A stretch of 64,000 bases of DNA from positions 717 to 64,716 of IMG/VR virus record IMGVR_UViG_3300045581_000594; one strand, written 5' to 3'. Within the stretch, counting starts at the first letter, position 1. Every line of letters starts with the position of its first letter. The stretch is from a virus (lineage: Duplodnaviria; Caudoviricetes). Both the position numbers and the translations under genes were made by a program. The notes under the pieces are model-generated. The model saw nothing but the letters and a program-made list of their open reading frames with translations. It searched no databases and had not been told where the DNA came from. This document shows positions 1 to 64,000 of this stretch, piece after piece.

Positions 1-284
1 CACTCATGGCTCCCTCCTTCCACGGCGGCGAGGGCTTTATCGGCTATTGATACCAACTCTACGCTGCCGCGACATGCACAACAAGAAGATCCTTCTGCAA
101 TCTTAAGCAAAGCCTCAGCCAGCCTGTCTCGTTGCTCGGTGACTGCGTTGAGTTCACGCTCTAGCTTTAAGCATAGCTCTGCCATGCGGTCGTAAGCATA
201 TTCGCTCATGTATCCGTCTATGCCGTCGAGGCAGTCGGATTTAATCATCGCATCTGTTCTCGGTGTGTCTGTTTCTGTATTCAT
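1..284 (-). CDS. DTPRTD-family small phage protein (stop codon truncated by window edge)
   Basis: Read by eye: MNTETDTPRTDAM...LERELNAVTEQRDRLAEAL...KALAAVKGGSHE; paralog of 661-1083 and 1076-1345. Confidence 0.8.
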   Translation of the reverse strand, partial: MNTETDTPRTDAMIKSDCLDGIDGYMSEYAYDRMAELCLKLERELNAVTEQRDRLAEALLKIAEGSSCCACRGSVELVSIADKALAAVEGGSHE

Positions 285-302
285 AATCTAATCGGTTAAA
301 TT

Positions 303-354
303 TTCGAACAGGTCGCATCAGTCGGCCTTTGGCGGCTGTGCTTGGCTGTTGGAG
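303..354 (+). mobile_element. attC-like recombination site 1
   Basis: R'' TTCGAAC (303-309), 5-nt spacer, L'' GCATCAGT (315-322), short stem-loop, L' GCTGTGC (335-341), 6-nt spacer, R' GTTGGAG (348-354); L''/L' pair with one extra base. Confidence 0.75.
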
Positions 355-668
355 CAAGGAAACGGACGCGAATCAAAACGCCATTTCCAAGGAAAAGTCA
401 GCGCGGCGAGGCTGTTTACTTTCCAGTAGCCAACAGGTCCATTCAGAATTATTCCGGGACATACCTCCCACAGTTCCGCTTCAATGCCGTTGTCGGTCTT
501 GCCGGGATATTTACTCGCCCACTCCCGATATACGGGGTCTTCATCCATCATGCGGGAGACCCACTTCTTGGCTATCGCCACATCATTAGGCGGTAAAAAA
601 GCTCCAACAATGCGATCCAGCGAATCGGCACCCGCTGGGCTCTCAGTGGTTTTCAGGTCATTACTCAT
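318..668 (-). CDS. Hypothetical protein, cargo of the attC cassette (antisense to attC orientation)
   Basis: 116-aa ORF coupled to the upstream stop (ATGAGTAA); begins in attC2 and ends in attC1. Confidence 0.75.
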   Translation of the reverse strand: MSNDLKTTESPAGADSLDRIVGAFLPPNDVAIAKKWVSRMMDEDPVYREWASKYPGKTDNGIEAELWEVCPGIILNGPVGYWKVNSLAALTFPWKWRFDSRPFPCSNSQAQPPKAD

Positions 669-733
669 TTGATAGGTTCCTTTCTTCGGCAGAGTTGGTT
701 GAGGGTGCCGATCCCTGATCGCTGACGTTCGTG
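602..733 (+). mobile_element. attC-like recombination site 2
   Basis: R'' CTCCAAC (602-608), spacer AATGC, L'' GATCCAGC (614-621), stem ATCGGCACCC/GGGTGCCGAT, L' CCTGATC (714-720), spacer GCTGAC, R' GTTCGTG (727-733); GCTCCAAC (601-608) is the exact complement of GTTGGAGC (348-355). Confidence 0.8.
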
Positions 734-1083
734 GTTAGGGATTGGATGGCTTCGCGGGCATCACTGTATTCTCCGCAACCGTCGCCAGTAATGAACGGCA
801 GACAGTTCCGCAGTGCCTTTGCCAGCCTGTCGCGCTGCTCGGTGACTTCCTTAATGGTATTCTCCAAGTGCTGATATTTTTCACACTGCCTTTCCATCCA
901 TTCTTCTTTAGACTCACCGTTGGCATACCAAGGCATCTCGGCACGGGCGGCGGTTAGTTCGCGTTCTATGGTGCGGCATAAGAAAGCATCTACTAATTGA
1001 CGATCATCACGCATGATTTCCATGCGCGTATCTTTCACGGTAAATACTCCTACGTCCGTCCTCGGTGTGTCTGATTCACTCAT
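661..1083 (-). CDS. DTPRTD-family small phage protein
   Basis: MSESDTPRTD...IERELT...VTEQRDRLA...IQSLTT; overlaps both neighbouring genes. Confidence 0.8.
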   Translation of the reverse strand: MSESDTPRTDVGVFTVKDTRMEIMRDDRQLVDAFLCRTIERELTAARAEMPWYANGESKEEWMERQCEKYQHLENTIKEVTEQRDRLAKALRNCLPFITGDGCGEYSDAREAIQSLTTNVSDQGSAPSTNSAEERNLSNE

Positions 1084-1345
1084 GGTCTTTAGTGGTTAGG
1101 GATTGAATTTCAGGATGTGCCGCGAGGAATCCATCAATAGTCATTTGCACTAAGACTCCACGTTTACACGCATCTGAAGTAACTGCCATCAATAAGCCAC
1201 GGACATCCTCAGCCAGCCTGTCGCGCTGCTCGGTGACGGCGTTTAGTTCTCGCTCAAGTTGTCGCCCTACATGGACTGACATTCCTGATCCTGCGTATGG
1301 CCATGCAGCCCATGCTTCATCTGTTCTCGGTGTGTCTGTTTTCAT
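1076..1345 (-). CDS. DTPRTD-family small phage protein
   Basis: MKTDTPRTD...LERELNAVTEQRDRLA...IQSLTTKDHE. Confidence 0.8.
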   Translation of the reverse strand: MKTDTPRTDEAWAAWPYAGSGMSVHVGRQLERELNAVTEQRDRLAEDVRGLLMAVTSDACKRGVLVQMTIDGFLAAHPEIQSLTTKDHE

Positions 1346-1533
1346 AAATCAATTATGTTGGTTATCATTACGGCGAAAGTGGACGATGCAAGCAGCGTCA
1401 TAGCCACATGAAAGCCAACCTCTGATCCGCGCTGGTCAAAATTAAATCCGCAACACCATGCGATAAACGCAGCGATGCAGCAGAAAAACACGAATAGAAA
1501 AATACCAAGCAGTATTCTGTATTTGAGGTTCAT
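1342..1533 (-). CDS. Small membrane protein (2 predicted TM helices)
   Basis: Two hydrophobic stretches; ATG at 1533 overlaps the upstream stop. Confidence 0.65.
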   Translation of the reverse strand: MNLKYRILLGIFLFVFFCCIAAFIAWCCGFNFDQRGSEVGFHVAMTLLASSTFAVMITNIIDL

Positions 1534-1715
1534 GGATCTCCTCCCTCCCATCGCAGCCCTACTTTCGAGAGGTAGCTGAGTAGTAAACTCTTGATCTTAT
1601 TGATGCGCTCGCGTTTTCGTAGTTCTCGTTCCCGCCGATTGGCGATAGCGTTCAGGAGTTGATAGGTCTCTATTTCGTCGCGTCCGAAGACAATCAATGG
1701 TTTGTTGATGCTCAT
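1530..1715 (-). CDS. Hypothetical protein
   Basis: 61-aa ORF in operon with A-rich leader. Confidence 0.55.
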   Translation of the reverse strand: MSINKPLIVFGRDEIETYQLLNAIANRRERELRKRERINKIKSLLLSYLSKVGLRWEGGDP

Positions 1716-1765
1716 ATTATTTTAGGTTACAAGGTTTGGTGTTTATTGGTTAGTTTGTTTTTCAA

Positions 1766-2842
1766 TTAGATCTTATCAGCTGCCTCTGGGGCGTTCACGA
1801 GGGTGGGCTTGATAAAGACGAGGCGTGTCTCTATCCTCCCCTTCCCGCAGCGGCGTCGAGCCATGTGCCCCCTTCTCCAGTGCATCTGCACAGATCCGCT
1901 GCCGCTCTCTCCGCTTTTTCTGTCGGAGCTAATGGAGCGGATACGCACTCCCAGCCAACGTGGTTGGAGAAACAGTAACTCACGTTTGCCATTCTTAGCC
2001 TTCCGGTGTTTTAATTTTTCAAGCCCGTCCACTAGCTCGATCTCGGCATTCATGGCGGTGAGTAGCTTTAACGCCCAGCCTACCGCTAAGGTTGCGGCGT
2101 TGATGCTTTCCTCGCGGCGGGCTTTGTCTTCATCTATGGTAAGACCATCAGCACTGTAAAGAGTGAAGGTATGGGTAGACGGGTCGGACACGACCCCCTC
2201 GGGAGTCACCAATAGCTTCGAGTAAAGACACGCCCCTTTGTTCGTGTAAGCAGTAACATAGAAGCGCGTTTTGTCGTCGCTTTGGTCTTTCGGAACAGTG
2301 AACCCGCAGGCTTCTATGTCCTTCAGACTCAAATGGGCACATCCGATCACAGTGATGTATTCATCTTCGCCTACCTGAATCGTGTCGTTCGGAATTACGA
2401 AGTAGCAGGACTTGAACGGGAGGCAAGCCTCGTTCTTGATGTTCGGGTCGGCCAAAGAATCGGTGCGCCCGAGCATCTCACACAGTCCCCTGCTCACTAC
2501 CCAGAAAGGGAACTCACAAGGCGCAGCGTAGCGGGAGACACACGTGGATGCTGTATGAGCTGTCAGGGCGTCAGCTAAGCGCACCCGATCTTCGTCAGTC
2601 ATAGCCAGATCAGCAATCTGAACCATCGCCTCGACAGACGCATATCCAATAGTGAACAAATCACGTAAGGCTGGCCATGAGATATACGAAGCAGGGATGC
2701 GGTAGTTGATGCCGGACAATCGTTTCAGAGGCGGAGTCGAGTCCACGATAACGTCGATGGTCGAAGCTACGACCTGTGTGAAAGCGGGATATGGCACTTT
2801 CGAGGCCGTGGCCATGAAGTCTAGGATGGGGTCTTTAGTCAT
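1766..2842 (-). CDS. Hypothetical protein with C-terminal HWRRGH motif
   Basis: 358-aa ORF; C-terminal MHWRRGHMARRRCG...LVFIKPTLV motif of a recurrent uncharacterised phage/plasmid family. Confidence 0.75.
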   Translation of the reverse strand: MTKDPILDFMATASKVPYPAFTQVVASTIDVIVDSTPPLKRLSGINYRIPASYISWPALRDLFTIGYASVEAMVQIADLAMTDEDRVRLADALTAHTASTCVSRYAAPCEFPFWVVSRGLCEMLGRTDSLADPNIKNEACLPFKSCYFVIPNDTIQVGEDEYITVIGCAHLSLKDIEACGFTVPKDQSDDKTRFYVTAYTNKGACLYSKLLVTPEGVVSDPSTHTFTLYSADGLTIDEDKARREESINAATLAVGWALKLLTAMNAEIELVDGLEKLKHRKAKNGKRELLFLQPRWLGVRIRSISSDRKSGESGSGSVQMHWRRGHMARRRCGKGRIETRLVFIKPTLVNAPEAADKI

Positions 2843-4175
2843 TGGTGATGCGGTGTAGGTTGTTGTATTTGGCGTGGTATTTGTCTAAGGCTTTCATCAC
2901 GGATTCCTCGACGGAACCTGCGGCAACGAGAACCCGTTGAAGGGCTGGAGACTTTGCTCCGGCACGATGGATGCGACCGAGCACTTGTCTGTAGGATTTG
3001 TAGTCGAAGGTCGGGGAGATCAGGCTGACCCTAGGGTGGCCCCCGTGAATGTCGTGGAGGGAGACTCCCACTCCACCCGCTGCGATGTTACAGATGATGA
3101 TCCGCGTGAGGTTGTTCTGGAACGATTGCACATGACGCTCACGTGAATCAGGATCTTGTCCTCCCACTACAACCGAGACATCGATCTTTCTCGTCTGGAA
3201 CACATCAAGCAGGGCGGCTACCGAATCTTTGAAATTCACGAAGATCGCAACGCTGTAGCCCTCTTCTCGGAGATCCATTGTCATCGTTTCGATCTCAGGG
3301 ATTTTCGCAATCTCCGCATACTGACGAGCGCGAAGGATCTCGGTGAGCGTGTGCGCTGAAGTAGGAGCTTCTCCCCCTGCTTCTTCGATCTGCTCACGCT
3401 CGATCATGGTTTCAACGATCTCAGGGGTGACGCCCAGCAATTCGTAATACTTCTGTATCTCTTTGGCAGAAGCGAAATCCAGCGGTTCGGTGATAATGTG
3501 GTTCTCGGTAAACGCATTAGGCAGGTCGGCAGCAGAAAGCCTACGGCAGTTCTTGCTGTAGAGTTGTTCTCCGAGCTGCTTGATCTTGTTTGGGATTCCA
3601 CCCTTCCAGTTGTTCCAAGGGTCACGGCGACAACCAAGCTCTTTCATCCAGCTGAACCAGCTGGGTTTGCCGTTGTGGGCTTTTTGAAGGCTATGCAGCC
3701 CAAGGGCATATCCGATAGCCCTCATCTCCGGAGGGGAGACGCATGCCGTTGCGCTGAGCATCAGGTTGTAACACCCGCCATCCACAGCGGCGATAAGCAT
3801 CGCCGAGTTCTGGGTGAAGGCTCCGGCACATTTGTGCACCTCGTCCCAGATCACCAGACAGTTTGAAGGTCCGGCCCATTTGAACGAACGTCTGCCGACT
3901 TTGGTGAACACGGAGTTTCCTCGGCGGAGTTTCTCGTAATTCGACACGACGACGACGTTCTTGACTCCGCGCTCGGCAAGCTCTCGCTTCCATTGCGGGA
4001 TGACGATCTTCATACAAACGACAACAACGGGCAGCCCTAGCTCAACGGCGACCGCAGCCGATATGACAGTCTTGCCTACGCCAGTTGCGGAGGTGTCGAG
4101 TGATGAGTTGTACCACAAAAGATTTTTCTTGTGGGCGTCGACGGAATCGCGCTGTGCTTGGAAGAGTTGTTTCAT
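2835..4175 (-). CDS. Superfamily 2 DNA helicase
   Basis: Walker A TGVGKT, DEVH, SAT and motif VI QVLGRIHRAG. Confidence 0.92.
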   Translation of the reverse strand: MKQLFQAQRDSVDAHKKNLLWYNSSLDTSATGVGKTVISAAVAVELGLPVVVVCMKIVIPQWKRELAERGVKNVVVVSNYEKLRRGNSVFTKVGRRSFKWAGPSNCLVIWDEVHKCAGAFTQNSAMLIAAVDGGCYNLMLSATACVSPPEMRAIGYALGLHSLQKAHNGKPSWFSWMKELGCRRDPWNNWKGGIPNKIKQLGEQLYSKNCRRLSAADLPNAFTENHIITEPLDFASAKEIQKYYELLGVTPEIVETMIEREQIEEAGGEAPTSAHTLTEILRARQYAEIAKIPEIETMTMDLREEGYSVAIFVNFKDSVAALLDVFQTRKIDVSVVVGGQDPDSRERHVQSFQNNLTRIIICNIAAGGVGVSLHDIHGGHPRVSLISPTFDYKSYRQVLGRIHRAGAKSPALQRVLVAAGSVEESVMKALDKYHAKYNNLHRITND

Positions 4176-4495
4176 GCGCTGATCGTTTCTTTTTGGTAGG
4201 TATTGAACCCGAACTCACTGATGGTGTTGAGTGCGCTTTTGGTAAGCTCGCCCTTGCGCCAACTTCTGGCGTTGTCCACGACCTCTTTGAGAGCCGCCAA
4301 TCTCTCCACCGCATCCTCAAGGGCAGCCTGTCTGCGATCTCTGGCTGTTCCTGCTACGGCTTCGGAGTATCTGGGACGCTTTGCCGAGGATACATATTGG
4401 ATGAATCGATAACCATTACGGCTAAGTCGAATGGAGAAGCCATCGAAAGAGTGCTTCTTTTCTGTCATTTCAGTGATATTTCTTGGGGTAGTCAT
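4172..4495 (-). CDS. Hypothetical basic protein, possibly AP2-like DNA-binding
   Basis: 107 aa; beta-beta-alpha-like pattern; overlaps the helicase start; fold call is weak. Confidence 0.55.
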   Translation of the reverse strand: MTTPRNITEMTEKKHSFDGFSIRLSRNGYRFIQYVSSAKRPRYSEAVAGTARDRRQAALEDAVERLAALKEVVDNARSWRKGELTKSALNTISEFGFNTYQKETISA

Positions 4496-4536
4496 GTTTG
4501 TTGGTTTGGTTGTTTGTAATGTGTCTGGGTTTGAAA

Positions 4537-4746
4537 TCAGTTCGCCAGATGCGGAGGATGCTCTGAGAGCGGATTGGGTATGGAGATACCAGTAAGTTGG
4601 AACACCATAACCTGCTGCTGGGTTTGGTCTGCTACCAACGCGGACGTTATCATAGCCTTGTCCAAGGTCATAAGGGGGGATGTGGTTTGCTGGTCTTTTG
4701 TCATTAAGATGAAAATACCATCGGGTGCTTTGTCAAAACTCGCCAT
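4537..4746 (-). CDS. Hypothetical protein
   Basis: 69-aa ORF downstream of a TTGACG-containing intergenic region. Confidence 0.55.
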   Translation of the reverse strand: MASFDKAPDGIFILMTKDQQTTSPLMTLDKAMITSALVADQTQQQVMVFQLTGISIPNPLSEHPPHLAN

Positions 4747-4885
4747 AGATTTAAGATGTTAGATTTGTTGATTCGGATTTGATTGAGAGACCTTGATACT
4801 GGGCTAACATCGATCCGTCAAATAATTTCTCCAATTATTTTTCACAAGCTAACACCACCCCCGTTCCGGATACAGGATACAGGGT

Positions 4886-5578
4886 TCAGTCGTCGGTAAC
4901 CTCGGCTTCGTATACAACCGAGTTCGCACCGCCCTTGGTGGCTTTGACGTTATTGAGAATGTTTACATCTATGGTAAGGGAGCTGCCCGCGCCACCCCCG
5001 CTGCCGTTATTGGACAAGCCCATAGAACGGCGAATGATCGCATCAAGCTCACCCAACTCCTTGACAGTTCGCGGGGGGCGGATGTTGCCCATGCTGTCCC
5101 GCAGGATACGGATACCCTGAGCAGCCACGTACGCCTGATACTGTTCTTGAGGCGAGCATTGCTTTTCCGCCATGTCCGTGATCTCTTTGTCCTCCAGTTG
5201 CTGGGCGATCTCTTTGGCAACCTCAACCGCCGCCTTCGCTTCGTTGGATAGTTTCGCCCTGAACGCATCGGGGTCTGGTTGGGTCTCTGGGATCTCAGGC
5301 TGTACCTCAACCTTGTGTTTCTTCTTCCAGTTGCTGATCGTCTGGGGGTCGACGTTGAGCTCTTTGGCGATGTCGGTAAGTTTGCGCCCCTCCTTAATCA
5401 TCCGCAATGCGTCTGCTAACTGCTTGGCTCTGGCTCGGCGTTTTGCTAGACGCTCCTCGTCCTTGGACATCGGCGGCCCATCGATGCCTAACTTGAGCAG
5501 CAGTTTCTTGCTTTTGGCTGACCGCTTCTCCTTGGCTACGATGTTCTTGTTGCGAAAGGTATTAGTTGACACGACCAT
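4886..5578 (-). CDS. HTH protein, probable terminase small subunit
   Basis: HTH RKLTDIAKELNVDPQTISNWKKK followed by a helical region; adjacent and divergent to TerL; true start may be GTG at 5572. Confidence 0.6.
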   Translation of the reverse strand: MVVSTNTFRNKNIVAKEKRSAKSKKLLLKLGIDGPPMSKDEERLAKRRARAKQLADALRMIKEGRKLTDIAKELNVDPQTISNWKKKHKVEVQPEIPETQPDPDAFRAKLSNEAKAAVEVAKEIAQQLEDKEITDMAEKQCSPQEQYQAYVAAQGIRILRDSMGNIRPPRTVKELGELDAIIRRSMGLSNNGSGGGAGSSLTIDVNILNNVKATKGGANSVVYEAEVTDD

Positions 5579-5636
5579 ATACTGGCATCTAATCTAAAAT
5601 CTTGTCAAATCATTTGATGTACTAGAATTACTTATC

Positions 5637-7445
5637 ATGGGACGCCGCAAAAAAGAAAATCCCGAGAAAACCACTCGATCCGTACTAGAGCCGTTCTTCG
5701 ACAAAGACGCACAGATGATGGACGTCGGCGGCTACTTAATCCCGCAATGCGCCACTCTAACCGCATGTCTGTGGGGTTTTGCCAACCACCCCACTGTCAA
5801 GGCCAAGGAGTTCTACTTCTGGAGGTGCGCCGATATTCTATGGAACAGAGACGATCTGCCCGAGCCGATGTTCATCAAGCACATGTGGGCGGAGAAGATC
5901 ATTCGGGAGTGTCTGGAGAACAAATACCTCGCCATCGGCGGGGCGGCTTCGTCCTCGAAGTCACACACGCTAGGCGGCTACGGGATCATTTCCTTCCTTG
6001 CCCAGCCCCGAGACGTGCTGGTTCTGATGACCTCAACCTCGCTGAGGGAAGCCCGTAAGCGGATCTGGGGATCGGTCATCAACCTGCTTTCGGTAATTGA
6101 CGGAGCTCCCGTGAACATTCGGGACTCGATCGGTAGTGCCAACTACGTGGATCAGAAGGGGGTCACCTACAACACGGCAGGATTGTCCCTGATCGCCGCT
6201 GAGAAGTCCCGAACACGGGAAGCCATCGGTCGGTTCATCGGTCTCAAGCAGAAGAAAGTGATCCTGATCGGTGACGAGCTGGGCGAACTGAGTCCGGCCA
6301 TCACGCAGGCCGCACTGTCCAACTTGTCGAAAAACCCGCAGTTCGAATACAAGGGTCTGAGCAACCCCGCATCCCGATTCGACGCCTTCGGCGACTGGGC
6401 TACCCCAGAGAACGGCTGGGAGTCCGTGACAATCGAGACCGACGATGAGTGGAAGACCAAATGGGGTGGGAAGTATATCCGCCTCGACGGGGAACGCAGC
6501 CCGAACATCCTCCTTGGTGAGGAGCGTTATCCGTTCCTCCCCACTCAGGCAAAGATCGACGAGGACAAAGCCCTGCTCGGTGAGAAGTCCAGAGCCTACT
6601 ACCGAATGGTTCGGGCGGTCTTCTTTGACAGTGACGAGGCTGAAGGGATCTACGGCGAGAATGAAATCGTCGCAGCTGGGGCAATGCAGCGGACGCAGTT
6701 TGTAGGCCCCATCACCCGTATCGTCGGGGTCGACCCCGCGTTTACCAACGGCGGCGACCGGACAGTGCTGTTCACAGCGGAGGTTGGGACGGATCAGAGC
6801 GGGCAATACGTTATTCAGTTTGGAGACTATCACTATTTGAATGATGACACCACCAACAAAGCCGTCCCCCGAACGTATCAGATTGTGCACGCCATCAAGG
6901 ACATGTGTGCCAAACTCGGGGTGAAGCCGGAGAACGTAGCGGTGGACGCCACGGGGGCAGGCTCTCCGTTTTGCGACGTTCTTGCGGGTGAGTGGAGTAA
7001 CGAGTTCCTGCGGGTCACCTTCGGCGGCTCCGCTTCCGACAAACGGGTCAGTATGAATAGCCAGCTTGTTGGTGACGAGCTGTATGTGAACAGGGTCAGC
7101 GAGCTGTGGATGACAGGCAAGGAGTTTCTCCGCACCCGTCAGATCCGTGGTATCTGTGCCGACTTGGCCAAGGAGATGTGCATGCGTCGCTACGACATGG
7201 TCAAGGGGACACGGCTGCGGGTGAAAATTGAGACGAAATCCGAGCTCAAGCAGCGGGTAGGGTTCTCCCCCGACTTGGCTGATGCCGCGTTCGTGGCACT
7301 GGAGCTTGCTCGCCAACGCCTCGGTATGATTGCCATCGACATGCCCAAGGAAGGGGAATCAGGGTTCGGGAAACAGGGTCCACTTATCACGATGAAGGAT
7401 CTCGACGTGGTGTCCCGCACTGACCACTCGACTCTTTACGACTAA
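5637..7445 (+). CDS. terL: Terminase large subunit
   Basis: Walker A-like GAASSSKS, Walker B ILIGDE, coupling motif LSNP, nuclease motifs VGVDPA and SPDLADA. Confidence 0.92.
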   Translation: MGRRKKENPEKTTRSVLEPFFDKDAQMMDVGGYLIPQCATLTACLWGFANHPTVKAKEFYFWRCADILWNRDDLPEPMFIKHMWAEKIIRECLENKYLAIGGAASSSKSHTLGGYGIISFLAQPRDVLVLMTSTSLREARKRIWGSVINLLSVIDGAPVNIRDSIGSANYVDQKGVTYNTAGLSLIAAEKSRTREAIGRFIGLKQKKVILIGDELGELSPAITQAALSNLSKNPQFEYKGLSNPASRFDAFGDWATPENGWESVTIETDDEWKTKWGGKYIRLDGERSPNILLGEERYPFLPTQAKIDEDKALLGEKSRAYYRMVRAVFFDSDEAEGIYGENEIVAAGAMQRTQFVGPITRIVGVDPAFTNGGDRTVLFTAEVGTDQSGQYVIQFGDYHYLNDDTTNKAVPRTYQIVHAIKDMCAKLGVKPENVAVDATGAGSPFCDVLAGEWSNEFLRVTFGGSASDKRVSMNSQLVGDELYVNRVSELWMTGKEFLRTRQIRGICADLAKEMCMRRYDMVKGTRLRVKIETKSELKQRVGFSPDLADAAFVALELARQRLGMIAIDMPKEGESGFGKQGPLITMKDLDVVSRTDHSTLYD

Positions 7446-7501
7446 TGTGTTTGACATGAGATTCGGTAAGAACGAATATCCCAGCACAAACCTAAAAAGT
7501 T

Positions 7502-7684
7502 ATGCCCAAACCAAAATCAACAGTAAATGCCGCTGGCAACTACACAAAGCCAGAGATGCGTAAGACCCTGTTCAAGAGAATCAAAGCTGGTAGCTCCGGC
7601 GGCGATGCAGGTGAGTGGTCAGCCCGAAAGGCGCAACTTCTCGCCAAAGAGTATAAAGCCAAAGGCGGCGGTTACACCTCATGA
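7502..7684 (+). CDS. Small Lys-rich protein, DUF5872-like N-terminal half
   Basis: YTKPEMRK...GEWSARKAQLLAKEYKAKGGGY. Confidence 0.75.
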   Translation: MPKPKSTVNAAGNYTKPEMRKTLFKRIKAGSSGGDAGEWSARKAQLLAKEYKAKGGGYTS

Positions 7685-7911
7685 AGAAGTCCCAGAAATC
7701 ACTGAAGGATTGGATGGAGCAGAAATGGCGTACGGCGGACGGCTCCCCCAGCGAAGGCAAGAAACGCTACCTACCTGACAAAGCGTGGGATGCGCTCACT
7801 CCCAGTGAGAAGAGAGCGACCAATCAGGCAAAAGCCAGAGGCAACGCCCAAGGCAAGCAGTTTGTAGCCCAGCCCAAGGCGATTGCCAAAAAAACATCCA
7901 GATACCGATAA
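7681..7911 (+). CDS. Small Lys-rich protein, DUF5872-like C-terminal half
   Basis: QKSLKDW..QKWRT...RYLPDKAW..L...EK.AT...GKQFV; ATGA overlap with the previous gene. Confidence 0.75.
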   Translation: MKKSQKSLKDWMEQKWRTADGSPSEGKKRYLPDKAWDALTPSEKRATNQAKARGNAQGKQFVAQPKAIAKKTSRYR

Positions 7912-7966
7912 GGCGTGTATCTCATAATCCTTTTGACTAGTAATGGAATAAGTGGTAAAGCAGGGT

Positions 7967-8413
7967 ATGAACTACCCCATGCCGCCTGTTGACTTTGACG
8001 AACTCGAAAAAGATGCTCTCGGCAGTGTGAAGGAGGAACTGGCCGAATCCACTGTAGCTGAGATTCTCAAGCAAGGCATATCCCTAGGTATGCTGCTCGG
8101 TAAGAGCTACAAAAAGAAAGAGGAAGCCGACGACGAAGAGGAGGACGAGGACGAGGAAGAGGAAGAGGAAGGTAAGGAAGACGACGAGATGCCTGAGGGG
8201 TGTGGTCACCCGTCCCCCAAACACGATCTCGTCGCCATGTTGCTCGGACGCAGGGGGCAGGGTATGTTCCCGATGAAACCGAAGTCCTACCAAGACCCAA
8301 CGGGCGAACCTCAAATGGTTCCTGTCGATGAGAAAAAAAGGAGCAAGTCATCCCCTATGATGGTGATCGCTATCTCACCGAAGAAAAGAAAACAAGGCGG
8401 GTTCTTCGGCTAA
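7967..8413 (+). CDS. Hypothetical protein with poly-Glu/Asp tract
   Basis: EEADDEEEDEDEEEEEEGKEDDE; TTGACT-17-TAAAGC promoter 5 nt upstream of ATG 7967. Confidence 0.7.
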   Translation: MNYPMPPVDFDELEKDALGSVKEELAESTVAEILKQGISLGMLLGKSYKKKEEADDEEEDEDEEEEEEGKEDDEMPEGCGHPSPKHDLVAMLLGRRGQGMFPMKPKSYQDPTGEPQMVPVDEKKRSKSSPMMVIAISPKKRKQGGFFG

Positions 8414-8823
8414 ACCCAATCGATCTCATCTGGGTCGTATACACACGTAAGCTCCTCCCCGATCCGGATATCCCTTGCGGCGTAGTAAACGTCACTGCCC
8501 CTGTCGTGGGTCAGGTTGGGTTTCAAGGAATGGTTCACGAAGTAGGCAGCCCCGACCTCATTGAGATGACAGTCAAGATGAAAACCTTCTGCATCATGAT
8601 TGCAGATTTGCTTGACGTAACCTGTAACCGAATCCGGTAGCCCCGCAAGTTCACTCCACCTGACGAAGTGGTTATGCCTCGGGGCAAACACGACCTGCCC
8701 GCTGCGGATCTCCGTGAGGGTCACGACACCGACTCCGGCTCCAGCGATCGAGCTAGGCACTAGCTTCACCGACGGGCCTCGGAGAATCCTGTTTATCAGA
8801 TCGGTCCTATCGAGCGGGGTCAT
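8410..8823 (-). CDS. SET-domain protein (putative lysine methyltransferase)
   Basis: SSIAGAGVGV, FVNHSLKPN and AARDIRIGEELTCVY are the SET motifs. Confidence 0.9.
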   Translation of the reverse strand: MTPLDRTDLINRILRGPSVKLVPSSIAGAGVGVVTLTEIRSGQVVFAPRHNHFVRWSELAGLPDSVTGYVKQICNHDAEGFHLDCHLNEVGAAYFVNHSLKPNLTHDRGSDVYYAARDIRIGEELTCVYDPDEIDWV

Positions 8824-9457
8824 TCGGTTCTTGGGGGATGTCCGTAAACTCGGTCATGTAGCTGTAGTCCGTGAAAAGCGTGCGTTTGTTCTCCACGCTG
8901 TAGACAGTCATATCGATCCGATAGCCCGGATTTTTGTCGATCGGCTTGTCTACCCATGCGTTGTCATGCCAGACGATCCGGTTGTTCGGGTAGGCGTAGA
9001 AGTTCCCATTGTCCATTTTGAATACGTGGGCACACTTATGCTCAGGCGTCTCGGAGAAATTGGTGTCGAGGATGCTCTTGTTCTCCCAGCCCCAGTCCAA
9101 GGTGAACAGATACTCCCCTGCCTCCTTCGTATTGGTGGGAGTAATGAGCAATGCCCGCAGGCCTCGCATCCGCGCCCGCACCTGAACGTCGATATAGGGG
9201 CTGAAGCAATCCCAATACATCGCGTGCTCCAGAGGCACAGGAGCACAGGGCTTCCAGCAGAACGCGGAGATAGGGCGACGTGTCCAGTTTACCCCGTTGG
9301 ATAGGAAAGCCTCGAACAGCGGAACTCGTTTCTCGATGGAGGCGACAGAGTGAACATCACACGGAGTATACTCGCCATGTCCGCTCTCGTGGTTGAAAAG
9401 ATACTCATTACGCAGCAGGCAGGTAATGGTTGGGATGTTGTGGTTGAGATAAGGCAC
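8807..9457 (-). CDS. Conserved phage hypothetical protein
   Basis: 216 aa; YLNHNIP, GEYLFTLDW and EHKCAH..NGNFYAYPNNRI motifs typical of an aquatic phage family; GTG start behind GTGACT-17-TAATAC. Confidence 0.8.
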   Translation of the reverse strand: MPYLNHNIPTITCLLRNEYLFNHESGHGEYTPCDVHSVASIEKRVPLFEAFLSNGVNWTRRPISAFCWKPCAPVPLEHAMYWDCFSPYIDVQVRARMRGLRALLITPTNTKEAGEYLFTLDWGWENKSILDTNFSETPEHKCAHVFKMDNGNFYAYPNNRIVWHDNAWVDKPIDKNPGYRIDMTVYSVENKRTLFTDYSYMTEFTDIPQEPNDPAR

Positions 9458-9561
9458 GCTCCGTATTACACTCTCAAGGCGGATAAGTCACCCGCTTTTT
9501 TCCAGTGTGGCGACGCGCCAGCGGCCGTATCGGTGAGATCCTTAATGCGAATAAGTTGCCG

Positions 9562-9727
9562 TTTTGACGTCTCAGAAAAGTTCGAAAAGTTTTTACAAAC
9601 CTATGTAATGTAGGTAATGTATGTAATTCTATTAAGATATGTTAAAGGAATTACATGAATTACATACATTACCTATATATAGAGAATTTTTATAAGTAGG
9701 ATTTTCAGGAATTGGAAGATTCAAACG
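9562..9727. repeat. AT-rich palindromic element, copy 1 (direct repeat of 40019-40185)
   Basis: Near-identical to 40019-40185; perfect 19-bp inverted repeat at 9611-9629/9657-9675. Confidence 0.95.
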
Positions 9728-9913
9728 ATTGTTCTATTCCTGTATCCTGTGACCTGTTTCCTGTGAAAGTTGATTCATGAAAAATAAGTCATGCTACATG
9801 TTGCAGGATACAGGTTACAGGGCTCACCGCTGGGGCGTTCCGTGGGGTGAAAGTTATTCTTGCGTTTGTCTTGTTTCTGTATTAGAAATTGACAGGTCTA
9901 ACATTTGAACCCT

Positions 9914-11737
9914 ATGGCTGAGAAACTTTCTTACACACGTGAAGCTGCCCGTGCTCGGACAGGTGGAACCGGAATCCGCACCGAACGGGACCGCGAGCTG
10001 GAAGAAGAGAACCGCAGAGCCCTTCAATTTTCTCAAGCTGTTGATGCAGGTTATGATCCTGTGCAATATGGTTACGACCCCGTCACACGGGTCAAGGTAG
10101 GAAGAGATGCCGCCCTTCGGTCTGTTGCGGCTCGTGAGGCTGAAACAGCTAAGCTGAAGGTCCAACGTGATGAAGCCACCAAAGCAGCCATGCTGCGTGC
10201 GGGGCTTACTGAAGATGGCAAGGCACGGGCTCCTAAAACAAGCAGCATGGATAACAGGCGTGTGATGTTAGCCCCGCCTGCGAGATCTTCGTTTAGTGTC
10301 GGAGAAAATGGCGAACCTGTTTGGACGGGCGGCTACATCGACGGGAGGATCGCAGGGCAAGTCATGAAAGAGGAGCGAGCCAAAGCTGAGAAAGCTGGCT
10401 TACAGCCTTTCGGACCATCGAAGAGCGAGCGTGAGTATGATGCTTACATGGCTGCGATGGACAAATACAAGGCTTCTCAGAAACCTGCTGAAAGTTCATC
10501 CACAGTTGCTCCAGCTACTACCGCCGACCCCACGACTGCGCTTGACAATGTCGACACGGATTCAACCCCAGCTGCTCCGGCTTCCGCTGCAGCCCCTACA
10601 GCTGCTGCTACTGCTACTGAAGGCGGGGCTGATATGAGGGGACAGGCTGAGACCGAAGTGACCCCTGCGACCAGATCTGCTTTGGGTGATACGGCTCGGT
10701 TGTTCAACACAGCCACCAAAGCCGCATCGGTAGGAGGTGTTGCTGCTAACAGATTTATTCAAAACACGGCTCAGGCTACCAAGAACTTGGCTGAGATCTC
10801 AAAAGCAGCCGATGATGTTTCCATCGCTAGTGCTGCACGTAAGTCAGCGGAGGCAACTTCAAAAGGGCTTTACAAGGCTGGCGTAAAACTGGGTGCTGCT
10901 GAAAATAAACTCAACACTCTGCTTCAGGCATCCGGTCAGACCCTTTCGGATTTCCCCAATGCGAACGCGGTAAGAACTCAGGCAGTCGCCGAAGCCGCCC
11001 AAGTGGCTGCGAGAAGCAAGTCACCTCTTGGCAAACTCGCCAACGTCGCCTCTCGTGCGGCGAACTCAAAGGCGGGGACTGGCGTCGGTAAAGCAGCCAC
11101 TGGTCTGGGGGCTGCTATGGATGTCGTTGATTCCGTCTCTGCTGTTAAGAGTGTTTACAAAGATGATTATGACTCCAACACACCGGAGGCCGCTGCTTAC
11201 AGAAAACGACTGGAAGAGGCTGAACAAGGAGGCGTAGGCGGAGCTGCTAAGTTTCTCGCTTCTGAGACGTACAACCTGACTCCTGCGGTCCTAGGAGGAG
11301 GCGGTAATACTGTCAGCGGAGTGAAGAATATCATCGACACTCAGACCAACCTGAAGACGGAGATTCAAGAGGGTGAAGGGGAGATTGCCGCCGACAAGCT
11401 CAGGGCCAGTATTGCTGATCGTAGGGCTTCCCAGCGTCAACCTTACCTTGAGCCTTTGCTGCCCGCCGCAGATCCGAACCTCCCCCCAGCGGAGCGCAAA
11501 GCCGCCCAGCAACGGGCGTTTGCCAAGCTACCAAGCGAGGACAGATCCAAAATCCTTGAGCAGGCAGAGGTCAACATGCGTGTGGATCAGATGCTTTCCA
11601 AAGACCCTACCCTCAGACAGTTCATCGAGTCCTCTGACCCTGAGCGTGCTTCTCAGATGATGGACGAGCTTAGAACTCAGGCTTCCGAGCAGCGTCGATT
11701 ATTCAACGAAAAACGTAAAAACGCTGGTCGTCCTTAA
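9914..11737 (+). CDS. Ala-rich putative internal virion/ejection protein
   Basis: About 607 aa, Ala/Gly-rich and helical; first of three genes ending in the giant protein. Confidence 0.65.
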   Translation: MAEKLSYTREAARARTGGTGIRTERDRELEEENRRALQFSQAVDAGYDPVQYGYDPVTRVKVGRDAALRSVAAREAETAKLKVQRDEATKAAMLRAGLTEDGKARAPKTSSMDNRRVMLAPPARSSFSVGENGEPVWTGGYIDGRIAGQVMKEERAKAEKAGLQPFGPSKSEREYDAYMAAMDKYKASQKPAESSSTVAPATTADPTTALDNVDTDSTPAAPASAAAPTAAATATEGGADMRGQAETEVTPATRSALGDTARLFNTATKAASVGGVAANRFIQNTAQATKNLAEISKAADDVSIASAARKSAEATSKGLYKAGVKLGAAENKLNTLLQASGQTLSDFPNANAVRTQAVAEAAQVAARSKSPLGKLANVASRAANSKAGTGVGKAATGLGAAMDVVDSVSAVKSVYKDDYDSNTPEAAAYRKRLEEAEQGGVGGAAKFLASETYNLTPAVLGGGGNTVSGVKNIIDTQTNLKTEIQEGEGEIAADKLRASIADRRASQRQPYLEPLLPAADPNLPPAERKAAQQRAFAKLPSEDRSKILEQAEVNMRVDQMLSKDPTLRQFIESSDPERASQMMDELRTQASEQRRLFNEKRKNAGRP

Positions 11738-11764
11738 CCATTTACTGTATATTCCCATCATCTT

Positions 11765-12877
11765 ATGGCTGACCCACTTTCTTATTTCATCCCCCGTGAG
11801 ATGGATGATTTTTCTGCGTCGCGGTTTGCGACCGGAGATGAGGCGGCTCCAGTCTATCAAGCTCCAAGCTATCAGTCTCCTACAACCACGACTGTGACGG
11901 AACCTCCGTTGGAGCCTACGCCTGAACTCGGCGACCCTCTTTCTTATGAGCGGGACATCCGCCCTATGAAGAAGATGTTCTTCCGTTCGGCATATCAGGC
12001 TGGCGCACGTGACCCTGCATCCTTGTATGCGAGGAACACCGCAATGGTGGATGCTTCGTTCAATGCCGAGATGCAATCCCGTGCTAATGAGTATCGCCTA
12101 TATCAGCAGAAGATGGGACTTGATATCGCTAACTTGCAACTCCAGAAAGCCCGCGAAGAAGCAGAGCGCGATCGTAACATGGCCGCGAACATGCGCCCAT
12201 TGGTGGCCGAGCTCGACGCGTTGACCTCTGACCCTAACCTGACTCAGGAGCAAGCCACCATGTTGTATGGTCGGATCGGAATGAAATATGCCGAAGAGCT
12301 TGCCATGAACAAAGGTGCGGCCAATGCCTATACAGCGACTGGTCGAGCCATCACAGGGTTGGAGCCCAAAGTCAAGGAGGGTGTCGAGATCAACAGTGTT
12401 CTGAATGTTGTTGGGTCTAGCCCCAAAGGCATGGGCGTCATTAATAAATACATTACCGAGAATCCTGATTATGGTAATCGTGTCCCGCCTTCGGTTGTAG
12501 GCGAGGCGATGCAGCTCTCATCTAAGGAGCGTAAGGAGAGTGAATCGGCGGCCGAGCAGAGCACGCTGATGACTAGAACTCAGATCAATCTGCTTCAAAA
12601 ATCTCTCGATGATGTGGGGGAAGCCAAGCTGTTTGAGAACCCTAACACGAAGAAGGTAGACCCAACTAAGTTTGCTTCCCCTCAAGATGAGTCCCGTGTA
12701 GCTTCTGTCATCTCAACATATGCCCCAGAAATGGTGGAGCAGATGCAGAATGCCACAGCCGAGCAGCGACTCAAAGTAGCCTCCGATATCGTTCAGGCTA
12801 TAAATACTGGAAAAATTTCTTTGATCCCCCGCAATAGACCAAAAGCAAAACCTGCTGGTGCTTCGTGGATGGAGTGA
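11765..12877 (+). CDS. Putative internal virion protein
   Basis: 370-aa helical ORF between the Ala-rich and giant proteins. Confidence 0.65.
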   Translation: MADPLSYFIPREMDDFSASRFATGDEAAPVYQAPSYQSPTTTTVTEPPLEPTPELGDPLSYERDIRPMKKMFFRSAYQAGARDPASLYARNTAMVDASFNAEMQSRANEYRLYQQKMGLDIANLQLQKAREEAERDRNMAANMRPLVAELDALTSDPNLTQEQATMLYGRIGMKYAEELAMNKGAANAYTATGRAITGLEPKVKEGVEINSVLNVVGSSPKGMGVINKYITENPDYGNRVPPSVVGEAMQLSSKERKESESAAEQSTLMTRTQINLLQKSLDDVGEAKLFENPNTKKVDPTKFASPQDESRVASVISTYAPEMVEQMQNATAEQRLKVASDIVQAINTGKISLIPRNRPKAKPAGASWME

Positions 12878-12949
12878 ACCCCGTATCCTGTTTCCTAAAC
12901 TAACACCCTAATTAACTAACATACAACCGCCCACTCGGGTATTTTCACC

Positions 12950-15900
12950 ATGCTGGAAATCAAACCATTTAGCGTCTGGTCGCAAGACCACTCCGACACC
13001 CCACCTACTGAGCAATATCGTGGATACTCCACCTACTTACGCTCGTCCCACTTCAAGAACGGAACGCTAAATGAGCAGACCGAGAATGAAATTAACGAGG
13101 GCATGTATCAGAAAGCTGTTGCTGACGGCTTGATTGCTGAGGACGCACCTGATGAGGAGAAGGAAACTGTCTTCAGATCTTTGACTGGGGCTGAGCCAAC
13201 TGATCCCAGTTTTACGAACGCTCAGTTCTTACCTGATTACTTGAGAAGTAAGTTTGATCGCAACTCCGCCGAGTATGCCCAAGCCGGATTGGTCGAGACC
13301 TACTTGTCAGCTAAACGGGTAAATTCTCCACTTGCCGAGCAGCACAAGGCGTCGATTGAGCCGCTGCTGGCGAATCAGGAAATGATTACCGCCGCTCGGA
13401 AAGCTGCTGTTGATCGTGGGGATATGCAGGTTGTGTCCTACACCAAGCCTGATGGGTCGAAAGGTTTTCATTTCGGGGCAGACACCACTCGTGAGTCTCT
13501 TTCGGGTAAGGTGGATTCCTTGCTGGCGTTGGGGGCACTCGATGCGACAGATCTGAAAGAGGTCAATAGCTATCTTGATCCGCTGAACGGAGGGGTCGCC
13601 AACAATGCCCAAGCTGTTCGGGCTGATGCCGCTTTCAGATTCTTGGACGAGACAATCAAGTCCGACCCTGCCCTCAAGAATAATTTCAACAACGCCGTTC
13701 AGAAAAGGCGTCGCCGTGAGCAGGTGGCAGGCATGACCACAGGGGAGCGTATTTTCGACGTTGCCAAACAGGCAATCGCCATCCCGTTTGAGGCTGCTGC
13801 GAATCTTGTCGTCGGGACAGGACAGGCTGTAGGTGAGGCTTTTGGAGCCGAGTATGCACCCGAAGAGGCCCCAGCCTCTGCCGATCTCACGAAGGCCAAA
13901 GATGCCCTTCGTTCCAATGGTTACTCGGATGCGGAGATCGAGCGATATGTGACCGATTATACCAAGCATATGACGGGCCCTGTCTTTCGTGCGGACAACC
14001 CTGCTTCGGGTATCGACACTGATAGTCTTGGAAACGTGCTGCTCGCCCCTGAGCTAATCAATCAGGCGGTGTTTGACAAGGCTCTGGAAAGTGCCCCACT
14101 GAACGAAGCACAGAAGGCTCAGGCTCCCGAACAGCGTAAGCTGATGCTGGAGAGAATGACCCCCGAATACATGGATTTGATTGTGGGCGAGTCTACGGAG
14201 GCGTTGGATGCCTACACTAAGGCTAAGGCCAGCGGGATCTCTGATTCGGCATTTGTGGAGTCATGGTTGAATGACCCCAATAACTACAGCGGTTTCTCCG
14301 AGCGACTCCAGCAATTCGGTTTGTCTACTGTTTCCGCAGTTGCCCAACCCCTGCTTGGTGTATTTGCTCTGGGTGGGTCTGAAAGTGCTGCCAAAGGTTT
14401 GGCTGCGCTCAATCGTGAGGCTGGTCAGCGTCAGAAGTATTCTCGCCTTTTCGGTGATGAGTACGGTCTCGGGTTCCAAGTTGCAAACACCCTCCCTCAA
14501 GTTGGTGCGGACATCCTTCTGTCTGTCGGAACGGGTGCTGCTTATACGGCGGCCAAGACAACAGCTTCCACAGGCATTAAGAGTGTCCTCCGCAGTGCAG
14601 CTAAACAGGCTGTGGCTGATGTCGGAGAAGATGCCGCGTTGGCGGTATCTCGTGCGTCTACCTTGACGGGTAGCACTTCGGAAGCGTTCAGTAAAATGTC
14701 CCAAGGGTTGACCAAGACTTTGGGGCTTACGGAGGCATATGCCCCGATTGCGGCGTCATCGTTCATGCGGTCCGCCTCTTCTACTTACGGCCAGTTGTAT
14801 GACGAACTGCCCGAAGGCATGTCCCATGAGGAGAAACATAAGGCGGTCTTGGGGACTTCTATGCTATCTGGTATGTCTACTATGCTGACAGTCGTTGGCA
14901 TGGGCTTGATCGGCCGAGGTGGTGTGGAGGATCTCGCTACTGGCGGCGTACGTATCGGAGGCAAGACTGTGCCGATGGACAAGCTGACCTATCGCCAGAT
15001 GAAAATGCTGGCTGATGAGACGACCCCCGTTATCAATAGGCTTACCGACAAGGCGTTCCAGCAGGCTCTTCGTGGGTCAATGGGTAACGCTTACCGAAAC
15101 TTCTTCAACCAAACACTCAAGGGTGGTTTTGACGAGTCGGTCGAGGAGATGCTCGATCAGGCTATCCAGATGAAAATCACGGATGCCTACAAGAATCAGG
15201 ACACCCCATTCCACGAGTTTGCCAATCAGCTGTGGGTTGCGGGAGTTGTCGGTGGTGCTCTCGGTGGAGGCATGGGGGCAGGGGCTCAGCTCTTGTCTCG
15301 CCCTACAGAGAATGACGCTATCCGTGCGGCAAGCGCACGTTACGATCTATTGAGCCGCGCCACAGAGCGGTTGAAGGCTTCTGGCTCTCCCGTCACCGCA
15401 TCCTTGCTTGAGGAGCGTATGAACGAGGCGGCTCAACGTCTCGCTGAGGAGCGCACAGCCAAGGCTACCAGTGACGCTCAGGCTTTGCAGAACGCTGCCG
15501 CCACACCTGCATCCTCTACTCTGAATCCTGATTTCGGTGTAGCGACGGAAGATCCGGATATCCCACGCCCTGCCTATACCGAACTGCTCACGGATCTTGA
15601 GGGGGAGCAGGTCATGCACGGCCACTACAAAGGACGCGTCGTGCTTGAGGAGGATCAGGCTTATCTCGAATTGGACAAACCTGAATTGGACGCTAACAAA
15701 CAACAGTTCACCCGCATTCATTTAGGTAACGCAGTCGATGTCGCTTCCAAGCATGTGTCCCGTTCTTCAAAGTTCAGGGTGACCGATGCTCCTGTCGGCA
15801 GTATACCAGCAGGCACTCCGTTCTACCAATATGGTAAAGGCGTAAAGGGCAGATATGCCCTACCTGACCCTGCAGCAACTAACTTGGATGCGGATTTCAC

Positions 15901-18900
15901 GTTCCATCGAGATGAGAATGGTGAGATCAAGTCTGTTGTTATCAACACCGCTCGTAACTTTGACAGACCGGATGTCGTGTTCCCTCGCACGATCACTGCT
16001 CCTGCGGAACTACGTGTGCTCGGACGCATTTACGGGTTCGAAGTAAGCCCCAATACGGGAGCTGCTTCCAGACCTACGGCCGGAACTGCTGACTTCAGGT
16101 CTGTCAGGGCGGTAGCTAAGCCTGCTCAGTTGGAGTTCTCATACGACCCAGTTGCCGCCAAGCAAGGCAAGAAAGCTGCGCCTTCGTGGTCTATCGGGCA
16201 GAATAAAGACGATCAACCGATCATCTCAATCCCCCGTGCTAAACAGGGGGATAAAGTCATTCTATTACCACCAACAGGAGAACAAAGACCCGGTGCTGTT
16301 CAGGTTGTCTACAAAGAAGATAATACAGTAGACTACCTTTTCTTTCCGAACACCTTGACTGCAGGGCAAAACCAACCCACTGCTTATTTCGAGACCGACC
16401 CTGAGCGTATCCAACAACTTGCTTCCTTGTATAACCTCCGGCTTTCCGAGACCGATGGCCCGTCAGAAGCATTGATCGATGATGGCCACGCCCGTTTCGC
16501 TTTCCTCGACACTATGGCAGGAGCCCAGCTACCTCCACTTCCTGTAGTTAACCCAGAGGCGGGAGCCGCCCCAGAGGAAGCCGCTCCAGCTGTCATTCCA
16601 GTCGGCGAGGGTCAGATGGAATTGGGGCTTGATGGCGACGTTCCTGATTATGCCGATCGGGTTTCTAAAGCGGGCATGGCGAAAGCTGTTGTCGCCGCTG
16701 CTCGTCGTGTTGAAGAGCTCAAAGCGAAAATGCCTGCATCTGCGAAGGCCGATGCGGCGGCACTTACTGCCGCTGAAAATGGGGTAACCCGTGCTCGTGC
16801 TTCTTTGCTAACTGCACAAACTCAGTTGGAGAAGGCTACGGATAAAACCCGTGATGCGCGTGAGGCTACTGTGGCTACTCGTTTGAAACAACTTACGGAC
16901 GCAGAGCAGAAACTTGCTGCAGCACAGCAGGCTCCTAGCTTAGTGATGACTCGTGCGATCAAAGAAGCTGAACGCCGTCTGAAAGATCTTCAAGATGCGT
17001 CAGCCAGAACAGAGGCTGGAGAAGTAATTCATTTATTAGGCGAACGTCTCACTCCTGAGCAGAAAATCGAATACAGCTCGGCGGTCGCTGCGGCGTATCC
17101 TGTTGAAGAAAGTTCGGAAGCGATAATTAATACTATCCTGAGACTCGACCCGACCTCCAGAACCCGCACGGCTCGTCGCATTGCTCAGCAGACTTACGCC
17201 GACTTCACCCCAGAGCAGATCGGGGGTGCATTGGCACGAGCAGAAGCCATGATTGATTTCGGTGTAGCCCGTGCGGAGGACGGCAGTGTCCCTATCGAGG
17301 TTGCCCGTGAGATCGTATCCGCAGGTGAAACTATCAAATCTCGTATCGCTGCTTTTCAAGGGATTGCCGTTGATGAAGAGGCTCGCCGTATAGCCAAGCT
17401 GGTAGAAGATGCTGGGCAGGCGTTGCTTGCTCAGTACAACGCTGATGTAGAGAAGGCTAACCCAACACCTTCGGCTCCCGCCGATACTACACCAGAAGAG
17501 ACCTCTCCAGAAGAAGGGGTAGCGATCACTGTCGATTCCTTCCCAGAGGTTCTCGCTCGTTTCAACTCGCTGATTCAAGAGTATAAAGAAGCTGTGCTTT
17601 ACGCTGAGGGGGCTGCTATTGCTGAAGGTAAGTCGCCGAACGCTAGGGGTCGTGCTGTTACCAAGGTTAGAATACCTATTCAGCAGGAGCTCAGAGCTGA
17701 GGCTAATCGTATTATTAACCTAATCAGACAGAACGACGACCTTGAAGAGAGTATCCGTGCTGAATTCGAGACCGAAGTGTTACGCACACTAGGCCGTAAC
17801 TTCGATAAGGCGTTGAGTAATCTGCTTCAAACCAAGCGGGAACTTGTCACTATGCGTGGGGAGAAAGCAGTAAAAGGCGTGGTCCGTGAGACAGGAAAAG
17901 GCTTCCGTACGAAACAGGAGAAAGCCGTGTTTGAAATGCTGGCTGCGAATGGTCACGTTGTATCCGACCTTACCTCCACGGGGGCTATGTTCCCCGACCA
18001 TCGCGCTGTAATCAACGACGTTGTCTACAACGCCTTCACGATGTCCACCCCCGATCTTCAGGAGGCAGGAGATAAATACTACAAACCATCTGAGTACATC
18101 AAGACGAAGAACCGCATGCTCGCCGAGCGTGTGCAGGAGCTTTACCCTGAAGTGGGTTACTTGAGTCCGGCGGGAGCTGGTGGCTACTACTATGTAGTAG
18201 GCAAAAACAAATTCCCCACTGTGTATGCAACGGGAGTCAAGGGGTCGATGCGCGTCTTGAAAAAAGATGGAGACCCAAAGAATGCGGCAGACTTCACGTA
18301 CGTCAAAGGTGCATATGCTCCATATGTGTCTTCAAATCGTTACACGGATTCGACTGAGGTATCTGGGATCTTTACTAATAACCCAGTAGCTGTTCGTGCC
18401 CAGTTGGCGATGAGGATGTCTATCGCCCCTGCTCCCACATCGTTTGCTAAAGGCAAACTGAATCCATCTATTGTTCTAAACGGAAGACAAGCTGTTGGTT
18501 ATTACATGCCGTGGGATTCTGAAAGGACTAACCCGTTTTATGGAGACTCCAAACCCGTCGATCCTCGTTTCACTCATAACTCGGAGACTTCCGACGAACC
18601 CCAAGCCCGTGTTCGTAAATCACGGCGTGCCGCCGAGGCTTTGTTCCTACTAGGAATGAAGGAGCCGTCTCGCAGGTCTGTGTGGTCTACTCAGTTTAGT
18701 GAAGAAACGAATAAGCTGTATAAAAGGACTTCTGGAAAACTTGATCTCAACGCAGGCTCTAAAGGCTCGGTGGATACAAGACTCCCACTCACCGCTACCG
18801 GAATGGATAATACGGTTATCGGGGTGCTCAAGGAGTATACTGTTCAATTCAACGAGTTCAGACTTGCCCAACTGCTGACGCAGTACGTGGCTAAGCAGTT

Positions 18901-21900
18901 AGTGAAGCAAGTTCGTAAGGGGCAGGAACTCTCTCCGGACATGCAGGCTTATATGGAGGCCAAGGATCTGGGTGCTATCTCAACAAAACCATCCGAACTT
19001 AAACGGATTGTTGAGATGTACGCCAAAGGACCAGACGGGTCGTTCGCTCCTGCTGCCTCGTCGGTAAACATCACAGCATTTCTGAAAGATATTTTTTCTA
19101 GGATGACTATCGAAGAGGTAGCAGATCACGTAACTACGATGTATCCGGATACAACGCACCCAGAAGTAACTGGAGTGTTGATGAACTACGCCATGAAATT
19201 GCTGAAGTCCACCGCTGTGGACGGGGCTTACTACGCTGCACCTACAGCGGACGACACGATGCGAAGATCCTTCAACCGCATTGCTAACACTCAGGCAAAA
19301 AGAGAACAGCGCAGCTTCTGGAAGGAAGGAGAGCAAGTTTCATTCGATGAGTTGTTTGATGACGAGCTGTTTGGGATGGAGAACTCCAATGCTATTCAAT
19401 CTGAGTTCAGAGGGGACGCCCCTCCCGTGGCGCAGCCTTTGAAAGGCAGCGTCGGTAGGGCGTTTGAAGCGGCTGGGTTTAATGTAGACCCAGTATGGGA
19501 TGGGGTATCTTCCATTGAACCGATTCGCTTACCCGCAGAGTCGGAAGATCCTATTTACTACACCCGCAGCGAACTTTTGACAGACGATTTCCGCAAAGCG
19601 GTAAGGGAGAATCCTACCATTGCTTCGCTAGTAAAACAACTGGCACTGAAACTTGATCCCGAGTTGGCTGTATTGAGTGGTGTCGAACTCCTGTCGAAGT
19701 TGAGTGCCAAGGTATATGAAGGCGTACTCAAAGGAGACCCGACAGCCTATCAATTCGTAGCCAACCTCCAGTCGGAGCAAACAGGAACGGGGGCGATCGG
19801 TAAGAAACTGGCCGCTCACTTGGTTCTTTCGGGATGGCTACCTCCATCGAAAATCTATCAAGCCGCCTATGTCGGTCGCTCAGGAGCTACTGCAGGTATT
19901 AGAGTTGCTGGGTCGCAGATCACCCGTCTCGGGTTCCTGTCTCCCTCGGAGCATGAGGTTTACGTGGGGGCCACGTCTGATATGACGACAGAGGAGATCC
20001 TTGCTCGGGGGGCTCGTGCCCGAACAGCGTCGGAGATTGAACAGAAAAATGTGAAGGATCGGTTTACCGCAGCCTACGGGGTAAACGAATCCGAAGCCGC
20101 CCGCCAGAATGACGCGTTTATGGACGCGGCCAGACTTGCTCAGTCCACTGTGATGTCGCTCAATCGCGAGAGGTATCAAGCGATGGCGGAAGCCAGTGTC
20201 GCCCAACGTCGGGTCGAAGGTCTGCGTGAGCGTTTAGTCTTGCTCGCAGGCAGTGACACGTTCACGAATGCGGCCGAAGCTATCCAAGCCGCTGAGGCCA
20301 ATAAGCAAAACGTCCTCCGCAGCTTGCGTAAGGAGTCGGCTGACCTTTACGGACGTGCCAGAAAACTCGACAAACAGATTAAGGAAGCCTCCGAAAGCGG
20401 AGCAACTTTGCCCAGACTTCTCCAACGTCGCAAGGAGTTCTCGGCCATGCTGGCTGGGACACGTAAGATTCCTAAGAACTCCAACGCAGAAGATGTTGCC
20501 GCCCGCATCAGCGGATTGGATCAGGTGATTCTCCGTGTGGAGGCTATGTCTCACCCAGAGAAGATGGCCTCGATGAGAGCGGAAGCCCGCAGTTTGAGAG
20601 CGGAAGGTAGGACTAAGGCCAATCAGGTGTCTGAGTTTAAGAATATGGATACCAGATCCGTATTGCTGAGAACAGTACAGGAGTTGAGCGAGTTCAACAA
20701 GAAGGCCGTAATGTCGGAGCTTGCTGTCAACATGCTCACCAAAGAGGCGAAGGAAGTATTGCTTCTAGCCCGCACCCGTCCTTACCAACTGCTCGCCGAT
20801 CTAGCGAAGAACGACCCCGACTACCTGAAAGCTAAAGCTAAGATATCTCCGCTTACCAGTGAGGAGCGGGGCATCCTGCAACGTGCGGCCGTCGAAAAGT
20901 TGGACGCCGTTAGGTCGAACGAGAATCTTTCTAAAGCTCATTCAGCACTAGGTAAACTGCTCCGTGAAGCGGGGTATAATGTAAGAACTACACAAAGACA
21001 ACAAGGTGCTACTGAAGATCTGTTTGTCGTTCCTGACGCTCCTGTTATCCCGCCACCACCAGCGGGAGTCACTGAGTTTATTTCCCCGAGTCTTGGGGTC
21101 CCCGCAGAAGGGGTTGTTTTCCAATCACCTGTGATCGTTCGACCAGAGTGGGAGACCAGAGAAAAAGGGTTTATGTGGGACCGCCGAGAAGTTACCCATT
21201 CGGTTGACGAGGATGGTTTCATCTCGGCAAGGGTTGTCTACACATATCCTTCTGGTGAGACATCGGAGGAGACGCTCCGTGGAGCGAAAGCTTCTGATAT
21301 CTTGGTGAAACGGGAAGTCAGAGCGGAAGGGGAGCAGACTGTCATTGAGTATACGTACTTTGATGGGTCTACCGAATCCGAGATCATGGATGGACTCCCG
21401 AGCACTGGTATCGAAGACTCCGATTTCACGTTGCCGCCGACAGACACCAACCCCAACTTCAGGTCGGAGGCGAGGACTTTGGGCGTCCAAAGAGCCAGAA
21501 CCGCAGAGGCTGCTGAAAGAGAAGCCGCCTTAGCGCGTGCCGCTCAGGTCGACCAAGAACAACCAGCAGATACCGAACAGCCCGCCGAACAAGCTGAAGA
21601 GCAGCAAGAGCCTTACTTCAATCAAAGGCAAGCAGCTGCGCTGAGTAATCCTGAAAACTTTAGACCTCAATTAGGCAGGGTTGAAGGAGAGCTGACTGGC
21701 GGATTGACTTACGATGAGTGGCAGTTTGTGTATGACTACTACACGCAGGAAAGAGAGGATGCGATTCAACGTGAGAACCCTGAAGCATTCGCTCCTCGTT
21801 TAGGCAGAATCGACACCGAAGCACTGGCGAAGCGTCTGAAAAAGAACGATCAAGTAACTTCCAGAAACGGATTGTTCTTCTCCGCTGGCGTGTTCACCAA

Positions 21901-24900
21901 ACAAACCCAAGCCGAGATCGTCGCAGCCAACAAAGCCGAGGCTTCTCGTCTCGGACTGGTAAATGGGGATGCCTCCAGTGTCGTAACTGCCCTTCGCAAC
22001 ATTGCTAAATCCGGCGGAGTGATTCAGAAAGCGGTTGCTAATATGTTACTAGCCAATGGGGATATCGTTGCTGGCACGAAGTTTGTAATGACTGAACTCA
22101 ACAGCTCCGAGGCAGGGTTCTATTCTCCGGAAGATAACACAGTCGTTATCAACCTAGACGGCACAAACGGCCGAGGTCTTGCGGATGTTCTGCTCCATGA
22201 GTATACCCATGCGGGAACAATCGAGTTGCTCACACGCCCACGCACCGCTGCTCAGCGTGATGCGATCCAGCGTCTTACCGCTCTTAGAAACTTGACTTCT
22301 CAGATAGCGGCTGAGCGAGGCATCGACTCCGCTGTGTTCCGTGCTGGTCTGGCGAACAACGCAGAGTTCATCTCTTACGCCCTGACTGCTCCTGAGTTTC
22401 AATCGATCCTCGTGAACATGAGTCCTCCGTCCCAGCGTTCGGTATGGCGTCGTATCCTCGACACCATCGCTGACTTCTTCGGTGTGTCGAGGGAGCAAGT
22501 GAATGCTCTCGATGAGATTCTTAACTTCGCTACTATGGCGTTCACTACTCCGAACACTTTCGGAACCACGTCCACCCTGCAATCTGCTCGTGATGAAGAT
22601 CGCCGAGCTGATGAGATGAACCACGACGTAATGATCGCCCAGTCGAATCGCTTCACCACAGCGTTTGATGTGCGCGAGCCATCGACTCCTTCGGTGGAGG
22701 AGCAACAACTAGCCACGCAAGGAGATCTCGTATTCGATACCATAGGGGCTGCCCGTAGTGCATTACCACAAGGTGTGGAGCTGGTCGAAGACCAGCAGCT
22801 CGAAGGGATCGCTGGGTTCTCCCGTGCAAATCCTACTCAGATAGTTGTCAATCCTGATTACTTGGCACAAGCAGTCAGAGGACTGCCCGCCCATAGAGCT
22901 GCGGCAGTTGTCCGCTCTACGATCGACGAGGAGGTAGCGCACATGGCATCCGATGCTGTATTCTCAGAAGCAGACTATGCGGATATCGCAGAGATGCTCG
23001 GGAACAGCGGCCTCAACCTTGTGGCCCATGAGTATTACTCACTCAAGTATCCGTCCTTCGCCGAGCGTTCCGCTGCGATCAGAGCTGATCGGGATTCCGG
23101 TATCCTGTCCGATGTGACCCTAGCCTCCGAGTGGACTCGGATGCAGGTATCGCGTATGGCTACAGGCACTACCCGTGAGCGTGATCTGGACATGATCCTA
23201 GATAATAAATCATTAGTAGATAAACTGATTACTGCGCTACTGCGTTTCGTTGAAACTCTTCGTGAAAGATTTGCGCTTTCCCCTACCGCTTCCACAGCGG
23301 CGAAGATCTCACAGGCTTCTCGCATGATGCGTCGCCTTCAGAATGACGGAGCCATCCCTGCCCCTGAGTCCTCACCCGAAGGTGAGATGGGCGACACTAC
23401 CTACCTGCTTGCGGCTCTGAGCAATCAGACAGTCGAAGGACAGGAAGATAGAACATCGTTCGCTGCCCCCATCGCAGCCATAGACCCAGATAAGAAGTCG
23501 TTCATCGAACGCTTCTGGGATAAACTCGGTGAGCGTGGGCGCATCTACAACATGCCGACCGCCTTACGTGAAGTGTATAATAATCGTGCAGGCGTGCTCA
23601 GCACCGCCCAGTACGACATTCAACTCTTCAACAAGAAGTTCTCCAAACTGCGTGACTCCGCACTGGCAGACGGGATACCTATGGAGGATCTCATGGTTGT
23701 GCTCGGGACCACTGAGCCGATCATTAAGACCCCCGTCCGTGCGAAGATCGCTTCCGATCTGCGTGCGTTCGGTAGAACCCTCAGCCCACAAGACCCTGCC
23801 CGTGAGGACAAGATGCGTGAGAAAGAGAACGAGCTATACCAACAAGCAGCCCACGAGTTTGCCGCAGACTTCCGCCTCAAGCAAGAGGAGATGGAGAAAA
23901 GGCTCCGCAGCAGGGGTCACTCCGAAGTTGTGGACCTGATGGTAGAGTTCAGGAAACAAATGAACAAGCAGAAAACCATTGTCAACTGGGACTCCACGAA
24001 TGATGTGTATCTAACAAGACACTATCGTTACTACGATACCCCCGGCTGGCACATGGCTGTACGCAACGGGACAGTGTTCACCGATGACACGGGAACCGAG
24101 GTTGACTTCGGTGCTCGCAGGCTGGTCGCTGCCAGAAGTTTGTATATGGAAGAAGCAATGGCTGACCTGAGCAGGGAGGGTATTAAACCAACTCAAGATC
24201 TGCTGGACCAGCGTGTGCTTGTCAAACTGGACGAACACCTAGATAGCTTGGACAAGATGCACGCGGAGGAGTATTCCGAGAGCATGGCAACCAGCATCAG
24301 GCAAGACCCGAACCTTCTCAAGAAGAAAAACGAGGTCGACGCCTCGCTCAGGGGGCTACTCGGTGAGGTCAAAGACCCGCTTGAGGTTGCCGTGAGAACG
24401 ATGCACAGCCTGAGCCGTATGGCAGCGAACAAAACGTTCTACGAGAACTTCGAGAAGATCGCCATCAAGCAGGGGCTCGCTTCCTATACACCACAGGATG
24501 GAATGGTTTTGCTATTCCCTTCCCGTCAGTCCGATAGGTACGGCACGCTCGCTGGGCTGCATGTACGCAACGATATTGCGGCAGCTCTGCGTGAGGAACT
24601 TCAACTTCAGCTTGGACAGGGAGAAGCCAACGCTACGAAGGCTATCTCAGGACTCACCAAAGGGTTCGCAACCTTCTCCGGTTTGTCTATCACAGCCAAG
24701 ACGGCCCTCGGTGTGGGTTACTGGACACGTAACATCATCGGTGGTGGTGTGTTGAGCATTACTCAAGGACTGTCACCTCTTTCCCGAGACTCCATTGCCA
24801 GCTTCAAGGCTGCGTTTAAGGGCAACTTCCTTGGGGCTGAGTCCGACGAGAATCAGCGTGAAGTTATCCGCCGTCTGACTGAGCTTCAGATCCTCCGTGA

Positions 24901-26410
24901 TGATTCCCAAGGGCGTATCATCACTGACATGATGAGAGGGTTCATGACCAACTCCGATCAGGCGTTGGACGAGGCTCTTCAAATGATCCTGAAGTCCCAA
25001 GCGACTGGCAGCATGGCTGAGATCAAGTCTGTGTGGAGCAAACTATTCTCCGTACCTCTTGAGAAGGTCCCTGCGGCAGCGGCTACCCTTAACAACTTTG
25101 TAGACAGTTACTTTAAGGCGAACGCTTACTTCCAAGAGTTAAGATTCCTCCAGAACAAGTTCGGGGAAACCCATTCGGCTGCGGAGTTGGAGCAACGTGC
25201 GGCTCACAAAGTCAAGCTGACGTTCCCGACTCACTCGCAGACGTTGGACATCACCCGTGCATTCAACCGCTCACCTTGGGCACAGTTGTTCATGCCTTTC
25301 CTCAGGTATAAAACGGAGATCATCAGGACGATGATAAACACTCCGTTGCTGGCGGCCAGCGAGATGAAGAACGGAGAGTTCTCTCGTGGGCTCCGTCGAC
25401 TGACGGGCTACTCCACTGTCATGATTGGTGGGGCTTCGATCCTCGGGCACACGATCAGCATGATCTTCAGTCTTCTCGGAGATGACGACGAAGAGAAGCG
25501 AAAGCTAACCGAAGAGGAGCAAGAGCAGATCCGCATGGGTCTTCCGAAATGGCAGAGACTTCACGCCCTGCACATGACGAAGATTGGCGGTAAGATTCAG
25601 GTAGTCGACATGAACTACATCATGCCGCACTCCATTGTTACAGGTATCTTCTCCATCGCAATGAACGGAGCAGTATCAGGTAATGGTGTGTCCGGTAGGG
25701 ATGTTGCAGCGTTCATAAAGTCTGAGTTGCTCGGAGCAAACATTGCAGCTACAGCTGTCAATGAGGTTCTCTCCAACAGAGATGACTTCGGACGCGAGAT
25801 CTACAGCAGTTCCGACAATGCTCTGGAAGTCTTCCGCAAGTCCATGACTCACCTCGGGGCAGGGACCCTACTCCCAGCCTCGATCGACAAGGGGCGTAAG
25901 ATCTTCCGCAAGGGAGAGAAGAACCGCTTGGAGCTGATTCTTGGGGAGTTCACCGGAACCAGACCGCAGCTGCACGAACTTGATACAGTGCTTGATCGTG
26001 GTATGCGGACAGTCAAGGAGGGCATCGATGCTGCCGTTTCCGAGCGCAGCCCGTTCACCAGCGGTAAGTATCTGGATACCGCTGAGATCCCCGACATCTT
26101 CGACAGACAACAGCGTATGCTTAACGCCAATCAGAAGAGACTCAGTGATCTTCTCCGCGTGATGCAGTCGCTGGGTGTTGAGGAGTCTACGATCTTTGAG
26201 AAATCCAAGGACACCCAGATCAGCAAGCAGACAATCGCTCTGGCAATGGACGGGCAGCAACTAAGGTACACCCCGAACGCTGCAGTTTACCAGAAGATGG
26301 ACGCTAACATCAAAGCTCTGGGGGAGGAGGCGAGTGCCGATCCCAGATTCCAAGCCCTGATTGATTATGCTGAGAAGCAGCCTGAGATCTACGACGTAAG
26401 CTCCTACTGA
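12950..26410 (+). CDS. Giant ejection/large polyvalent protein with zincin-like metallopeptidase and LPD38-like C-terminus
   Basis: 4486-aa ORF; GFYSP..NTVVIN...LLHEYTHA...EFISYA; Gly-rich hydrophobic helices near the N-terminus; C-terminal PFLRY and NRDDFGREIY motifs. Confidence 0.8.
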   Translation: MLEIKPFSVWSQDHSDTPPTEQYRGYSTYLRSSHFKNGTLNEQTENEINEGMYQKAVADGLIAEDAPDEEKETVFRSLTGAEPTDPSFTNAQFLPDYLRSKFDRNSAEYAQAGLVETYLSAKRVNSPLAEQHKASIEPLLANQEMITAARKAAVDRGDMQVVSYTKPDGSKGFHFGADTTRESLSGKVDSLLALGALDATDLKEVNSYLDPLNGGVANNAQAVRADAAFRFLDETIKSDPALKNNFNNAVQKRRRREQVAGMTTGERIFDVAKQAIAIPFEAAANLVVGTGQAVGEAFGAEYAPEEAPASADLTKAKDALRSNGYSDAEIERYVTDYTKHMTGPVFRADNPASGIDTDSLGNVLLAPELINQAVFDKALESAPLNEAQKAQAPEQRKLMLERMTPEYMDLIVGESTEALDAYTKAKASGISDSAFVESWLNDPNNYSGFSERLQQFGLSTVSAVAQPLLGVFALGGSESAAKGLAALNREAGQRQKYSRLFGDEYGLGFQVANTLPQVGADILLSVGTGAAYTAAKTTASTGIKSVLRSAAKQAVADVGEDAALAVSRASTLTGSTSEAFSKMSQGLTKTLGLTEAYAPIAASSFMRSASSTYGQLYDELPEGMSHEEKHKAVLGTSMLSGMSTMLTVVGMGLIGRGGVEDLATGGVRIGGKTVPMDKLTYRQMKMLADETTPVINRLTDKAFQQALRGSMGNAYRNFFNQTLKGGFDESVEEMLDQAIQMKITDAYKNQDTPFHEFANQLWVAGVVGGALGGGMGAGAQLLSRPTENDAIRAASARYDLLSRATERLKASGSPVTASLLEERMNEAAQRLAEERTAKATSDAQALQNAAATPASSTLNPDFGVATEDPDIPRPAYTELLTDLEGEQVMHGHYKGRVVLEEDQAYLELDKPELDANKQQFTRIHLGNAVDVASKHVSRSSKFRVTDAPVGSIPAGTPFYQYGKGVKGRYALPDPAATNLDADFTFHRDENGEIKSVVINTARNFDRPDVVFPRTITAPAELRVLGRIYGFEVSPNTGAASRPTAGTADFRSVRAVAKPAQLEFSYDPVAAKQGKKAAPSWSIGQNKDDQPIISIPRAKQGDKVILLPPTGEQRPGAVQVVYKEDNTVDYLFFPNTLTAGQNQPTAYFETDPERIQQLASLYNLRLSETDGPSEALIDDGHARFAFLDTMAGAQLPPLPVVNPEAGAAPEEAAPAVIPVGEGQMELGLDGDVPDYADRVSKAGMAKAVVAAARRVEELKAKMPASAKADAAALTAAENGVTRARASLLTAQTQLEKATDKTRDAREATVATRLKQLTDAEQKLAAAQQAPSLVMTRAIKEAERRLKDLQDASARTEAGEVIHLLGERLTPEQKIEYSSAVAAAYPVEESSEAIINTILRLDPTSRTRTARRIAQQTYADFTPEQIGGALARAEAMIDFGVARAEDGSVPIEVAREIVSAGETIKSRIAAFQGIAVDEEARRIAKLVEDAGQALLAQYNADVEKANPTPSAPADTTPEETSPEEGVAITVDSFPEVLARFNSLIQEYKEAVLYAEGAAIAEGKSPNARGRAVTKVRIPIQQELRAEANRIINLIRQNDDLEESIRAEFETEVLRTLGRNFDKALSNLLQTKRELVTMRGEKAVKGVVRETGKGFRTKQEKAVFEMLAANGHVVSDLTSTGAMFPDHRAVINDVVYNAFTMSTPDLQEAGDKYYKPSEYIKTKNRMLAERVQELYPEVGYLSPAGAGGYYYVVGKNKFPTVYATGVKGSMRVLKKDGDPKNAADFTYVKGAYAPYVSSNRYTDSTEVSGIFTNNPVAVRAQLAMRMSIAPAPTSFAKGKLNPSIVLNGRQAVGYYMPWDSERTNPFYGDSKPVDPRFTHNSETSDEPQARVRKSRRAAEALFLLGMKEPSRRSVWSTQFSEETNKLYKRTSGKLDLNAGSKGSVDTRLPLTATGMDNTVIGVLKEYTVQFNEFRLAQLLTQYVAKQLVKQVRKGQELSPDMQAYMEAKDLGAISTKPSELKRIVEMYAKGPDGSFAPAASSVNITAFLKDIFSRMTIEEVADHVTTMYPDTTHPEVTGVLMNYAMKLLKSTAVDGAYYAAPTADDTMRRSFNRIANTQAKREQRSFWKEGEQVSFDELFDDELFGMENSNAIQSEFRGDAPPVAQPLKGSVGRAFEAAGFNVDPVWDGVSSIEPIRLPAESEDPIYYTRSELLTDDFRKAVRENPTIASLVKQLALKLDPELAVLSGVELLSKLSAKVYEGVLKGDPTAYQFVANLQSEQTGTGAIGKKLAAHLVLSGWLPPSKIYQAAYVGRSGATAGIRVAGSQITRLGFLSPSEHEVYVGATSDMTTEEILARGARARTASEIEQKNVKDRFTAAYGVNESEAARQNDAFMDAARLAQSTVMSLNRERYQAMAEASVAQRRVEGLRERLVLLAGSDTFTNAAEAIQAAEANKQNVLRSLRKESADLYGRARKLDKQIKEASESGATLPRLLQRRKEFSAMLAGTRKIPKNSNAEDVAARISGLDQVILRVEAMSHPEKMASMRAEARSLRAEGRTKANQVSEFKNMDTRSVLLRTVQELSEFNKKAVMSELAVNMLTKEAKEVLLLARTRPYQLLADLAKNDPDYLKAKAKISPLTSEERGILQRAAVEKLDAVRSNENLSKAHSALGKLLREAGYNVRTTQRQQGATEDLFVVPDAPVIPPPPAGVTEFISPSLGVPAEGVVFQSPVIVRPEWETREKGFMWDRREVTHSVDEDGFISARVVYTYPSGETSEETLRGAKASDILVKREVRAEGEQTVIEYTYFDGSTESEIMDGLPSTGIEDSDFTLPPTDTNPNFRSEARTLGVQRARTAEAAEREAALARAAQVDQEQPADTEQPAEQAEEQQEPYFNQRQAAALSNPENFRPQLGRVEGELTGGLTYDEWQFVYDYYTQEREDAIQRENPEAFAPRLGRIDTEALAKRLKKNDQVTSRNGLFFSAGVFTKQTQAEIVAANKAEASRLGLVNGDASSVVTALRNIAKSGGVIQKAVANMLLANGDIVAGTKFVMTELNSSEAGFYSPEDNTVVINLDGTNGRGLADVLLHEYTHAGTIELLTRPRTAAQRDAIQRLTALRNLTSQIAAERGIDSAVFRAGLANNAEFISYALTAPEFQSILVNMSPPSQRSVWRRILDTIADFFGVSREQVNALDEILNFATMAFTTPNTFGTTSTLQSARDEDRRADEMNHDVMIAQSNRFTTAFDVREPSTPSVEEQQLATQGDLVFDTIGAARSALPQGVELVEDQQLEGIAGFSRANPTQIVVNPDYLAQAVRGLPAHRAAAVVRSTIDEEVAHMASDAVFSEADYADIAEMLGNSGLNLVAHEYYSLKYPSFAERSAAIRADRDSGILSDVTLASEWTRMQVSRMATGTTRERDLDMILDNKSLVDKLITALLRFVETLRERFALSPTASTAAKISQASRMMRRLQNDGAIPAPESSPEGEMGDTTYLLAALSNQTVEGQEDRTSFAAPIAAIDPDKKSFIERFWDKLGERGRIYNMPTALREVYNNRAGVLSTAQYDIQLFNKKFSKLRDSALADGIPMEDLMVVLGTTEPIIKTPVRAKIASDLRAFGRTLSPQDPAREDKMREKENELYQQAAHEFAADFRLKQEEMEKRLRSRGHSEVVDLMVEFRKQMNKQKTIVNWDSTNDVYLTRHYRYYDTPGWHMAVRNGTVFTDDTGTEVDFGARRLVAARSLYMEEAMADLSREGIKPTQDLLDQRVLVKLDEHLDSLDKMHAEEYSESMATSIRQDPNLLKKKNEVDASLRGLLGEVKDPLEVAVRTMHSLSRMAANKTFYENFEKIAIKQGLASYTPQDGMVLLFPSRQSDRYGTLAGLHVRNDIAAALREELQLQLGQGEANATKAISGLTKGFATFSGLSITAKTALGVGYWTRNIIGGGVLSITQGLSPLSRDSIASFKAAFKGNFLGAESDENQREVIRRLTELQILRDDSQGRIITDMMRGFMTNSDQALDEALQMILKSQATGSMAEIKSVWSKLFSVPLEKVPAAAATLNNFVDSYFKANAYFQELRFLQNKFGETHSAAELEQRAAHKVKLTFPTHSQTLDITRAFNRSPWAQLFMPFLRYKTEIIRTMINTPLLAASEMKNGEFSRGLRRLTGYSTVMIGGASILGHTISMIFSLLGDDDEEKRKLTEEEQEQIRMGLPKWQRLHALHMTKIGGKIQVVDMNYIMPHSIVTGIFSIAMNGAVSGNGVSGRDVAAFIKSELLGANIAATAVNEVLSNRDDFGREIYSSSDNALEVFRKSMTHLGAGTLLPASIDKGRKIFRKGEKNRLELILGEFTGTRPQLHELDTVLDRGMRTVKEGIDAAVSERSPFTSGKYLDTAEIPDIFDRQQRMLNANQKRLSDLLRVMQSLGVEESTIFEKSKDTQISKQTIALAMDGQQLRYTPNAAVYQKMDANIKALGEEASADPRFQALIDYAEKQPEIYDVSSY

Positions 26411-26501
26411 CTTCGACGATGATGCCCCCTACGAATAGGAGGTACACCCCGAGAATTGAAGCAGCGAACAGAACGGAAAGGGCGGCGACCAAAGAGGTCA
26501 T
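26310..26501 (-). CDS. Small membrane protein (tail overlaps the giant gene end)
   Basis: MTSLVAALSVLFAASILGVYLLFVGGIIVEV; ATG overlaps the upstream stop. Confidence 0.4.
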   Translation of the reverse strand: MTSLVAALSVLFAASILGVYLLFVGGIIVEVSRSLRRRSQAASQHNQSGLGIWDRHSPPPPEL

Positions 26502-26710
26502 GCGTCCTCCTTCTTCATTACGAATTTGCACTGTCCTCTTTCGGTGGAGCCTGATTGGTGCAGATACCATCTGCCCATCTTCGGTTTGTTCAGCACCTCA
26601 GGGTTGCACTTACATCGTTTGGTAGCCCTGTGGGTATGAACCCCATACAAGGGGATCACGTGGGTTACTGTTATCTGTCTCTTGGTTTGTTTCTTTGTTT
26701 GTTTTGTCAT
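26498..26710 (-). CDS. Hypothetical protein (His/Cys motif)
   Basis: HVIP..HTH..CKCNP...H; in operon. Confidence 0.6.
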   Translation of the reverse strand: MTKQTKKQTKRQITVTHVIPLYGVHTHRATKRCKCNPEVLNKPKMGRWYLHQSGSTERGQCKFVMKKEDA

Positions 26711-26713
26711 AGA

Positions 26714-27139
26714 TTAGGAATGCTTGAAGTTGATGAATGAGATTGCGAGTTTGTTGATACTGTCAAGGATGACGGATACGGGCATGGATTCATACGCAGC
26801 GGCTACCTCATACGAGTCTTGGTCTTTGTCCTCGTAAGCCATCAGCTCGCTCAATTCCTCCATACTCAGCGTGTCATCCCAGTTGTGAAGATAGTGGCTG
26901 GCTGCCTCGTTGAACGCCTCGGCATGCAGGGGTTTTGAAAGATCCAGTCTTGATGGATTCTTTCTGTCACTCACCTCATAGCTTAGGTCAACGATGGATA
27001 CGCCGGATGCCTCCCTCCCCGTGTACGCTTCACTGCAAAGGTTGGGCGGTATCCGGTTCAGTTGTTCCATCAGCACACCTACGTGCTCTGGAAAGCAGGA
27101 GTAGGTCACGTCTATTGTCAGTCTGAGTTTTGATTTCAT
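26714..27139 (-). CDS. Hypothetical protein
   Basis: 141-aa ORF tightly packed in the minus-strand operon. Confidence 0.7.
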   Translation of the reverse strand: MKSKLRLTIDVTYSCFPEHVGVLMEQLNRIPPNLCSEAYTGREASGVSIVDLSYEVSDRKNPSRLDLSKPLHAEAFNEAASHYLHNWDDTLSMEELSELMAYEDKDQDSYEVAAAYESMPVSVILDSINKLAISFINFKHS

Positions 27140-27151
27140 TGTGGTTCGGGG

Positions 27152-27409
27152 TCATAGGTTAGCCTCGTCCAGCTTGTCGATTACCCAGTCGTTGAGTTCG
27201 TTACGAAGAGCGGAGTCATTGCTCTGGGCGGCGGCCATGATGCTGTCAAGAAACGTCTGCCTGAGTCTCGGCAACATGAGCTCCACTCCTTTGATGGATA
27301 TGGTGTTCACGTAAGCGATGATGGCGAGGTGTCCTGTTGTGCGGTGGGCTATTCTCTCAAGGGTGATTAGGCATACGCCTGCGTCGAATGTTTGTTTAAT
27401 CTGAGTCAT
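27152..27409 (-). CDS. Hypothetical protein
   Basis: 85-aa ORF with A/C-rich leader. Confidence 0.65.
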   Translation of the reverse strand: MTQIKQTFDAGVCLITLERIAHRTTGHLAIIAYVNTISIKGVELMLPRLRQTFLDSIMAAAQSNDSALRNELNDWVIDKLDEANL

Positions 27410-27423
27410 AATGTTTTTGGTTG

Positions 27424-28233
27424 TTAATAGGATTGGAATTTGGACATGTGTGCTAAGGCTTTGCCCAGAGCGTTATCTGGGTAGCCGTATTTTTCTGTCA
27501 TACGAATCATGTTCTTTATGGCTTCTGATTCGAAATGTTTCAAGCCCCGAACTAAGAATTGATCGGTGCTTAGTTTATCTACATGGGCGGGGTCGTCTCC
27601 ACGAGGGGATACCCAGTTGTGGGGTCCCTCAGCGGTAGCACGATCGAGCCATATCGATTGTAGCAGTCTGATGGTGCGAGACCTGTTCTCCGAACTCAGA
27701 TCATTCACCTCCTTTCTACTTATGTAGAGCAGCAGATCCATCGATAGCGTGAGCGGGGTAGCCGCCGCATCGAAACGATCATACTGAAATGCCAGAGGGA
27801 ACGTGGAGCCTATCGTATCCAGTTTGTTTAGCTGCGCTATAGTCTCAGGAGACCACGCCCTGAACCACGACTGACCTATCGCCACTAGAGAAGTCGTACC
27901 TGACTGCTGCCCGACGGAGTACGGGTTCACGATTAGCTTGCCGTGTCTTCGGGAGAATATGCCTAGGACTGTTGTTTCATGGGGGTGCACCCATATCAAG
28001 CAAGAGCCGGAGCAGACCAGCGAGCATCCGGAATATGCAGCTGTTTTTCCTTTGGCTCGTCTCTTTAGGGCGGATATCCATATGTCTTTGGCCGGAAACT
28101 CCAGAAGCATATTGGCAGAAGATGCTTCGTCGAGAAGCATCGAGGCCCATAGCCTGACGCGTTCCTCGTCGCACTCGCGTTTCGCATACTTCTGGAAGAT
28201 ATCGGCGGATGGTATGTTGTGTGGTCGGCTCAT
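27424..28233 (-). CDS. Hypothetical protein
   Basis: 269-aa ORF; leader ACAAGACAAA shared with other early genes. Confidence 0.7.
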   Translation of the reverse strand: MSRPHNIPSADIFQKYAKRECDEERVRLWASMLLDEASSANMLLEFPAKDIWISALKRRAKGKTAAYSGCSLVCSGSCLIWVHPHETTVLGIFSRRHGKLIVNPYSVGQQSGTTSLVAIGQSWFRAWSPETIAQLNKLDTIGSTFPLAFQYDRFDAAATPLTLSMDLLLYISRKEVNDLSSENRSRTIRLLQSIWLDRATAEGPHNWVSPRGDDPAHVDKLSTDQFLVRGLKHFESEAIKNMIRMTEKYGYPDNALGKALAHMSKFQSY

Positions 28234-28236
28234 ATC

Positions 28237-29673
28237 TTATTTGTCTTGTAGTTCAATTACTTCTCCGAACGGATAGTCGCCCGCCGTCAGACCTGTGGAC
28301 AGCCACAGGACGGGGTAGTCAGGGGACACCAAGTATCTGAGATCATCGGCGTAGCCGTCCGTGAGGTAGACCAACACGTCGGGAGTGTCGACATGGTCCC
28401 TGACCCAGTCGAACGCTGGCTGGAACTTTGTACCGCCACCGCCCTTGAGCGACGCAGGCACGGGGTCTCCGGTCTGCAATGACACCGAGTCACACACGAC
28501 ATGGGACACGGACAGGAGGTGCATGTTCTCTGGGTGCAGCTCATCGAGACAGTCGGACGCTGCCGAAAGGAAGCGTGAGTAGGTGTCTTGACCGATCGAG
28601 CCGGACGTATCTAGGACGAACACGATGTCACCACACTTCTTGCCACGACGTCCGCATGAGATGAGCTTGGTCGTGATGAATGACGGGACATCCATAGGTG
28701 AGTTCCAACCCTGCGCGGATCTCTTATGCAGCCACTCGCGTAACTGGTTGGCCCAGTCGAGTGCGGAGAATGCCTTGCGGTGATCGGCGACACGTGTCCC
28801 GAGCGACCCCGAAGATGAACGCTGGGCATGGTCGATCATGTCGGCAATGAAGATGCGCTCGTTGTCGGCTTCCGTCTCGGCGATGACTGTTTCCCTGTCC
28901 TCGTCGTCAGGTAAGTCCATCGTGTCTTCACTTCCAGTGCCCGGAAATTTGGACATGTCAACGGAGTCATCGTCTGCATCGGCCTCGCCTGAGCCACCGC
29001 TCTGTGAGTCGGTGTCAGCGTCAGCATCAGCATCAGCATCAGCATCCGCCCCCTCCGTGGTATCGGTATCGGTATCATCGTCCCCGTCACAGGAATCAGG
29101 GTACAGGTTGCCGTCATCGTCGCCAGCCTCTGAGTCGTCGGCGTCATCCTCGTCAGGCAGAGGCGGGGCAGGCGGTGGAGGGGGCTGGTTCGCCTGCTCT
29201 CTACGCTTCTCCGATTGGAGCTTGCGGTACAACTCCTCGGCCGACATCTCCTTGGGGAGGGTGCGGTCGAGCAGTGCGCCCTCGATGATAGGGAATACCT
29301 CCCGACCGATCGTCTTGTTCTGCTCGTCGATCAGCAGGTTGATGATGTAGTCGGCAGCCACGTTGGCCAGCTTCCTGTCGGAGAGCGGCATCAAACGCCA
29401 GCTGTGACCGAGCAGTCCGTGCAACGCCTCGTGGACGAGCAGGAAAGCGATGAGCCCTGATCCGTTAGGCATCTTGGAGAGATGGTCTATCGCCTTGGGG
29501 TTGAGGTATAGCGTCTTCCCGTTCGTTGCGCCGAAGGGAACTGTCGATGTCCACTCCCATTGGAAGGACATGAGTTTGGCGTAAGCCACTTGGTAGTATC
29601 GCGCCGTCGTGCGAAGTGCGGTTGCCATAGCACTCTCACGGGGGAACGATGATGGATCTATTATCTTATTCAT
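28237..29673 (-). CDS. vWA domain plus metallopeptidase-like protein (DUF2201-type)
   Basis: N-terminal HEALH..LGH, acidic linker, MIDAS DTSGS, GGGTKF and YLTDG. Confidence 0.9.
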   Translation of the reverse strand: MNKIIDPSSFPRESAMATALRTTARYYQVAYAKLMSFQWEWTSTVPFGATNGKTLYLNPKAIDHLSKMPNGSGLIAFLLVHEALHGLLGHSWRLMPLSDRKLANVAADYIINLLIDEQNKTIGREVFPIIEGALLDRTLPKEMSAEELYRKLQSEKRREQANQPPPPPAPPLPDEDDADDSEAGDDDGNLYPDSCDGDDDTDTDTTEGADADADADADADTDSQSGGSGEADADDDSVDMSKFPGTGSEDTMDLPDDEDRETVIAETEADNERIFIADMIDHAQRSSSGSLGTRVADHRKAFSALDWANQLREWLHKRSAQGWNSPMDVPSFITTKLISCGRRGKKCGDIVFVLDTSGSIGQDTYSRFLSAASDCLDELHPENMHLLSVSHVVCDSVSLQTGDPVPASLKGGGGTKFQPAFDWVRDHVDTPDVLVYLTDGYADDLRYLVSPDYPVLWLSTGLTAGDYPFGEVIELQDK

Positions 29674-29729
29674 TTTGTTTACTTTTTATTTGTCTTATTC
29701 ATTTAGGCAGGACAGCCTGCCCGTCTCTA

Positions 29730-30599
29730 TTACAGCCCCAAACTGGCCAATGTGGCATCAGCCTGCTTGACAATCTGGTCTGCCTTCGAAGCGATCGTCC
29801 CACGGGAGGACTCGTCGACTCCGCCAGTGCCTGCAGCGATCACCTCGGCAGAGGAGTCGAGCAGATCATTGATCTCGGGCAGATCCATGACGTTGAGATC
29901 ACGCACACGGCGGACTTCGTCACGCAGCTTGTCGAACTGCGAGAGGTGCAGTCGCTTGGCGTTACGCAGGCGGTCGATGAACTCAACCAAGGTGTCACGC
30001 AGGTCAAGGACAGGACCGCTGTGTGCTTGACGCAGCATGTCGTCGATGTGTGCCTGTGATTCGGCACGTACCCTGTTGGCTACCTCGTCGGCCACACCCT
30101 TGAGGACACTGTCCTGCAGGGAGACGTGGCTGTTGACGATGGTGAGGGTCATCGTGAACTTGGAAGCAACCTCGGTGGCGGACGGGATGGTCACCTCGTC
30201 GGCGAACTTGCCGAGACGTAGACGCAGTCCGTTCATCAGGGTGGGGTAGGTTGCCACGATGTCCTCACGCACAGTGTCAAGCTCAAGCATGGCATCGTCG
30301 TAGATATTCTGGGCTGTGGCAATTTCCTTGACAGGCAGGTAGAACCCGCCCGTCCGACACGGCAACCCGAGGCGACGGAGGCTGACCCCTGTGCGTTGCA
30401 GCAGGGAGATAGCACGTCCGATCGCTGTTCCTCTCGCCGTGAGTACGGTGTTGTAGACCCGAGCAGCTTGACGCTCTGCTCCCGCATCGGTCGTGACCCG
30501 AGCGGTGGCTGAGCGGTTCAGTGCGTTGGTCGCAGGTGCGCTGGTATTGTAGTAGGCAAGCACGAGGCTGTGCACTTTGTTTATCTGGTTGTCTTTCAT
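29730..30599 (-). CDS. Helical protein between AAA and vWA genes (DUF3150-like)
   Basis: 289 aa; GGFYLP motif and position in the AAA-X-vWA triad. Confidence 0.65.
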   Translation of the reverse strand: MKDNQINKVHSLVLAYYNTSAPATNALNRSATARVTTDAGAERQAARVYNTVLTARGTAIGRAISLLQRTGVSLRRLGLPCRTGGFYLPVKEIATAQNIYDDAMLELDTVREDIVATYPTLMNGLRLRLGKFADEVTIPSATEVASKFTMTLTIVNSHVSLQDSVLKGVADEVANRVRAESQAHIDDMLRQAHSGPVLDLRDTLVEFIDRLRNAKRLHLSQFDKLRDEVRRVRDLNVMDLPEINDLLDSSAEVIAAGTGGVDESSRGTIASKADQIVKQADATLASLGL

Positions 30600-30639
30600 A
30601 ATGTTGGTTCAGTCTTATTGGTTTAGGATAGATGTTTGA

Positions 30640-31734
30640 TTAGCCGACGATCAGGTCATGGCTGCGGGCATGCTCATCGAGCGGGATACCACGACGGACA
30701 CTTGCCCGTGCGCCGTATTCGCGGATGTCACCACGGCAGCGGAGCAGCAGCGACACGAGCCAATCGAACTTGCCACCAGCCACAGCCACACCGAGGTCAT
30801 CGAAGCCGACGTGGGCAGACGCAAGGCAGCAGCTCACCAAGGCGAACTGTGCGGCGGCATCCTCGGGGATGACGAACGAGTCGGGATCTTTACGCAGGGA
30901 GGCAATGTCAGGTAGCTTGTCCACGTGCTGGAGGAATCCACGGAAGGCGAGGGTGGTCGCCTTGCCTACGCAGGATTCCACGTGCTTGAAGTATGCCTCC
31001 TTGTGGGTCAAACGGTAAGGCTCGGCGAGGGCTACCTTCTCCCATTGGCGGGGGCATGGGTGGGGTGAGCCATCGTAGGGCATCTTGGTCGGAGGACAGA
31101 AGTGATCGACGTTCTCCCCGTAGTTGTGGGTGAACTTGAGGAAGGCCATCACATGAGACCCTGAGTTGACGAGAGCGGGCTGTGTCTCAGCCCACGCCAA
31201 CCAGTCGCCGATGTCGGGAAGCAGGGTGTACTTGGCGCAACGTGTGGTAAATGGGGCTTCCTCCACCTTGGCTGCCGTTCCGTCAATCCGTCTGTTGCCA
31301 AGAGCAACGACACGGATGTTGCTGCCTAAGACGTGAGTGCCCACCCTTGGCTTACCCTGTGCAGGATACAGGGATCGGAGCAGGGCACGAACCTCACGCT
31401 CGTAGTCATTGATCTCGTCGAGCACAAGCAGGACGGGGCGGTCACCGACACGTGCTTCGGTCGGCCATTGGACGGGAGCATAGAACTCCATGTCGCCGTT
31501 GTCCTGCGGGTTACCATAACCGAGGCACTCGGTCGGGGCTGCGCCGTTGAGGTTGACATACCAGAGCTCACGACCTGTCAGGTCAGGGAGCACCTTGCAT
31601 GCGATGGATGTCTTGCCTGCGCCGCCGGGCCCTTCAAGGAACAGGAAGTTGCCGACTTCGAAGGCGATCTGTGCCTGCAATGGGACTTGGGCGGGGGTAA
31701 TAACTGGGGCTGTATTTACTGTATTGGTATTCAT
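30640..31734 (-). CDS. MoxR/dynein-related AAA+ ATPase
   Basis: GPGGAGKT, LVLDE, ALGN and PCPRQWE; start placed at ATG 31734. Confidence 0.9.
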   Translation of the reverse strand: MNTNTVNTAPVITPAQVPLQAQIAFEVGNFLFLEGPGGAGKTSIACKVLPDLTGRELWYVNLNGAAPTECLGYGNPQDNGDMEFYAPVQWPTEARVGDRPVLLVLDEINDYEREVRALLRSLYPAQGKPRVGTHVLGSNIRVVALGNRRIDGTAAKVEEAPFTTRCAKYTLLPDIGDWLAWAETQPALVNSGSHVMAFLKFTHNYGENVDHFCPPTKMPYDGSPHPCPRQWEKVALAEPYRLTHKEAYFKHVESCVGKATTLAFRGFLQHVDKLPDIASLRKDPDSFVIPEDAAAQFALVSCCLASAHVGFDDLGVAVAGGKFDWLVSLLLRCRGDIREYGARASVRRGIPLDEHARSHDLIVG

Positions 31735-31822
31735 TTTGTTTTGTTTTTGTCTTTTGAAGTGCCCTTGGCGGGATGCCTCGGGCTGAGATTTGCATATGGT
31801 ATTGGGTTTGTCCAATTATTTT

Positions 31823-33073
31823 TTACTCGGTGATGACTTCCCCGTCAACAGAGGCAATGCCAGCGTCGCAGGAGTTGGCCAGCCGACCGAGGAGCTGGTT
31901 GGATAGGGTGTTGAGCCCGTCGAAGTCCTCGTCGTAGCCATAGGTTACGAGCAGGTCGATGACGGCTGTCCTAGACAGGTCAAGGTTACGGAAGATATCT
32001 CTGCCGATGTAGTCGGGGATACCATCGTCGATGGTGCATGCCTTCGGGGGCAACAGATCCTCCTCGAACGCCCACGAACGGGAGCTGGGCTGTCGAAGCT
32101 CCATAGAGGCGAGCCTCTGCTGGATCGTGCTGGTGTTCGAGTCGGATATCTCTACTCCCCAATTCGATTTCTTCTTGGGGCTGGAGAAGTAACGGAAGTT
32201 ATCGACGGGGGTGTGTGCCCAGACCTGACCGCCAAGCAGGGTCGCTGCCTCGTAGGCGAGGGAGCAGGCAACGTCGAGCTGGCTGAGCAGGACATACTCA
32301 CTGTCACAGTGGGGCATGTGGTAGCCGGAGCTGATGTTGACCATGCTGACCTGCAGCCCACGATTGGCGAGCTCGCCGATGTCGGTGATGCTGCCATACG
32401 CCTCCGAGTGGTTGTTGTCGATGGCTGTCGGCAGGTTGAGCATGGCAGCAAAGAACTCGTCGCTCGAACAATCCATGCCGTTGGTCTCACGGATGATGTC
32501 CATCGTGCGGTTGTTGCGGTCGGCTTGGATGACGAAGGACGCATGCTTGAACCACGACAGTGGCACACTACCGCTGCCGAGACACCCGACTTCCTCGTCA
32601 CGGACAAACACCACAGTCACATGGTCGAGGCGGTGGAGCATCTGCATGGCTACGTAGATACCGCACTTGTCGTCACCGCCGACACCTGCAGGGGCATCGT
32701 TGGCATCGATGGCAGACAGCTCGTCGCCGTCAACCACCAGCTCCATGAACGGGGCATAGTCGTGCACCTGATCGAGGTGGGCTAGGAAGTAGGGGTGAGG
32801 GCCTGATGCGTCACCCTTGCGGATGAGCATGTTGCCCGCCTTCCTGACCACAGTGCACCCCTCGGGGGCGAGGGCAGTCAGGGCAGCGATCATGTGATCG
32901 TTGCACTTCTTCATCTTGCTGGGGTTCTGGAGGATGAAGATGTCGTTAATCATCTGCATGTCGATGAACTCCATAGACTGGGTAGTCCGTTGGATGAAAC
33001 GCTTGCCCGCACTACGTTCGTTACGGCGGGAGAACAGGCGATGTTTTGATTTTGATTTTGATTTCTTGTACAT
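31823..33073 (-). CDS. M20/M28-family zinc peptidase
   Basis: AHLDQV, GGDDKCG, DEEVG and GYHMPH..E metal-binding motifs. Confidence 0.85.
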   Translation of the reverse strand: MYKKSKSKSKHRLFSRRNERSAGKRFIQRTTQSMEFIDMQMINDIFILQNPSKMKKCNDHMIAALTALAPEGCTVVRKAGNMLIRKGDASGPHPYFLAHLDQVHDYAPFMELVVDGDELSAIDANDAPAGVGGDDKCGIYVAMQMLHRLDHVTVVFVRDEEVGCLGSGSVPLSWFKHASFVIQADRNNRTMDIIRETNGMDCSSDEFFAAMLNLPTAIDNNHSEAYGSITDIGELANRGLQVSMVNISSGYHMPHCDSEYVLLSQLDVACSLAYEAATLLGGQVWAHTPVDNFRYFSSPKKKSNWGVEISDSNTSTIQQRLASMELRQPSSRSWAFEEDLLPPKACTIDDGIPDYIGRDIFRNLDLSRTAVIDLLVTYGYDEDFDGLNTLSNQLLGRLANSCDAGIASVDGEVITE

Positions 33074-33146
33074 ATTTTTGTTTGTTTAGTTGTAAGATAG
33101 GCTCGCTCTGACGCTGTGCCTCCCAGCGTTAATCACTTCGGGGTGA

Positions 33147-34691
33147 TTAGGCATCCGCTTCTGTGTTACCGCAGATCAGTACGATCTCGTTGTCCTCGGT
33201 GCGGGTCAGTGAGTGGTGGAACACCCGTCCGTCGGCGAGTGTGACACTGTCATCAACAAGCACCATCTGCTCGTCCGCAGTCATGATCGCATTGTCCATG
33301 TGGCAGGACTCCCTTGTGTAATGCAGAGGGGAGAGATAGACGAGGTGGTCGTCGTGGATACGACCATCCCTAGTTGAGAGGGTCGTGTCGCCAAACCTGA
33401 CGTACCCTTCATAGTAGGGGACGTAGACTGCTTGGCTCTCCTCTATCTCCTCACCGAAGATATCCTCTACCATCGACTCAGGCTCCTCAACATCAAGCGA
33501 GCCGTCGGTGTTGTCAAGCTCGGAGAGTTTGTGGCAAGGCCTGTCATCCCTGTTGGAGAGCATGCCATCGTCATACCAGTGACGGAGGGAGTCAATGTAT
33601 GGGACATTGTCGTAGACGCATAGGGTGCTCGGTGTCGGGATAGACAGCAAGCGATAGGACAGATCGTTGGCAAAACCATCGGTGTGATACACACACTTGA
33701 CGATGTTCTCGTCACGGAGGAACTGCCTGACGGCATCGATCGCCTTCTGTGGGTGGCAGGAGTTGATACGCACACAGTAGACCCGATCAAGGTGATACTG
33801 CCCGTTGTCGTGCCATACCAGAGCACGCCCGCAGTGTGCACCATTGACCTTGATGAGCATCATGGACAAACGACCAGCACGTTGGAGGTCGTCATACAGG
33901 GCGAAGTAGGTGTAATCCTTGCCTGACATGCAGCTGCCCAGATCTATCTCCTCGTCTGCTTCCCAGTCGGAATAGACTTCACTGATGCAAGTCCCGTCAG
34001 GTATCCACTCCGCAGTGTATTGCTTGACCGCAAGGATAGAGTCAATCTGAGACAGCCAGAGGTTGGTGGCTGCCGTGTCAAGCGGTGGTAGTTCGTAACG
34101 CTTGAGCCACTTGTTGATTGTGGCAACCGGACGCCCCGCACAGGCTACAGGAATGTGATGGGAGTATGACGGGTATTGGAGGGTAGCCTCGACAGGTCGG
34201 AATCCCCGCATGGTCTTCGAGTCGAAGACAGAAGGAGGCAGATCAGGCAGCATGGTAGTGAGCTGCTTGAGTCCTTCTTCGGAGGAGATCAGGCTGTCCA
34301 GATCCACGCCCTGCTTGACACTACCAGCCCTGTCACCCGTTGGCTCGATGGGTGGCATCAAACGCAAGGTCATATCCCCACCTCGTGGATGAGCGAGCCG
34401 GATGGAGGTGATCGGCGTGATGGGCTGCCATCCGTCATTGTGACTCTCGGCGTCGATGGTTGTGCGGACAGTGAACGGGGCGAGCAGGGTGTCCTTGTTC
34501 TTGAAGACAAAGGGCTGCTTCCTCGCCAGTGCGTAGACATGGCAGTAAGTGCCCAGCTCCGGTTTGGTCGAGCGGATATGCCTAGCTAGGTGGTTAGTGA
34601 GCATGTCCCATGTCACCTCGGAGGCTTGGGTGATGGCTTCTTCATCTTCGGCGTTGCGTTTGGCGTTTTCGTATTCTTCAATGATGTTCAT
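33147..34691 (-). CDS. Phage protein with SCM...GRALVW...DRVY...PYIDS domain
   Basis: 514-aa ORF with a recurrent phage motif set of unknown function; stop lies in a palindrome. Confidence 0.8.
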   Translation of the reverse strand: MNIIEEYENAKRNAEDEEAITQASEVTWDMLTNHLARHIRSTKPELGTYCHVYALARKQPFVFKNKDTLLAPFTVRTTIDAESHNDGWQPITPITSIRLAHPRGGDMTLRLMPPIEPTGDRAGSVKQGVDLDSLISSEEGLKQLTTMLPDLPPSVFDSKTMRGFRPVEATLQYPSYSHHIPVACAGRPVATINKWLKRYELPPLDTAATNLWLSQIDSILAVKQYTAEWIPDGTCISEVYSDWEADEEIDLGSCMSGKDYTYFALYDDLQRAGRLSMMLIKVNGAHCGRALVWHDNGQYHLDRVYCVRINSCHPQKAIDAVRQFLRDENIVKCVYHTDGFANDLSYRLLSIPTPSTLCVYDNVPYIDSLRHWYDDGMLSNRDDRPCHKLSELDNTDGSLDVEEPESMVEDIFGEEIEESQAVYVPYYEGYVRFGDTTLSTRDGRIHDDHLVYLSPLHYTRESCHMDNAIMTADEQMVLVDDSVTLADGRVFHHSLTRTEDNEIVLICGNTEADA

Positions 34692-34824
34692 TGTGTTTGT
34701 CTTTCTATTTGTATTTGTCTAGTTTCTGATTACACACCATGTGTCATCAGACAGGAAGGCACATCGGGGGATATGCCCTCGTGTCTGATCCTTAATCACC
34801 CAGAAGTGATTAAGGATACAGGGT

Positions 34825-35091
34825 TCAGGGTTTTCTTCTCATCATTGATTCCACCGAAGTGATAGCCACCAACAGGGAGTCGGCGGATGTCACTTCGTAG
34901 ACGGCGGGGACTTCACCCAAGCAGCAGAATCCACTTGTATTTCCGACACCTACGTAGAACGTATCGTCGGAGTAGAGGTGGATGATTACTTCTTCATGGG
35001 CATCTGATCGTGTCTCCCTCAGCTGAAGGAGCAGGCGGTTCATGACTTTGCGAATGAGCCATGAGGCTAATACATTTTGTAGGTATCTCAT
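34825..35091 (-). CDS. Hypothetical protein
   Basis: MRYLQNVLASW...; start trimmed to ATG 35091 so it does not overlap 35111-35749. Confidence 0.55.
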   Translation of the reverse strand: MRYLQNVLASWLIRKVMNRLLLQLRETRSDAHEEVIIHLYSDDTFYVGVGNTSGFCCLGEVPAVYEVTSADSLLVAITSVESMMRRKP

Positions 35092-35110
35092 ATAGGTTAC
35101 AGGGTTCAGG

Positions 35111-35749
35111 TTACGGTTTGGGGTTGAGGATGTGGAATATCTGTGCAGCAACGTGCGCCCCGTGATCGGGGTGAGTAGCCACATAGGTGAGAAACGCGGC
35201 GTCAAACATCGGGATGTAGGTGAACGCTCCCTCGTATGATTGCGAGGTCGTGTCCCTGTATACGTCCCAGTCGTCGGCTCCGACCTCGACAGGTCCACAC
35301 TTCTCAAGCAGATGGTAGATGCTATCAGCCGTGGCAACCTCGTGGGGCTTGAGGTTTCCCCATGGTGCTGGGTTGTTACGCACCCTGTAGTGACCAATGG
35401 CACACGAAAGTGCAACTTGACGTGCCTCGATGGATGCATCCTCCAGATCGCTTTCAGTATACTTGAAGAGGCAGATGGCTTTATCGTAATTCCGTCGATG
35501 ATCTTCGGAGATGAGGAACTCAAGCATGGTGTCCGCCCAATCATCACCTTGCTGCCAGTCCTCGTCTCCCGCCGTGATGTTGCCGTTCGAGTCGATCTTG
35601 TAGGAACACTCCACATCCCAGTGACGGGGGGAGTAGTGGTCTGCGTTGCGGCACACCCAATCATCTCCGATTAAGGAGGCGCGGCGTATCTTGTCATGCC
35701 AACCTGCTTCGAGGAGTCGTTGCTGTAATGGTTTTAGGTCTTGTTTCAT
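35111..35749 (-). CDS. Hypothetical protein
   Basis: 212 aa; preceded by the box and ACAAGACAAAGACATT leader. Confidence 0.75.
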   Translation of the reverse strand: MKQDLKPLQQRLLEAGWHDKIRRASLIGDDWVCRNADHYSPRHWDVECSYKIDSNGNITAGDEDWQQGDDWADTMLEFLISEDHRRNYDKAICLFKYTESDLEDASIEARQVALSCAIGHYRVRNNPAPWGNLKPHEVATADSIYHLLEKCGPVEVGADDWDVYRDTTSQSYEGAFTYIPMFDAAFLTYVATHPDHGAHVAAQIFHILNPKP

Positions 35750-35830
35750 AATGTCTTTGTCTTGTAATACAGTAGTTCAGCTCACTTGATACGCTGTGCT
35801 GTTCAGCGTTAGGCTAATAGGATACAGGGT

Positions 35831-35980
35831 TCAGGCTGGTATTACTCTGGCAATCTTCCACCCGAAGAAGGTATTCGGATTGGAAACCTCACGGAAGAAT
35901 CCAAAACGCTTGTCGTCTTGGTATCCGAGGAAGACAGCCAGTGTGCCATCGTCTAGGGTAACTGTGTCGTTGATGTTCAT
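35831..35980 (-). CDS. Small hypothetical protein
   Basis: MNINDTVTLDDG...; starts at TGAACCC-ATG junction. Confidence 0.55.
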   Translation of the reverse strand: MNINDTVTLDDGTLAVFLGYQDDKRFGFFREVSNPNTFFGWKIARVIPA

Positions 35981-35984
35981 GGGT

Positions 35985-36497
35985 TCAGATGTTTCTCCAT
36001 CCATAGGTGCGGACAGCAATGCGACCACCCGACAGCGAGCGGGTCGAGGCGATAGATGACGAGACGCACCCACAGCAGTCATGCTCGTGGTGGCATCGGT
36101 ATCTGAAGTGGTCTTCAATGTCCTCCTGATTGGCTGCAGGGATGATGGCAATGGCACGGAACGAATCGCCTGAGCGATCCCATTTGGTTTTCTCTTTGAT
36201 GATGGTCATAGGGTTCAGGGCACAGGGTTCGTCATGGCATTGGCTACTCCGCCTCGTTACGGCTTCTGCCAGCACCTCGCTGAGATGGTAGTTCATGACG
36301 TCCCAGTTCAGACCGATGTTGCAGTCCTTGTGGTGATCCATGCGGCGGAGGACTTCCTCTGCTTGCTCCTGAGTTACCTCAGATTCGGCATAGCGGTTGC
36401 CTGTTCGTCTCACGTCGTCAACCTGCCACAGATCGTAGGCAATGACGTCGTCGGGGTTGTAGTCCAATAGGTGGTTGATTAGTTCTTTAACTGTCAT
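35985..36497 (-). CDS. Hypothetical protein, probable in-frame fusion of two small genes
   Basis: Internal TGAACCCT-ATG junction at 36209; C-terminal half has CHHEHDCCGC. Confidence 0.7.
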   Translation of the reverse strand: MTVKELINHLLDYNPDDVIAYDLWQVDDVRRTGNRYAESEVTQEQAEEVLRRMDHHKDCNIGLNWDVMNYHLSEVLAEAVTRRSSQCHDEPCALNPMTIIKEKTKWDRSGDSFRAIAIIPAANQEDIEDHFRYRCHHEHDCCGCVSSSIASTRSLSGGRIAVRTYGWRNI

Positions 36498-36569
36498 ATG
36501 CGTTTGTCTTGTAATTCAATAGGCTCACTTGAAACGCTGTGCCTCACGGCGTTAATTACTTCCATGTGA

Positions 36570-37073
36570 TTAAGCAGGCTCAGTGTCTTCGATGCCTGCC
36601 ATCTCTTTGGCTTCGTCTTCTTCGTAGCCCATCTCGTTCACGAGGAACGCAACGTGCAACTCAGGGTCGTCGATATTGGAACAGGTGTCGGAGACTTCCC
36701 CGCCGAGGAGTTCAGCGATACCATAGAAGGCACAGCCCTGCTCGTAGTAAGCGAGACTGAGCTGGACTTCAGGGAACATCTCCGATAGGGCACAGAGAGC
36801 CCCCAATGGAGGACTCCAAGCGGTATGGAAGGATGCCATCCCGTAACCGAGTAGCGTTCTGGCTGCTTCCTTTGCGTCGTCCGCTTCGAGATCCCACTTC
36901 GTCCCCCAAGCGTCAGCTTGAGCAGATACAGTGTCCCATCCATGTTCACCAGTTTCGGGACGGCTTGGCTTTACCATCCGCTCGAAGCTGAACCCACCTT
37001 CGCCTTCGAGGAAGGACTTGAAAGCGGGGGTCATGTTTGTAATTGTCAATTTGTTTTCGCACCAGTTTGGCAT
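36570..37073 (-). CDS. YubB/DUF1281-like ferredoxin-fold protein
   Basis: MPNWCEN...WGTKWD...FHTAWSPP...YYEQG..FYG. Confidence 0.85.
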   Translation of the reverse strand: MPNWCENKLTITNMTPAFKSFLEGEGGFSFERMVKPSRPETGEHGWDTVSAQADAWGTKWDLEADDAKEAARTLLGYGMASFHTAWSPPLGALCALSEMFPEVQLSLAYYEQGCAFYGIAELLGGEVSDTCSNIDDPELHVAFLVNEMGYEEDEAKEMAGIEDTEPA

Positions 37074-37197
37074 AATGTTTGTTCTTTCTTTGTCTTGTAA
37101 TTCAATAGGCTCACTTGAAACGCTGTGCCTTACGGCGTTAATTACCTGCAAGTGATTAAGACTTGCGGGACAATGGAGATGTATGTAGTGTGCTGCC

Positions 37198-37488
37198 ATG
37201 AAAGATGCTATCGCACGCAACGCCATCAAACGGGCAATGGTCGAGGGGTTCAACCGCCCGAAACGCACACCGAACCATCCGACCAAGAGTCACATCGTTG
37301 TAGCCAAGGAAGGCAACAAGGTGAAGACAATAAGGTTCGGACAGCAGGGCGTATCGGGTAGCCCGAAGAAGGCGGGGGAGTCAGCTTCATATGCAGCAAG
37401 ACGCAGGTCATTCAAAGCCCGCCACGCCAAGAACATTGCCAAGGGCAAGATGTCGGCGGCGTATTGGGCTGACAAGGTGAAGTGGTAA
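37198..37488 (+). CDS. Small basic phage protein (KTIRFGQQG...RRRSFKARH...SAAYWA family), inverted in the early array
   Basis: Recognisable aquatic-phage motif set; own promoter TTGCGG-17-TAGTGT at 37163-37191. Confidence 0.85.
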   Translation: MKDAIARNAIKRAMVEGFNRPKRTPNHPTKSHIVVAKEGNKVKTIRFGQQGVSGSPKKAGESASYAARRRSFKARHAKNIAKGKMSAAYWADKVKW

Positions 37489-37509
37489 GCCTTAATCACT
37501 TCGAGGTGA

Positions 37510-37839
37510 TTAAGCAAAGGCGGCGACTTCACGATCCAGCTCATCGCCGTCAAGGATGTTACGCTCATCTGCGATCATCTCCGAGTGAGCGGCAAGGATC
37601 TCCGAGTAGACTCCGATGTCATCGAAGTTCCAGAACGACAGCATCGGGAAGATCTCCGACGCAAGCTGGGCGGGGATGGTGTCATAAACACGGCAGATCA
37701 TCACGATCTCGACGAAGCGACGAACGAACGGACGGCGATCATCGCCGTCATTTGCCCCGAACAGCTCACCGACTTGCGTCTTGCAAGCGGCGGCTAGGAT
37801 GGATCTCCGATGAACGGAGCATAGGTTATGGTATCTCAT
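37510..37839 (-). CDS. Hypothetical protein
   Basis: 109 aa, bounded by palindromes; stop lies in a palindrome. Confidence 0.65.
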   Translation of the reverse strand: MRYHNLCSVHRRSILAAACKTQVGELFGANDGDDRRPFVRRFVEIVMICRVYDTIPAQLASEIFPMLSFWNFDDIGVYSEILAAHSEMIADERNILDGDELDREVAAFA

Positions 37840-38153
37840 ACGTTAATTACTTTCAGGTGATTAAGGTTTAAGGGCTTGAGTTGGATGCGTTTGCCCCAAC
37901 TGCTGAGGCTAACGATTTCGTAAGTGTCAGGTATTAACGGCAGTGGCATAGCCACAGCTTCATACCATTCCCCGTCTATCACTGTACCTCCATTGTAACG
38001 GATAGTTTGCCCGTATTGAGGGTAGGGCGAGGCATTGCTTGCGATGATGCCTTTCGGCGGTCTATCGCCATAGGCATTGGGGGGTGCATGCCTTGCCCTT
38101 TTAGCACATTCTGCTTCATCCCAAATCTGTTGAGGATAAGTGTATGTTTGCAT
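37836..38153 (-). CDS. Hypothetical protein
   Basis: MQTYTYPQQIWDE...; reads through the 37843 palindrome and couples to the next gene. Confidence 0.65.
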   Translation of the reverse strand: MQTYTYPQQIWDEAECAKRARHAPPNAYGDRPPKGIIASNASPYPQYGQTIRYNGGTVIDGEWYEAVAMPLPLIPDTYEIVSLSSWGKRIQLKPLNLNHLKVINV

Positions 38154-38227
38154 AATCGTATTTGTTTTGTTAATAGGTAGGCTCACTTGATACGCTGTGC
38201 CTCTCGGCGTTAATCACTTCCATGTGA

Positions 38228-38455
38228 TTAAGGATGTTTGACGAACGATGAGCGAGCATGCTCGACATCGCAGTGATACTTGCCCTGCAGGGGGGCGGTG
38301 TCGCCGAACACGATGACACGATTCCGTTTGACGACAACGGCGGTGCGTCGATCGATGAAGGCACAAACCAGCTCAACGATCAAGCCGAGCAGGTAGAGGG
38401 AACAGAGGGCGATAACAAACGCACTCCCGACGATGGTGTAGATAGCGAGGTTCAT
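38228..38455 (-). CDS. Small membrane protein
   Basis: N-terminal hydrophobic helix; stop lies in a palindrome. Confidence 0.65.
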   Translation of the reverse strand: MNLAIYTIVGSAFVIALCSLYLLGLIVELVCAFIDRRTAVVVKRNRVIVFGDTAPLQGKYHCDVEHARSSFVKHP

Positions 38456-38661
38456 AGTCTTGAGATAACAGGGTTGAGTTCAGTGAGACGGAATCCTGAT
38501 ACAGGTTTCAGGATAACGGATACATTGCCCTCCGTCATGCGGATGGCAGTGGCGATTGCTTCAGCCATTATTTCCCGCTGTTGGGCGGGGCTGAGCGAGA
38601 TGCGACGCAAGGTCGCAAGTTGACGACCGACTTGCATCGGTGTGATCGTTTCGGTTTTCAT
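38452..38661 (-). CDS. Hypothetical protein
   Basis: MKTETITPMQ...; AGACAAAGACAT leader. Confidence 0.6.
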   Translation of the reverse strand: MKTETITPMQVGRQLATLRRISLSPAQQREIMAEAIATAIRMTEGNVSVILKPVSGFRLTELNPVISRL

Positions 38662-38737
38662 ATGTCTTTGTCTAGTTATGGAATAAGACGGCTCACTTGA
38701 TACGCTGTGCCGTTCGGCGTTAATTACTTTCAGGTGA

Positions 38738-39157
38738 TTAAGCGAGGTTGGCGATGATTGCCTTGCGGTCGGCATCGTTGAGTTTGAGGGTTGCGATGTA
38801 AGCCAACGCCTTGCTGGCTTTCGGGGTCAGAGCAACCTTACGTCCATTACCACTACGCTTGTCGTTACCAGAGGACTGGCGGAGACGCAAGCCAGCATCA
38901 CGGAGGATGCGTTGGACGTATGCTTTGACGTATCCTGCTTTGAGCAGGAGCTTCTCGACTTGGCGATAGGCGGTTGCCATATCGACTTTGTCTTTCGACT
39001 TGCCGACGACTTGCTTCACTCTATCGGCAAGTGATGTCTTGGCTTTGTCAAACGCTTCATCGGCATTGAAGTATGCCAAGGCAAGAGTTTCAAGCTCTGC
39101 AAGGACTTCTTTGCTCAAGGACTTAACGACTGCATTGGATTTAGTATTCTTTTTCAT
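38738..39157 (-). CDS. Basic helical protein, first gene of the early array
   Basis: 139 aa, Lys/Ala-rich; flanked by palindromes. Confidence 0.8.
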   Translation of the reverse strand: MKKNTKSNAVVKSLSKEVLAELETLALAYFNADEAFDKAKTSLADRVKQVVGKSKDKVDMATAYRQVEKLLLKAGYVKAYVQRILRDAGLRLRQSSGNDKRSGNGRKVALTPKASKALAYIATLKLNDADRKAIIANLA

Positions 39158-39233
39158 ATGTCTTTGTCTTTCTTAATTACTTGAAGGTGATTAAGCGGAT
39201 CGCATCGTCCGATCGGATACCAGCGAATCTGCA

Positions 39234-39389
39234 TCCTGAAACAGGAATCAGGATACAGGGTTCAATCTCCCTTCACAAGTAAGGGACTACACCTACCCGC
39301 AATCCTTTCCCGTATCCTGTATCCTGCACCCTGATTCCTGATTCCTGAACCACTAGATATGGTAGAGGATACAGGATACAGGCTACGGG
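39234..39389. repeat. Heptamer (CCTGTAT-like) repeat cluster in both orientations
   Basis: Six tandem units at 39309-39350 (cccgtat cctgtat cctgcac cctgatt cctgatt cctgaac); inverted units at 39239-39264 and 39366-39389. Confidence 0.85.
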
Positions 39390-39548
39390 TGGGGGGTCAA
39401 ATTTTTCTGGAAACAGGTATAAATACAACCATGTGTGTAAAAAATAATTGAAGATACCCATACCTTGTGCTATCAAGGGGTGTGTCCACACCATATGTGG
39501 GGGTGTACCGATGATTTTCCTTATTTCACACCAAGACCAATCCAAATT

Positions 39549-39839
39549 ATGAGCGATCAACCCACACCAGATACCAAAAACGGCACGTATTACGCCAAGA
39601 ATCGAGAAGCAAGGAAGGCGTATCAGCTGAAAAGATACCATGCGCTCAAGAAAATGATTGCCAGACAGCGGAAACTCGCACGGGAACTGGAGCCTGAGAA
39701 GATGCAGGCCTACGACGAATATCAACGGCAGTATTATCGCAAGCATCGGGAGCGCATTTTAGCCCGAAAGAAGGAAATTTACGCCCAAAAACAACCTCGG
39801 CGGAGCCTCATTTCCCGTATCCGGAATCCTGAATCCTGA
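39549..39839 (+). CDS. Basic Tyr/Arg/Lys-rich protein
   Basis: YYAKNRE / YYRKHRERI repeats like the helical extensions of phage HNH proteins. Confidence 0.7.
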   Translation: MSDQPTPDTKNGTYYAKNREARKAYQLKRYHALKKMIARQRKLARELEPEKMQAYDEYQRQYYRKHRERILARKKEIYAQKQPRRSLISRIRNPES

Positions 39840-40018
39840 CTCAGGTAGCATTTACAGGAGCAATTTCGAGCTCCGATTTCGACATGTAAAGTTGTTAGGT
39901 TGCGATATCGAATGGCAACTTTCAAAGGGCGAGCTTGCAGGTTACAGGGTGCAACTTACGACTCGAATGTCGTATGTTTAGCCCTGAAAAGCAGATCCCT
40001 AGATTTTCCGTTTGCTCT

Positions 40019-40185
40019 TTTTGACGTCCCAGAGAAGTTTGAAAAGTTTTTAGAAACCTATGTAATGTAAGTAATGTATGTAATTCTATTAAGATATGTT
40101 AAAGGAATTACATGAATTACTTACATTACCTATATATAGAGAATTTTTATAAGTAAGATTTTTCAGGAATAGGGAAATTCAAACG
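40019..40185. repeat. AT-rich palindromic element, copy 2
   Basis: Direct repeat of 9562-9727 with scattered substitutions. Confidence 0.95.
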
Positions 40186-40216
40186 CTTGCTTTAATTCAT
40201 GTAATGCAAAAAAGAA

Positions 40217-40245
40217 TTGACAACTGGATTTTCGGGGTCTACGTT
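40217..40245 (+). promoter_or_regulatory. Sigma70-like promoter (leaderless spacing to ATG 40252)
   Basis: TTGACA-17 nt-TACGTT-6 nt-ATG. Confidence 0.6.
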
Positions 40246-40251
40246 CGGGGC

Positions 40252-40599
40252 ATGTCTGACACAACGATCGAACCTAACAACTCTTCGTGCAATGCGGCTG
40301 TCGCCGCGACAACCCGCTACGAGCCGAAACGGCTTCCTGAATCCTGTATCCCGATTCCGGACTATCCTGACTTTGCCCTTGACCCTGAGACCTACCTCAT
40401 CTGGCGGGCGAAGCCATCGAAGAAAGGCCACCGCGCTGGGGAGGTCTACCCCCTCAACCCGTGCATCCACCCAAGGGGCAGATTGTGGAGCGTGATGATG
40501 GTCGACGCCGAGGGCAAACGGAAACGGGTTGCCATCTCGAAAGTGATCCGTGAACTGACGGGAGAACTCGATACGCCGATGGGGCGTTTGGAGGCTTGA
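40252..40599 (+). CDS. NUMOD4-like DNA-binding protein without HNH domain
   Basis: IPIPDYPDFAL...LNP...V.M.DAEGKRKRVAISKVI resembles NUMOD4. Confidence 0.55.
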   Translation: MSDTTIEPNNSSCNAAVAATTRYEPKRLPESCIPIPDYPDFALDPETYLIWRAKPSKKGHRAGEVYPLNPCIHPRGRLWSVMMVDAEGKRKRVAISKVIRELTGELDTPMGRLEA

Positions 40600-40642
40600 C
40601 CTTGCCTGCTTTTTAGACTAATCGTAAATACCACACGCCGCT

Positions 40643-42928
40643 ATGTCCTCATACGTCACCCCACCATCCGCCGTCGCCGCAGCTCTCAACGAGTTGGAGC
40701 TTGCCACTCTCGACAAGGATGGCAACCCGCCCAAGGAGAGCCGGATGACCTCCGTGAAGAACGCCGCGAGCCTCTACGTCAAGCTCGTTCAGGCTGACGA
40801 GGAGAGTGCCCGCAAGCGTTCGAAACTTGACGCCATGTTCGATGGTGTTTCGCCCTACGATCAGGCTGTGTTGAAATCCACAGGACAGGGGGCTCGCACA
40901 AACGTGAACTTCGGTGAGGCTCAGCGTTTGCTTGACGTCGGACTGAGTTCGTTTGTCGACCTCTACTCCTCCCTCAAGCGACTGGTCAATGTTAGAATCA
41001 AACGCAGTGCGGCGGGCGAGTTCGATCGCACGGCCGCCGAGCAGATCATCGGCGAGGAGATCTCCGACGCCGTTCGCAAGTGGCCTGAGTTCCACTCCCA
41101 CTACCTGAGACTGGCTACCGAATACACGAAACATGGTGCAGGATTCGTTTACTTCGACAACGCCGTTGACTGGCGTTTCCGTGTTAGCGGTCTTGCCGAC
41201 TTCCTTTTCCCCCGTCAGTCCCGCGCCAGCGAAGAAGCCCTTGAGGTTTGCTGCGTGAAGTTCCCCTACATGTTGCACGAACTCTATCGCTACATCGATA
41301 GCGAGAACCGCGTGGCGGGCAGTGCCTCGTCGCAGAACTGGAACCTTGAGGAGATCAAGCGGGTGATTGTTCGCAACGCCAAGACCGACTCACGCACCTC
41401 CGGTGTGATGGGTTACGACTGGGAGCGGGCAGCTCGTGAGTTCAAGAACAACGACCTCTACATGGGCATGGAGAACACCACTGTCGACATCGTCCACATG
41501 TGGGTCAAGGAGTTTGACGGCTCGATCTCGTTCTTCATTTTCGCCGCTGACAATCCGCAGGAGTTCCTCCTGAAAGAGGTGTCCGTGTTCAAGTCGGCAC
41601 AACAGGCATACATCGCCTTCACCCAAGGGGTCGGCCCTAACGGGACGTTCCATTCGATCCGTGGTCTCGGACAGCGGATCTTTGCTCACATCCAGATGTC
41701 CAACCGCCTGCGTTGCCAGATGGTCGACAGTGCGATGCTGGCAGGCAGCGTGATGTTGCAGCCCGACAGCGAACGTTCGCTCCAGAAGCTGTCCTACACG
41801 ATGTACGGACCCTACTCGATCCTGCCTCCCCAGCTGAATGTTGTGGACAAGACTCCGCCTAACCTGAGCTCGGCGATGCAGCCAGCTCTTACGGACGTGA
41901 GCACCCAACTCGCCCTCAACGCCGATCCGTCAACTGTTTACCAGCAGCAGTCAAGCCCCTACCGCAACGAGCGTCAGGTGGAGAACGATGTTGCCATCTC
42001 GACCCGTCTAACAGGTAGCACGTTGAACCTGTTCTATGCCGCGTGGTCGCGCCTGTGGCAGGAGATCGTCCGGCGCATGGTTGAGAATCAGGATGACCCG
42101 TATGTCCAACGCATCCTCCAGAACATGGAGGAGCGGGGCATCGATCCGAAACTTTTTTCCGCAATCGACACTGACCTCACCTTCGCTGTCAAGGCGATCG
42201 GCAACGGCAGCGCGATTGCCCGTCTGGCCAACCTCCGCGATCTCTACACTGTCGCAGGCAACTTCGACGATGTTGGTAACCTGAACCTTACCCGCGACAT
42301 CACCTCCGAACTTGTCGGCTTCGATCTTGTCGATCGCTACGCACCGCCGACACCAGAGCCACGCACCACCAACGCCACGAAGATCGCCCTCATCGAGAAC
42401 GCTCACATGGAGCAGGGCATGCCCCTCCCTGTGCTCTCCGAGGAGCCACACGGCGAACACATCCGTGCCCACCTGCCACGCCTCAACGAGATCATCGCTG
42501 GCATCGACAGCGGCGAGATCGATCCGATGCAGGCACTCTCACAGGCGACAGTCTTCCACGAGCACATCACCCAGCACAATGCTGCGCTGGCCAACTCGAA
42601 GAACGCCCAAGGGCTCTACAAGTCGACCAAGCAGATTCTCCAGCAGAGCGGCGAGATCATCGCCAACTTCTCCAAGCGTCTCATGAAGATGCAGCGTGAA
42701 GCAGCCCAGCAGCAACAGGAAGCTGTTGGCGGGGAGGCAATGCAGGGCGGACAGCCACAAGCCGCTCCCGTCCCGACTCCGGCCGAGCTGAAGTATCAGG
42801 AACATCAGGTGCGCATGCGGATCGCCGAAGAGGTGGCCATGCAGGAAATGCGCCTCAAAGAGCTCAAACAGCAGCAGGAATTGGCTCTCAGAGACGCCAA
42901 AGAGGCTGCTTCGATGGGGCCTGCGTAA
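40643..42928 (+). CDS. Portal protein
   Basis: 761 aa, first gene of the head module, C-terminal Gln-rich coiled coil as in P22-like portals. Confidence 0.8.
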   Translation: MSSYVTPPSAVAAALNELELATLDKDGNPPKESRMTSVKNAASLYVKLVQADEESARKRSKLDAMFDGVSPYDQAVLKSTGQGARTNVNFGEAQRLLDVGLSSFVDLYSSLKRLVNVRIKRSAAGEFDRTAAEQIIGEEISDAVRKWPEFHSHYLRLATEYTKHGAGFVYFDNAVDWRFRVSGLADFLFPRQSRASEEALEVCCVKFPYMLHELYRYIDSENRVAGSASSQNWNLEEIKRVIVRNAKTDSRTSGVMGYDWERAAREFKNNDLYMGMENTTVDIVHMWVKEFDGSISFFIFAADNPQEFLLKEVSVFKSAQQAYIAFTQGVGPNGTFHSIRGLGQRIFAHIQMSNRLRCQMVDSAMLAGSVMLQPDSERSLQKLSYTMYGPYSILPPQLNVVDKTPPNLSSAMQPALTDVSTQLALNADPSTVYQQQSSPYRNERQVENDVAISTRLTGSTLNLFYAAWSRLWQEIVRRMVENQDDPYVQRILQNMEERGIDPKLFSAIDTDLTFAVKAIGNGSAIARLANLRDLYTVAGNFDDVGNLNLTRDITSELVGFDLVDRYAPPTPEPRTTNATKIALIENAHMEQGMPLPVLSEEPHGEHIRAHLPRLNEIIAGIDSGEIDPMQALSQATVFHEHITQHNAALANSKNAQGLYKSTKQILQQSGEIIANFSKRLMKMQREAAQQQQEAVGGEAMQGGQPQAAPVPTPAELKYQEHQVRMRIAEEVAMQEMRLKELKQQQELALRDAKEAASMGPA

Positions 42929-42990
42929 TTTTTTACATTACTTTTCTGGAAATAATTGACAAAATTGCTTCACTCAGCGATCTTCAACTC

Positions 42991-43392
42991 ATGTTTTTCT
43001 CATGGCGTTCACTACTCGCCCTTCCCAGAAGGGTGTCTAACAAAGTAAAAACCGACGGAGCAACCTCCGCTTCCCGCGCTCACTCCTCATATGCTCATGT
43101 CATTTATGAGCGGTGGCCGATGGCAAAGCGGATGAGGCTGTCCACCCTGCTCAACGATCCTGTCATGCTTGACGCGATCGGCACACTGCAGGTCAGAGCC
43201 GCTCAGGTATCCCCCAAAGTGGATGCGGCTCAGGCGTTGGCTTCCATCAATCACCTCAACGGGTACATGGCTATGGCTCATGACCTTATCGCTCTCTCCA
43301 CTCCGATCGAGTCTCAACACGACAGCTTGCAAGAGTGGGCTTACATCGAAGATGATGCGAGTCCTGTGTCGGGATCTCCTCCGATGGAGTGA
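42991..43392 (+). CDS. Hypothetical head-module protein
   Basis: Between portal and scaffold; TTGACA-17-GATCTT-6-ATG. Confidence 0.65.
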   Translation: MFFSWRSLLALPRRVSNKVKTDGATSASRAHSSYAHVIYERWPMAKRMRLSTLLNDPVMLDAIGTLQVRAAQVSPKVDAAQALASINHLNGYMAMAHDLIALSTPIESQHDSLQEWAYIEDDASPVSGSPPME

Positions 43393-43458
43393 ATACGTAT
43401 TGACAAAAATCAAATACCCACGTCCTGTCTTTTCCATTAACTAGAGTAACCAAATAAT

Positions 43459-44664
43459 ATGTCCACCTCAGCCACACCCGCCCCTACCGCCGACAGCCCA
43501 TCAACCGACACCGCCCCAGCTTCGTTTGGTAGCGGTCTTGTTGACGCCATCAACGCCGCCTTCCTGCCGAGCAACGACCCCTCGATGGCTCAGCAGATTG
43601 CTGCCCCTTCACTTGAGCCGGATGCCCCTGCATCTCCAGCCGACACCCCCGACCCGCTGGACCAAGCCCTCGACCCTCTTGACACCGCTGCGGAGGATCA
43701 GGCTGCTGCCGACGCTGGTGATGACCCGCTCTCGGCTCTCGACGATGTGGTCGGCAAAGACTGGACGGCTCAGGCCGCTCATGCGTTCAAGGAGGTCAAG
43801 TCCCGCCTCAAAGAGGTGGAGCCCAAATACAAGGAGACCCTCTCCCTGCTTGAGCAGCGTGAGGCGCGTATCCGTGAGCTGGAGGCTCTGGCGTCCGACC
43901 CGAAGATCGAGGAGCTCCAGACTCGTGTTGCGGAGTATGAGAAGAAACTTCTGATTCAGGACTTGGAGTCCAGTTCGGTCTACCAAGAGCAGATCGCCCA
44001 ACCCCTGCGTGAGCTCGGAGGAATTGTGGAGACGATCGCCGAACGCTACCAGATCCCCGCTGAGAAGCTGGTGGAGGCGGTATCGCTCTCCGACGAGGTT
44101 GCTCAGGACGAGGCTCTCACGGAACTCCTTGCGGGTGCATCCGACAGGGACAAAGCCCGCATCTACTCTGTGGTCGACCAGCTGACTCCCCTGATGCGTC
44201 AGCGTGAGGAGATCCTTGCCAACGCAGAAGCGGCTGCCCTTGAGGTCAAGGAGCTTGAGCGTGAGCGTGAGATGGCGACTCTGGCAGAGCGTGCTGCCGA
44301 ACGTCAACGCGCCGCCAACATGGTCGCCGATCGTATCGCCGAGAAACTCCCGTTCGTCCGTAGCTTCGATGGGTTTGATTTCTCCGAGGCCGCCAAGGAG
44401 GTTTCACAAGTCGACCCTACCACCCTCGACGCTGTCAACCACACCTACAACGCGATCGCAGCAAAACTGCTGCCTCAGTTCGCCAAGCAGTTTATCGGCC
44501 TTCAGCGCGAGAGGGACTCTCTGGTGGAGAAACTCGCCGCCTACGATAAGTCCCGCCCACGTGCGGGAGGTCCGTCCGGAGGCTCCGGAGCAGCTACCCC
44601 AATGGGCGACTCCTCGCCGGAAGGTTTGTCCTTCGCTCAGGCGGTCGCTTCTCGGATCGGGTGA
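43459..44664 (+). CDS. Capsid scaffolding protein
   Basis: Acidic disordered N-terminus and long coiled coil, directly upstream of the capsid gene. Confidence 0.75.
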   Translation: MSTSATPAPTADSPSTDTAPASFGSGLVDAINAAFLPSNDPSMAQQIAAPSLEPDAPASPADTPDPLDQALDPLDTAAEDQAAADAGDDPLSALDDVVGKDWTAQAAHAFKEVKSRLKEVEPKYKETLSLLEQREARIRELEALASDPKIEELQTRVAEYEKKLLIQDLESSSVYQEQIAQPLRELGGIVETIAERYQIPAEKLVEAVSLSDEVAQDEALTELLAGASDRDKARIYSVVDQLTPLMRQREEILANAEAAALEVKELEREREMATLAERAAERQRAANMVADRIAEKLPFVRSFDGFDFSEAAKEVSQVDPTTLDAVNHTYNAIAAKLLPQFAKQFIGLQRERDSLVEKLAAYDKSRPRAGGPSGGSGAATPMGDSSPEGLSFAQAVASRIG

Positions 44665-44930
44665 CCTTAATCAAATAGTTTATTTTTGCAGTTGACGATT
44701 TGCATTTCTTATGCAATTAGTTGTGCAACCTAATACTGATTCAGGCAGCTCACTGCCAGCAAAGATTCTAACCAGTCCTGCAAAAGTGTTCTAATAGTAG
44801 TCAGAGGAAGGGATATCAGAAGCTATTCGGGGCTTGCCCCACCATCGCTCGCTTCGGCGGTGACAAACAATCGCTTGGTGTGCTTCGCACACTTTCCACT
44901 CTTATCCAACAATTCAACTAACTTACTACT

Positions 44931-46259
44931 ATGGCTGTTCAAGCAGGACAAACTCACGTTGTGGACAACTCCACAACCGTAATCGATACCATTCTCACCC
45001 AAGAGGCAGGACGCCTTAATGGTGATATTCATCGTCGGACCGTTCACATCACCCCGTGGATGGATCTTATCAAGCAAACCGCCTTCCCTGAAGGCATGGG
45101 CTACACCCTCGGCACGGTCATCTATGACCGCGCACTCCCTACCACTGCCGCTAACGGCAGCACGCTGGGCGTTTCGTGGCAGGATATCGGCGGAGCACAC
45201 CCCGCATCCAGCACTGTTGGTGACACCAGCTCTCTCGATCAGCTGATCGCCGGAGCACAGGACACCATGAACGTTCCTACAAAGTCGTTCATTCAGTTCG
45301 CTCGCATGCTGAAACAATACTCGCTGAAACGCGCCGTTATCGAGTCCCCACGGATCAACGTGGAAGACCTCCGTTTCGCCGCTTATCGTGACGAGCAGCT
45401 TTCAGCTGTTGTTGATGCGATGACCGAATCCACTCGCTACACTTGGGAAGAGCGTAACCGCGACGAGTATGATCGTCTCTGCGGTAACTACGTTCTTTGC
45501 AAAACTGCAGGCACGGCTATCACCAGCGGTGCATCTGAAGTGAAGCAGTCGTTCGCTGCCCCAGCCGCTGCTGCCTCCACCACCAAGATCGGTGATGTGG
45601 ACAGCAACAACGACGACACTTGCGACATCAACGCGAACATCTCGAACAAGGTCATGGACATGATCTACTATCGTTTGGTTCGCAATGGTGCAGGTCTCAA
45701 CGCCTATGGTCGCGAGAACGCCCGCCCAGTGTTCGCTGCTGTGATGAGCTCCGAAGCATCCAACACCCTCATCCTTGAGGCCGGAATCCGTGATGACTAT
45801 CGCTACAACAACGCCAAAGTCAGCGAGCTTATCGCTCCTCTCGGTGTTGAGCGTTCGCACAAAGGTTTCTACCATCTCGTCGATGACCTTGCTCCTCGTT
45901 ACACGTTCAACGCTACTACCGACGCCCTTGAGCGCGTGTATCCTTACACCGCATCCAGTGGCATCGTTACGCCGAACAGTGCTTATGAGACCGCTTCCTT
46001 CGAGGCAATCTACATCCTTCACCAAGACGTGATGCAGATCCAAGTCCCTAACCCGATCTCGGGAGCCAAAGGACTGGCCTTCGACCCACTTACCTATCGC
46101 GGTAAGTATACGTGGAAGAATATCATGAATGAGGTCACCAACCCAGATGGAACGATTGGTTACTTCCGTGGCGTTCTCGCCTCGGCATCCAAACCAATCA
46201 AAACCGAGTTTGGTTACGTCATCATCTTCAAGCGTGACACCTCGGCGATCGCCGCTTAA
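44931..46259 (+). CDS. Major capsid protein
   Basis: 442 aa after the scaffold, followed by a terminator; composition fits an HK97-type capsid protein. Confidence 0.8.
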   Translation: MAVQAGQTHVVDNSTTVIDTILTQEAGRLNGDIHRRTVHITPWMDLIKQTAFPEGMGYTLGTVIYDRALPTTAANGSTLGVSWQDIGGAHPASSTVGDTSSLDQLIAGAQDTMNVPTKSFIQFARMLKQYSLKRAVIESPRINVEDLRFAAYRDEQLSAVVDAMTESTRYTWEERNRDEYDRLCGNYVLCKTAGTAITSGASEVKQSFAAPAAAASTTKIGDVDSNNDDTCDINANISNKVMDMIYYRLVRNGAGLNAYGRENARPVFAAVMSSEASNTLILEAGIRDDYRYNNAKVSELIAPLGVERSHKGFYHLVDDLAPRYTFNATTDALERVYPYTASSGIVTPNSAYETASFEAIYILHQDVMQIQVPNPISGAKGLAFDPLTYRGKYTWKNIMNEVTNPDGTIGYFRGVLASASKPIKTEFGYVIIFKRDTSAIAA

Positions 46260-46268
46260 ACCCTAAAC

Positions 46269-46305
46269 CCAGTGCCCCTGCTCCGGTGGGGGCACTGGTT
46301 CTTTT
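46269..46305 (+). terminator. Intrinsic terminator
   Basis: CCAGTGCCCC...GGGGCACTGG followed by TTCTTTT. Confidence 0.8.
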
Positions 46306-46324
46306 AGCCCTAACCTTCAATCAT

Positions 46325-46714
46325 ATGCCTACTCTCGACGATCTCCCAACTCTCGCCCCTACCACACCAACTGGTGATGACCTGCTCCCTATCTACGATC
46401 TGACGGCCGATGGCTCGTCAAAAGTACGTAAGGTCGCGTTGAACCAGATCAGTGGTCTTAGCTCTGCCGACGTAGTGACCGATGCTGATGCTGGTAGCAT
46501 CACCATCAGCTCACGCGTATTGGTTATCTCTGGTGGCTCTACGAGCACCCTCACTCTGCCTGCCGCTTCTGGTTCGCTCCGTGAGGTGTTTGTCATCAAC
46601 GATGGCTCCGGAACGGCTACCCTGCCTAGCCTTGCTGCTGGGACAGAAGCAATCACCACAGGAACCTCGGCCCGCCTTCTCAGCGATGGGACTGGCTGGT
46701 ATCGTGTATCCTGA
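46325..46714 (+). CDS. Head decoration/fibre protein
   Basis: LDDLPTL...GDDLLPIYD...KV motif and TLTLPAA beta-rich domain. Confidence 0.65.
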   Translation: MPTLDDLPTLAPTTPTGDDLLPIYDLTADGSSKVRKVALNQISGLSSADVVTDADAGSITISSRVLVISGGSTSTLTLPAASGSLREVFVINDGSGTATLPSLAAGTEAITTGTSARLLSDGTGWYRVS

Positions 46715-46731
46715 ACGCCAATCATAAACCC

Positions 46732-46785
46732 TTAGCCCCCGATACTTCTCATGCTTTGTTGTGAGGATGTCGGGGGTTAGTTTTT
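46732..46785 (+). terminator. Intrinsic terminator-like hairpin
   Basis: TAGCCCCCGATA...TGTCGGGGGTTA followed by GTTTTT. Confidence 0.65.
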
Positions 46786-46902
46786 GTCTCGTTTTGAGGG
46801 CTGTGGATACCCGCCTAGCCCTATCAGGACGTCGAAAATCCTTAATTGCTTAGTTGACATTTCGGGTCTTATCGTAGAGGATACACCCAGCCAATCAACA
46901 TT

Positions 46903-47190
46903 ATGAACGCAAACACCTCCAAACAGATGTTTTCCGAGTCTGGAACAGTTACCTTAACAAGCAGCAGCGGAGTTGTCTCTGGTGAGTTTGTGGCTCTGCA
47001 ATGTGTTGCGGATACTGTGTTCTCTACCCTAACGGATATTGTGGAGGTAGCTCCTTCTGCTCTAGGTGGATCGGGTTCTTCTCCGGCTTTGTCCCTCACT
47101 TACCCTGCGGGGTTTGTTCTTTTCGGACGTTTCACCGAGGTCGGTGTTACGTCGGGCGCAGTTCGCGTCACCCAAGCCGTACTAATCTAA
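46903..47190 (+). CDS. Small structural protein
   Basis: 95-aa beta-rich ORF behind a TTGACA promoter. Confidence 0.7.
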   Translation: MNANTSKQMFSESGTVTLTSSSGVVSGEFVALQCVADTVFSTLTDIVEVAPSALGGSGSSPALSLTYPAGFVLFGRFTEVGVTSGAVRVTQAVLI

Positions 47191-47202
47191 CACTGAATAA
47201 CG

Positions 47203-47355
47203 ATGCCTCCATATCTCGGTTTAGGACTAACCCTTCCCTCTACTGAGGGGGGAGCGTTGGATTCTTTTCCGGTAGTTCCGCCTACCATAGCTTTGCGAGA
47301 CGAGGCAGGTAACGCAGTGGTAGACGAAAATGACAACCGTATCTTATCGCCATGA
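47203..47355 (+). CDS. Short fibre-adaptor-like peptide (not in ORF track)
   Basis: 50 aa, MPPYLGLGL...LRDEAGNAVVDENDNRI; ATGA overlap with the next gene. Confidence 0.55.
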   Translation: MPPYLGLGLTLPSTEGGALDSFPVVPPTIALRDEAGNAVVDENDNRILSP

Positions 47356-47762
47356 CACTCGCCAACATCCTAGCCCTAGGGGCTGACAGTTCCCCACGTC
47401 TTATCCTCGCTACTGATGAGGGTAAGTTTTACTACATCGCGGCTGGTGCTGCGGGGTCTACGGCTACGTGGATCGCCAACGGGGCTGAGCTTCTGCAAGA
47501 GGCAATCCTCGTTGAGCCTACGACCGCTTACGAGCTTCCTGATCCGGCTGATGGGGACTACATCGGGCAACGCCTGAAGTATCACATTGTGCCTGACGGA
47601 ACCAACGTCGACTTAACGATCAACGCAGCAATTACGATTCCATCAGATTCATTGGTGTCTTTTCCAAAGACCCTCACGGCAGACCTAGTCTACATCGTTG
47701 GTCTTGAGTGGATCGGATCGAAGTGGATGCTTACAACCATTGTGGGAGGAGGGGCAGCATAA
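47352..47762 (+). CDS. Putative tail fibre-associated protein
   Basis: 136-aa beta-rich ORF in the fibre cluster. Confidence 0.65.
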   Translation: MTLANILALGADSSPRLILATDEGKFYYIAAGAAGSTATWIANGAELLQEAILVEPTTAYELPDPADGDYIGQRLKYHIVPDGTNVDLTINAAITIPSDSLVSFPKTLTADLVYIVGLEWIGSKWMLTTIVGGGAA

Positions 47763-47765
47763 TTT

Positions 47766-48695
47766 ATGGATCTCTATTTCAAAGACGTAAACGCAACGGG
47801 AAGCTGGAACGACCCAGATCATTGGTTTGAGGACGCAGCAGCTACAATCCCATACAACGCCGTGCCTTGGGTTACTGACGATGCCACAAAAGCGTATGAC
47901 CTGCATCGAAGCACCGACAGCGTAGCGAATGGTGAAATTGTTTATATCGACGCAGACATTGGAAATGGGTTCACCATCACTGGAACTTGTAGTATTGGTT
48001 ATGAAGCTGGGGCTACTAATTTAGGTTTCCTGCAAAACAATTACAATATTTACAGTGGAACATTTACTGGGGGGTCTTTTTACAACTCAGGCTCGATTTA
48101 TGATGGTTCATTTACTGGGGATTATTTTAGTAACAACTCAACTATCGAGGGAGGAACATTTACCTGTCCAACTTTTTATAATTCGAGCGGTGGATACATT
48201 AATTATATAGATTACAACGGAGATCAGTTTAATAATAATAGCGGGAATATATACGCTGGAACATTTACCGCAACTTACTGTAACAATGACGCTGGCGGAA
48301 ATATTTATGGAGGTAGATTTAATGTAGATTACTTTTATAATAATTATAGTACCTATATTTACGGAGGTTACTTTGCTGGTAGTGAAATGAATAATTACTC
48401 TTACATTTACAATGGAGTTTTTGTAAGTGATTTTTTTAATGATTCTGGTGGATATATCTATAGCGGAATTTTTGCTCCAAGCAGTTCTAACTTTGGATTC
48501 GCTATTTACGGCGGATCTTTTCTAGAAAGCGGAACTATGGATGTTGATTTTGTTGAATATATCAACGGCAGTTATGAATCTTTTGTTTTTTCGATAACTG
48601 GAAAAACAACTAACCCATACCCAGTTAATAATGGGATTGGACTGGTTACAATGCGTATCAGAGGACAAGACGTTCTTGGAACAGGACTACTTTAA
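47766..48695 (+). CDS. Beta-helix repeat protein, putative receptor-binding protein
   Basis: Repeats of IYxGxFxG..FxNx; Asn/Tyr-rich; low-GC core. Confidence 0.75.
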   Translation: MDLYFKDVNATGSWNDPDHWFEDAAATIPYNAVPWVTDDATKAYDLHRSTDSVANGEIVYIDADIGNGFTITGTCSIGYEAGATNLGFLQNNYNIYSGTFTGGSFYNSGSIYDGSFTGDYFSNNSTIEGGTFTCPTFYNSSGGYINYIDYNGDQFNNNSGNIYAGTFTATYCNNDAGGNIYGGRFNVDYFYNNYSTYIYGGYFAGSEMNNYSYIYNGVFVSDFFNDSGGYIYSGIFAPSSSNFGFAIYGGSFLESGTMDVDFVEYINGSYESFVFSITGKTTNPYPVNNGIGLVTMRIRGQDVLGTGLL

Positions 48696-48707
48696 CAAAC
48701 AAAACAT

Positions 48708-49166
48708 ATGGCTACTATCATCAACCCAACCCCAGTGACTCCACAAACCTTCGACGGGATGTGGATTCAATCGTTAAACATTCACCCAGCTACCGAAGGT
48801 AAACCAAGAGGATTTCTCCAATCCAAGCTGCTCCCCTATGACGGGGCAAACCTGCTTGTGCATGGCGGTAAGGATGTCCGTAAACCGCTTCCAGATCGCG
48901 ACAGTAAAACCAACGAAATGGTTGATGCGCTTGTTGCTGAGGTTCAGAGATTGTCTGGCAAGACCGAAGAGATCATCAACATCAGCTTGTCAGCGTTTGA
49001 TCCAAGTAAGCCTGTAAAAGCGTTTGCTCGGTTTGTAGATGGCAAGTTCCACATCATCGAAGACTGCTTCGCTCTCGCAGCCGAAGACAGCACTTTCGCT
49101 GGTGTCCTTAGCCTGACGCTTGCTGAGATCGCTAGGCTCGCCGACCTTCAAGTCAGAATAGAATGA
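48708..49166 (+). CDS. Hypothetical protein (possible fibre chaperone)
   Basis: 152 aa directly after the beta-helix gene. Confidence 0.65.
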   Translation: MATIINPTPVTPQTFDGMWIQSLNIHPATEGKPRGFLQSKLLPYDGANLLVHGGKDVRKPLPDRDSKTNEMVDALVAEVQRLSGKTEEIINISLSAFDPSKPVKAFARFVDGKFHIIEDCFALAAEDSTFAGVLSLTLAEIARLADLQVRIE

Positions 49167-49360
49167 AACCGCCAACCATTATACGGATCAAGATGAAACG
49201 ATCAGGTGAGCCTCACAGCTTGCCTATTCGTGTTTCTAGGCGCAATCGCCAGCTTCCGTTTTCCTATAGATCTCGCTACAAATCGCCTGATCTCCTTTCA
49301 GATCTTTGTATGGTTCTATGCTTCACAATAGTGGTGGTGCTGGCCATAACTAAGCTCTGA
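49163..49360 (+). CDS. Small protein with C-terminal TM helix
   Basis: Overlapping start; hydrophobic C-terminus. Confidence 0.4.
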   Translation: MKPPTIIRIKMKRSGEPHSLPIRVSRRNRQLPFSYRSRYKSPDLLSDLCMVLCFTIVVVLAITKL

Positions 49361-49374
49361 TTAACTAAAAAAAT

Positions 49375-49812
49375 ATGCACGATACCCTATTAACCTTATC
49401 AGCGAAGCTGACCATGTCGTTCGTGGGGGCCCTCTTATCCTTTATGTCTACTCCTATTTTAGCCGCTGCAGAAAACTTCCCATCATGGTTCTCCGAATAT
49501 GGGGCACTTGGTTTGATGTGTAGTTTCCTGATCTACGCGCTGAAGATTATGCACGGGATAAACCAGCAGCTTCAAAAAGACTGGAGAGAGGATCGGCGTA
49601 AGTCGGAGGTGGAGCGTCTGGCCGACCGAGATCGATTTTACGGGAAGATTGAAGACCTGTTCCGCGACTCGGCAGAGTCGAGGGAAAGACTGGTAAAAAG
49701 TTTCGAGACCTTGTCGGACAGCATCGATGCTTCTTGCCGGAAGCACGCCGAGGGCTTAGACAGCTTGGAGCGGACGATCAAGAACCAAACCCTACACCAC
49801 CACATCTCATGA
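49375..49812 (+). CDS. Putative holin-like membrane protein
   Basis: Two hydrophobic segments then a charged coiled coil; near the endolysin. Confidence 0.55.
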   Translation: MHDTLLTLSAKLTMSFVGALLSFMSTPILAAAENFPSWFSEYGALGLMCSFLIYALKIMHGINQQLQKDWREDRRKSEVERLADRDRFYGKIEDLFRDSAESRERLVKSFETLSDSIDASCRKHAEGLDSLERTIKNQTLHHHIS

Positions 49813-50273
49813 TTCCTGTCGGAACCAAAATGGAAGTCCCACTCTCTGGGCCGTTTCGCAGCAAATTGCATTTCTTAGCCGTGAAGCGCGAGAGCGACGG
49901 GGAGATTTTCGTCGAGTTGCTTTCGCCGCTCCTTGTCATGACCCGTATCGGGCTGGTGGAGATCCCGAAGGGGTTCATCTCAGATGGAGCATCGATCCCC
50001 AAGATGGCCCGAGGCATCGTGGGTGATCCTTTCGAGCTGGAATACCTCGCCCCAGCCGTTGTGCATGATGCCTTCTACCGCAAGGGATTTCTGGATCATG
50101 TCTCCCGTGGGGTGGCCGATGGCATCTTCAAGGATTTGCTTTGGGACACAGGTGTTCCGAAGTGGAAAGTCCCGCCGTTCTATGCAGCCGTTCGGGCTGG
50201 GGGTTGGCGGGCATACAAGAAGGTGTCTACGATCTCGGTCATCCCAAAAGCCATACTTCTCCGTGAATCATGA
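49809..50273 (+). CDS. DUF1353 family protein
   Basis: IPKGFISDGASIP, AVVHDAFY, ADGIF and FYAAVRAGG. Confidence 0.88.
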   Translation: MIPVGTKMEVPLSGPFRSKLHFLAVKRESDGEIFVELLSPLLVMTRIGLVEIPKGFISDGASIPKMARGIVGDPFELEYLAPAVVHDAFYRKGFLDHVSRGVADGIFKDLLWDTGVPKWKVPPFYAAVRAGGWRAYKKVSTISVIPKAILLRES

Positions 50274-50647
50274 ATCCTCTACTCAAAGCCTTGTTCGAGA
50301 ACAGAGGTAGCCGTAAGGCTTCGGGGAAGAAAGTGTTTCCGACGAACCACCCAATGGTGAAGAATGAGGATGGTTCGGTGAGTAACGTGATCCTGAGTGG
50401 GGAGGATATCATGAACCCAGATGGCACATACAGCTATACAGTGGCTTTCCCTACTATGGTAGAGGGAAAGAAATACGAGAAAGATGAGGCTTTCGAAATT
50501 GCCAAAAAGAATGGACTTGAGAACTACCCGCGATTCGGTAGCGTCAAGGATATGAACAAGTGGGCGGAGAAGAATCACGGACGTATCGATGAGGCTGGGT
50601 ATCTGAAACGCGGTCTTTTAAGTGGACGCCGACCTCCTTTTAAGTGA
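50270..50647 (+). CDS. Conserved phage hypothetical protein
   Basis: NEDGSVS...FPTMVEGK...YPRF motif; overlapping start. Confidence 0.7.
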   Translation: MNPLLKALFENRGSRKASGKKVFPTNHPMVKNEDGSVSNVILSGEDIMNPDGTYSYTVAFPTMVEGKKYEKDEAFEIAKKNGLENYPRFGSVKDMNKWAEKNHGRIDEAGYLKRGLLSGRRPPFK

Positions 50648-50656
50648 TCTTGCTTT

Positions 50657-51208
50657 ATGGATTTACCTATTCAATACCAGTGGCTGACTTCTCTTCGGGG
50701 CCTGCCGAACACAATCAAGGTGGCTTTGGCTGAGTATGGAGTGCAGGAGGTGATTGGGCGGGGGGACAATAAGACCATTCTGTCTTGGCGGGATGAGCTG
50801 AATCTGGCGGGCGCGAAAGTCGTCGGTTACTCAGGGGATGATATCCCGTGGTGCGGGCTGTTTGCTGCCATCGTTTGCTACCGCCGGAAGAAGAACGCCA
50901 GTGAGGTGGTCAAAGATCCGCTCTGGGCTCGGAACTGGGCGAAGTACGGGGTCAAGGCCGATCGGGCGATCCTCGGGGATATCCTTGTGTTTTCTAGGGG
51001 GAGCAGCGGGCATGTCGGTTTTTACGTAGGGGAGGACTCCTCCTGCTACCACGTCCTCGGCGGGAACCAAAGCGACAAGGTCTGTATCACCCGCATCTTG
51101 AAATCTCGCTGTATTGCAGTTCGCCGCCCACCATACATCACTGTACCAAAAGCTGCCAAACCTTACCAGCTGGCGGCCACAGGCTCTGTCTCGGCGAACG
51201 AGGCTTAA
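50657..51208 (+). CDS. TIGR02594-like CHAP/NlpC-P60 endolysin
   Basis: PWCGLF, ARNW..YG, GDILVFSRG..GHVGFY and VLGGNQ. Confidence 0.9.
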   Translation: MDLPIQYQWLTSLRGLPNTIKVALAEYGVQEVIGRGDNKTILSWRDELNLAGAKVVGYSGDDIPWCGLFAAIVCYRRKKNASEVVKDPLWARNWAKYGVKADRAILGDILVFSRGSSGHVGFYVGEDSSCYHVLGGNQSDKVCITRILKSRCIAVRRPPYITVPKAAKPYQLAATGSVSANEA

Positions 51209-51265
51209 ATTAAACTTCCCTATTCTGAATAGGGTGGTATACTGCGAGGGCAAGCATATTACCTT

Positions 51266-53227
51266 ATGGCTACCGAAGATCCTCCATCCATGATCCCTAG
51301 AATTGTGGGGATTCTCGACCCAGAAACTGGCCACTACTCCGTAGTCGTCAGGGTTCCTGTTGACTTGAAACTCAAGTATCCCGATGAGCCTTGGAGGACG
51401 GGGATCGCTGATATCGGGCTACCTAAGCGGGAGTCCGATAAGTATGATGGGTATGTCTTGGTTGATTTCCTTCCGGCCAGCCCGACTGGTGAATCCTCTG
51501 ACATACTTTGGGTATTCGAGAAATTGGATAGCCCGCATTGGAACACTCGTACTCACTCAAGGGCTGGACTCATCCCCAATAAATTCCAGTCGTTTGTCAC
51601 GGAAACCAAGACTGAGTATGATACGTCTCCATTGGCCGACCTTACACCTCTGACGGGGGATGTGGTTTTTTCCCGTATTGAAGACAAAGAGGCTACAGGG
51701 AAGGCCAGAAAGACCGACGTGACGGAGGAGATCAGTGAGGATATCAGCCCTCTGGAAGGCGAGCTCACGGACACGTGGGGCGTCAATACCACTGAGGAAT
51801 CTTTGGTAGTGGACGGAACACCCACGGACTCCGGTTACGGGGTGAAAGATGCGAGAGTCGTCCCTTTGGGTAATGGCAAGTCCATCAAGTTCACCGAACG
51901 ATATCCTGCGGACGAGGATGAGGACGGGATCATTTATACCCTTGAAGGGGAGAGTTACGACGAATCGTCCGAGGCAGTTGTTTATGTCCGGAAGAGCTTA
52001 GTTGACGCGTCTCAGGCGGATACTCTGGCTGACGCCGCACGTGCCGACGATTATATTGTAGAGATTCAACCGCTGGATAAGTGGCACTCGATCATGGTCT
52101 CGTCTAAGATCGTTGATCTGCCTCCTGCTTCTTTGGGAGAGCTCACAGATACATGGGGCGTAAATACCACGGAAAAAGAACTCGTTGATGATGGGACACC
52201 GACCGAATATGGTTTCGGGGTTAAGGAAGGCAGAGTCGTTCCGCTGAGCAACGGCAAGTCTGTCAAGTTCACCGAACGATACCCTGAGCCAGCTGAAGAG
52301 GATGTGATCTATACGCTTGAGGGGCAGGACTATGACGAGTCCTCGAAGGCGGTGATCGATGTAACGAAGAGTTTGGTATCCGCTACAGCTGCGGAGTCGC
52401 TGGCAAATGCTAGACGGGATGACGGGGAGATTGTGGAAATTCGTCCGTTGGACAAATGGCACTCGATCCTCATATCTTCAAAGATCGCAGACCTTCCTGA
52501 GATGCAGGAATGGGATGAGACGATCCGTATAGACTTACCAAACAAATTGCTTAGTGTGGGGGTTGTGTGGGATGCGAAAGACGGAGGCTATGAGAACGCC
52601 AGCGGTGTTGATAACATCCCACTCATTCAGGCGGATAACCTGCCATGGAAGATGGCCGCACAAGCGCAGGCAAGTGCGTCCTGCTTCGGGTCTCCGTTTA
52701 TCGAGATCGAGCCCGGATATAACGGACCTGCAGTCGCCCGTGTCACACGTGAGTTTTTCGATGATCCTCCTATCCTGACAGCTGGGGATATCCATATCTT
52801 CCGTCCTGTTACGGGAATACTAACCATCCGAGGATTCAGTATCGACTCCTCTCAAGTCTCAACGAAGTCGGGTATTGGTTCGATCGCGTTCGGCTCGGAC
52901 ATATCCAATAGGCTCGACAAAGACAACAAACTGTCGATCACGAATTTTGGTCCATTTGAGCATGACGGGTTGTCCCCCATAGTAGTTGATCTAGGAGATA
53001 GCCCCAACGTAGTGGTCACCAAATCCGCATCCGCAGGAAGTTCACCAGCTTCGGGTGTTTTCCCCGCCGCCACTGTGACTATTAACGAAACCGCTTCCGC
53101 CACTGTGGAGTTCGCTGCAAGTTCTATACCACTTGTGACGGGTGATACCTACGTAGCCAATATCATTGTTCGCCCTTGGCGTGCGGGCAAATGGGTCCGT
53201 GAGACCTACACTGTAACTGTACCATAA
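51266..53227 (+). CDS. Tail protein with internal tandem duplication
   Basis: 653 aa; about 122-aa unit repeated at 51758-52123 and 52136-52498. Confidence 0.7.
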   Translation: MATEDPPSMIPRIVGILDPETGHYSVVVRVPVDLKLKYPDEPWRTGIADIGLPKRESDKYDGYVLVDFLPASPTGESSDILWVFEKLDSPHWNTRTHSRAGLIPNKFQSFVTETKTEYDTSPLADLTPLTGDVVFSRIEDKEATGKARKTDVTEEISEDISPLEGELTDTWGVNTTEESLVVDGTPTDSGYGVKDARVVPLGNGKSIKFTERYPADEDEDGIIYTLEGESYDESSEAVVYVRKSLVDASQADTLADAARADDYIVEIQPLDKWHSIMVSSKIVDLPPASLGELTDTWGVNTTEKELVDDGTPTEYGFGVKEGRVVPLSNGKSVKFTERYPEPAEEDVIYTLEGQDYDESSKAVIDVTKSLVSATAAESLANARRDDGEIVEIRPLDKWHSILISSKIADLPEMQEWDETIRIDLPNKLLSVGVVWDAKDGGYENASGVDNIPLIQADNLPWKMAAQAQASASCFGSPFIEIEPGYNGPAVARVTREFFDDPPILTAGDIHIFRPVTGILTIRGFSIDSSQVSTKSGIGSIAFGSDISNRLDKDNKLSITNFGPFEHDGLSPIVVDLGDSPNVVVTKSASAGSSPASGVFPAATVTINETASATVEFAASSIPLVTGDTYVANIIVRPWRAGKWVRETYTVTVP

Positions 53228-53229
53228 CG

Positions 53230-54183
53230 ATGTCTAGCCTAGATAAAAGACCATCTTTGATCCCGAAAGCAAAGACCTACTCAGGTTTGGGTAGGAGTCA
53301 AGACTCCAAGATCAGACAGAGTACTGGATATTCCGGTGTCGGAAAAAGCCCAGAAACTAAAATCAACGAGCAGATCAAGCGCGTTGACAAATTTCTAGCC
53401 GACGAGGCAAGGAAAAAAGGAGAGGACCCACCACCGAAGATTTCCTCAAGGAGCTCCGAGATGACTATGGAGCAGAAGATGGAAGCCCTGCGTAACGCTC
53501 GTGCTGCATATCTCGATAAGTTGGCCGATGATAAGGAGGATGGCGGTGCGCCTGCAGGCACGGAAATGACCCTTGAGGAAAAAGTGGAGGCTGTCCGTAA
53601 CTCTAAGTCTCCTGCCTCTGAGAAGACTAGTGAAGAACTTTCTAGGAGACCCGATGCCCCACCCCCAGAGCAACCATCCGGAGCCCCACAGAAACAGCAG
53701 TTTACTGTCACCACTGATGTGGTTGAAGAAAAGCCTGAGCGTCCTGAACTCATAGACGATTCGACTGTCGTGTCGCCTTCAGATGAAGAAGATCTGCTTA
53801 ATTTCCCATTCAGAGTGACTTCTAGTTTTAACCCAGATACTGAAGTATGGGAATATGAGGTATACACGGGGATTGCTGGGGGCATAACTATACCGACCAC
53901 TGCACCAAAATTGGTAGTTACGGATGATGATTACATCTATGTGGAGATCACAAGGGATCTCAGCAGCCGAGTGGTGACTGGTGCGATATTGTCCTCCGGC
54001 AACCTGATCCCTGATTCTGATTACACGTATCAGTTCGTGAACATCGCGCAGGTCAATGCGGGCGATGTGGTGCAACACAGATTCGAAGATATTCGTGTGA
54101 GCGAGTTCCTGATTGCTGAGGCGGGTGAATTGAAGTTGCTTACAGTCTTTGATACAACCAATTCCTACGACCCACCGCCATAA
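53230..54183 (+). CDS. Putative tail protein
   Basis: 317 aa; disordered N-terminal half with EMTxExKxEAxRN twice; beta-rich C-terminal half. Confidence 0.65.
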   Translation: MSSLDKRPSLIPKAKTYSGLGRSQDSKIRQSTGYSGVGKSPETKINEQIKRVDKFLADEARKKGEDPPPKISSRSSEMTMEQKMEALRNARAAYLDKLADDKEDGGAPAGTEMTLEEKVEAVRNSKSPASEKTSEELSRRPDAPPPEQPSGAPQKQQFTVTTDVVEEKPERPELIDDSTVVSPSDEEDLLNFPFRVTSSFNPDTEVWEYEVYTGIAGGITIPTTAPKLVVTDDDYIYVEITRDLSSRVVTGAILSSGNLIPDSDYTYQFVNIAQVNAGDVVQHRFEDIRVSEFLIAEAGELKLLTVFDTTNSYDPPP

Positions 54184-55166
54184 TGGCCGAACGTGTTACA
54201 ACCCCCAGTTTGAGATTCCGCTTTGTAGAGAAGACTACCGCACAAGTAGGAAGTCTGACGGATTATCCCGTGCAGATCACACTCGGTCAAGCGGCTGAGA
54301 TATTTCACAGGGTAAGAAACGCATCATGGTATAGTGGATCTATAGACATTCAATACGGGACAGCTCCATTTGACGATCATTACGAGATCTTCATTCCGTC
54401 CATTAGCCAGCCTGCGCCATTGATTCAGGAGGTCGTCAATCTTGCGACACCACACGCATCCAAGCGGGGATACGCCTTCAAAAAGAAAGGTGTGGCAGAT
54501 GAATTCGGGAATCTGCTCTATGAGCAAACCATGGTGGCTGGGGCTGATGACTATTACGATGCCGACTACCAATCAGGAGCCTATGATCCAGATGACGTCT
54601 GGAGAGACGGCAAATCAAGGGAGGCATCAATTCACGCCTCGGATCTCGTCGAATGGGACAATCTCGATGGTGGGGTCACAACTGGATTCTCATTTTTATC
54701 AGTCGCAGAAGGTGGAGGGACTGATCCAGCATCGTCAGGAGTTTATGCCTTTGATTCTAGGTTCAACTTTATTGGCAACGAAAACACCTTTGCATATGTG
54801 ATTTTCAGTGGGGAGATCGCCTGGGTGGATGTCAACGGATCAGGAAACCCGATTGATCCACTGAATGAGCTTTATCTAGGCGTCGAGTTTAAGGCCGTAT
54901 CAACGCCAATGCTGGATGTCACAAGCATATCAACAAAAGCCAGCGGAGATCCAAACGCAGTCTCAGCTTCGATCAAATTCATTCTCAGGCTTTCAAATTC
55001 TGATCTGGTATGTGACCTTGAAATCTCACCATTTATCTTTATTCTAGGGACTTATGACAGCCATACTGGGACTGATTTTGTTTTACTGGCAGACACTTGG
55101 TGGCCGTCCGCCAAGAATAGCCCAGCTGTACCTGTATGGGACACTACGACCGGAGCCAAACTCTAG
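54183..55166 (+). CDS. Putative tail/structural protein
   Basis: 327-aa ORF coupled via TAATG. Confidence 0.65.
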   Translation: MAERVTTPSLRFRFVEKTTAQVGSLTDYPVQITLGQAAEIFHRVRNASWYSGSIDIQYGTAPFDDHYEIFIPSISQPAPLIQEVVNLATPHASKRGYAFKKKGVADEFGNLLYEQTMVAGADDYYDADYQSGAYDPDDVWRDGKSREASIHASDLVEWDNLDGGVTTGFSFLSVAEGGGTDPASSGVYAFDSRFNFIGNENTFAYVIFSGEIAWVDVNGSGNPIDPLNELYLGVEFKAVSTPMLDVTSISTKASGDPNAVSASIKFILRLSNSDLVCDLEISPFIFILGTYDSHTGTDFVLLADTWWPSAKNSPAVPVWDTTTGAKL

Positions 55167-55232
55167 GCCGAATCAGCCCAATTCCTGTAACTCGGCTCTT
55201 GTAATTCTAAACAAATCCTGTAAGCTACCCTC

Positions 55233-56165
55233 ATGGCCACTACCCTAGCTGAGATAACCGATCTCTTAGAAGATTACACCGAGACAAACGGGGCGTTTCT
55301 TCCTGCCTTGAATCAGGTTCTTTCGAGGCTTTACAAGATCGGGATCTACAAAGACCTCACTGTGCAGTATAGCCTCCCCGTGTTCAACGGCCGCATAGTT
55401 CTGCCCGAGGACGCAGCCTCGATCATCCACGCTAGGGTGAGCGGAAATCCTACCCCACCCGCCTCTCTTTGGCATGACTACAAGAGCACGGGCGGAGCCA
55501 CCACGGGAGTCCCCGTGCTCGTGGATGACGGATACTCCCCTGTCATTGCTGCCCCGCCTGAAGCGGGTGTCACCACCATCGGTCTGTCCCCCTCCGTCCT
55601 TAGCCCTACGACGACAGGACACCCTGCGAACCAAGCCACAATCATTATCGATGGGGATGATGGATCACGGGTGATCCGTGCGGAGTTCAGCGGACATGAC
55701 CATGATGACTTTTTCTCTTTTGATGACCCCGTGACAGCTATTCGGTCAATTCGATTCGAAGGGTTCGGGGACACCAGATACGATCTCCTCTACACCGTAG
55801 GAGACCTCACTTCTTCCTTCGCCACAGTTGGGCCCGATGCTGGGGTTGTCCGCTACCGCCGATATCGCGTCGCCGAGGGCGTCCAAGACGGGGTCTACGT
55901 CCATGTCCTGTGCCGCAGGAAATTTCTCCCCTTGAAGAACGCCGAGGATATCTCCTATGTCGACAACATCGCCTCCATCAAACTCGGGCTCATGGCTCGG
56001 ATGTATGAGGACAACGCCGACCTCGAACGCGCCGACGCCTTCTGGGCTCGCTGCGCCGAACGACTCGATGAGGAATCCGACTCTGAAACGGGGGCTGCCC
56101 GTCCTATTTTGAACGTCGACCCCTACGGCCTCGGCGGTCATTCTCCTATTGAGCCAATGCTATGA
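55233..56165 (+). CDS. Putative head-tail adaptor / tail tubular protein
   Basis: Helical N- and C-termini around a beta core, as in podovirus adaptor proteins. Confidence 0.6.
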   Translation: MATTLAEITDLLEDYTETNGAFLPALNQVLSRLYKIGIYKDLTVQYSLPVFNGRIVLPEDAASIIHARVSGNPTPPASLWHDYKSTGGATTGVPVLVDDGYSPVIAAPPEAGVTTIGLSPSVLSPTTTGHPANQATIIIDGDDGSRVIRAEFSGHDHDDFFSFDDPVTAIRSIRFEGFGDTRYDLLYTVGDLTSSFATVGPDAGVVRYRRYRVAEGVQDGVYVHVLCRRKFLPLKNAEDISYVDNIASIKLGLMARMYEDNADLERADAFWARCAERLDEESDSETGAARPILNVDPYGLGGHSPIEPML

Positions 56166-56166
56166 A

Positions 56167-56670
56167 ATGCTCCTAGTAAACCCTACCTTGAGTCAGATCC
56201 AGCGGGCGAAGAAAGAAGCCCAAGAGCTAGGTGTGCTCAAGAACTCGGCTACCAAAGGTGCGGGGAACATGAGCGGCATGCTGGGAGAGATCTTGTTCCA
56301 CTCCTACTATGGGGGCAAGCGGGCTCCTAAATCCTGCCGCACGCACGACGTCACGCTGAAGAACGGGTTGAAGGTGGATGTCAAGTCTCAGCTCACCCAG
56401 AACGTGGTAAGTCTGGGTTCCGTGGTTCGGATATACGCCCCGTGGGAAAGCAAGGATTGGCTCACATCTAAATGTGATGTATACTATTTCATTAAGATTC
56501 AGCGGGGAACATTCTTCTCTGCGTTTATCGGGTGGATATACGCGAGCAGCCTGCTTGACACGTTTGAGTTCACCCCCGTAGGGGATATTAACCCCTTCGA
56601 CGGGAGGAGAGCCAGTGCCGACGAGTTCTCTGCTGAGGCGTCGGCACTGAAATCTGCTGACCTATTCTGA
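56167..56670 (+). CDS. PD-(D/E)XK restriction-fold nuclease
   Basis: GMLGE...HD....KVDVKS. Confidence 0.7.
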   Translation: MLLVNPTLSQIQRAKKEAQELGVLKNSATKGAGNMSGMLGEILFHSYYGGKRAPKSCRTHDVTLKNGLKVDVKSQLTQNVVSLGSVVRIYAPWESKDWLTSKCDVYYFIKIQRGTFFSAFIGWIYASSLLDTFEFTPVGDINPFDGRRASADEFSAEASALKSADLF

Positions 56671-58845
56671 CATCACCAGCTCAGGGAACGCTGCACCGTT
56701 CTCGATGTCGTAACTCTGAGACAGGTTGATCTCCCACATCTTCCCACCGCCTACACCGCAGCTGCGGACGGGGCGGAGATGGTCGTTGTAGCGGCAGTTC
56801 TCCTCCAGCACAGTCATGCCCCGACGGATAAACTCCACGTTGTTCGAGTTGCCGACTGACCGCCCGCCGTTGCACTCGTGCAGCACAACCTGAAACTCGG
56901 TCAAGGTTCCTCTCCAAACGAGCATATCGGGGGCGGATACTCTGACCTTCTTGGCGAAGAACTCGACCATCTCTGCAATAGCCGATCGGCTGGAGTTGTC
57001 GTAAGCCGCTGCCTCAATGAACGGGTCTATGTAATTCACTACCCCGAAACGATTGGTAGCCTCGATTGAGGAGGGCACACTCCAGTCGAGAAGCCAGCGC
57101 AGCATGTGGGGCATCTCTTGGGAGATGATCTGCTCCACCCGCTGGTTCGACCCGAACTTGACGTTGCTCTTGCCGCTCGCCCTTAGAGCCATGATCTTGT
57201 CCCTATTGGAGGAATCAAGAGTGGGCAGAGCGGCAAGAGAATTGGCGTCGAGGTTCAGGGACATCATTACCCGCCCCGCCCAAGGGAGGGGGACGGCGTC
57301 TGCATACTTCGCATGGAACTCAAGACGGGGGTTTGCCACGCACCGCTTGGTGAGTTCGACGAACTTGCGCTGATCGGAGTAAGTGGCTGCCGCTGTCTGG
57401 TCATCGATAACCCACGCTGCAGATCCGCACAGATCCTTGTTGAAGGTGGTCTTGCCGGACAAATAGTCGGAGGCATCGCTGTATCCGCCGACAGAAGTCC
57501 CGACGATCCGGTTGGTGAGCAGGGTTTTCCCGAACCCAGTAGGGCCGAGGAGGATAAGCAGATGACCCTGATCGAGGCGGTGGTTAAGCACCGCTTCGTA
57601 GAGACGCTTATACCACGCTAGGAAGTAGGGCAGGGTAGACTTGCCTTCTGAGTCATCGGCGAAGAACTGATGGAAGAAGGAGTGAATCCACGGCCACATC
57701 GCCGGATCTCCGTCGGCCGAAGGCTGAACGGCATGGGCTCGGTTGCTGTTGAGGATATGACGGCCGTTGAAACTGACCATCCGCTCCTTGGAGAAGACCA
57801 CAGGGGCGACTTCCTCAACCCGATATTCGTTGGAGATGGTCAGGATCGCCTGATCTACCTCTGACAAAGACTGACCTTTCTTCCGTTTCATGCTGAAGTT
57901 GGCTTGACGCAGCTCAAGGAGCAGCAGCTCTTTGGGGATGGTCACAGGAGTTCCGTTCAGCAGTTTGTAGAAGTTCTTCCCGTTGAACCAGTAATGACCA
58001 TAGAGTTTCGACATCTTCTGCAATTCGTATTTCTCTACAAATTGCTTACCGAAAATATCCCTCCACGACATGAAGCCTTTCTCGGCTCGGTCGGAATAGC
58101 AGACGATACCTTCTTCCCGCACCTGACATCCCTGCCGATCGACGCCGTCATCCACCCAGAACAAAGGCCCCCGTGCTCCGATCTCGAACGTCCCCTTCCA
58201 TCGGTTCGGGAACTGTTTGTGGATCTGAGCCTCGATGTCTTCGAGGGGGATACTCGTCTCCGAGGTGGTGATAGGTGCGTCATTGAGCACTTTGAACAGG
58301 ATGGTCTGAACATGAACCGGATCGAGAGGCTTCCCGATCTGCGTCCAGTCCTCCCCGATCTCGAAGAATCTCCCGATGTTCACGCTCGTGCGGTCGTATC
58401 CGGCGAGCAGCATGGATGCGCGTAGTGAGTCGGACAGTCTTTTCAGGAAGTTCTGAGCGATATCGGGGGAGATTGGCAGCGGCTCTTGGAACTCCCAGAC
58501 CAGACGGACACCTCCAGAGAAGGTGCGACTCCTCCACGTGGGGAGAGGGCAGTCAACCGCCCGCGTCTTGATGAGCTCGTCGATCTTCGCCCAGTCCTCC
58601 GGAGGAGCATCGTAGTCAGCCACCAACCCGTGAAGCCTGTTGATCGGATTGTCTTCATTGACGCGCATGGAGGAGTTCGTCCCCTCACATATGGAATAGA
58701 AACAGTGATCCGTGTCGGGCTTAGACCCCCAAGCCCTGAACTCCGCTTTGCTTTTTAGCACAGGACGGATGCAGGGTCTTTGAGAGATATCAGGGGACTC
58801 AATAACCAACGACTCTTGAAGGTTTTTAACGTAAAAGTATTTCAT
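56662..58845 (-). CDS. Primase-helicase (primase-like N-terminus plus SF3/D5-like P-loop ATPase)
   Basis: ADYD and RTFSGG.RLVW primase-like motifs; GPTGFGKT and WVIDD. Confidence 0.85.
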   Translation of the reverse strand: MKYFYVKNLQESLVIESPDISQRPCIRPVLKSKAEFRAWGSKPDTDHCFYSICEGTNSSMRVNEDNPINRLHGLVADYDAPPEDWAKIDELIKTRAVDCPLPTWRSRTFSGGVRLVWEFQEPLPISPDIAQNFLKRLSDSLRASMLLAGYDRTSVNIGRFFEIGEDWTQIGKPLDPVHVQTILFKVLNDAPITTSETSIPLEDIEAQIHKQFPNRWKGTFEIGARGPLFWVDDGVDRQGCQVREEGIVCYSDRAEKGFMSWRDIFGKQFVEKYELQKMSKLYGHYWFNGKNFYKLLNGTPVTIPKELLLLELRQANFSMKRKKGQSLSEVDQAILTISNEYRVEEVAPVVFSKERMVSFNGRHILNSNRAHAVQPSADGDPAMWPWIHSFFHQFFADDSEGKSTLPYFLAWYKRLYEAVLNHRLDQGHLLILLGPTGFGKTLLTNRIVGTSVGGYSDASDYLSGKTTFNKDLCGSAAWVIDDQTAAATYSDQRKFVELTKRCVANPRLEFHAKYADAVPLPWAGRVMMSLNLDANSLAALPTLDSSNRDKIMALRASGKSNVKFGSNQRVEQIISQEMPHMLRWLLDWSVPSSIEATNRFGVVNYIDPFIEAAAYDNSSRSAIAEMVEFFAKKVRVSAPDMLVWRGTLTEFQVVLHECNGGRSVGNSNNVEFIRRGMTVLEENCRYNDHLRPVRSCGVGGGKMWEINLSQSYDIENGAAFPELVMSE

Positions 58846-58865
58846 CTGTGTCGTAAATGGTTAGA

Positions 58866-60647
58866 TTATTTGGAATAGAAGTCGGCGATCTGTCCTTCTG
58901 CAGCAACGGGAATATCCGGAATCCAGTCCGGCGGTTCACTCATGATACTGAGCGTTTTCGCCAGAGACTCTTCAGCCTCTGTTTCTGGAACTTCGATGAT
59001 TACCTCGTCGTGGACGTGCATGATAATAGGCAGACCTGCTCGGTCGAGCCTAAGAAGCATGTCAGAAAAAATATCCCGCGCAAGAGCTTGGCTCATATTT
59101 TCCACCACGTGACCGGAATAGACCTTTGTGTCACGGACACCGCCCATTCTGACGAGCTTCGAGATCAGATTAAAACGGCCGTTTGCCGCCCTCATCTTAC
59201 GCAGAACCCCGTAATCCAATACGCGACCCGAAGGCAGCTTTACCCGATACGGGACTCCCAGCGACTGGGACATGTTCATGTCGTTCCCTGTGGAATGCCA
59301 CAGATCCACGACAGGCTTCATCTTGCTGCGGTAGGTATCCACCGCCACTGTAGCCTCTTCCAGTGAGATATTGTTCTGCACCGCAAAACGGGCTGCCGAC
59401 ATCTGATACCCGCACCCAAGGACAGTAGCCTTGATCTTATGGCGGATTCCTCGCCCTGTCTTCTTATCGTATTCGCGTAGTTCTCCATTAGCCTCGTCGT
59501 GCATTCCGAGCAGGATGCCCATGCCGTGGTAGATATCGGAGCTCTCACGGATCAGTTTCATGGCTTTCTTGTCGCCTGACAACCACGCCAATGTCCTAAC
59601 CTCGATCTGGGAAAGGTCGGCGATAATCAACTTGTGGCCCTGCTTGGGGCGGATGAGATGCCTGAAGTTGACCCCGAACATCTCCTCACGCGGAAGGTTC
59701 TGGAGGTTCAAGGACGCACCACCCCCAGAGAAACGACCCGTGGGGTTCGCCCCGAAGTAGAGGAATCCCCCGTAATAACGCCCGTCGGTCATCGTGCCCA
59801 TGTCAAACGCTTCGAGCTTGGAGGCGAACGTGTTGATACGGCGGTAGTCGCTCACCGCCTTAGCCCAAGGGCACTGCTCAAGGTAGGTCTTATACCAAGC
59901 GTCCGCATCAGGGTTATCCTGAGCGAGGGACTTCGGTGGGGTAATGCCCTGCTTACGGCATTGAGCGTTGAACGCCTTACGCGACAGCGGTGTCTGCTCC
60001 CCGACCCAAGGGATCTGGCTTTCTGTGTCGAACAGCACTTGACGGATTTTGATTAGCGACTTCTCCAGAAGAGGAACATCGATGGGGATTCCCCGTTCAC
60101 TGACTTCCCTGTTTAACAAACTGATTCGACGCTCCTGCTCTGGCCACTCCGGTGACTTTTCCTGCCAGAGTTTAAGACAGATCTCGGCGTCGGTAATGGC
60201 GTAATCGACGACTCGTTTTCTGAAGTCCTCGTCCATGTTCTCCCAGCGATGACCCCGCATCGCCGAACGGGTATCCTTGTCCATTGCGAGTTTGAGCACA
60301 GTGGCCGATGCTTTCTTGAGGGAGCGCGGCAGCCCGAGGAAGGCGCACATGTCGGCGGAGCAGAAGGACTCGAACGAAACTTCTGGATACCAGCCTTGCT
60401 CCACGCCATAGTGGTAAAGGGCGATATCGAACTGGGCGTTGTGGCAGACGACGATGTTATCCTTGAGGACGTGCCAGTCAAACTTGCGGGGGTCTCCCGC
60501 GTACTTGTACCCGTTATCCCCTACAACAGTAACCAAGTAGGCATCAAATTCAGGGTGGGAGAAATAACCTCGTGGGCCGAGGGTTGTTACAGAGACGTCT
60601 TTGGAGTAGAATGTCTCGAAGTCGAGAGCGAAGGTAATTTTGGACAT
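58866..60647 (-). CDS. DNA polymerase family A with 3'-5' exonuclease
   Basis: LDFET, HNAQFD, YAITD, TGRFS, NLQNLPR, ADLSQIEVR, K.TVLG.GY and VHDEV. Confidence 0.95.
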   Translation of the reverse strand: MSKITFALDFETFYSKDVSVTTLGPRGYFSHPEFDAYLVTVVGDNGYKYAGDPRKFDWHVLKDNIVVCHNAQFDIALYHYGVEQGWYPEVSFESFCSADMCAFLGLPRSLKKASATVLKLAMDKDTRSAMRGHRWENMDEDFRKRVVDYAITDAEICLKLWQEKSPEWPEQERRISLLNREVSERGIPIDVPLLEKSLIKIRQVLFDTESQIPWVGEQTPLSRKAFNAQCRKQGITPPKSLAQDNPDADAWYKTYLEQCPWAKAVSDYRRINTFASKLEAFDMGTMTDGRYYGGFLYFGANPTGRFSGGGASLNLQNLPREEMFGVNFRHLIRPKQGHKLIIADLSQIEVRTLAWLSGDKKAMKLIRESSDIYHGMGILLGMHDEANGELREYDKKTGRGIRHKIKATVLGCGYQMSAARFAVQNNISLEEATVAVDTYRSKMKPVVDLWHSTGNDMNMSQSLGVPYRVKLPSGRVLDYGVLRKMRAANGRFNLISKLVRMGGVRDTKVYSGHVVENMSQALARDIFSDMLLRLDRAGLPIIMHVHDEVIIEVPETEAEESLAKTLSIMSEPPDWIPDIPVAAEGQIADFYSK

Positions 60648-60716
60648 GGTTTAAGATTTGTCGAGGTCGTGTGACGCCCCTCGCAGCGTATGTTAGTCTG
60701 GGGTCATGAGATGAGA

Positions 60717-60748
60717 AAGTGGCACACCAGACCCCTGATGTGCCACTT
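60717..60748. terminator. Hairpin after the SSB-like gene (putative terminator or processing site)
   Basis: AAGTGGCACA...TGTGCCACTT inverted repeat. Confidence 0.6.
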
Positions 60749-60765
60749 GGGTTTATAGGGTCAGA

Positions 60766-61452
60766 TCAGTCTTTGAGACTTTCTGCGAACTCCAGAACCT
60801 CCTGTGGGACTGCCTCCTTGGTGCTCGAAAGCATGGGGACGAACCACGAGTATTTGCCCTTGGCGAAGGGCTCGGAGCTGAATGTCCAGTAAACGCTGGA
60901 GACATCAACAAGTCCCCGATTCACTTTGTGGAAAGTGTACAGTCGCTTGTAGGTCATGCGATAAGCGTCCTTCTGGACAGTGATACGGCCGAGCTGGTAG
61001 TTCGTACCAGCGATCTCGTAAGGGAACGCGCTGTCATCCTCACCTGTCTGGGGAATGAGCAACACAATCTCAGCGAACTCGATGACTTCGTAAGAGCTGT
61101 CTTGGGCGAGGGCTTTCGCTTCCTCATCCGTAGACACCATCTTCGGGGTGTAGTCATCATCGAACGGGACATCTTCCTTGAAGCGTTTGACCGCCCCGAG
61201 AACGATTACTTTGAGTTTGTCCCCCGCCTCAGCGATCACATCTTCCTTATCGAGGACGATAGATCCGGTCGGACCTTCGATCTGGCTCATCTTTTGTACG
61301 ATGTTCAGTCGTGGGATCTCCAAGTCCGAGGAGGAAAAGGAAAGCGGTTGGGCTGCATCGACGCTGAGCTCTTGCTTAGGTGCTTCGGTTACGATTTCGG
61401 TTTGTGCCACCACTGCGGTAGCTTCTTCTTTTTTAGCTGCTTTGTTAGACAT
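60766..61452 (-). CDS. Putative single-stranded DNA-binding protein
   Basis: DLEIPRLNIVQKMS motif; position between Cas4-like nuclease and PolA. Confidence 0.6.
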   Translation of the reverse strand: MSNKAAKKEEATAVVAQTEIVTEAPKQELSVDAAQPLSFSSSDLEIPRLNIVQKMSQIEGPTGSIVLDKEDVIAEAGDKLKVIVLGAVKRFKEDVPFDDDYTPKMVSTDEEAKALAQDSSYEVIEFAEIVLLIPQTGEDDSAFPYEIAGTNYQLGRITVQKDAYRMTYKRLYTFHKVNRGLVDVSSVYWTFSSEPFAKGKYSWFVPMLSSTKEAVPQEVLEFAESLKD

Positions 61453-61532
61453 ACGATTATTGATTTATGGTTTACGATTTACCGATCTTTGCTTGTGCTG
61501 TTAGAGGTTTTCGGTGCTTCCCCTTACCCTAC

Positions 61533-62675
61533 CTATTTCGAGGTGAGAGTGAATCTTTGGGTTCCTTTTTCGACAATGTCCAGATCAAATGCTTCTTTTT
61601 CGAAGGCATCGGCTATTTTTGTCTTCTGCCCTTTAGGGGCTTTGGATTTGAGAACCTCAACCACGGAAGATAGACGCAGCTCGGATGCGGCGAATACCTC
61701 CTCTTCGGAGAGGCCATGTTGGATGGCGAGCTTTTTCAAATACTCTTGTTCTCGAACAACAGTATTGGCTCCCATTGATTTCAGCTTGAGCGTGGGGAAC
61801 TCTGTCCCAGCCAAAGCGACAGTCATAGCCTTGTGCTTGATGCTCGACGCCCAGTTCTCGACGATCTTCGCAACGTGGTAGAGTTTGTCCAAAGTCTCGA
61901 CATCCTCCACATCCGAAGAATTTATCGACCCTGCGGGCAGCATGTCTGGGCGGTAGCGTTTGGCTACCTCGATAACGAGGCATCCCATAGCCGGACAGTT
62001 TTCTTCGTGACGACAGAAACGACAGTTCACGTTTGGTGTCAAGGACTCGATCGGTGGTTGTCCCCCGTTCTGCCACAACGGGCGTGTCACCTCTGCCTCA
62101 CGGATGATCGTGGAGATCTCATCTCTGAGAGCCCCCATCTCATCGCGGGTGAACTCGTCGAGAAGCACCTGTTCCCTTTGCGGAACAAGAAACGCAAAGA
62201 AGATCTTCTGAACGTCTGGGAACATTTGGAACGCCGCTAAGGTGTACGCCTTTGCCTGATAGTTCGAGCGAGGAGGGTCAATCATTGAGATGCCAGTCTT
62301 GTAATCGATCAGGAGACCGACAGAGCCATAAAGAGCCACGATGTCGGATGTACCGAAAGTCGGAGTCTTGCAGTCAAGGTCAAGCGTGAGACGCATCTCG
62401 CGGTAAATCTCAGGGACAAAGGTAGACGGGAACACCGCATTAAACACTTCCGTCTCTTCAGCCAGAAGCGTGTCGTACATTTGTATCTCCTCTTCGCTCT
62501 CCAGAGCAGAGGGGTCTCGGATTTCAAGGGCTTCGTGGATACGAGTTCCCTTCTCGGCGGCAGCGTTGGAGCCGTCCTTGCCATGATATCCCTTACACAG
62601 GGCAACATACTTCAAGGAGGACGGACCGAACTCGGCGTGAGCAGGCAGATCAGCGACAGGTGAATTGGTGTCCAT
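61533..62675 (-). CDS. Cas4-like/DUF2800 PD-(D/E)XK exonuclease
   Basis: HAEFGPSS..C, GTRIHE, GTSD..IDYKTG, QAKAY and CRFC.....CP. Confidence 0.9.
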   Translation of the reverse strand: MDTNSPVADLPAHAEFGPSSLKYVALCKGYHGKDGSNAAAEKGTRIHEALEIRDPSALESEEEIQMYDTLLAEETEVFNAVFPSTFVPEIYREMRLTLDLDCKTPTFGTSDIVALYGSVGLLIDYKTGISMIDPPRSNYQAKAYTLAAFQMFPDVQKIFFAFLVPQREQVLLDEFTRDEMGALRDEISTIIREAEVTRPLWQNGGQPPIESLTPNVNCRFCRHEENCPAMGCLVIEVAKRYRPDMLPAGSINSSDVEDVETLDKLYHVAKIVENWASSIKHKAMTVALAGTEFPTLKLKSMGANTVVREQEYLKKLAIQHGLSEEEVFAASELRLSSVVEVLKSKAPKGQKTKIADAFEKEAFDLDIVEKGTQRFTLTSK

Positions 62676-62892
62676 ATTGGTTGAATAGCGATTTAACTTT
62701 TCCAGCATTGCTCTCGAAGTCGACCAAGCAGTTCTCAACTGCACGGCGCATCTGGGGGGATATGAGGGCAAACAATTCCTTGTCGGCTTTTACCTGACAG
62801 GCGAAGGATGTTAGAACATCCTGTGTGGGTTGTGGGTTCTCTAGGTGGGGGTAACCTGAGCAGTGTATTGGTTCATGTGTAACGTTTGGCAT
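62650..62892 (-). CDS. Hypothetical protein
   Basis: 80 aa behind a TTGACA promoter at about 62930. Confidence 0.5.
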   Translation of the reverse strand: MPNVTHEPIHCSGYPHLENPQPTQDVLTSFACQVKADKELFALISPQMRRAVENCLVDFESNAGKVKSLFNQYGHQFTCR

Positions 62893-62952
62893 AAGATTCG
62901 TGATGATAGTGAATTAAGTTCTAACGACTGTCAATTATTTTTCCAATTATTT

Positions 62953-63411
62953 CTACAAGAAGCGATGAGTCTTCGCTCCGTAAAGACAAATGAGGCACGC
63001 GTCAGCGATTGCATGGGTCATCTTGATGGACGGGATAAGCTCTTGGGCGCGGGCTTTGCTGACATTCTTGTCCCCTCCGGTTTTACATTGCATAGCCGTC
63101 TGCCACTCGACAGGCCGTATGCGGACAAAAGGAATATCATGGGCAGTCAAGCCCATCTCCAAATGCCCGAAGCCGTTGCCGAAGGTAAACGCCGAGGTGA
63201 CGCCCATCTTACGTCCTCCCCCACCGAAAGCTCCCGCATGGACTTGTTCAAGGTAGGCCATTATTTTACCACCAGAGTCCGAACGGATGTCCTGCAGCAA
63301 GTCTGAGAGATCCCGTAAAGTGTCTGGCATCTTCTCTACAGCCAAGGGTTTGTTGTAATGTTGCCACGCTATTCCGCCGGATTTTCCGGGATCTATGCCG
63401 ATGATTGTCAT
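62953..63411 (-). CDS. RuvC-like Holliday junction resolvase
   Basis: IIGIDPGKSGG, YLEQV, P..WQ and ADA. Confidence 0.9.
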   Translation of the reverse strand: MTIIGIDPGKSGGIAWQHYNKPLAVEKMPDTLRDLSDLLQDIRSDSGGKIMAYLEQVHAGAFGGGGRKMGVTSAFTFGNGFGHLEMGLTAHDIPFVRIRPVEWQTAMQCKTGGDKNVSKARAQELIPSIKMTHAIADACLICLYGAKTHRFL

Positions 63412-63434
63412 ATTAGTTTAGTTGTATGTTAGGA

Positions 63435-63881
63435 TTAAGGATGATCTGGGGTGACGGGTCTTTTTACTCGATCGTCGGTAAGCGTATCACACGCATAGGC
63501 GTCAAGAAGAATACAACACCCAGCTGCGATATGAGCAATATGAGATCTGCCAGACTCTGGGTCAAGGTCCTCCCCATCACGCCACGCATTAAGATGACGG
63601 AGGATGGCGTGCACGTAAGTATTGGTCACCACTCCGGTCTTCCTCCAGTTGTATTCCCCGTATTTCTTCGCTCCGAGTTTGAGAACATGGGCAATTTCCT
63701 CCATTGCTGGGGCGGGAATTAAGCCCAGCGGCGTCTTTTTGTTTCCCGCCTCTTGCTTGGGGTCTACCCCTCGTGCTGTATTTTTTGTGGGGTGACGCAT
63801 CAGTTTATCATACCCCTCATCGGAATACATGTCGGCCTCTCCGACTCCGTTGTGGCGGAGGGTCTGCGGTTGGTCACTCAT
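63435..63881 (-). CDS. DUF5664 (dATP/dGTP diphosphohydrolase-like) protein
   Basis: GAKKYGEYNWRK...ILRHL.AW.DGEDLDPESGRSHIAH. Confidence 0.88.
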   Translation of the reverse strand: MSDQPQTLRHNGVGEADMYSDEGYDKLMRHPTKNTARGVDPKQEAGNKKTPLGLIPAPAMEEIAHVLKLGAKKYGEYNWRKTGVVTNTYVHAILRHLNAWRDGEDLDPESGRSHIAHIAAGCCILLDAYACDTLTDDRVKRPVTPDHP

Positions 63882-64000
63882 CGCTCCCTCCTTTCACGGC
63901 GGCGAGGGCTTTGTAAGCTTGTTCAACCTCGCTATCAAATCCAGATGATCGGTAATCAAATGTTCCACCTCTTAGTTTTCCATCCATAAATACAGAGTTA
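63874..64000 (-). CDS. Partial ORF (C-terminus KALAAVKGGSDE) of the same family as 1-284
   Basis: 36/38-nt identity between 63875-63912 and 1-38. Confidence 0.7.
   Translation of the reverse strand, partial: NSVFMDGKLRGGTFDYRSSGFDSEVEQAYKALAAVKGGSDE

What the first reader, a model, noticed from the sequence alone, without database searches (positions are those of the whole stretch)
303..733. Integron-type gene cassette (two attC sites) inside a phage operon, with the gene antisense and no integrase
Seen: two sites have attC geometry (R''-5 nt-L'' 8 nt with an extra base ... L' 7 nt-6 nt-GTT) at 303-354 and 602-733. The sequence after the first crossover (GTTGGAGC, 348-355) is the exact complement of the R'' of the second site (GCTCCAAC, 601-608). 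Known: this complementarity is the hallmark of a cassette that was once a circle, and IntI recombines folded attC strands at G/TT; attC sites have been reported in phages. Inference: 349-727 is a mobile cassette, and the phage borrows a host integron integrase (no intI in the window) to gain or lose genes. Unlike most bacterial cassettes, the ORF runs opposite to the attC direction, matching the phage's minus-strand transcription.
Basis: partly seen in the sequence, partly recalled or inferred. Interest (0 to 1): 0.9.

Follow-up and report, generated by a model that had tools for sequence, protein, structure and literature searches.

The report
Integron-type gene cassette in lake phage
A small accessory gene of this freshwater phage sits between two folded DNA sites built like the recombination sites of bacterial integrons, and related phages carry different genes, or whole rows of them, at the same kind of site although none encodes the enzyme that would move them.

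Summary
Sites at 303-354 and 602-733 have attC geometry, and GTTGGAGC (348-355) complements GCTCCAAC (601-608).

Taken alone the window is weak. Such geometry occurs at chance frequency (37 sites against 30 +/- 7 in shuffles). A covariance model I built from 41 bacterial attC sites scores the two sites at only 15.6 and 8.6 bits.

Relatives decide it:
- The short left site recurs in about 20 other freshwater phage or metagenome contigs, and conservation always stops at GTT.
- In 11 of 17 testable copies a different cargo follows, closed by its own site of the same geometry but different, compensating sequence. The control gave 1 of 268.
- Arrays of up to nine chained sites exist.
- The bacterial-attC model picks these sites on the expected strand in 25 of 26 hits.

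Genes run antisense to the sites. The site arms are translated, and the loops carry the stop codon, ribosome site and start codon. No recombinase was found in four complete or near-complete phage genomes, so use of a host integron integrase is inferred, not shown.

Integrase-less attC clusters in phages are already published (Qi 2023). This scan has also noted integron-like phage arrays on other DNA. I class this as a new variant of a known kind.

The parts
295..350 (+). Conserved block of the short site. It is shared at 84-93% identity with copies in other phage contigs, and the similarity ends exactly at GTT 348-350.
   Evidence: blastn (L037 twice, L038); 24 distinct copies of its 20-mer; contig pieces 280-351, 270-350 and 302-342 in other runs.
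303..354 (+). Short (52 nt) attC-type site, the head or docking site of the array. R'' 303-309, L'' 315-322 (extra T318), inner stem 323-324 and 326-327 with 331-334 (extra G325), L' 335-341, R' 348-354. Predicted crossover between G348 and T349.
   Evidence: Sequence. Real-attC model R1: 8.6 bits on the + strand. Phage-site model R2: 51.3 bits, but this site was in its training set. The + strand folds at z -2.94.
349..727 (+). The predicted mobile cassette: the cargo gene core on the antisense strand plus its own long site.
   Evidence: R' after site 1 complements the R'' of site 2. The same layout occurs in 11 of 17 other copies, against 1 of 268 with foreign 4-mers.
318..668 (-). Cargo ORF, 116 aa. 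The conserved core is residues 29-103 (about nt 360-584). The N-terminal 22 codons are encoded by the left arm of site 2. The last 10 codons and the stop (318-320) are encoded by site 1.
   Evidence: ORF list. 15 relatives of 62-189 aa (two longer) that match only the core. AlphaFold model: blocks 31-90 have pLDDT 91-97 and the ends 50-77. No Pfam, PHROG or fold match.
602..733 (+). Long (132 nt) attC-type site belonging to the cassette. R'' 602-608, L'' 614-621 (extra C617), second stem 624-633 with 703-712, L' 714-720, R' 727-733. Predicted crossover between G727 and T728.
   Evidence: Sequence and the 10-bp perfect repeat I7. R1 scores 15.6 bits, the top hit of the whole window, E 0.21. A 93%-alike copy limited to 604-729 lies in another metagenome with unlike flanks (X7 record 25).
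634..702 (-). Loop of site 2. It carries the gene junction: stop of the upstream paralog (661-663), a ribosome-binding-like AAAGGAA, and the start of the cargo (666-668). Start and stop overlap as ATGAGTAA.
   Evidence: Sequence and ORFs. The same arrangement is found in 28 of 40 long sites on the antisense strand, against 5 of 40 on the site strand.
661..1083 (-). Upstream gene pB, one of three mosaic paralogs (with 3-284 and 1076-1345). Its family homology ends at codon AAC 729-727. Its last 22 codons are encoded by the right arm and loop of site 2.
   Evidence: ORFs, repeats D1-D5, blastn blocks that begin at 726 in many loci.
3..284 (-). Downstream gene pA (94 aa paralog). Its leader lies just beyond the short site.

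Best explanation
Window 349-727 is an integron-type gene cassette, inserted at a resident short attC-type site (303-354) of a virulent-looking freshwater phage.

The cassette consists of a small cargo gene on the antisense strand and its own long attC-type site (602-733). Each site folds as a single strand into the attC shape:
- an R box (AAC/GTT);
- 5-nt and 6-nt unpaired spacers;
- a 7-bp L box with an extra base at position 4;
- a second extra base three positions further on;
- a variable loop.

Recombination at G|TT (348|349 and 727|728) would excise the unit as a circle. It would leave the upstream paralog fused in frame to the short site's tail (..TTN-SQAQPPKAD*).

The phage family keeps one to eight such cassettes behind each short site. 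Genes face against the sites. The site arms are translated as linker peptides, and the loops carry stop, ribosome site and start, so any order of cassettes stays expressible within the phage operon.

No recombinase is encoded by the phage. The most likely enzyme is therefore an integron integrase (IntI) of the host, acting during infection.

Shown: the site anatomy, its recurrence, covariation, chained R boxes, different cargos at the same site, likeness to bacterial attC, and the absence of a phage recombinase.

Inferred: that recombination still occurs, its crossover point, and the identity and source of the enzyme.
For: 1. Anatomy at the stated coordinates.

2. The short site's 20-mer recurs in 24 distinct copies from viral and metagenome contigs; 3 were judged chance matches. 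Conservation stops at GTT in all, followed by unrelated sequence.

3. Of 17 copies with at least 300 nt downstream, 11 have an R'' complementary to GTT+4 followed by the full geometry. All 11 L''/L' pairs differ in sequence. With foreign 4-mers the count is 1 of 268. A twelfth copy (L061) fits with one G.T pair.

4. The same rule, applied to 12 regions beside bona fide integron integrases (TIGR02249 above cut-off), finds 98 sites on the expected strand and 16 on the other.

5. Model R1 was built only from 41 of those bacterial sites.
- It recovers 99 expected-strand hits in the bacterial regions, 58 of them not used in training.
- In 53 kb of phage loci it gives 26 hits at E <= 10, 25 of them on the strand of the short site. 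The best is 37.2 bits, E 1.7e-6.
- In window 1-3000 its two best hits are the two sites, both on +.

6. Covariation on the 26 aligned phage sites:
- 98% of cells are paired, against 70.5% in shuffles (0 of 500 shuffles reach it).
- 10 of 11 stem pairs show changes on both sides.
- Sliding the partners drops pairing to 30-46%.

7. Model R2 finds 95 sites in 363 kb of related loci, arranged as a short site followed by 1-8 long sites. Consecutive sites show at least 4 nt of R'/R'' complementarity in 37 of 49 pairs.

8. Cargo ORFs read in frame through AAC into the short site's tail in 15 of 17 copies. Homologues of one cargo share the core up to ..N and then carry different tails.

9. No tyrosine recombinase in G000, G006, G263 or G266, which are 95-100% complete. 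No serine recombinase or Y1 transposase in G000.

10. Phage-borne attC sites without an integrase are recombined by IntI1 in vivo (Qi 2023, PMC9892861; abstract and section 3.4 read).
Against: - Over the whole window the real-attC model scores the two sites weakly. 602-740 gets 15.6 bits (E 0.21, rank 1) and 303-354 gets 8.6 bits (E 8.7, rank 6). Bacterial sites not used in training score about 19-55 bits. With default filters neither window site was reported.
- The model aligned the right half of site 2 in another register (L' at 719-725, GTT at 735-737).
- The fourth base of most phage R' boxes is C (GTTC..), not the purine of the recalled GTTRRRY consensus.
- The predicted crossovers lie inside reading frames. 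The cargo's stop codon lies outside its cassette.
- Genes are antisense to the sites, which is not the usual integron arrangement.
- No empty site, no close relative differing only by this cassette, and no joint 348-to-728 was seen.
- Five of 17 copies lack an intact partner site.
- The host is unknown, so the presence of IntI in it is untested.
- Rfam gave no hit. I did not check whether Rfam holds an attC family.
- R2 finds no further site in this phage. The cassette here could be a fixed relic.
Confidence: 0.6

Rival explanations
1. The cassettes and sites are real recombination units, but another recombinase moves them. Candidates are an unrecognised phage protein or a host Xer-type or other tyrosine recombinase. 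On this reading the sites resemble attC by convergence or distant common descent.
For: - The R box is mostly GAAC/GTTC rather than the usual TAAC/GTTA of the bacterial sites sampled.
- Scores under the bacterial model are low.
- Genes are inverted relative to the sites.
- Arrays begin with an attC-shaped short site rather than an attI next to intI.
- Earlier unchecked notes of this scan describe phage arrays run by small Xer-type recombinases.
- Many window ORFs have no family assignment.
Against: - No tyrosine recombinase of any kind in four complete or near-complete genomes of the family.
- No serine recombinase or Y1 enzyme in G000.
- The fine geometry matches the bacterial sites column by column: 5-nt and 6-nt spacers, the spacer consensus AAGGC, an extra base at L'' position 4, a second extra A three positions after L'', and C before GTT.
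Confidence: 0.25
2. The cassette was once mobile but is now a fixed relic in this phage. The two hairpins persist because they serve expression, as translational coupling or mRNA structure around the gene junctions. No recombination occurs today.
For: - There are only two sites and one cassette in this 64.7-kb genome.
- L'' and L' of site 2 pair in 6 of 7 positions.
- Some copies elsewhere are decayed (L056, L064, L065).
- The arms are coding and the loop holds stop, ribosome site and start.
- No polymorphism was seen.
Against: - The short site is 84-100% conserved across many diverged phages while its flanks are not.
- R'/R'' complementarity is intact over 8-9 nt in the window. It would decay without recombination, because it has no coding or folding role in the linear form.
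- Different cargos sit at the same site.
Confidence: 0.1
3. Chance resemblance. The two hairpins and the 9-nt inverted repeat are unrelated features of coding sequence, and there is no recombination system.
For: - Geometry sites occur at chance frequency in the window.
- Fourteen inverted pairs occur in 1.5 kb.
- Bacterial-model scores are weak.
Against: - The recurrence of the whole layout elsewhere: 11 of 17 against 1 of 268.
- 37 of 49 chained R boxes.
- Covariation with 0 of 500 shuffles reaching the observed values.
- Strand consistency in 25 of 26 hits.
Confidence: 0.03

Closest known systems
Integron attC sites and gene cassettes. The definition is recalled: R''-L''...L'-R' boxes, extrahelical bases, an unpaired central spacer, a variable terminal structure, and crossover at G|TT by the IntI tyrosine recombinase.
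   Same: - AAC/GTT R boxes.
- 5-nt and 6-nt spacers.
- A 7-bp L box with an extra base at L'' position 4.
- A second extra base three positions on.
- Loops of very different length (sites of 52-137 nt).
- The R' of one site is complementary to the R'' of the next.
- One small gene per unit.
- A model trained on bacterial sites finds them on the right strand.

   Different: - No intI, no attI and no Pc promoter.
- Genes face against the sites.
- Site arms are translated, and the loop carries the gene junction.
- The cargo's stop codon lies in the neighbouring site.
- The R box is mostly GAAC/GTTC.
- Cassettes are very small (gaps of 130-900 nt).
CALINs (clusters of attC sites lacking an integron integrase), including the 17 reported in temperate, virulent and uncharacterised phages (Qi et al. 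2023, PMC9892861; abstract and section 3.4 read).
   Same: Two or more attC-type sites in one orientation in a phage genome with no integrase. That paper shows that five of six tested phage sites are recombined by bacterial IntI1.
   Different: - This phage lineage has no relative among cultured phages (no DNA or TerL match).
- The arrays have a conserved short head site that supplies a common C-terminal tail.
- Genes are uniformly antisense. The paper describes the arrays of phages TJE1 and PH101 as having the orientation typical of bacteria.
- The paper's supplementary tables could not be opened, so I cannot exclude that a related contig is listed there.
Sedentary chromosomal integrons with homogeneous attC sites, such as the Vibrio repeats (recalled).
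   Same: Many cassettes of unknown function share near-identical sites within a lineage. Here the short site is 84-100% alike across contigs.
   Different: Only the head site is homogeneous. The cassette sites all differ. Array sizes are 1-8 cassettes, not hundreds, and there is no integrase.
Integron-like cassette arrays with small Xer-type recombinases in other phages. These are unchecked notes of this scan (e1-6146848, e1-5729963, e1-5738564, e1-6239760, e1-3423632).
   Same: Phage arrays of one-gene cassettes bounded by hairpin sites. One note also reports genes facing the other way, with each cassette starting with its site.
   Different: Those arrays sit beside their own recombinase. Here none is found in four complete or near-complete genomes, and the sites match bacterial attC in detail. 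I did not test those notes.
PeSL promoter-stem-loop cassettes of T4-type phages
   Same: Short conserved intergenic modules flank variable small early genes in phage genomes and are thought to mediate gene shuffling.
   Different: PeSLs are promoter plus terminator-like hairpins that recombine by homology. Here the boundaries are sharp at G|TT, each cassette has its own covarying site, and the R boxes are chained, which homologous exchange does not produce.

Membership tests
attC site (integron cassette recombination site) | R'' ending in AAC and R' beginning with GTT, in inverted orientation at the two ends | tested here: met
   303-309 with 348-354, and 602-608 with 727-733. AAC and GTT are invariant in 25 of 25 aligned phage sites that have letters there.
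attC site (integron cassette recombination site) | L''/L' box with an extrahelical base on the L'' side and asymmetric spacers (5 nt and 6 nt) | tested here: met
   Window sites; 12 partner sites. The same rule finds 98 sites on the expected strand and 16 on the other in 12 regions beside real integron integrases.
attC site (integron cassette recombination site) | Structure conserved while sequence varies (covariation) | tested here: met
   98% of cells paired against 70.5% in shuffles (0 of 500 reach it). 10 of 11 stem pairs show changes on both sides. The alignment was fitted to the model, which favours pairing. The 11 L''/L' pairs found by the independent rule also all differ.
attC site (integron cassette recombination site) | R' of the preceding site complementary to the R'' of the cassette's own site (trace of a circular form) | tested here: met
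   Window: 8-9 nt. Family: at least 4 nt beyond GTT/AAC in 37 of 49 consecutive pairs. Bacterial arrays show the same.
attC site (integron cassette recombination site) | Significant score under an attC covariance model | tested here: inconclusive
   IntegronFinder's model was not available. My model R1, built from 41 bacterial sites, gives the window's sites 15.6 bits (E 0.21) and 8.6 bits (E 8.7) over the window. Other members of the same phage family reach 37.2, 24.2, 23.3 and 22.5 bits (E 1.7e-6 to 0.004).
attC site (integron cassette recombination site) | Recombined by an IntI integrase at G|TT | not testable with these tools
   This needs an excision or suicide-conjugation assay. The only indirect support is that conservation ends exactly at GTT in all copies.
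Complete integron | intI gene with adjacent attI and a Pc promoter | tested here: not met
   TIGR02249 and PF00589 find nothing in the complete 64,716-nt genome, nor in G006, G263 and G266.
CALIN (attC cluster lacking an integrase) | At least two attC sites close together, in the same orientation, with no integron integrase nearby | tested here: met
   Two sites 248 nt apart on the + strand and no integrase. The verdict depends on accepting the sites as attC (see the rows above).
Classical cassette organisation | ORF on the same strand as the attC top strand, with its 3' end next to its own attC | tested here: not met
   The cargo is on the - strand and the sites on the + strand. In the family, the opposite strand carries the longer open frame in 26 gaps, the site strand in 4, with 10 ties, of 40.
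IS200/IS605-type hairpin elements | Y1 (HUH) transposase, or TnpB, with subterminal hairpins | tested here: not met
   PF01797 finds nothing in the genome. Chained AAC/GTT boxes are not a feature of that family (recalled).

The most novel reading that the evidence does not exclude
A lineage of virulent freshwater phages maintains its own pool of attC-type cassettes that are built into its reading frames.
- Site arms are translated as disordered linkers.
- Loops carry the stop, ribosome site and start.
- A conserved short head site gives whichever gene lies next to it a common tail (SQAQPPKVG).

The phages encode no recombinase. They would exploit the host's integron integrase during infection to shuffle early genes between co-infecting phages. 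Because the genes are antisense to the sites, the recombinogenic bottom strand is the non-template strand of the operon. Transcription itself could then expose the sites.
Probability: 0.3. Interest if true: 0.8.

Novelty: new variant of a known kind. Interest (0 to 1): 0.66.

Why it matters
Integrons are regarded as bacterial devices. Integrase-less attC clusters in phages were reported only recently and for few genomes.

Here a whole uncultured lineage of lake phages shows attC-type arrays with three unusual properties:
- the genes are inverted relative to the sites;
- the sites are embedded in coding sequence;
- a constant head site supplies a shared peptide tail.

If a host integrase drives them, phage accessory-gene turnover, probably of early or host-takeover genes, would depend on a host enzyme. 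Phages and bacterial integrons would then share a recombination currency.

The system can be tested directly with existing IntI assays. It also gives a simple sequence handle, the short site, for collecting cargo genes of unknown function.

Tried and rejected
- Rfam on window 1-2000 at E <= 10: no hit. I did not check whether Rfam holds an attC family.
- Nucleotide search of window 1-6000 and protein search of TerL against cultured phages: no match. No named relative or host could therefore be drawn from them.
- No tRNA genes.
- Word-based homologue search of the cargo: only the window's own protein. The viral scan for it found no relative. The exhaustive HMMER search gave 15 relatives, all from short metagenome contigs.
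- The search for related loci with alignments A1 or A2 failed or found nothing.
- Five related phage records hold no homologue of the cargo.
- Relatives found through the 358-aa protein and the helicase are only 30-58% identical. No near-identical genome with or without the cassette was available, and the flanks of other short-site copies are alike only in blocks.
- Read laying on contigs of X3, X4, X6 and X7: no joint 348 to 728. These are contigs of other samples, so absence means nothing.
- Single-strand folding energies do not choose a strand. Site 1: + z -2.94, - z -0.32. Site 2: -0.74 and -0.92.
- Cargo function: no Pfam, PHROG, Atlas, PDB or BFVD match.
- The tyrosine recombinase of record G009 is a generic phage/Xer type (TIGR02249 22.5 bits against a cut-off of 265). 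I rejected it as the system's enzyme because the other genomes lack it.
- Homologues of the L070 cargo come from metagenomes only, so no link to a bacterial integron was obtained.
- The count of stop codons inside long sites is a loose test (36 of 40, against 28 of 40 on the control strand). Only the combined stop-plus-start measure separates the strands (28 against 5).
- A search of papers for 'inverted cassettes' together with integron, attC and orientation found none.
- I did not look up PeSL elements. That comparison is recalled.
Full report
**What is there.** The window is bases 717-64716 of a complete 64,716-nt virus record with direct terminal repeats. Its left end is a minus-strand operon: small terminase-like gene, helicase, a 358-aa protein, small genes, then three mosaic paralogs. 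The paralogs are pC 1076-1345, pB 661-1083 and pA 3-284. They share nucleotide blocks encoding TDTPRTD, TEQRDRLA and IQSLTT. Between pB and pA lies a 116-aa ORF (318-668, minus).

Site 2 also has a perfect 10-bp inner stem (624-633 with 703-712). Its loop holds the stop of pB, a ribosome-binding-like sequence and the start of the ORF.

**The window alone.** Sites of this geometry are not enriched. There are 37 on both strands, against 30.0 +/- 6.9 in 100 shuffles. A same-strand pair with five further complementary bases occurred in 0 of 100 shuffles, with about 0.01 expected. That is a post-hoc test.

Rfam gave nothing. The predicted crossovers (348|349 and 727|728) lie inside reading frames, and the ORF's stop (318-320) lies outside the predicted cassette. 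At this point I regarded the finding as doubtful.

**What relatives show.** Contigs of four other lake or lagoon metagenomes held short pieces matching just 280-351 and 604-729, with unlike flanks. The block 295-350 recurs twice in L037 and once in L038. Scans with its invariant 20-mer returned 8 viral, 17 metagenome and 2 genome stretches, giving 24 distinct copies. Three of these lack the rest of the element and are chance matches.

In every real copy the similarity ends at GTT and a different sequence follows. I examined the 17 copies with at least 300 nt downstream:
- In 11 copies the four bases after GTT are complementary to the four bases before an AAC 146-882 nt further on.
- That AAC is followed by a 5-nt spacer, an 8-nt L'' with an extra base at position 4, a 7-nt L', a 5-6-nt spacer and GTT.
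- With 4-mers taken from other copies the same test succeeds in 1 of 268 cases.
- The 11 L''/L' pairs all differ in sequence while pairing in 6 or 7 of 7 positions.
- A twelfth copy (L061) fits with one G.T pair.
- The other five are decayed (L056, L064, L065), lack a partner (L062), or are joined directly to a paralog N-terminal block at an AAC (L060).

**Calibration against real integrons.** I located integron integrases (TIGR02249 above its cut-off) in 96 of 251 sampled genomes of one class. I fetched 12 regions on the cassette side. The same rule found 98 sites on the expected strand and 16 on the other, with the same chained R'/R'' complementarity. One region had none.

From 41 of these sites I built covariance model R1.
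- In the bacterial regions R1 recovers 102 hits at E <= 1. Of these, 99 are on the expected strand and 58 were not in the training set.
- In phage loci with default filters it reports 7 hits. The best is the cassette site of L070 at 37.2 bits.
- With filters off on 53 kb of phage loci it reports 26 hits at E <= 10. Of these, 25 are on the strand of the short site. They comprise the short sites, their partner sites and further sites.
- In window 1-3000 its two best hits are 602-740 (15.6 bits) and 303-354 (8.6 bits), both on the + strand.
- Over the whole window these hits rank 1 and 6, with E 0.21 and 8.7. The window's own sites would therefore not pass a genome-scale attC search with this model.
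- R1 also chose a different register for the right half of site 2.

On the 26 aligned phage sites, 98% of cells pair, against 70.5% in shuffles. Ten of 11 stem pairs show changes on both sides. The alignment was fitted to the model, which favours pairing. The aligned consensus shares several features with the bacterial sites: the spacer AAGGC, the extra base at L'' position 4, a second extra A three positions after L'', and a C before GTT.

**Arrays.** Model R2, built from the phage sites, finds only the two known sites in this window. In 363 kb of related loci it finds 95 sites. I used 86 of those rows, dropping three duplicate loci and one opposite-strand hit. The sites form arrays that start with a 52-54-nt short site followed by one to eight long sites of 85-137 nt. 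The complementarity between the R' of one site and the R'' of the next is at least 4 nt in 37 of 49 consecutive pairs. L047 has nine chained sites in 2.5 kb. This is the layout of an integron array.

**Peculiarities.**
- *Gene orientation.* Genes are antisense to the sites. Of 40 cassette gaps, the opposite strand carries the longer open frame in 26, the site strand in 4, and 10 are ties.
- *Gene junction in the loop.* On the antisense strand 28 of 40 long sites contain both the stop of the upstream ORF and an ATG that opens the next ORF. On the site strand the figure is 5 of 40.
- *Shared tail.* Cargo ORFs next to a short site read in frame through the AAC codon into a shared tail N-SQAQPP(K/Q)(V/A)(G/D)* in 15 of 17 copies.
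- *In-frame excision.* In the window AAC is an in-frame codon of both pB (729-727) and the cargo (350-348). Excision would therefore fuse pB in frame to that tail. I derived this from the sequence.
- *Variable tails.* Homologues of the L070 cargo share the core up to ..GEIL..N and then have different tails.
- *Disordered ends.* In the AlphaFold model of the window's cargo, the residue blocks from 31 to 90 have mean pLDDT 91-97. The site-encoded ends score 50-77. Its function is unknown.

**The enzyme.**
- No tyrosine recombinase is found in G000, G006 (four short sites), G263 (14 sites) or G266. All four are 95-100% complete.
- One partial record has a generic phage-type integrase.
- G000 has no serine recombinase or Y1 transposase.
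- Pfam scans of 28 of its ORFs show a family A DNA polymerase, a primase-helicase-like protein and a PD-(D/E)XK nuclease, but no recombinase.
- The short site's 20-mer is absent from the representative bacterial genomes apart from two chance hits. These phages are therefore not seen as prophages.

The sites match bacterial attC in the features that, as I recall, IntI reads (extrahelical bases, spacers, R box). I therefore consider a host integron integrase the most likely enzyme, at about 0.6. An unknown recombinase is the main rival.

**Comparison with the literature.**
- Qi et al. 2023 (PMC9892861; abstract and section 3.4 read) report 17 integrase-less attC clusters in phages, including virulent ones. 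They show that IntI1 recombines five of six tested sites. The kind is therefore known.
- A passage of Richard et al. 2024 (PMC13108822) states that bottom-strand recombination sets cassette orientation for expression from Pc. The phage arrangement is the reverse.
- A preprint seen only as a search listing (10.1101/2022.09.11.507474) says that the integrase can insert cassettes outside att sites. This could explain the L060 junction.
- My two literature searches found no description of this lineage, of translated attC arms or of a shared head-site tail.
- Earlier unchecked notes of this scan describe integron-like phage arrays with Xer-type recombinases on other DNA.

**Verdict.** The cassette reading is well supported by comparative evidence. 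The borrowed host integrase is a reasonable inference that was not tested.

Noticed in passing
window 1-1345, and L001 1-1000: An array of at least four mosaic paralogs (pA, pB, pC and one before the window). They share near-identical nucleotide blocks (TDTPRTD, TEQRDRLA, IQSLTT) around variable cores. The same blocks recur in about 25 other viral contigs, often several per contig.
   Followed up: partly
L060, around its short site (1954-2005, minus): The short site's GTT is joined directly to the N-terminal block (TDTPR) of a paralog at an AAC inside that block. It looks like recombination at a secondary GTT site.
   Followed up: no
L057 67-118 and L067 1296-1347, compared with L056 7560-7611: The same cargo follows the short site, but L057 and L067 carry an extra GTT at the junction and have AAC changed to CAC in R''.
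   Followed up: no
window 12950-26410 (+): A single open reading frame of 4,486 codons, about a fifth of the genome. It was not examined.
   Followed up: no
window 63435-63881 (-): A protein with the N-terminal domain of dATP/dGTP diphosphohydrolases (PF18909, E 1e-31). As I recall, such enzymes accompany modified-base DNA in some phages.
   Followed up: no
window 8410-8823 (-): A SET-domain protein (PF00856, E 2.6e-9) in a phage genome.
   Followed up: no
window 604-729: A 393-nt contig of run X7 holds a 93%-alike copy of just this site. Its eight base substitutions all lie between 636 and 676 and its two one-base indels at 654 and 656, so every difference is inside the loop and both stems are unchanged. 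The flanks are unlike on both sides.
   Followed up: partly
window 33129-39173: An earlier first-reader note lists nine 8-6-8 palindromes that partition early genes and supply stop codons. I did not check it. It may be a second kind of gene-boundary site in the same phage.
   Followed up: no
L047 9290-11773: The largest array seen: one short site and eight long sites in 2.5 kb. Every consecutive pair shows 4-7 nt of R'/R'' complementarity. The record is 73 kb and 100% complete, with no tyrosine recombinase.
   Followed up: partly

Follow-up and report, generated by a model that had tools for sequence, protein, structure and literature searches.

A conserved hairpin that ends unrelated phage genes in one reading frame, and its possible role as an adaptor between gene modules

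The features described here belong to a 64,000-nt stretch of DNA (the window) from a complete 64.7-kb phage genome of a freshwater metagenome, and lie in an array of small accessory genes transcribed leftward (Table 1). Every gene in the hairpin region is on the minus strand, and neighboring genes in the array typically overlap by 4 or 8 bases; the overlap between gene B and the cargo gene is of the −8 type, which is found elsewhere in these arrays too. Three of the genes encode modular small proteins of one family, here called F, whose modules are seen in gene A as TPRTD at the N terminus, ERELxAVTEQRDRLAE in the middle and QSLTTKDHE, followed by the stop, at the C terminus. In gene B, QSLTT-N is followed by an unusually long tail of 22 residues, VSDQGSAPSTNSAEERNLSNE, and the stop. 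The conserved 3′ block of the F genes is encoded with identical codon choice in nearly all copies and is similar to the A/C-rich leader that precedes start codons in these arrays; similarity of gene B to its relatives ends past the AAC of this block.

Table 1. Features of the gene array around the two hairpins, in window coordinates
Feature	Positions	Strand	Description
Gene C	3..284	-	94 aa, F family, MNTETDTPRTD..VTEQRDRLAE..AVEGGSHE, then stop
Spacer and leader	285..306	-	A/T-rich; separates E1 from the following start codon
Hairpin 1 ("attC1")	307..350	-	E1 copy; covariance-model match 293-356, 84.4 bits
Cargo gene	318..668	-	116 aa
Hairpin 2 ("attC2")	606..729	-	arms 722-703 and 633-612
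Gene B/cargo start/stop overlap	661..668	-	ATGAGTAA
Gene B	661..1083	-	140 aa, F family
Conserved 3′ block of F genes	727..744	-	CAATCCCTAACCACGAAC, translated QSLTTN
Gene A	1076..1345	-	89 aa, F family (modular small proteins)

A near-identity DNA search with positions 1-4200 of the window against phage and plasmid collections gave no match, and the small ORFs had no significant match in Pfam or PHROGs. A family-motif scan of genome contigs returned 49 stretches with one real family member, a Phycisphaerales MAG contig, which is a weak hint as to the host. The cargo protein has a conserved core (residues about 29-103, nt 584-360) that defines a small family and whose fold is predicted with confidence, flanked by unique extensions (residues 1-28 and 104-116) that are encoded by the two hairpins, are missing from all 12 aligned homologues and have low pLDDT. 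A word-index protein search with the cargo found only the cargo itself, and a full HMMER search gave 15 matches; its predicted fold resembled no structure in PDB or BFVD at E ≤ 0.001. Attempts to locate the loci of cargo relatives yielded nothing usable from a viral scan with the cargo protein, no matches with a degenerate motif and none in two metagenome scans. A viral scan with P0099 gave partial matches only, the same one in L151, L152 and L153, and L152 was discarded as a cargo-relative locus because its context is T4-like and unrelated.

The original prediction held that two hairpins here are integron attC sites that double as coding junctions and bound a cassette excisable in frame. Both hairpins exist, with their arms and feet at 606-729 and 307-350, and the AACs of both feet are indeed in-frame Asn codons, one at 729-727 in gene B (..QSLTT-N-VSDQ..), the other at 350-348 in the cargo gene (..PCS-N-SQAQPPKAD before the stop). 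Hairpin 1 (AACAG...CTGTT) opens with the AAC at 350-348, closes with CTGTT at 311-307 and, as claimed, encodes the cargo C terminus together with its stop, a TGA at 320-318 in the 3′ arm. Hairpin 2 is 124 nt long and has the foot AACG/TGTT at 729-726 and 609-606. Its 69-nt loop contains the upstream stop (TAA 663-661), a purine-rich AAGGA stretch, ATGAGTAA and the cargo ATG (668-666), in agreement with the coupling junction that had been proposed for it.

Hairpin 1 is the sole copy in the 64.7-kb genome of an element, E1, that recurs in many other phages. E1 has a 5-bp outer stem (AACAG/CTGTT), a conserved 4x3 internal loop, inner stems of 3+6 bp that covary and contain a bulged base, and a terminal loop that varies from 3-4 nt up to about 50 nt; most copies measure 43-46 nt from AAC to GTT. 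A pattern search of IMG/VR contigs gave 43 viral stretches and 47 distinct copies. The unpaired spacer (CCAAG / GAC) is strongly conserved, and the foot reads [C/A]G-AAC...GTT-C, with G/C beside AAC/GTT family-wide; many copies were found with patterns that fix the conserved boxes, whose constancy is therefore partly a product of the search. Among 23 covariance-model matches, 96% of cells were paired, compared to 77% in shuffles and at most 45% with slid partners; the inner stem changed on both sides in 8 of 9 pairs, and double changes occupied 54 cells where 15.5 were expected, a level reached in 0 of 500 shuffles, although these counts come from an alignment fitted to the model and thus favor the structure.

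Genomes carry one to five copies of E1 with several genes between them; in the complete 38-kb genome G001, which has five, at least two ORFs separate neighboring copies. The loci fetched by the pattern alone range in GC from 0.41 to 0.67, and the F family is present at 4 of 34. Rfam 15, which contains no attC model, gave no match at the gathering score anywhere in the window, and none at E values up to 5 in positions 200-800. A BLAST match of E1 in two Rhizobium phages lay antisense inside an HNH gene and lacked the stem, and was judged chance or degenerate; plasmid matches were short and weak, and the 10-mer box matched cloning-vector primers in one paper. We conclude from these alignments that E1 is a conserved, widespread and previously undescribed structured element, shared by phages of differing GC.

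The frame in which genes enter E1 is strongly biased. Frame 0, in which the foot AAC is a codon (..[C/A]G|AAC AGC CAA G..), stayed open over 40 or more upstream codons in 38 of the 47 copies; the counts for frames 1 and 2 were 9 and 13. The upstream ORFs read into the element as Asn-Ser-Gln, with 0-10 further residues before a stop within the hairpin, and the frame-0 tail was at most 13 codons in 45 of 47 copies. The frame at the AAC across homologous sites is thus not random, as the original prediction required. The 38 ORFs fall into 37 unrelated blastp clusters. The next ORF begins a median of 28 nt past E1 (range 8-124), and an A/C-rich leader precedes its start codon. In NSQAD.. variants, frame 2 would stop after 3 codons (QPS and stop) and frame 0 is used nonetheless (four of the five looked at have a long frame-0 ORF, the fifth being cut by the contig end). 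Exceptions do occur: a long frame-0 ORF is missing in 9 of 47 copies, some of them at contig ends, and at L036:9088 the gene stops 6 nt ahead of the E1 AAC. These reading frames support the view that E1 doubles as a coding junction, with a conserved frame, almost always the same one, for unrelated genes.

We considered that the hairpins might be inverted repeats that arose by chance at gene borders overlapping in the ordinary way, and statistics confined to the window fit that explanation well. DNA fold z-scores were −1.6/−2.2 and −1.3/−0.04, the sites ranked at the 33rd-37th and the 15th/57th percentile of 3,758 windows tiling the 64-kb window, and the 10-bp perfect inverted repeat ranked 24th of 55 such pairs; moreover, AAC is in frame 5 of 10 times in ORF 661-1083 and 3 of 5 times in ORF 318-668. 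The comparison with other phages tells against it. For hairpin 1, the 47 copies, the covariation, the conserved boxes and the fixed frame refute chance. For hairpin 2, we found two further copies, one in a contig of run X3 and one in L203, and in both the arms are kept and the loop varies: the X3 contig has 604-729 in common with the window and all 11 differences lie in the loop. In the window and in L203 alike, the start of the next gene falls within the loop; the L203 copy lacks the outer AAC/GTT foot, and its 5′ arm is read in a different frame. With three copies in all, we have moderate confidence that hairpin 2 is a rarer element with a layout similar to that of E1. Overall, chance is a highly improbable explanation. 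A related reading, in which the site belongs to an array of mosaic paralogues joined by ordinary coupled junctions and the hairpins are chance, gave way to the comparison with metagenome contigs.

That comparison also showed where relatedness ends. Homology blocks of other metagenome contigs stop at 350/351 and at 729, and contigs of three runs have in common a block from 270/280/291 to 350/351. In three phages, a different gene each time comes after the shared segment of gene B, and the sequences part after ACGAA[C/G]. An edge of homology at the AAC would arise with any conserved element, and is therefore no proof of crossover.

The excision that had been predicted fared less well than the junctions. 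Its arithmetic holds: the codon after 350-348 begins at 347, so a join of 727 to 347 gives LTT-N-SQAQPPKAD and the stop (obtained by frame arithmetic), and the foot left by this hypothetical deletion would be CGAACAG/CTGTTCG, as had been said. The product itself did not turn up. No contig of four runs contained the 349→727 joint, the predicted N-SQAQPP end was found in 0 of 55 F-family C-terminal tails, and the F family accounted for 0 of the 38 ORFs upstream of E1. A 272→726 joint was rejected as an excision because its sides span only 23 nt and it reads as another family gene pair; contig joints between linkers were likewise rejected, having short sides that come from the high community copy number of the family's conserved blocks.

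These absences bear on the proposal that E1 and hairpin 2 are true attC sites used by a host integron integrase, as solo attC or CALIN in a virulent phage, with the 379-bp segment 349-727 as a cassette excisable in frame. Much about E1 is in keeping with this. It has the imperfect hairpin, AAC/GTT foot, unpaired spacer, extrahelical bulges and variable terminal structure given in the excerpted description of attC sites, which are recognized by structure and have few conserved bases (PMC5371416). Attached to each variant is a fixed frame with a stop, which is what interchangeable cassettes would need. At three E1 loci (L094, L156 and L158), the upstream ORF looks like a DNA methyltransferase, judging by a motif. 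Such ORFs would match the methyltransferases reported as phage cassette cargo in an account, cited here in part, of attC clusters without integrase in virulent phages, in which IntI1 recombined 5 of 6 tested sites (PMC9892861).

Several observations oppose this proposal. The 64.7-kb genome (G000) contains no IntI or other tyrosine recombinase and no serine or Y1 recombinase, and TIGR02249 and PF00589 found 0 candidates in it although controls matched; the second complete genome, G001, has no tyrosine recombinase despite its five E1 matches. A host enzyme could still act. A tyrosine recombinase was present in 1 of 5 E1-bearing records, and in a search for Y2 transposases the controls themselves gave no match. 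The R-box consensus GTTRRRY fails at 727 (GTTCGTG, 1 of 4 degenerate positions) and at 348 (GTTGGAG, 3 of 4), no RYYYAAC..GTTRRRY pair occurs in positions 1-1200 of the window, and across the E1 family only the AAC/GTT triplet is kept, the base beside it being G/C and not Y/R. With full R boxes, E1 spans 51-54 nt, under the 57-141 bp range given for attC in the excerpted source (PMC5371416); most copies are too short for that range, a few long-loop copies fall inside it, and hairpin 2 has its 124 nt. The strongly conserved spacer also counts against an integron site, as do the several genes between E1 copies, where one attC per cassette would be expected. We therefore regard E1 as an integron site as not demonstrated, and this proposal in its full form as unlikely; the attC identity and the excision of the original prediction are the parts that found no support.

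The stems of E1 bear on the choice between a DNA and an RNA mode of action. They are nearly all Watson-Crick (of 581 MFE pairs, 12 are G.T, and wobble cells number 2 compared to 54 double changes), and both strands fold about equally well, the sense strand being more stable in 14 of 36 sequences and the antisense strand in 20, so a DNA fold fits better than an RNA fold. The scarcity of G.U pairs is difficult for the opposite explanation, in which E1, purely as an RNA-level regulatory hairpin with a start-associated leader, is a processing site between cistrons, protects a 3′ end or acts like a terminator, and the fixed frame follows incidentally from selection that keeps read-in tails short. 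Its nearest parallels would be the T4-type PeSL cassettes and the SAS/ESAS of mycobacteriophages. The position of E1 suits this RNA-level explanation: the 38 copies with a long frame 0 are sense-oriented at the 3′ end of an ORF, shortly before the next start, at one of the few non-overlapping borders in otherwise overlapping arrays, and of the three frames it is usually frame 0 that meets a stop within the hairpin. T-runs come after the L156 copy and after hairpin 2. There is precedent, in excerpted accounts, for conserved intergenic phage cassettes that mediate gene shuffling (PMC2839356) and for start-associated repeats that are conserved and have an inverted repeat ahead of them (PMC3203893). 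Against it, most E1 copies have no following U-run, Rfam is silent even at E values up to 5, and on the minus strand a simple consensus scan shows no terminator at either hairpin and no promoter-like or terminator-like site in positions 285-360 and 600-730, promoter types of other hosts lying outside its reach. The NSQAD.. variants use frame 0 even where frame 2 stops sooner, and no reason is offered why 37 unrelated genes should share one entry frame. None of the sequencing runs listed with the stretch is an RNA run. We consider a purely RNA-level role improbable.

The explanation that we prefer, at slightly better than even confidence, is that the hairpins serve as junction adaptors at the borders of exchangeable modules, with E1 closing the upstream gene in frame. 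Any gene ahead of the hairpin would be terminated in frame and the next gene restarted, and the hairpin would mark the module border, which would account for the unrelated flanks on both sides from phage to phage. What persists of the plug-in design originally envisaged is that E1 supplies a tail and a stop to any upstream gene and hairpin 2 a start; the excision drops out. As to how E1 would act as an adaptor, it is quite conceivable, at less than even confidence, that it is an RNA hairpin in the polycistronic message (in processing, 3′-end protection or a terminator-like role) with exchange by ordinary recombination. It is possible, if doubtful, that it is a recombination site of folded single-strand DNA, built like attC and served by an enzyme in trans; the remaining weight goes to some other mode of action. 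A more specific proposal, which we put forward as speculative and rather unlikely, is that E1 is a natural, protein-coding, structure-specific recombination site at which modules are cut and joined at or beside the AAC/GTT foot, an in-trans phage counterpart of the integron. Phages that differ widely in base composition would then draw on a common pool of such modules. The frame-0 stop in every hairpin variant would then make any module pluggable behind any gene with the operon intact.

Mosaicism is pronounced in the accessory-gene regions of phages, and it is largely unexplained how genes can be added there with expression left intact. E1 closes 37 unrelated genes in one frame just before the next start, in phages of 41 to 67% GC. 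Were it a recombination site, E1 would be the first natural folded one to double as coding sequence and would bear on how gene cassettes form; if it were an RNA element, it would represent a new widespread class that couples the termination of one gene to the expression of the next.

E1 can be set beside several known systems, whose published accounts are drawn on here in part. Beyond the hairpin architecture noted above, integron attC sites resemble it in that structure is conserved above stem sequence and in their place at the 3′ end of unrelated genes (PMC5371416), and attC clusters, like E1, occur in phages without an integrase (PMC9892861). E1 differs from attC sites in its departure from the R-box consensus, its conserved spacer, its length below the range given in PMC5371416 and the several genes between copies, and in that translation enters it in a fixed frame and ends within it.

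The start-associated SAS/ESAS motifs of Cluster K mycobacteriophages, thought to concern translation initiation, also precede many starts, and in about half of the cases an inverted repeat whose spacer varies lies in front of them; in contrast to E1, their half-sites are conserved in sequence and they belong to one phage cluster only, with no fixed-frame read-in reported in the excerpted account (PMC3203893). Like E1, the T4-type PeSL lie between small non-essential genes as short, conserved stem-loop cassettes (PMC2839356; PMC4122927), and they resemble it further in marking insertions, deletions and replacements between related phages (PMC2839356). PeSL are intergenic promoter-plus-terminator units that act by homology between copies and form mini-circles (PMC2839356; PMC4122927), a cassette of this type being recognized by its terminator stem-loop and the strong sigma-70-like promoter linked to it; E1, unlike PeSL, overlaps a coding end in one frame and has stems that covary and are not identical. 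Synthetic attC sites placed in coding sequence were designed and are recombined by IntI1, whereas E1 is natural, and E1 would share with them a recombination fold and a peptide code on the same DNA (PMC7439510).

The original prediction had taken the 116-aa 'cargo' gene, which lies between genes B and C of the F family of small genes, for an integron-like in-frame cassette (349-727) bounded by two attC sites, and all that it described in the sequence was found where it said. AAC 729-727 and AAC 350-348 are both in-frame Asn codons, the gene B and cargo ORFs overlap (ATGAGTAA), and both hairpins are present. Hairpin 1 (350-307, minus strand) contains the cargo stop codon, and hairpin 2 (606-729, minus strand), which spans the gene B/cargo border, has arms at 722-703 and 633-612, a foot of AACG/TGTT, and a loop containing a stop, an AAGGA stretch and an ATG. 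The deletion arithmetic is also right, as frame arithmetic only: AAC 729-727 continued at codon 347 gives ..LTT-N-SQAQPPKAD*. Judged from the window by themselves, the hairpins and in-frame AACs are not beyond chance. The fold z-scores of the two hairpins are -0.04 to -2.2 as DNA and -2.7 and -1.7 as RNA, their sites lie at the 15th-57th percentile of 3,758 windows tiled over the 64-kb window, the 10-bp inverted repeat is one among 55 such pairs, and AAC is in frame at 8 of its 15 occurrences in the two ORFs.

The virus record, of which the window is bases 717-64716 (64,716 bp in all, with an exact 85-bp direct terminal repeat), is rated complete and encodes a DNA polymerase, a helicase, a DUF2800 nuclease and a primase-like DUF5906 protein; neither tRNA genes nor matches to Rfam families were found. 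The left end of the window is a minus-strand array of small genes.

Genes of the minus-strand array at the left end of the window
Feature	Position	Strand	Remark
69-aa ORF	1342-1551	-	weak sub-threshold similarity to membrane-transporter families
Gene A	1076-1345	-	array member, F family
Gene B	661-1083	-	array member, F family
116-aa 'cargo' gene	318-668	-	array member
Gene C	3-284	-	array member, F family
Two further genes	beyond window	-	continue array

Elsewhere in the window, a single 4,486-aa ORF (12950-26410, plus strand) has 'virion structural protein' as its sole PHROG match (residues 3765-4295), and a 148-aa ORF (63435-63881, minus strand) resembles the N-terminal domain of dATP/dGTP diphosphohydrolases (PF18909, E 1e-31), enzymes that accompany modified-base (2-aminoadenine) phage genomes. 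Near strand switches, the intergenic DNA at 39233-39395 and 9739-9814 is dense in nested repeats of a CAGGATACAGG unit, both direct and inverted, which look like iterons or operators. One 22-37-nt inverted repeat of the ATGTAGGTAATGTATGTAATTC type recurs at two strand-switch regions (9608-9695 and 40059-40205) and might serve both as promoter, operator or origin motif.

Block ends at 350/351 and 729 in metagenome contigs changed our reading of the site from chance level. Among contigs aligned to window 1-1800, short shared blocks stop at both points named in the original prediction. Three runs yielded the block from 270/280/291 to 350/351, in five contigs altogether, of which two are deeper than the phage itself. 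The block at 604-729 occurs in one contig from a lagoon run, with 9 substitutions and 2 indels that are confined to the loop and leave the arms unchanged. The end at 350 was reproduced by BLAST of the window against fetched viral loci, where the same ~55-nt sequence stands behind unrelated genes, each ending ..NSQAQPP[K/Q][V/A][D/G]*.

This element, E1, to which hairpin 1 belongs, is a conserved, covarying hairpin family. A covariance model built from ten close copies found, with filters off, one copy in the window, and in a subset of the loci it found 23 copies, diverged ones among them. The 5' side consists of [C/A]G followed by AACAGCCAAG, stems of 3 bp and then 6 bp, and the loop; on the 3' side a single bulged base separates these stems, and GAC and CTGTT come next. 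Sequence is conserved in the outer stem and the unpaired bases, and the inner stems vary by compensatory substitution, with 96% of cells paired and 8 of 9 pairs changed on both sides. Double-change cells numbered 54 versus 15.5 in shuffles, a value reached by 0/500 shuffles, in an alignment that was fitted to the model and so favours structure; pairing was at most 45% when partners were slid by 1-3 columns. A two-box pattern search returned 43 viral stretches, and the total came to 47 distinct E1 copies.

Genes with no relationship to one another run into E1 in a single frame and end at a stop within the element. At least 40 codons were open upstream in frame 0, which reads the start of E1 as AAC AGC CAA (Asn-Ser-Gln), in 38 of the 47 copies, compared to 9 for frame 1 and 13 for frame 2. 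The frame-0 tails, that is, the residues added after entry, finish within 13 codons in 45/47 copies, usually inside the hairpin. Selection for short tails alone does not explain the frame, since copies of the NSQAD.. variant class use frame 0 all the same, although in frame 2 a stop would follow after three codons. E1 is followed by a leader, and the start codon of the next gene lies a median of 28 nt downstream. Neighbouring sequences on either side show no relationship between copies: blastp sorted the 38 upstream ORFs into 37 clusters, none of the F family, and the downstream ORFs into 27, with the F family in 7/38. E1 is also independent of any one phage group, and the loci found by pattern only span 41 to 67% GC, with the F family in just 4/34. 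In three loci (L094:7024-7596, L156 and L158), the gene upstream of E1 carries a DEWLTP motif of the kind seen in phage Dam-type methyltransferases, and is a candidate for such an enzyme. In Rhizobium phage RHph_Y21 (MN988544.1; L193:1500-1540), a stretch identical over 18 nt to the 5' box, with part of the stem, was rejected as a true copy; it lies antisense in an annotated HNH endonuclease gene, lacks a proper hairpin and the 3' box, and is either chance or a decayed copy.

Hairpin 2, which the E1 model does not detect, has two other copies, in the lagoon contig and in locus L203. The L203 copy keeps the 13-bp core arms around a different loop that holds the ATG of the next gene; translation of its 3' arm gives AGADS, which the window copy shares, whereas the 5' arm is in another frame and the AAC/GTT foot is missing. 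We consider hairpin 2, with moderate confidence, to be a conserved element. The cargo gene is genuine: its protein had 15 matches, self included, in a full HMMER search, and the 12 that were aligned (62-189 aa) cover cargo residues about 29-103. Its predicted structure, for which no structural match was found, has a confident core and poor residues 1-26 and 101-116, and these non-conserved, poorly modelled termini coincide exactly with the hairpin-encoded parts.

The F family has no Pfam or PHROG name. A word-index protein search yielded 97 homologues, and 101 fetched viral loci plus the present genome contain 177 F-family ORFs (147 unique). Between three conserved blocks (TPRTD, ERELxAVTEQRDRLAE and QSLTT[N/K]) lie two variable segments, which are freely combined; the many combinations seen include complete two-by-two sets (window 3-1345, genome bases 1-716, loci L001-L101). 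Conservation of the joining blocks extends to synonymous sites. In the VTEQRDRLA block, located by a fully degenerate pattern, AGG is used in 97/100 and CTG in 94/100 cases (background frequencies 0.09 and 0.22); in QSLT[TP]N, the codons are CAA (32/32; background 0.50), TCC (31/32; 0.20), CTA (32/32; 0.10), ACC (30/32; 0.34) and AAC (32/32; 0.65). Thus, the Asn after LTT is a family-conserved residue. The QSLTT block looks like the A/C-rich leader before start codons elsewhere in the arrays, which would explain its DNA-level conservation. Among F members, 36% of 638 shared-DNA block ends lay no more than 15 nt from a conserved block, compared to 13% of random positions, the pairs being non-independent. 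In related phages, F and non-F small ORFs are interleaved, with overlaps of 4 or 8 bases at most borders. Stereotyped protein ends at borders (..TNQNEL*, ..NEP* and ..[HND]E*; window 1-1800, L002, L035, L036 and L155) seem to be translated A/C-rich leader plus ATGA or ATGAGTGA start/stop overlaps, so that pre-start DNA would set the C-terminal residues of the upstream protein. With 22 residues, the gene B tail is among the longer ones of the F family (3-5 residues in 38/55 tails, 9-23 in 13/55). In four metagenomes, the middle block (window 1207-1260) was far deeper than the phage, at 220/603/12/1444 versus 43/9/3/0.

We considered that E1 might be an integron attC site, as the original prediction read both hairpins. 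The hairpin architecture does match: in PMC5371416, attC is described as a structurally recognized hairpin with conserved AAC/GTT, an unpaired spacer, extrahelical bases and a variable terminal loop, and E1 agrees with this; moreover, wobble pairs are nearly absent from its stems and both strands fold equally. Virulent phages offer a precedent for attC clusters without an integrase, with sites reported to be recombined by IntI1 (PMC9892861), and coding sequence can be accommodated in engineered attC sites (PMC7439510). As a small point in favour of the original prediction, the window copy has C where most in the 47-copy listing have G at the foot, and joining gene B ACG-AAC to E1 would, as predicted, restore the usual foot of the family, CGAACAG/CTGTTCG. 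In contrast, both the family and the claimed crossovers deviate from the R-box consensus, and no tyrosine, serine or Y1 recombinase was found in this complete genome; a tyrosine recombinase was likewise not found in another complete genome, where E1 has five hits, and was present in just one of five E1-bearing records. Furthermore, most copies are shorter than the 57 bp quoted as the attC minimum in PMC5371416, the spacer is conserved in sequence, and copies are separated by several genes. No metagenome contig linked 349 to 727, and the predicted product of excision, an F-family gene running directly into E1, was seen in 0/55 F tails and 0/38 upstream ORFs.

We infer that the hairpins, working either as RNA or as folded DNA, would serve as junction adaptors and form the edges of exchangeable gene modules. 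E1 matched no Rfam family, and with a limited literature search it may already be published; a text match to its 10-mer box was discarded, being vector primers in the match examined. Likened by description, the closest described systems to E1 are integron attC sites, T4-type PeSL cassettes (PMC2839356) and mycobacteriophage SAS/ESAS (PMC3203893).

What the first reader, a model, noticed from the sequence alone, without database searches (positions are those of the whole stretch)
33129..39194. Early genes are partitioned by nine 8-6-8 palindromes that also supply stop codons
Seen: TTAATYAC-N6-GTGATTAR at 33129, 34792 (extends to 12-6-12), 36552, 37138, 37492, 37843, 38210, 38720 and 39173; I saw it nowhere else in the window. 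Five genes end on the same TAA inside the arm (33147, 36570, 37510, 38228, 38738). Spacers are polar: seven begin TT (ttcggg, ttccat, ttcgag, tttcag, ttccat, tttcag, ttgaag) and two are the reverse type (ccagaa, ctgcaa). Known: inverted arms around a 6-bp asymmetric core match both tyrosine-recombinase sites (dif/lox type) and dimeric-regulator operators. Inference: a repeat-delimited gene-cassette array (one or two unrelated genes per unit) that is shuffled at, or co-regulated through, these sites. No recombinase is visible in the window.
Basis: partly seen in the sequence, partly recalled or inferred. Interest (0 to 1): 0.85.

Follow-up and report, generated by a model that had tools for sequence, protein, structure and literature searches.

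The report
Phage gene cassettes bounded by repeated hairpins
Nine copies of one short palindrome mark the ends of small, fast-changing genes in an uncultured water phage, and related phages swap genes at equivalent repeats, much like a system already described in T4-like phages.

Summary
Nine TTAATYAC-N6-GTGATTAR palindromes lie at 33129-39194; none is expected by chance and there are no others in the complete 64.7-kb phage genome. The genes there are on the minus strand. In sense orientation the unit is: stop codon inside the palindrome, then (five sites) a conserved 22-nt box, an A-rich leader without a Shine-Dalgarno sequence, and the next ATG.

The layout is family-wide. Of 53 relatives with enough upstream DNA, 22 carry an array of their own clade-specific hairpin in the same place. 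None of 68 has one on the structural-gene side.

The enclosed genes are ORFans. Near-identical relatives differ by ORF-exact gain, loss or replacement at these repeats. One sister pair shows a compensatory C-G to G-C change in every copy.

No recombinase, Y1 transposase, T7-type RNA polymerase or sigma factor was detected.

Best reading (0.58): repeated intergenic expression cassettes whose hairpin is the gene-end module and whose repetition drives cassette exchange by homologous recombination, as with PeSLs of T4-like phages.

The molecular role of the palindrome in this phage is unresolved. Five of nine sense-RNA hairpins are broken by a C·A mismatch while the arm sequence stays invariant, so a protein-binding operator remains a live rival.

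The parts
39173..39194 (-). Palindrome 1 (sense TTAATCAC-cttcaa-GTAATTAA). It has no upstream gene and lies 15 nt before the ATG at 39157.
38720..38741 (-). Palindrome 2. The TAA stop of gene 38738-39157 lies in its 5' arm. It is followed by box B.
38210..38231 (-). Palindrome 3, with perfect arms. The TAA stop of gene 38228-38455 lies in the arm. It is followed by box B.
37843..37864 (-). Palindrome 4. It lies inside the 3' end of ORF 37836-38153 and 3 nt before the ATG at 37839. It is absent, together with that ORF, from a 97-98% identical variant.
37492..37513 (.). Palindrome 5, with perfect arms. It sits between convergent genes (minus 37510-37839, plus 37198-37488) and folds on both strands (about -10 kcal/mol).
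37138..37159 (-). Palindrome 6, with a reverse-type spacer. It lies 39 nt upstream of the + strand gene and is followed, in minus sense, by box B.
36552..36573 (-). Palindrome 7. The TAA stop of gene 36570-37073 lies in the arm. It is followed by box B.
34792..34813 (.). Palindrome 8, which extends to 12-6-12 (about -21 kcal/mol). It is preceded by a heptamer motif that holds the TGA stop and is followed by a second hairpin instead of box B.
33129..33150 (-). Palindrome 9. The TAA stop of gene 33147-34691 lies in the arm. It is followed by a degenerate box B and the conserved peptidase-like gene.
38690..38711 (-). Box B copy (GGCACAGCGTATCAAGTGAGCC in sense).
38180..38201 (-). Box B copy.
37108..37129 (-). 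Box B copy.
36522..36543 (-). Box B copy.
35779..35800 (-). Box B copy with 2 changes (first G to A, last C to T). It has no palindrome and is preceded by the heptamer motif.
33100..33120 (-). Degenerate 21-nt box B copy.
33147..39157 (-). Array of about 12 minus-strand genes: 38738-39157, 38452-38661, 38228-38455, 37836-38153, 37510-37839, 36570-37073, 35985-36497, a small ORF ending near 35833, 35111-35749, about 34825-35079, and 33147-34691. Each is preceded by an A-rich leader of the type ACAAGACAAAGACAT with no Shine-Dalgarno sequence.
37198..37488 (+). Opposite-strand 96-aa gene (phrog_7595, E 2.9e-40) bracketed by palindromes 5 and 6. It is widespread in other phages.
34813..34830 (-). 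Gene-end heptamer motif (sense CCTGAAC CCTGTAT CC). Further copies lie at about 35819-35835, 35094-35110 and 39249-39265.
39373..39404 (-). A weak lead only: an A-tract followed by TTGACC, 16 nt, TATCCT, upstream of the array. It resembles the AAAAGAATTGACGG motifs of relatives.

Best explanation
The nine palindromes are the gene-end module of a repeated intergenic expression cassette. They sit in a roughly 6-kb hypervariable block of small ORFan genes, next to the divergent control region of an uncultured 64.7-kb phage.

Read on the coding (minus) strand, a full cassette has four parts: a palindrome or hairpin that carries stop codons in two frames, an 8-nt linker, a 22-nt box B (candidate promoter or 5' structure), and an A-rich leader without a Shine-Dalgarno sequence that ends at the ATG.

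Shown:
- The modules are repeated only in this block.
- The architecture recurs across the phage family with clade-specific hairpin sequences.
- Genes are gained, lost, replaced and re-ordered exactly between such modules in near-identical phages.
- The copies evolve in concert.

Inferred:
- The hairpin punctuates a read-through transcript, as a leaky terminator/attenuator, a 3'-end protection element or an insulator.
- Cassette exchange is a by-product of general homologous recombination between the repeated modules during co-infection, as proposed for PeSLs of T4-like phages.
- No dedicated recombinase is involved.
For: (1) The repeats are confined to one block. In this genome 9 of 9 sites lie in 33129-39194. 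In two complete relatives, 15 of 15 sites fall within 6.0 kb of a 63,359-bp genome and 12 of 12 within 6.2 kb of a 58,465-bp genome.

(2) The layout is family-wide. The neighbouring 761-aa protein has 640 homologues. One search confirmed 151 related stretches and kept 80 loci. Of 53 loci with at least 6 kb upstream, 22 carry at least 4 dispersed copies of one hairpin with 8-nt arms upstream; 0 of 68 do so downstream. Two pairs of these loci look like duplicates.

(3) The anatomy is the same in relatives: stop, hairpin, often a second conserved hairpin or box, A-rich leader, ATG.

(4) Structure, not sequence, is the shared property.
- Arm sequence and loop length (3-8 nt) differ among clades.
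- Outer stem pairs covary among copies (L096 and L138).
- Relatives without identical repeats still hold 5.9 strong hairpins per 6 kb there, against 2.2 on the structural side (19 loci). Some of these look like classical terminators with T-tails.

(5) Gene turnover is high. The array proteins hit 0-4 of 80 related loci, whereas flanking genes hit 16-77.

(6) Cassette exchange is seen directly.
- A 97-98% identical variant (run X3) lacks ORF 37836-38153 plus palindrome 4. A collinear contig stops fitting at 34832, just past palindrome 8.
- In L061 versus L072, one ORF is replaced by two ORFs plus an extra hairpin, and homology ends within about 10 nt of the stop and start codons.
- L095 and L096 are 98% identical on both flanks but have different cassette content and order.
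- 25 of 44 block ends lie within 80 nt of a hairpin, against 11.4 expected.

(7) The copies evolve in concert. All 5 L061 copies have C-G at the innermost stem pair where all 7 L072 copies have G-C, including orthologous copies inside a block that is 97.4% identical.

(8) Stop-codon usage. Five of the six ORFs that end at a palindrome use the same arm TAA. By my hand calculation this has p of about 0.02 if reading frames were random.

(9) The known analogue. PeSLs are composite promoter-terminator motifs in ORFan-rich hyperplastic regions that mediate such indels (PMC2839356, abstract and passages; PMC4122927, abstract).
Against: In this phage the hairpin is weak as sense RNA. Five of nine sites carry a C·A mismatch (-0.3 to -3.5 kcal/mol). 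The + (antisense, or template-DNA) strand folds at all nine sites (-4.6 to -11.9 kcal/mol).

The intergenic regions do not fold better than shuffles (z -0.5 to -1.6).

No palindrome is followed by a T-run on either strand, and none of the nine is itself called terminator-like by the scan.

No sigma-70-type promoter was found in the cassettes: 2 promoter-like sites in the region against 7.3 expected. The 'promoter' half of the PeSL analogy therefore has no support.

The arms are invariant while the spacer varies (7 variants among 9). That pattern points to sequence-specific recognition rather than mere pairing.

31 of the 53 relatives have no identical-repeat array.

Breakpoints at hairpins are also breakpoints at gene boundaries, so cannot separate the two.

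No RNA data exist.
Confidence: 0.58

Rival explanations
1. Operator sites. A phage-encoded (or host) dimeric DNA-binding protein recognises the duplex TTAATCAC half-sites and co-regulates the block, either by shutting it off through roadblocks at each gene boundary (stoperator-like) or by activating the adjacent box B.
For: - Sixteen arm positions are almost invariant while the 6-bp spacer has 7 variants among 9.
- The sense-RNA hairpin is disrupted at 5 of 9 sites, yet the sequence is kept.
- The only variable arm position is always in the half-site next to box B.
- The palindrome sits at a fixed 8 nt upstream of box B in five cassettes.
- Every copy changed together between L061 and L072, as expected if a recognition specificity shifted.
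- Stoperators show that phage repressors can act at many intergenic sites (PMC9283540, abstract).
Against: - The half-site spacing differs among clades (3 to 8 nt).
- Stems reach 12-14 bp, and the outer pairs covary. This is typical of hairpins, not of a conserved operator geometry.
- Relatives without repeats have unrelated hairpins at the same positions.
- No DNA-binding protein was identified in the array: Pfam, PHROGs and NCBIfam gave nothing, and the fold of the first gene's product was too uncertain to use.
- Box B also occurs without the palindrome (35779; L058).
Confidence: 0.2
2. Selfish or neutral palindromic repeats (REP/MITE-like). They spread and are homogenised by recombination in a dispensable region and have no role in expression.
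For: - The arrays are absent from 31 of 53 relatives.
- Copies evolve in concert.
- The hairpins here are weak.
- They are confined to the ORFan block.
Against: - No Y1 (RAYT/IS200-type) transposase is present.
- The position is strict: at the stop codon and before the leader, in one orientation relative to the genes.
- 5 of 6 ORFs use the arm TAA.
- Non-identical hairpins occupy the same slots in other relatives.
Confidence: 0.1
3. Site-specific recombination sites of an integron-like or dif/lox-like system, cut and rejoined within the 6-bp spacer by a tyrosine recombinase (phage, host XerCD or unknown).
For: - The geometry is inverted arms around a 6-bp asymmetric core.
- The gain/loss unit is one ORF plus one palindrome.
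- Two pairs of sites share identical spacers (36552/38210 and 37843/38720).
Against: - The complete genome has no Phage_integrase, Resolvase or Y1_Tnp.
- The spacers differ among most sites.
- Arm sequences differ among clades, so a conserved host enzyme is unlikely.
- The mapped indel has its junctions at the leader/ATG, not in the spacer.
- In L061/L072 the homology runs through the hairpins and ends in the ORFs.
- No arrays of the motif occur in 185,579 prokaryote genomes: 55 stretches, one site each.
Confidence: 0.05
4. N4-type hairpin promoters. The template (+) strand hairpin is extruded and recognised by a virion-packaged RNA polymerase carried in the 4486-aa protein.
For: - There is a giant virion-type ORF at 12950-26410.
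- All nine + strand hairpins fold, and the mismatches are T·G on that strand.
- Each palindrome precedes a gene.
- N4 uses template-strand hairpins (PMC4496689, passages).
Against: - The giant protein lacks the motif-B and motif-C patterns I recalled for T7/N4-type polymerases, and has no DxDxD.
- It has no PDB match.
- The six-frame RNA_pol Pfam search found nothing, but its control genomes were silent, so this weighs little.
- N4 hairpins have 5-7-bp stems and a conserved 3-nt loop; here the stem is 8 bp and the 6-nt loop varies.
- There is no strand bias family-wide: 48 against 31 wobble pairs, and mixed energies.
- 31 of 53 relatives have no array.
- Some sites lie inside coding sequence or overlap stops.
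Confidence: 0.05

Closest known systems
PeSLs (promoter-early stem-loops) of T4-like myoviruses (PMC2839356, abstract and passages read; PMC4122927, abstract read)
   Same: - Small repeated composite intergenic motifs that include a stem-loop.
- Concentrated in ORFan-rich hyperplastic regions.
- They flank single ORFs.
- Closely related phages differ by insertion, deletion and replacement of ORFs between them.
- Homologous recombination between the repeats is the proposed mechanism, with no dedicated recombinase known.
   Different: - The phage family is unrelated and uncultured, with genomes of about 60 kb.
- No sigma-70-like promoter is recognisable in the cassette.
- The hairpin is short, AT-rich and carries the stop codon, rather than being a G-run/C-run stem.
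- The arm sequence is clade-specific and changes in concert.
- Terminator and promoter activity and mini-circles were demonstrated for PeSLs. Nothing functional is demonstrated here.
Stoperators of cluster A mycobacteriophages (PMC9283540, abstract read)
   Same: Many copies of one short, lineage-specific motif in short intergenic spaces of a phage, acting on transcription that passes through.
   Different: Stoperators are asymmetric sites bound by a monomeric immunity repressor. They are spread over the whole genome of temperate phages. Here the sites are palindromic, confined to 6 kb, and the phage shows no integrase or identified repressor.
Integron attC sites / gene cassettes (from my own knowledge)
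   Same: An array of promoterless-looking single ORFs, each ending in an imperfect palindrome. The unit of gain or loss is one ORF plus one palindrome.
   Different: No integrase is present. attC sites conserve structure, not sequence, whereas here the sequence is conserved. The mapped junctions are not in the palindrome.
RNase III sites between T7 early genes, and REP elements in operons (from my own knowledge)
   Same: Conserved hairpins between cistrons of a polycistronic message that define or protect mRNA ends.
   Different: An 8-bp stem is too short for RNase III. There is no RAYT-type transposase. The sense-strand hairpin is broken in 5 of 9 copies.

Membership tests
PeSL-type composite regulatory cassette | Repeated intergenic motif containing a stem-loop, concentrated in an ORFan-rich variable region | tested here: met
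   9 of 9 sites lie in one 6-kb block. The array genes hit 0-4 of 80 related loci, against 16-77 for flanking genes.
PeSL-type composite regulatory cassette | Adjacent strong sigma-70-like early promoter with an AT-rich upstream region | tested here: not met
   The consensus scan found no promoter-like site in any cassette: 2 in the whole region against 7.3 expected. Box B is conserved but matches no promoter consensus that I could test.
PeSL-type composite regulatory cassette | Indels and replacements between close relatives with ends in the repeats | tested here: met
   run X3 variant; L061/L072; L095/L096; 25 of 44 ends within 80 nt, 11.4 expected.
PeSL-type composite regulatory cassette | Stem-loop terminates transcription; mini-circles form between repeats | not testable with these tools
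   No RNA run holds the phage. Only contigs could be laid, and only once.
Tyrosine-recombinase core site (dif/lox type) | A cognate tyrosine recombinase | tested here: not met
   PF00589 is absent from the complete genome, while all 14 control genomes rang. This does not exclude a host enzyme.
Tyrosine-recombinase core site (dif/lox type) | Identical central spacer in partner sites | tested here: not met
   There are 7 different spacers among 9 sites, and only two identical pairs.
Tyrosine-recombinase core site (dif/lox type) | Recombination junctions inside the site | tested here: not met
   The mapped indel joins leader/ATG to ATG. In L061/L072 the homology runs through the hairpins.
Rho-independent terminator | G+C-rich stem followed by a T/U run | tested here: not met
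   The stems have 2 G-C pairs of 8. No T-run follows on either strand. None of the nine is called by the scan. Some hairpins of relatives do meet the criterion.
N4-type hairpin promoter | Virion RNA polymerase of T7-like fold | tested here: inconclusive
   There is no PDB hit and no recalled motif-B or motif-C pattern. PF00940 is absent, but its control genomes were silent. The fold was not predicted.
N4-type hairpin promoter | 5-7-bp stem with a conserved 3-nt purine-containing loop at a fixed distance from +1 | tested here: not met
   The stem is 8 bp and the 6-nt loop has 7 variants. Criteria taken from PMC4496689 (passages).
Stoperator | Asymmetric site bound by a monomeric immunity repressor, spread genome-wide | tested here: not met
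   The sites are palindromic and confined to 6 kb. Criteria taken from PMC9283540 (abstract).

The most novel reading that the evidence does not exclude
The clade-specific hairpins may be targets of an active, still unrecognised, phage-encoded hairpin- or palindrome-specific nuclease or recombination protein. The block would then be an integron-like gene-exchange platform of lytic phages that needs no known integrase. The hairpin sequence would act as a 'compatibility tag' deciding which co-infecting phages can trade cassettes. Co-evolution of tag and protein would explain two observations: every copy switched C-G to G-C between two 96-97% identical phages, and in this phage the arm sequence is conserved although the sense-RNA hairpin is broken.
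Probability: 0.1. Interest if true: 0.85.

Novelty: new variant of a known kind. Interest (0 to 1): 0.5.

Why it matters
The result extends repeat-mediated modular shuffling, so far documented for PeSLs of T4-like phages, to a large, entirely uncultured family of aquatic phages of about 60 kb. That family has 640 homologues of a marker protein in public data and none in 50,697 deposited phage genomes.

It also adds two features that invite experiments: clade-specific hairpin sequences, and concerted compensatory change of all copies.

The arrays point to where these phages keep and exchange their accessory, probably host-takeover, ORFans. The cassette (stop-bearing hairpin, box, leader without a Shine-Dalgarno sequence) is a compact candidate expression module for hosts that do not use Shine-Dalgarno sequences.

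If the hairpins turn out to be recognised by a dedicated protein, this would be a new kind of gene-exchange system.

Tried and rejected
- RNA evidence: no RNA holder was listed for the stretch, so transcript ends could not be mapped.
- Rfam and tRNA scans of the window found nothing.
- The exact palindrome pattern in IMG/VR gave 51 contigs with one site each, so no related arrays were found that way.
- Box B gave 0 hits in IMG/VR, 0 in prokaryote genomes, and one 1067-nt metagenome contig, L058.
- The palindrome in 185,579 prokaryote genomes gave 55 stretches with one site each, taxonomically scattered. This gives no host clue that I would trust.
- A search for close relatives with the 514-aa protein found none.
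- The strand-specific wobble test was uninformative. Family-wide there are 48 wobble pairs on the plus strand against 31 on the minus strand, and sense/antisense energies are mixed among clades. In the window the 6:0 bias rests on about two independent events.
- Box B as an RNA hairpin: there is one possible covariation (G...C to A...T in the 35779 copy), but RNAfold does not predict a common structure.
- Box B as a sigma-54 promoter: I compared it by eye with the consensus I recalled. The -12 element does not fit, so I rejected it.
- The early promoter motif AAWWTTGACV gives 2 matches against 1.24 expected, which is not significant.
- The structure of the first array protein, folded from the single sequence, had pLDDT 58.6 and was too poor to search. 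The atlas search gave only unnamed viral clusters.
- PHROGs, Pfam and NCBIfam gave nothing for 7 of the 9 minus-strand array proteins scanned. Two hit only families of unknown function (phrog_10258, phrog_12644, Pfam DUF1281_C), and NCBIfam found nothing.
- Supplements of the PeSL papers were not opened. Their figures of consensus motifs may bear on the comparison.

Full report
**Observation**

The pattern TTAATYAC-N6-GTGATTAR occurs at nine places between 33129 and 39194 (12 matches, three sites matching on both strands; 0.00 expected in 100 shuffles). Allowing two mismatches adds nothing.

The window is bases 717-64716 of a complete 64,716-bp virus record with direct terminal repeats. That whole record holds the same nine sites and no more.

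**Anatomy**

The genes of the block are on the minus strand. Read in sense, each site is CTTAATCAC-N6-GT(G/A)ATTAA.

Five sites (33129, 36552, 37138, 38210, 38720) are followed in turn by:
- an 8-nt linker;
- a 22-nt box, GGCACAGCGTnTCAAGTGAGCC ('box B');
- about 20-35 nt of A-rich leader of the type ACAAGACAAAGACAT, without a Shine-Dalgarno sequence;
- the ATG.

Box B occurs once more at 35779-35800 without a palindrome. The other four palindromes have no box B.

The modules therefore combine freely. A fourth module is a run of heptamers (CCTGAAC/CCTGTAT) at some gene ends.

One gene (37198-37488, phrog_7595, E 2.9e-40) lies on the opposite strand, between palindromes 37138 and 37492.

The palindrome carries stop codons in two of the three sense frames. 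Five of the six ORFs that end at a palindrome use the first TAA. The sixth (37836-38153) reads through the palindrome and stops 3 nt later, overlapping the next ATG.

**The phage**

Most proteins have no family. Recognisable are a family-A DNA polymerase, helicases, an ATPase, a peptidase-like protein, an HNH-like protein and a 4486-aa virion-type protein.

Six-frame Pfam searches of the complete genome found no tyrosine or serine recombinase, no Y1 transposase and no sigma-70 region 2. For all of these the control genomes rang. The T7-type RNA polymerase search also found nothing, but its control was silent.

The giant protein has no PDB relative. It also lacks the polymerase motif patterns I recalled.

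No phage among 50,697 deposited records encodes the neighbouring 761-aa protein. Public metagenomes, in contrast, hold 640 homologues, typically on contigs of 55-66 kb from fresh and sea water. This is a large uncultured family.

**Relatives**

One search confirmed 151 related stretches and kept the best 80 loci around the 761-aa gene, each with up to 10 kb of flank.

None has the TTAATCAC palindrome. Many have their own repeated hairpin in the same place, upstream of that gene on the opposite strand. Half-site cores printed include CTTATTCSG, AGTCAAGA, GAGTTAGC, AGGGTATA, TTAACAAC, GGGTTAAC and GGTTTAAT, with loops of 3-8 nt.

Counted strictly (at least 4 copies of one half-site with 8-nt arms, spread over at least 1 kb):
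- 22 of the 53 loci with at least 6 kb upstream have such an array upstream;
- 0 of the 68 loci with at least 6 kb downstream have one on the structural-gene side. L066/L067 and L092/L093 look like duplicates.

In two complete relatives all copies fall in one block of about 6 kb: 15 of 15 and 12 of 12.

In sense orientation the layout matches the window: stop, hairpin, often a second conserved hairpin or box, A-rich leader, ATG.

The relatives' stems are longer (up to 14 bp) and far more stable, with clade means of -14 to -21 kcal/mol in many clades against -7.6 here. Their outer pairs covary among copies.

The 19 relatives without identical repeats that could be scored still hold 5.9 strong hairpins per 6 kb in that region, against 2.2 downstream. 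Some of these look like ordinary terminators with T-tails.

The conserved property of the family is thus a hairpin at the gene boundary. Identity of the copies is a clade-level overlay.

**Shuffling**

The array proteins of the window have homologues in 0-4 of the 80 related loci. The flanking ATPase, the HNH-like gene and a structural gene have them in 19, 21 and 77 loci.

Evidence in this phage comes from run X3, a different study that holds 45% of the stretch's words. Its contigs were laid on 30000-42000.
- An 8.2-kb contig is collinear at about 98% from 30000 to 34832. It stops fitting just past palindrome 34792 and the heptamer motif.
- A 961-nt contig joins palindrome 38210, a box B and a leader directly to the ATG of gene 37510-37839. 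That variant therefore lacks ORF 37836-38153 and palindrome 37843.
- Two further joints (35807 to 38689 between two box B copies, and 34730 to 35830 in run X8) point the same way. They rest on short sides of 32 and 25 nt.

Evidence in relatives:
- L061 and L072 are 96-97% identical in conserved parts. The 165-aa ORF between two L061 hairpins is replaced in L072 by two ORFs with an extra hairpin. Homology ends 9 nt inside the 3' end of the ORF and resumes 11 nt before its start.
- L095 and L096 are 98% identical over 4.6 and 6.9 kb of flanks but differ in cassette content and order in between.
- Over eight such pairs, 25 of 44 ends of homology blocks inside the arrays lie within 80 nt of a hairpin centre, against 11.4 expected (binomial p about 1e-5). 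The ends are not independent, and hairpins coincide with gene boundaries.

All five L061 copies have C-G at the innermost stem pair where all seven L072 copies have G-C. This includes the two orthologous copies inside a block that is 97.4% identical. The copies therefore evolve in concert.

**What the palindrome does**

This part is inference.

Position, family-wide hairpin potential and the built-in stops argue for a gene-end element that acts on a read-through transcript (attenuation, 3'-end protection, insulation of inserted genes). Box B plus the leader would then be the gene-start element. This corresponds to the composite terminator/promoter logic of PeSLs (PMC2839356, PMC4122927).

Against a simple RNA role in this particular phage:
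- Five of the nine sense-RNA hairpins are broken by a C·A mismatch (-0.3 to -3.5 kcal/mol), whereas the + strand folds at all nine.
- No T-run follows any palindrome.
- The intergenic regions fold no better than shuffles.
- The arms are invariant while the spacer varies. That is the signature of sequence-specific recognition.

The strand asymmetry is not reproduced across the family. In the window it rests on few independent events, so I do not build on it.

An operator for an unidentified dimeric protein therefore remains a serious rival (0.2). Against it stand the variable half-site spacing among clades and the unrelated hairpins at the same slots in other relatives.

Site-specific recombination and N4-type hairpin promoters are unlikely, for the reasons listed under the rivals.

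**Verdict**

The cassette-array reading is supported, and it extends to a whole uncultured phage family. The recombinase-site reading is not supported.

The closest known system is the PeSL. This is a variant of it in an unrelated family, with a stop-bearing, clade-specific hairpin, no recognisable sigma-70 promoter, and concerted evolution of the copies.

The molecular role of the palindrome (RNA hairpin, DNA hairpin or protein site) needs RNA-end mapping and binding assays.

Noticed in passing
window 9590-9700 and 40040-40190: There are two copies of an AT-rich element of about 110 nt, built as a long inverted repeat (37-nt arms, 84% complementary). Each lies upstream of a rightward block of large genes (9905-26410 and 40643-56165). 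They are candidate late promoter or regulatory regions, or origins.
   Followed up: partly
window 39233-39395, 39808-39850, 40323-40361, 9735-9820, 4866-4890; also L072 near 2850, L073 near 6340-6990, and L058: Runs with a 7-nt period (CCTGTAT, CCTGATT, CCTGAAC and their complements) occur in the control regions and at several gene ends. They are conserved in relatives whose hairpins differ. One metagenome variant (X4) has a 14-nt, two-unit expansion behind 34818. This may be the binding site of a factor conserved across the family.
   Followed up: partly
window 37198-37488 (+), especially 37408-37487: The opposite-strand 96-aa gene (phrog_7595) has a 3' end that is 70-87% identical at DNA level to Roseobacter, Lentibacter and Celeribacter phages and to cyanophages. 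It attracts very high depth in all four metagenomes laid. It occurs at different genome positions in 14 of 80 relatives, so it looks like a widely travelling gene.
   Followed up: partly
window 12950-26410 (+): A single 4486-aa ORF. Only its C-terminal part matches a PHROG of virion structural proteins. It has no Pfam or PDB hit and none of the recalled polymerase motifs. Its function is unknown.
   Followed up: partly
window 30596-30638: In the 97-98% identical variant of run X3, 41 nt between two conserved genes are replaced by 579 other letters. This is an insertion or replacement outside the palindrome array.
   Followed up: no
window 118-1340: Several 11-mers recur three times at similar offsets (about 118/821/1212, 133/836/1227 and 259/1061/1326). 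This suggests a threefold internal repeat in the first 1.4 kb.
   Followed up: no
L058 (1067-nt metagenome contig): A relative carries box B identical to the window's, but without the TTAATCAC palindrome. Elsewhere on the contig it has a 14-bp hairpin of the AGTCAAGA type after four CCTGAAC heptamers. Box and hairpin types therefore reassort between lineages.
   Followed up: partly
window 35079 and 37839: Two array genes begin with the same 10 nt (ATGAGATACC). Each follows directly on the previous gene's end, without box B.
   Followed up: no
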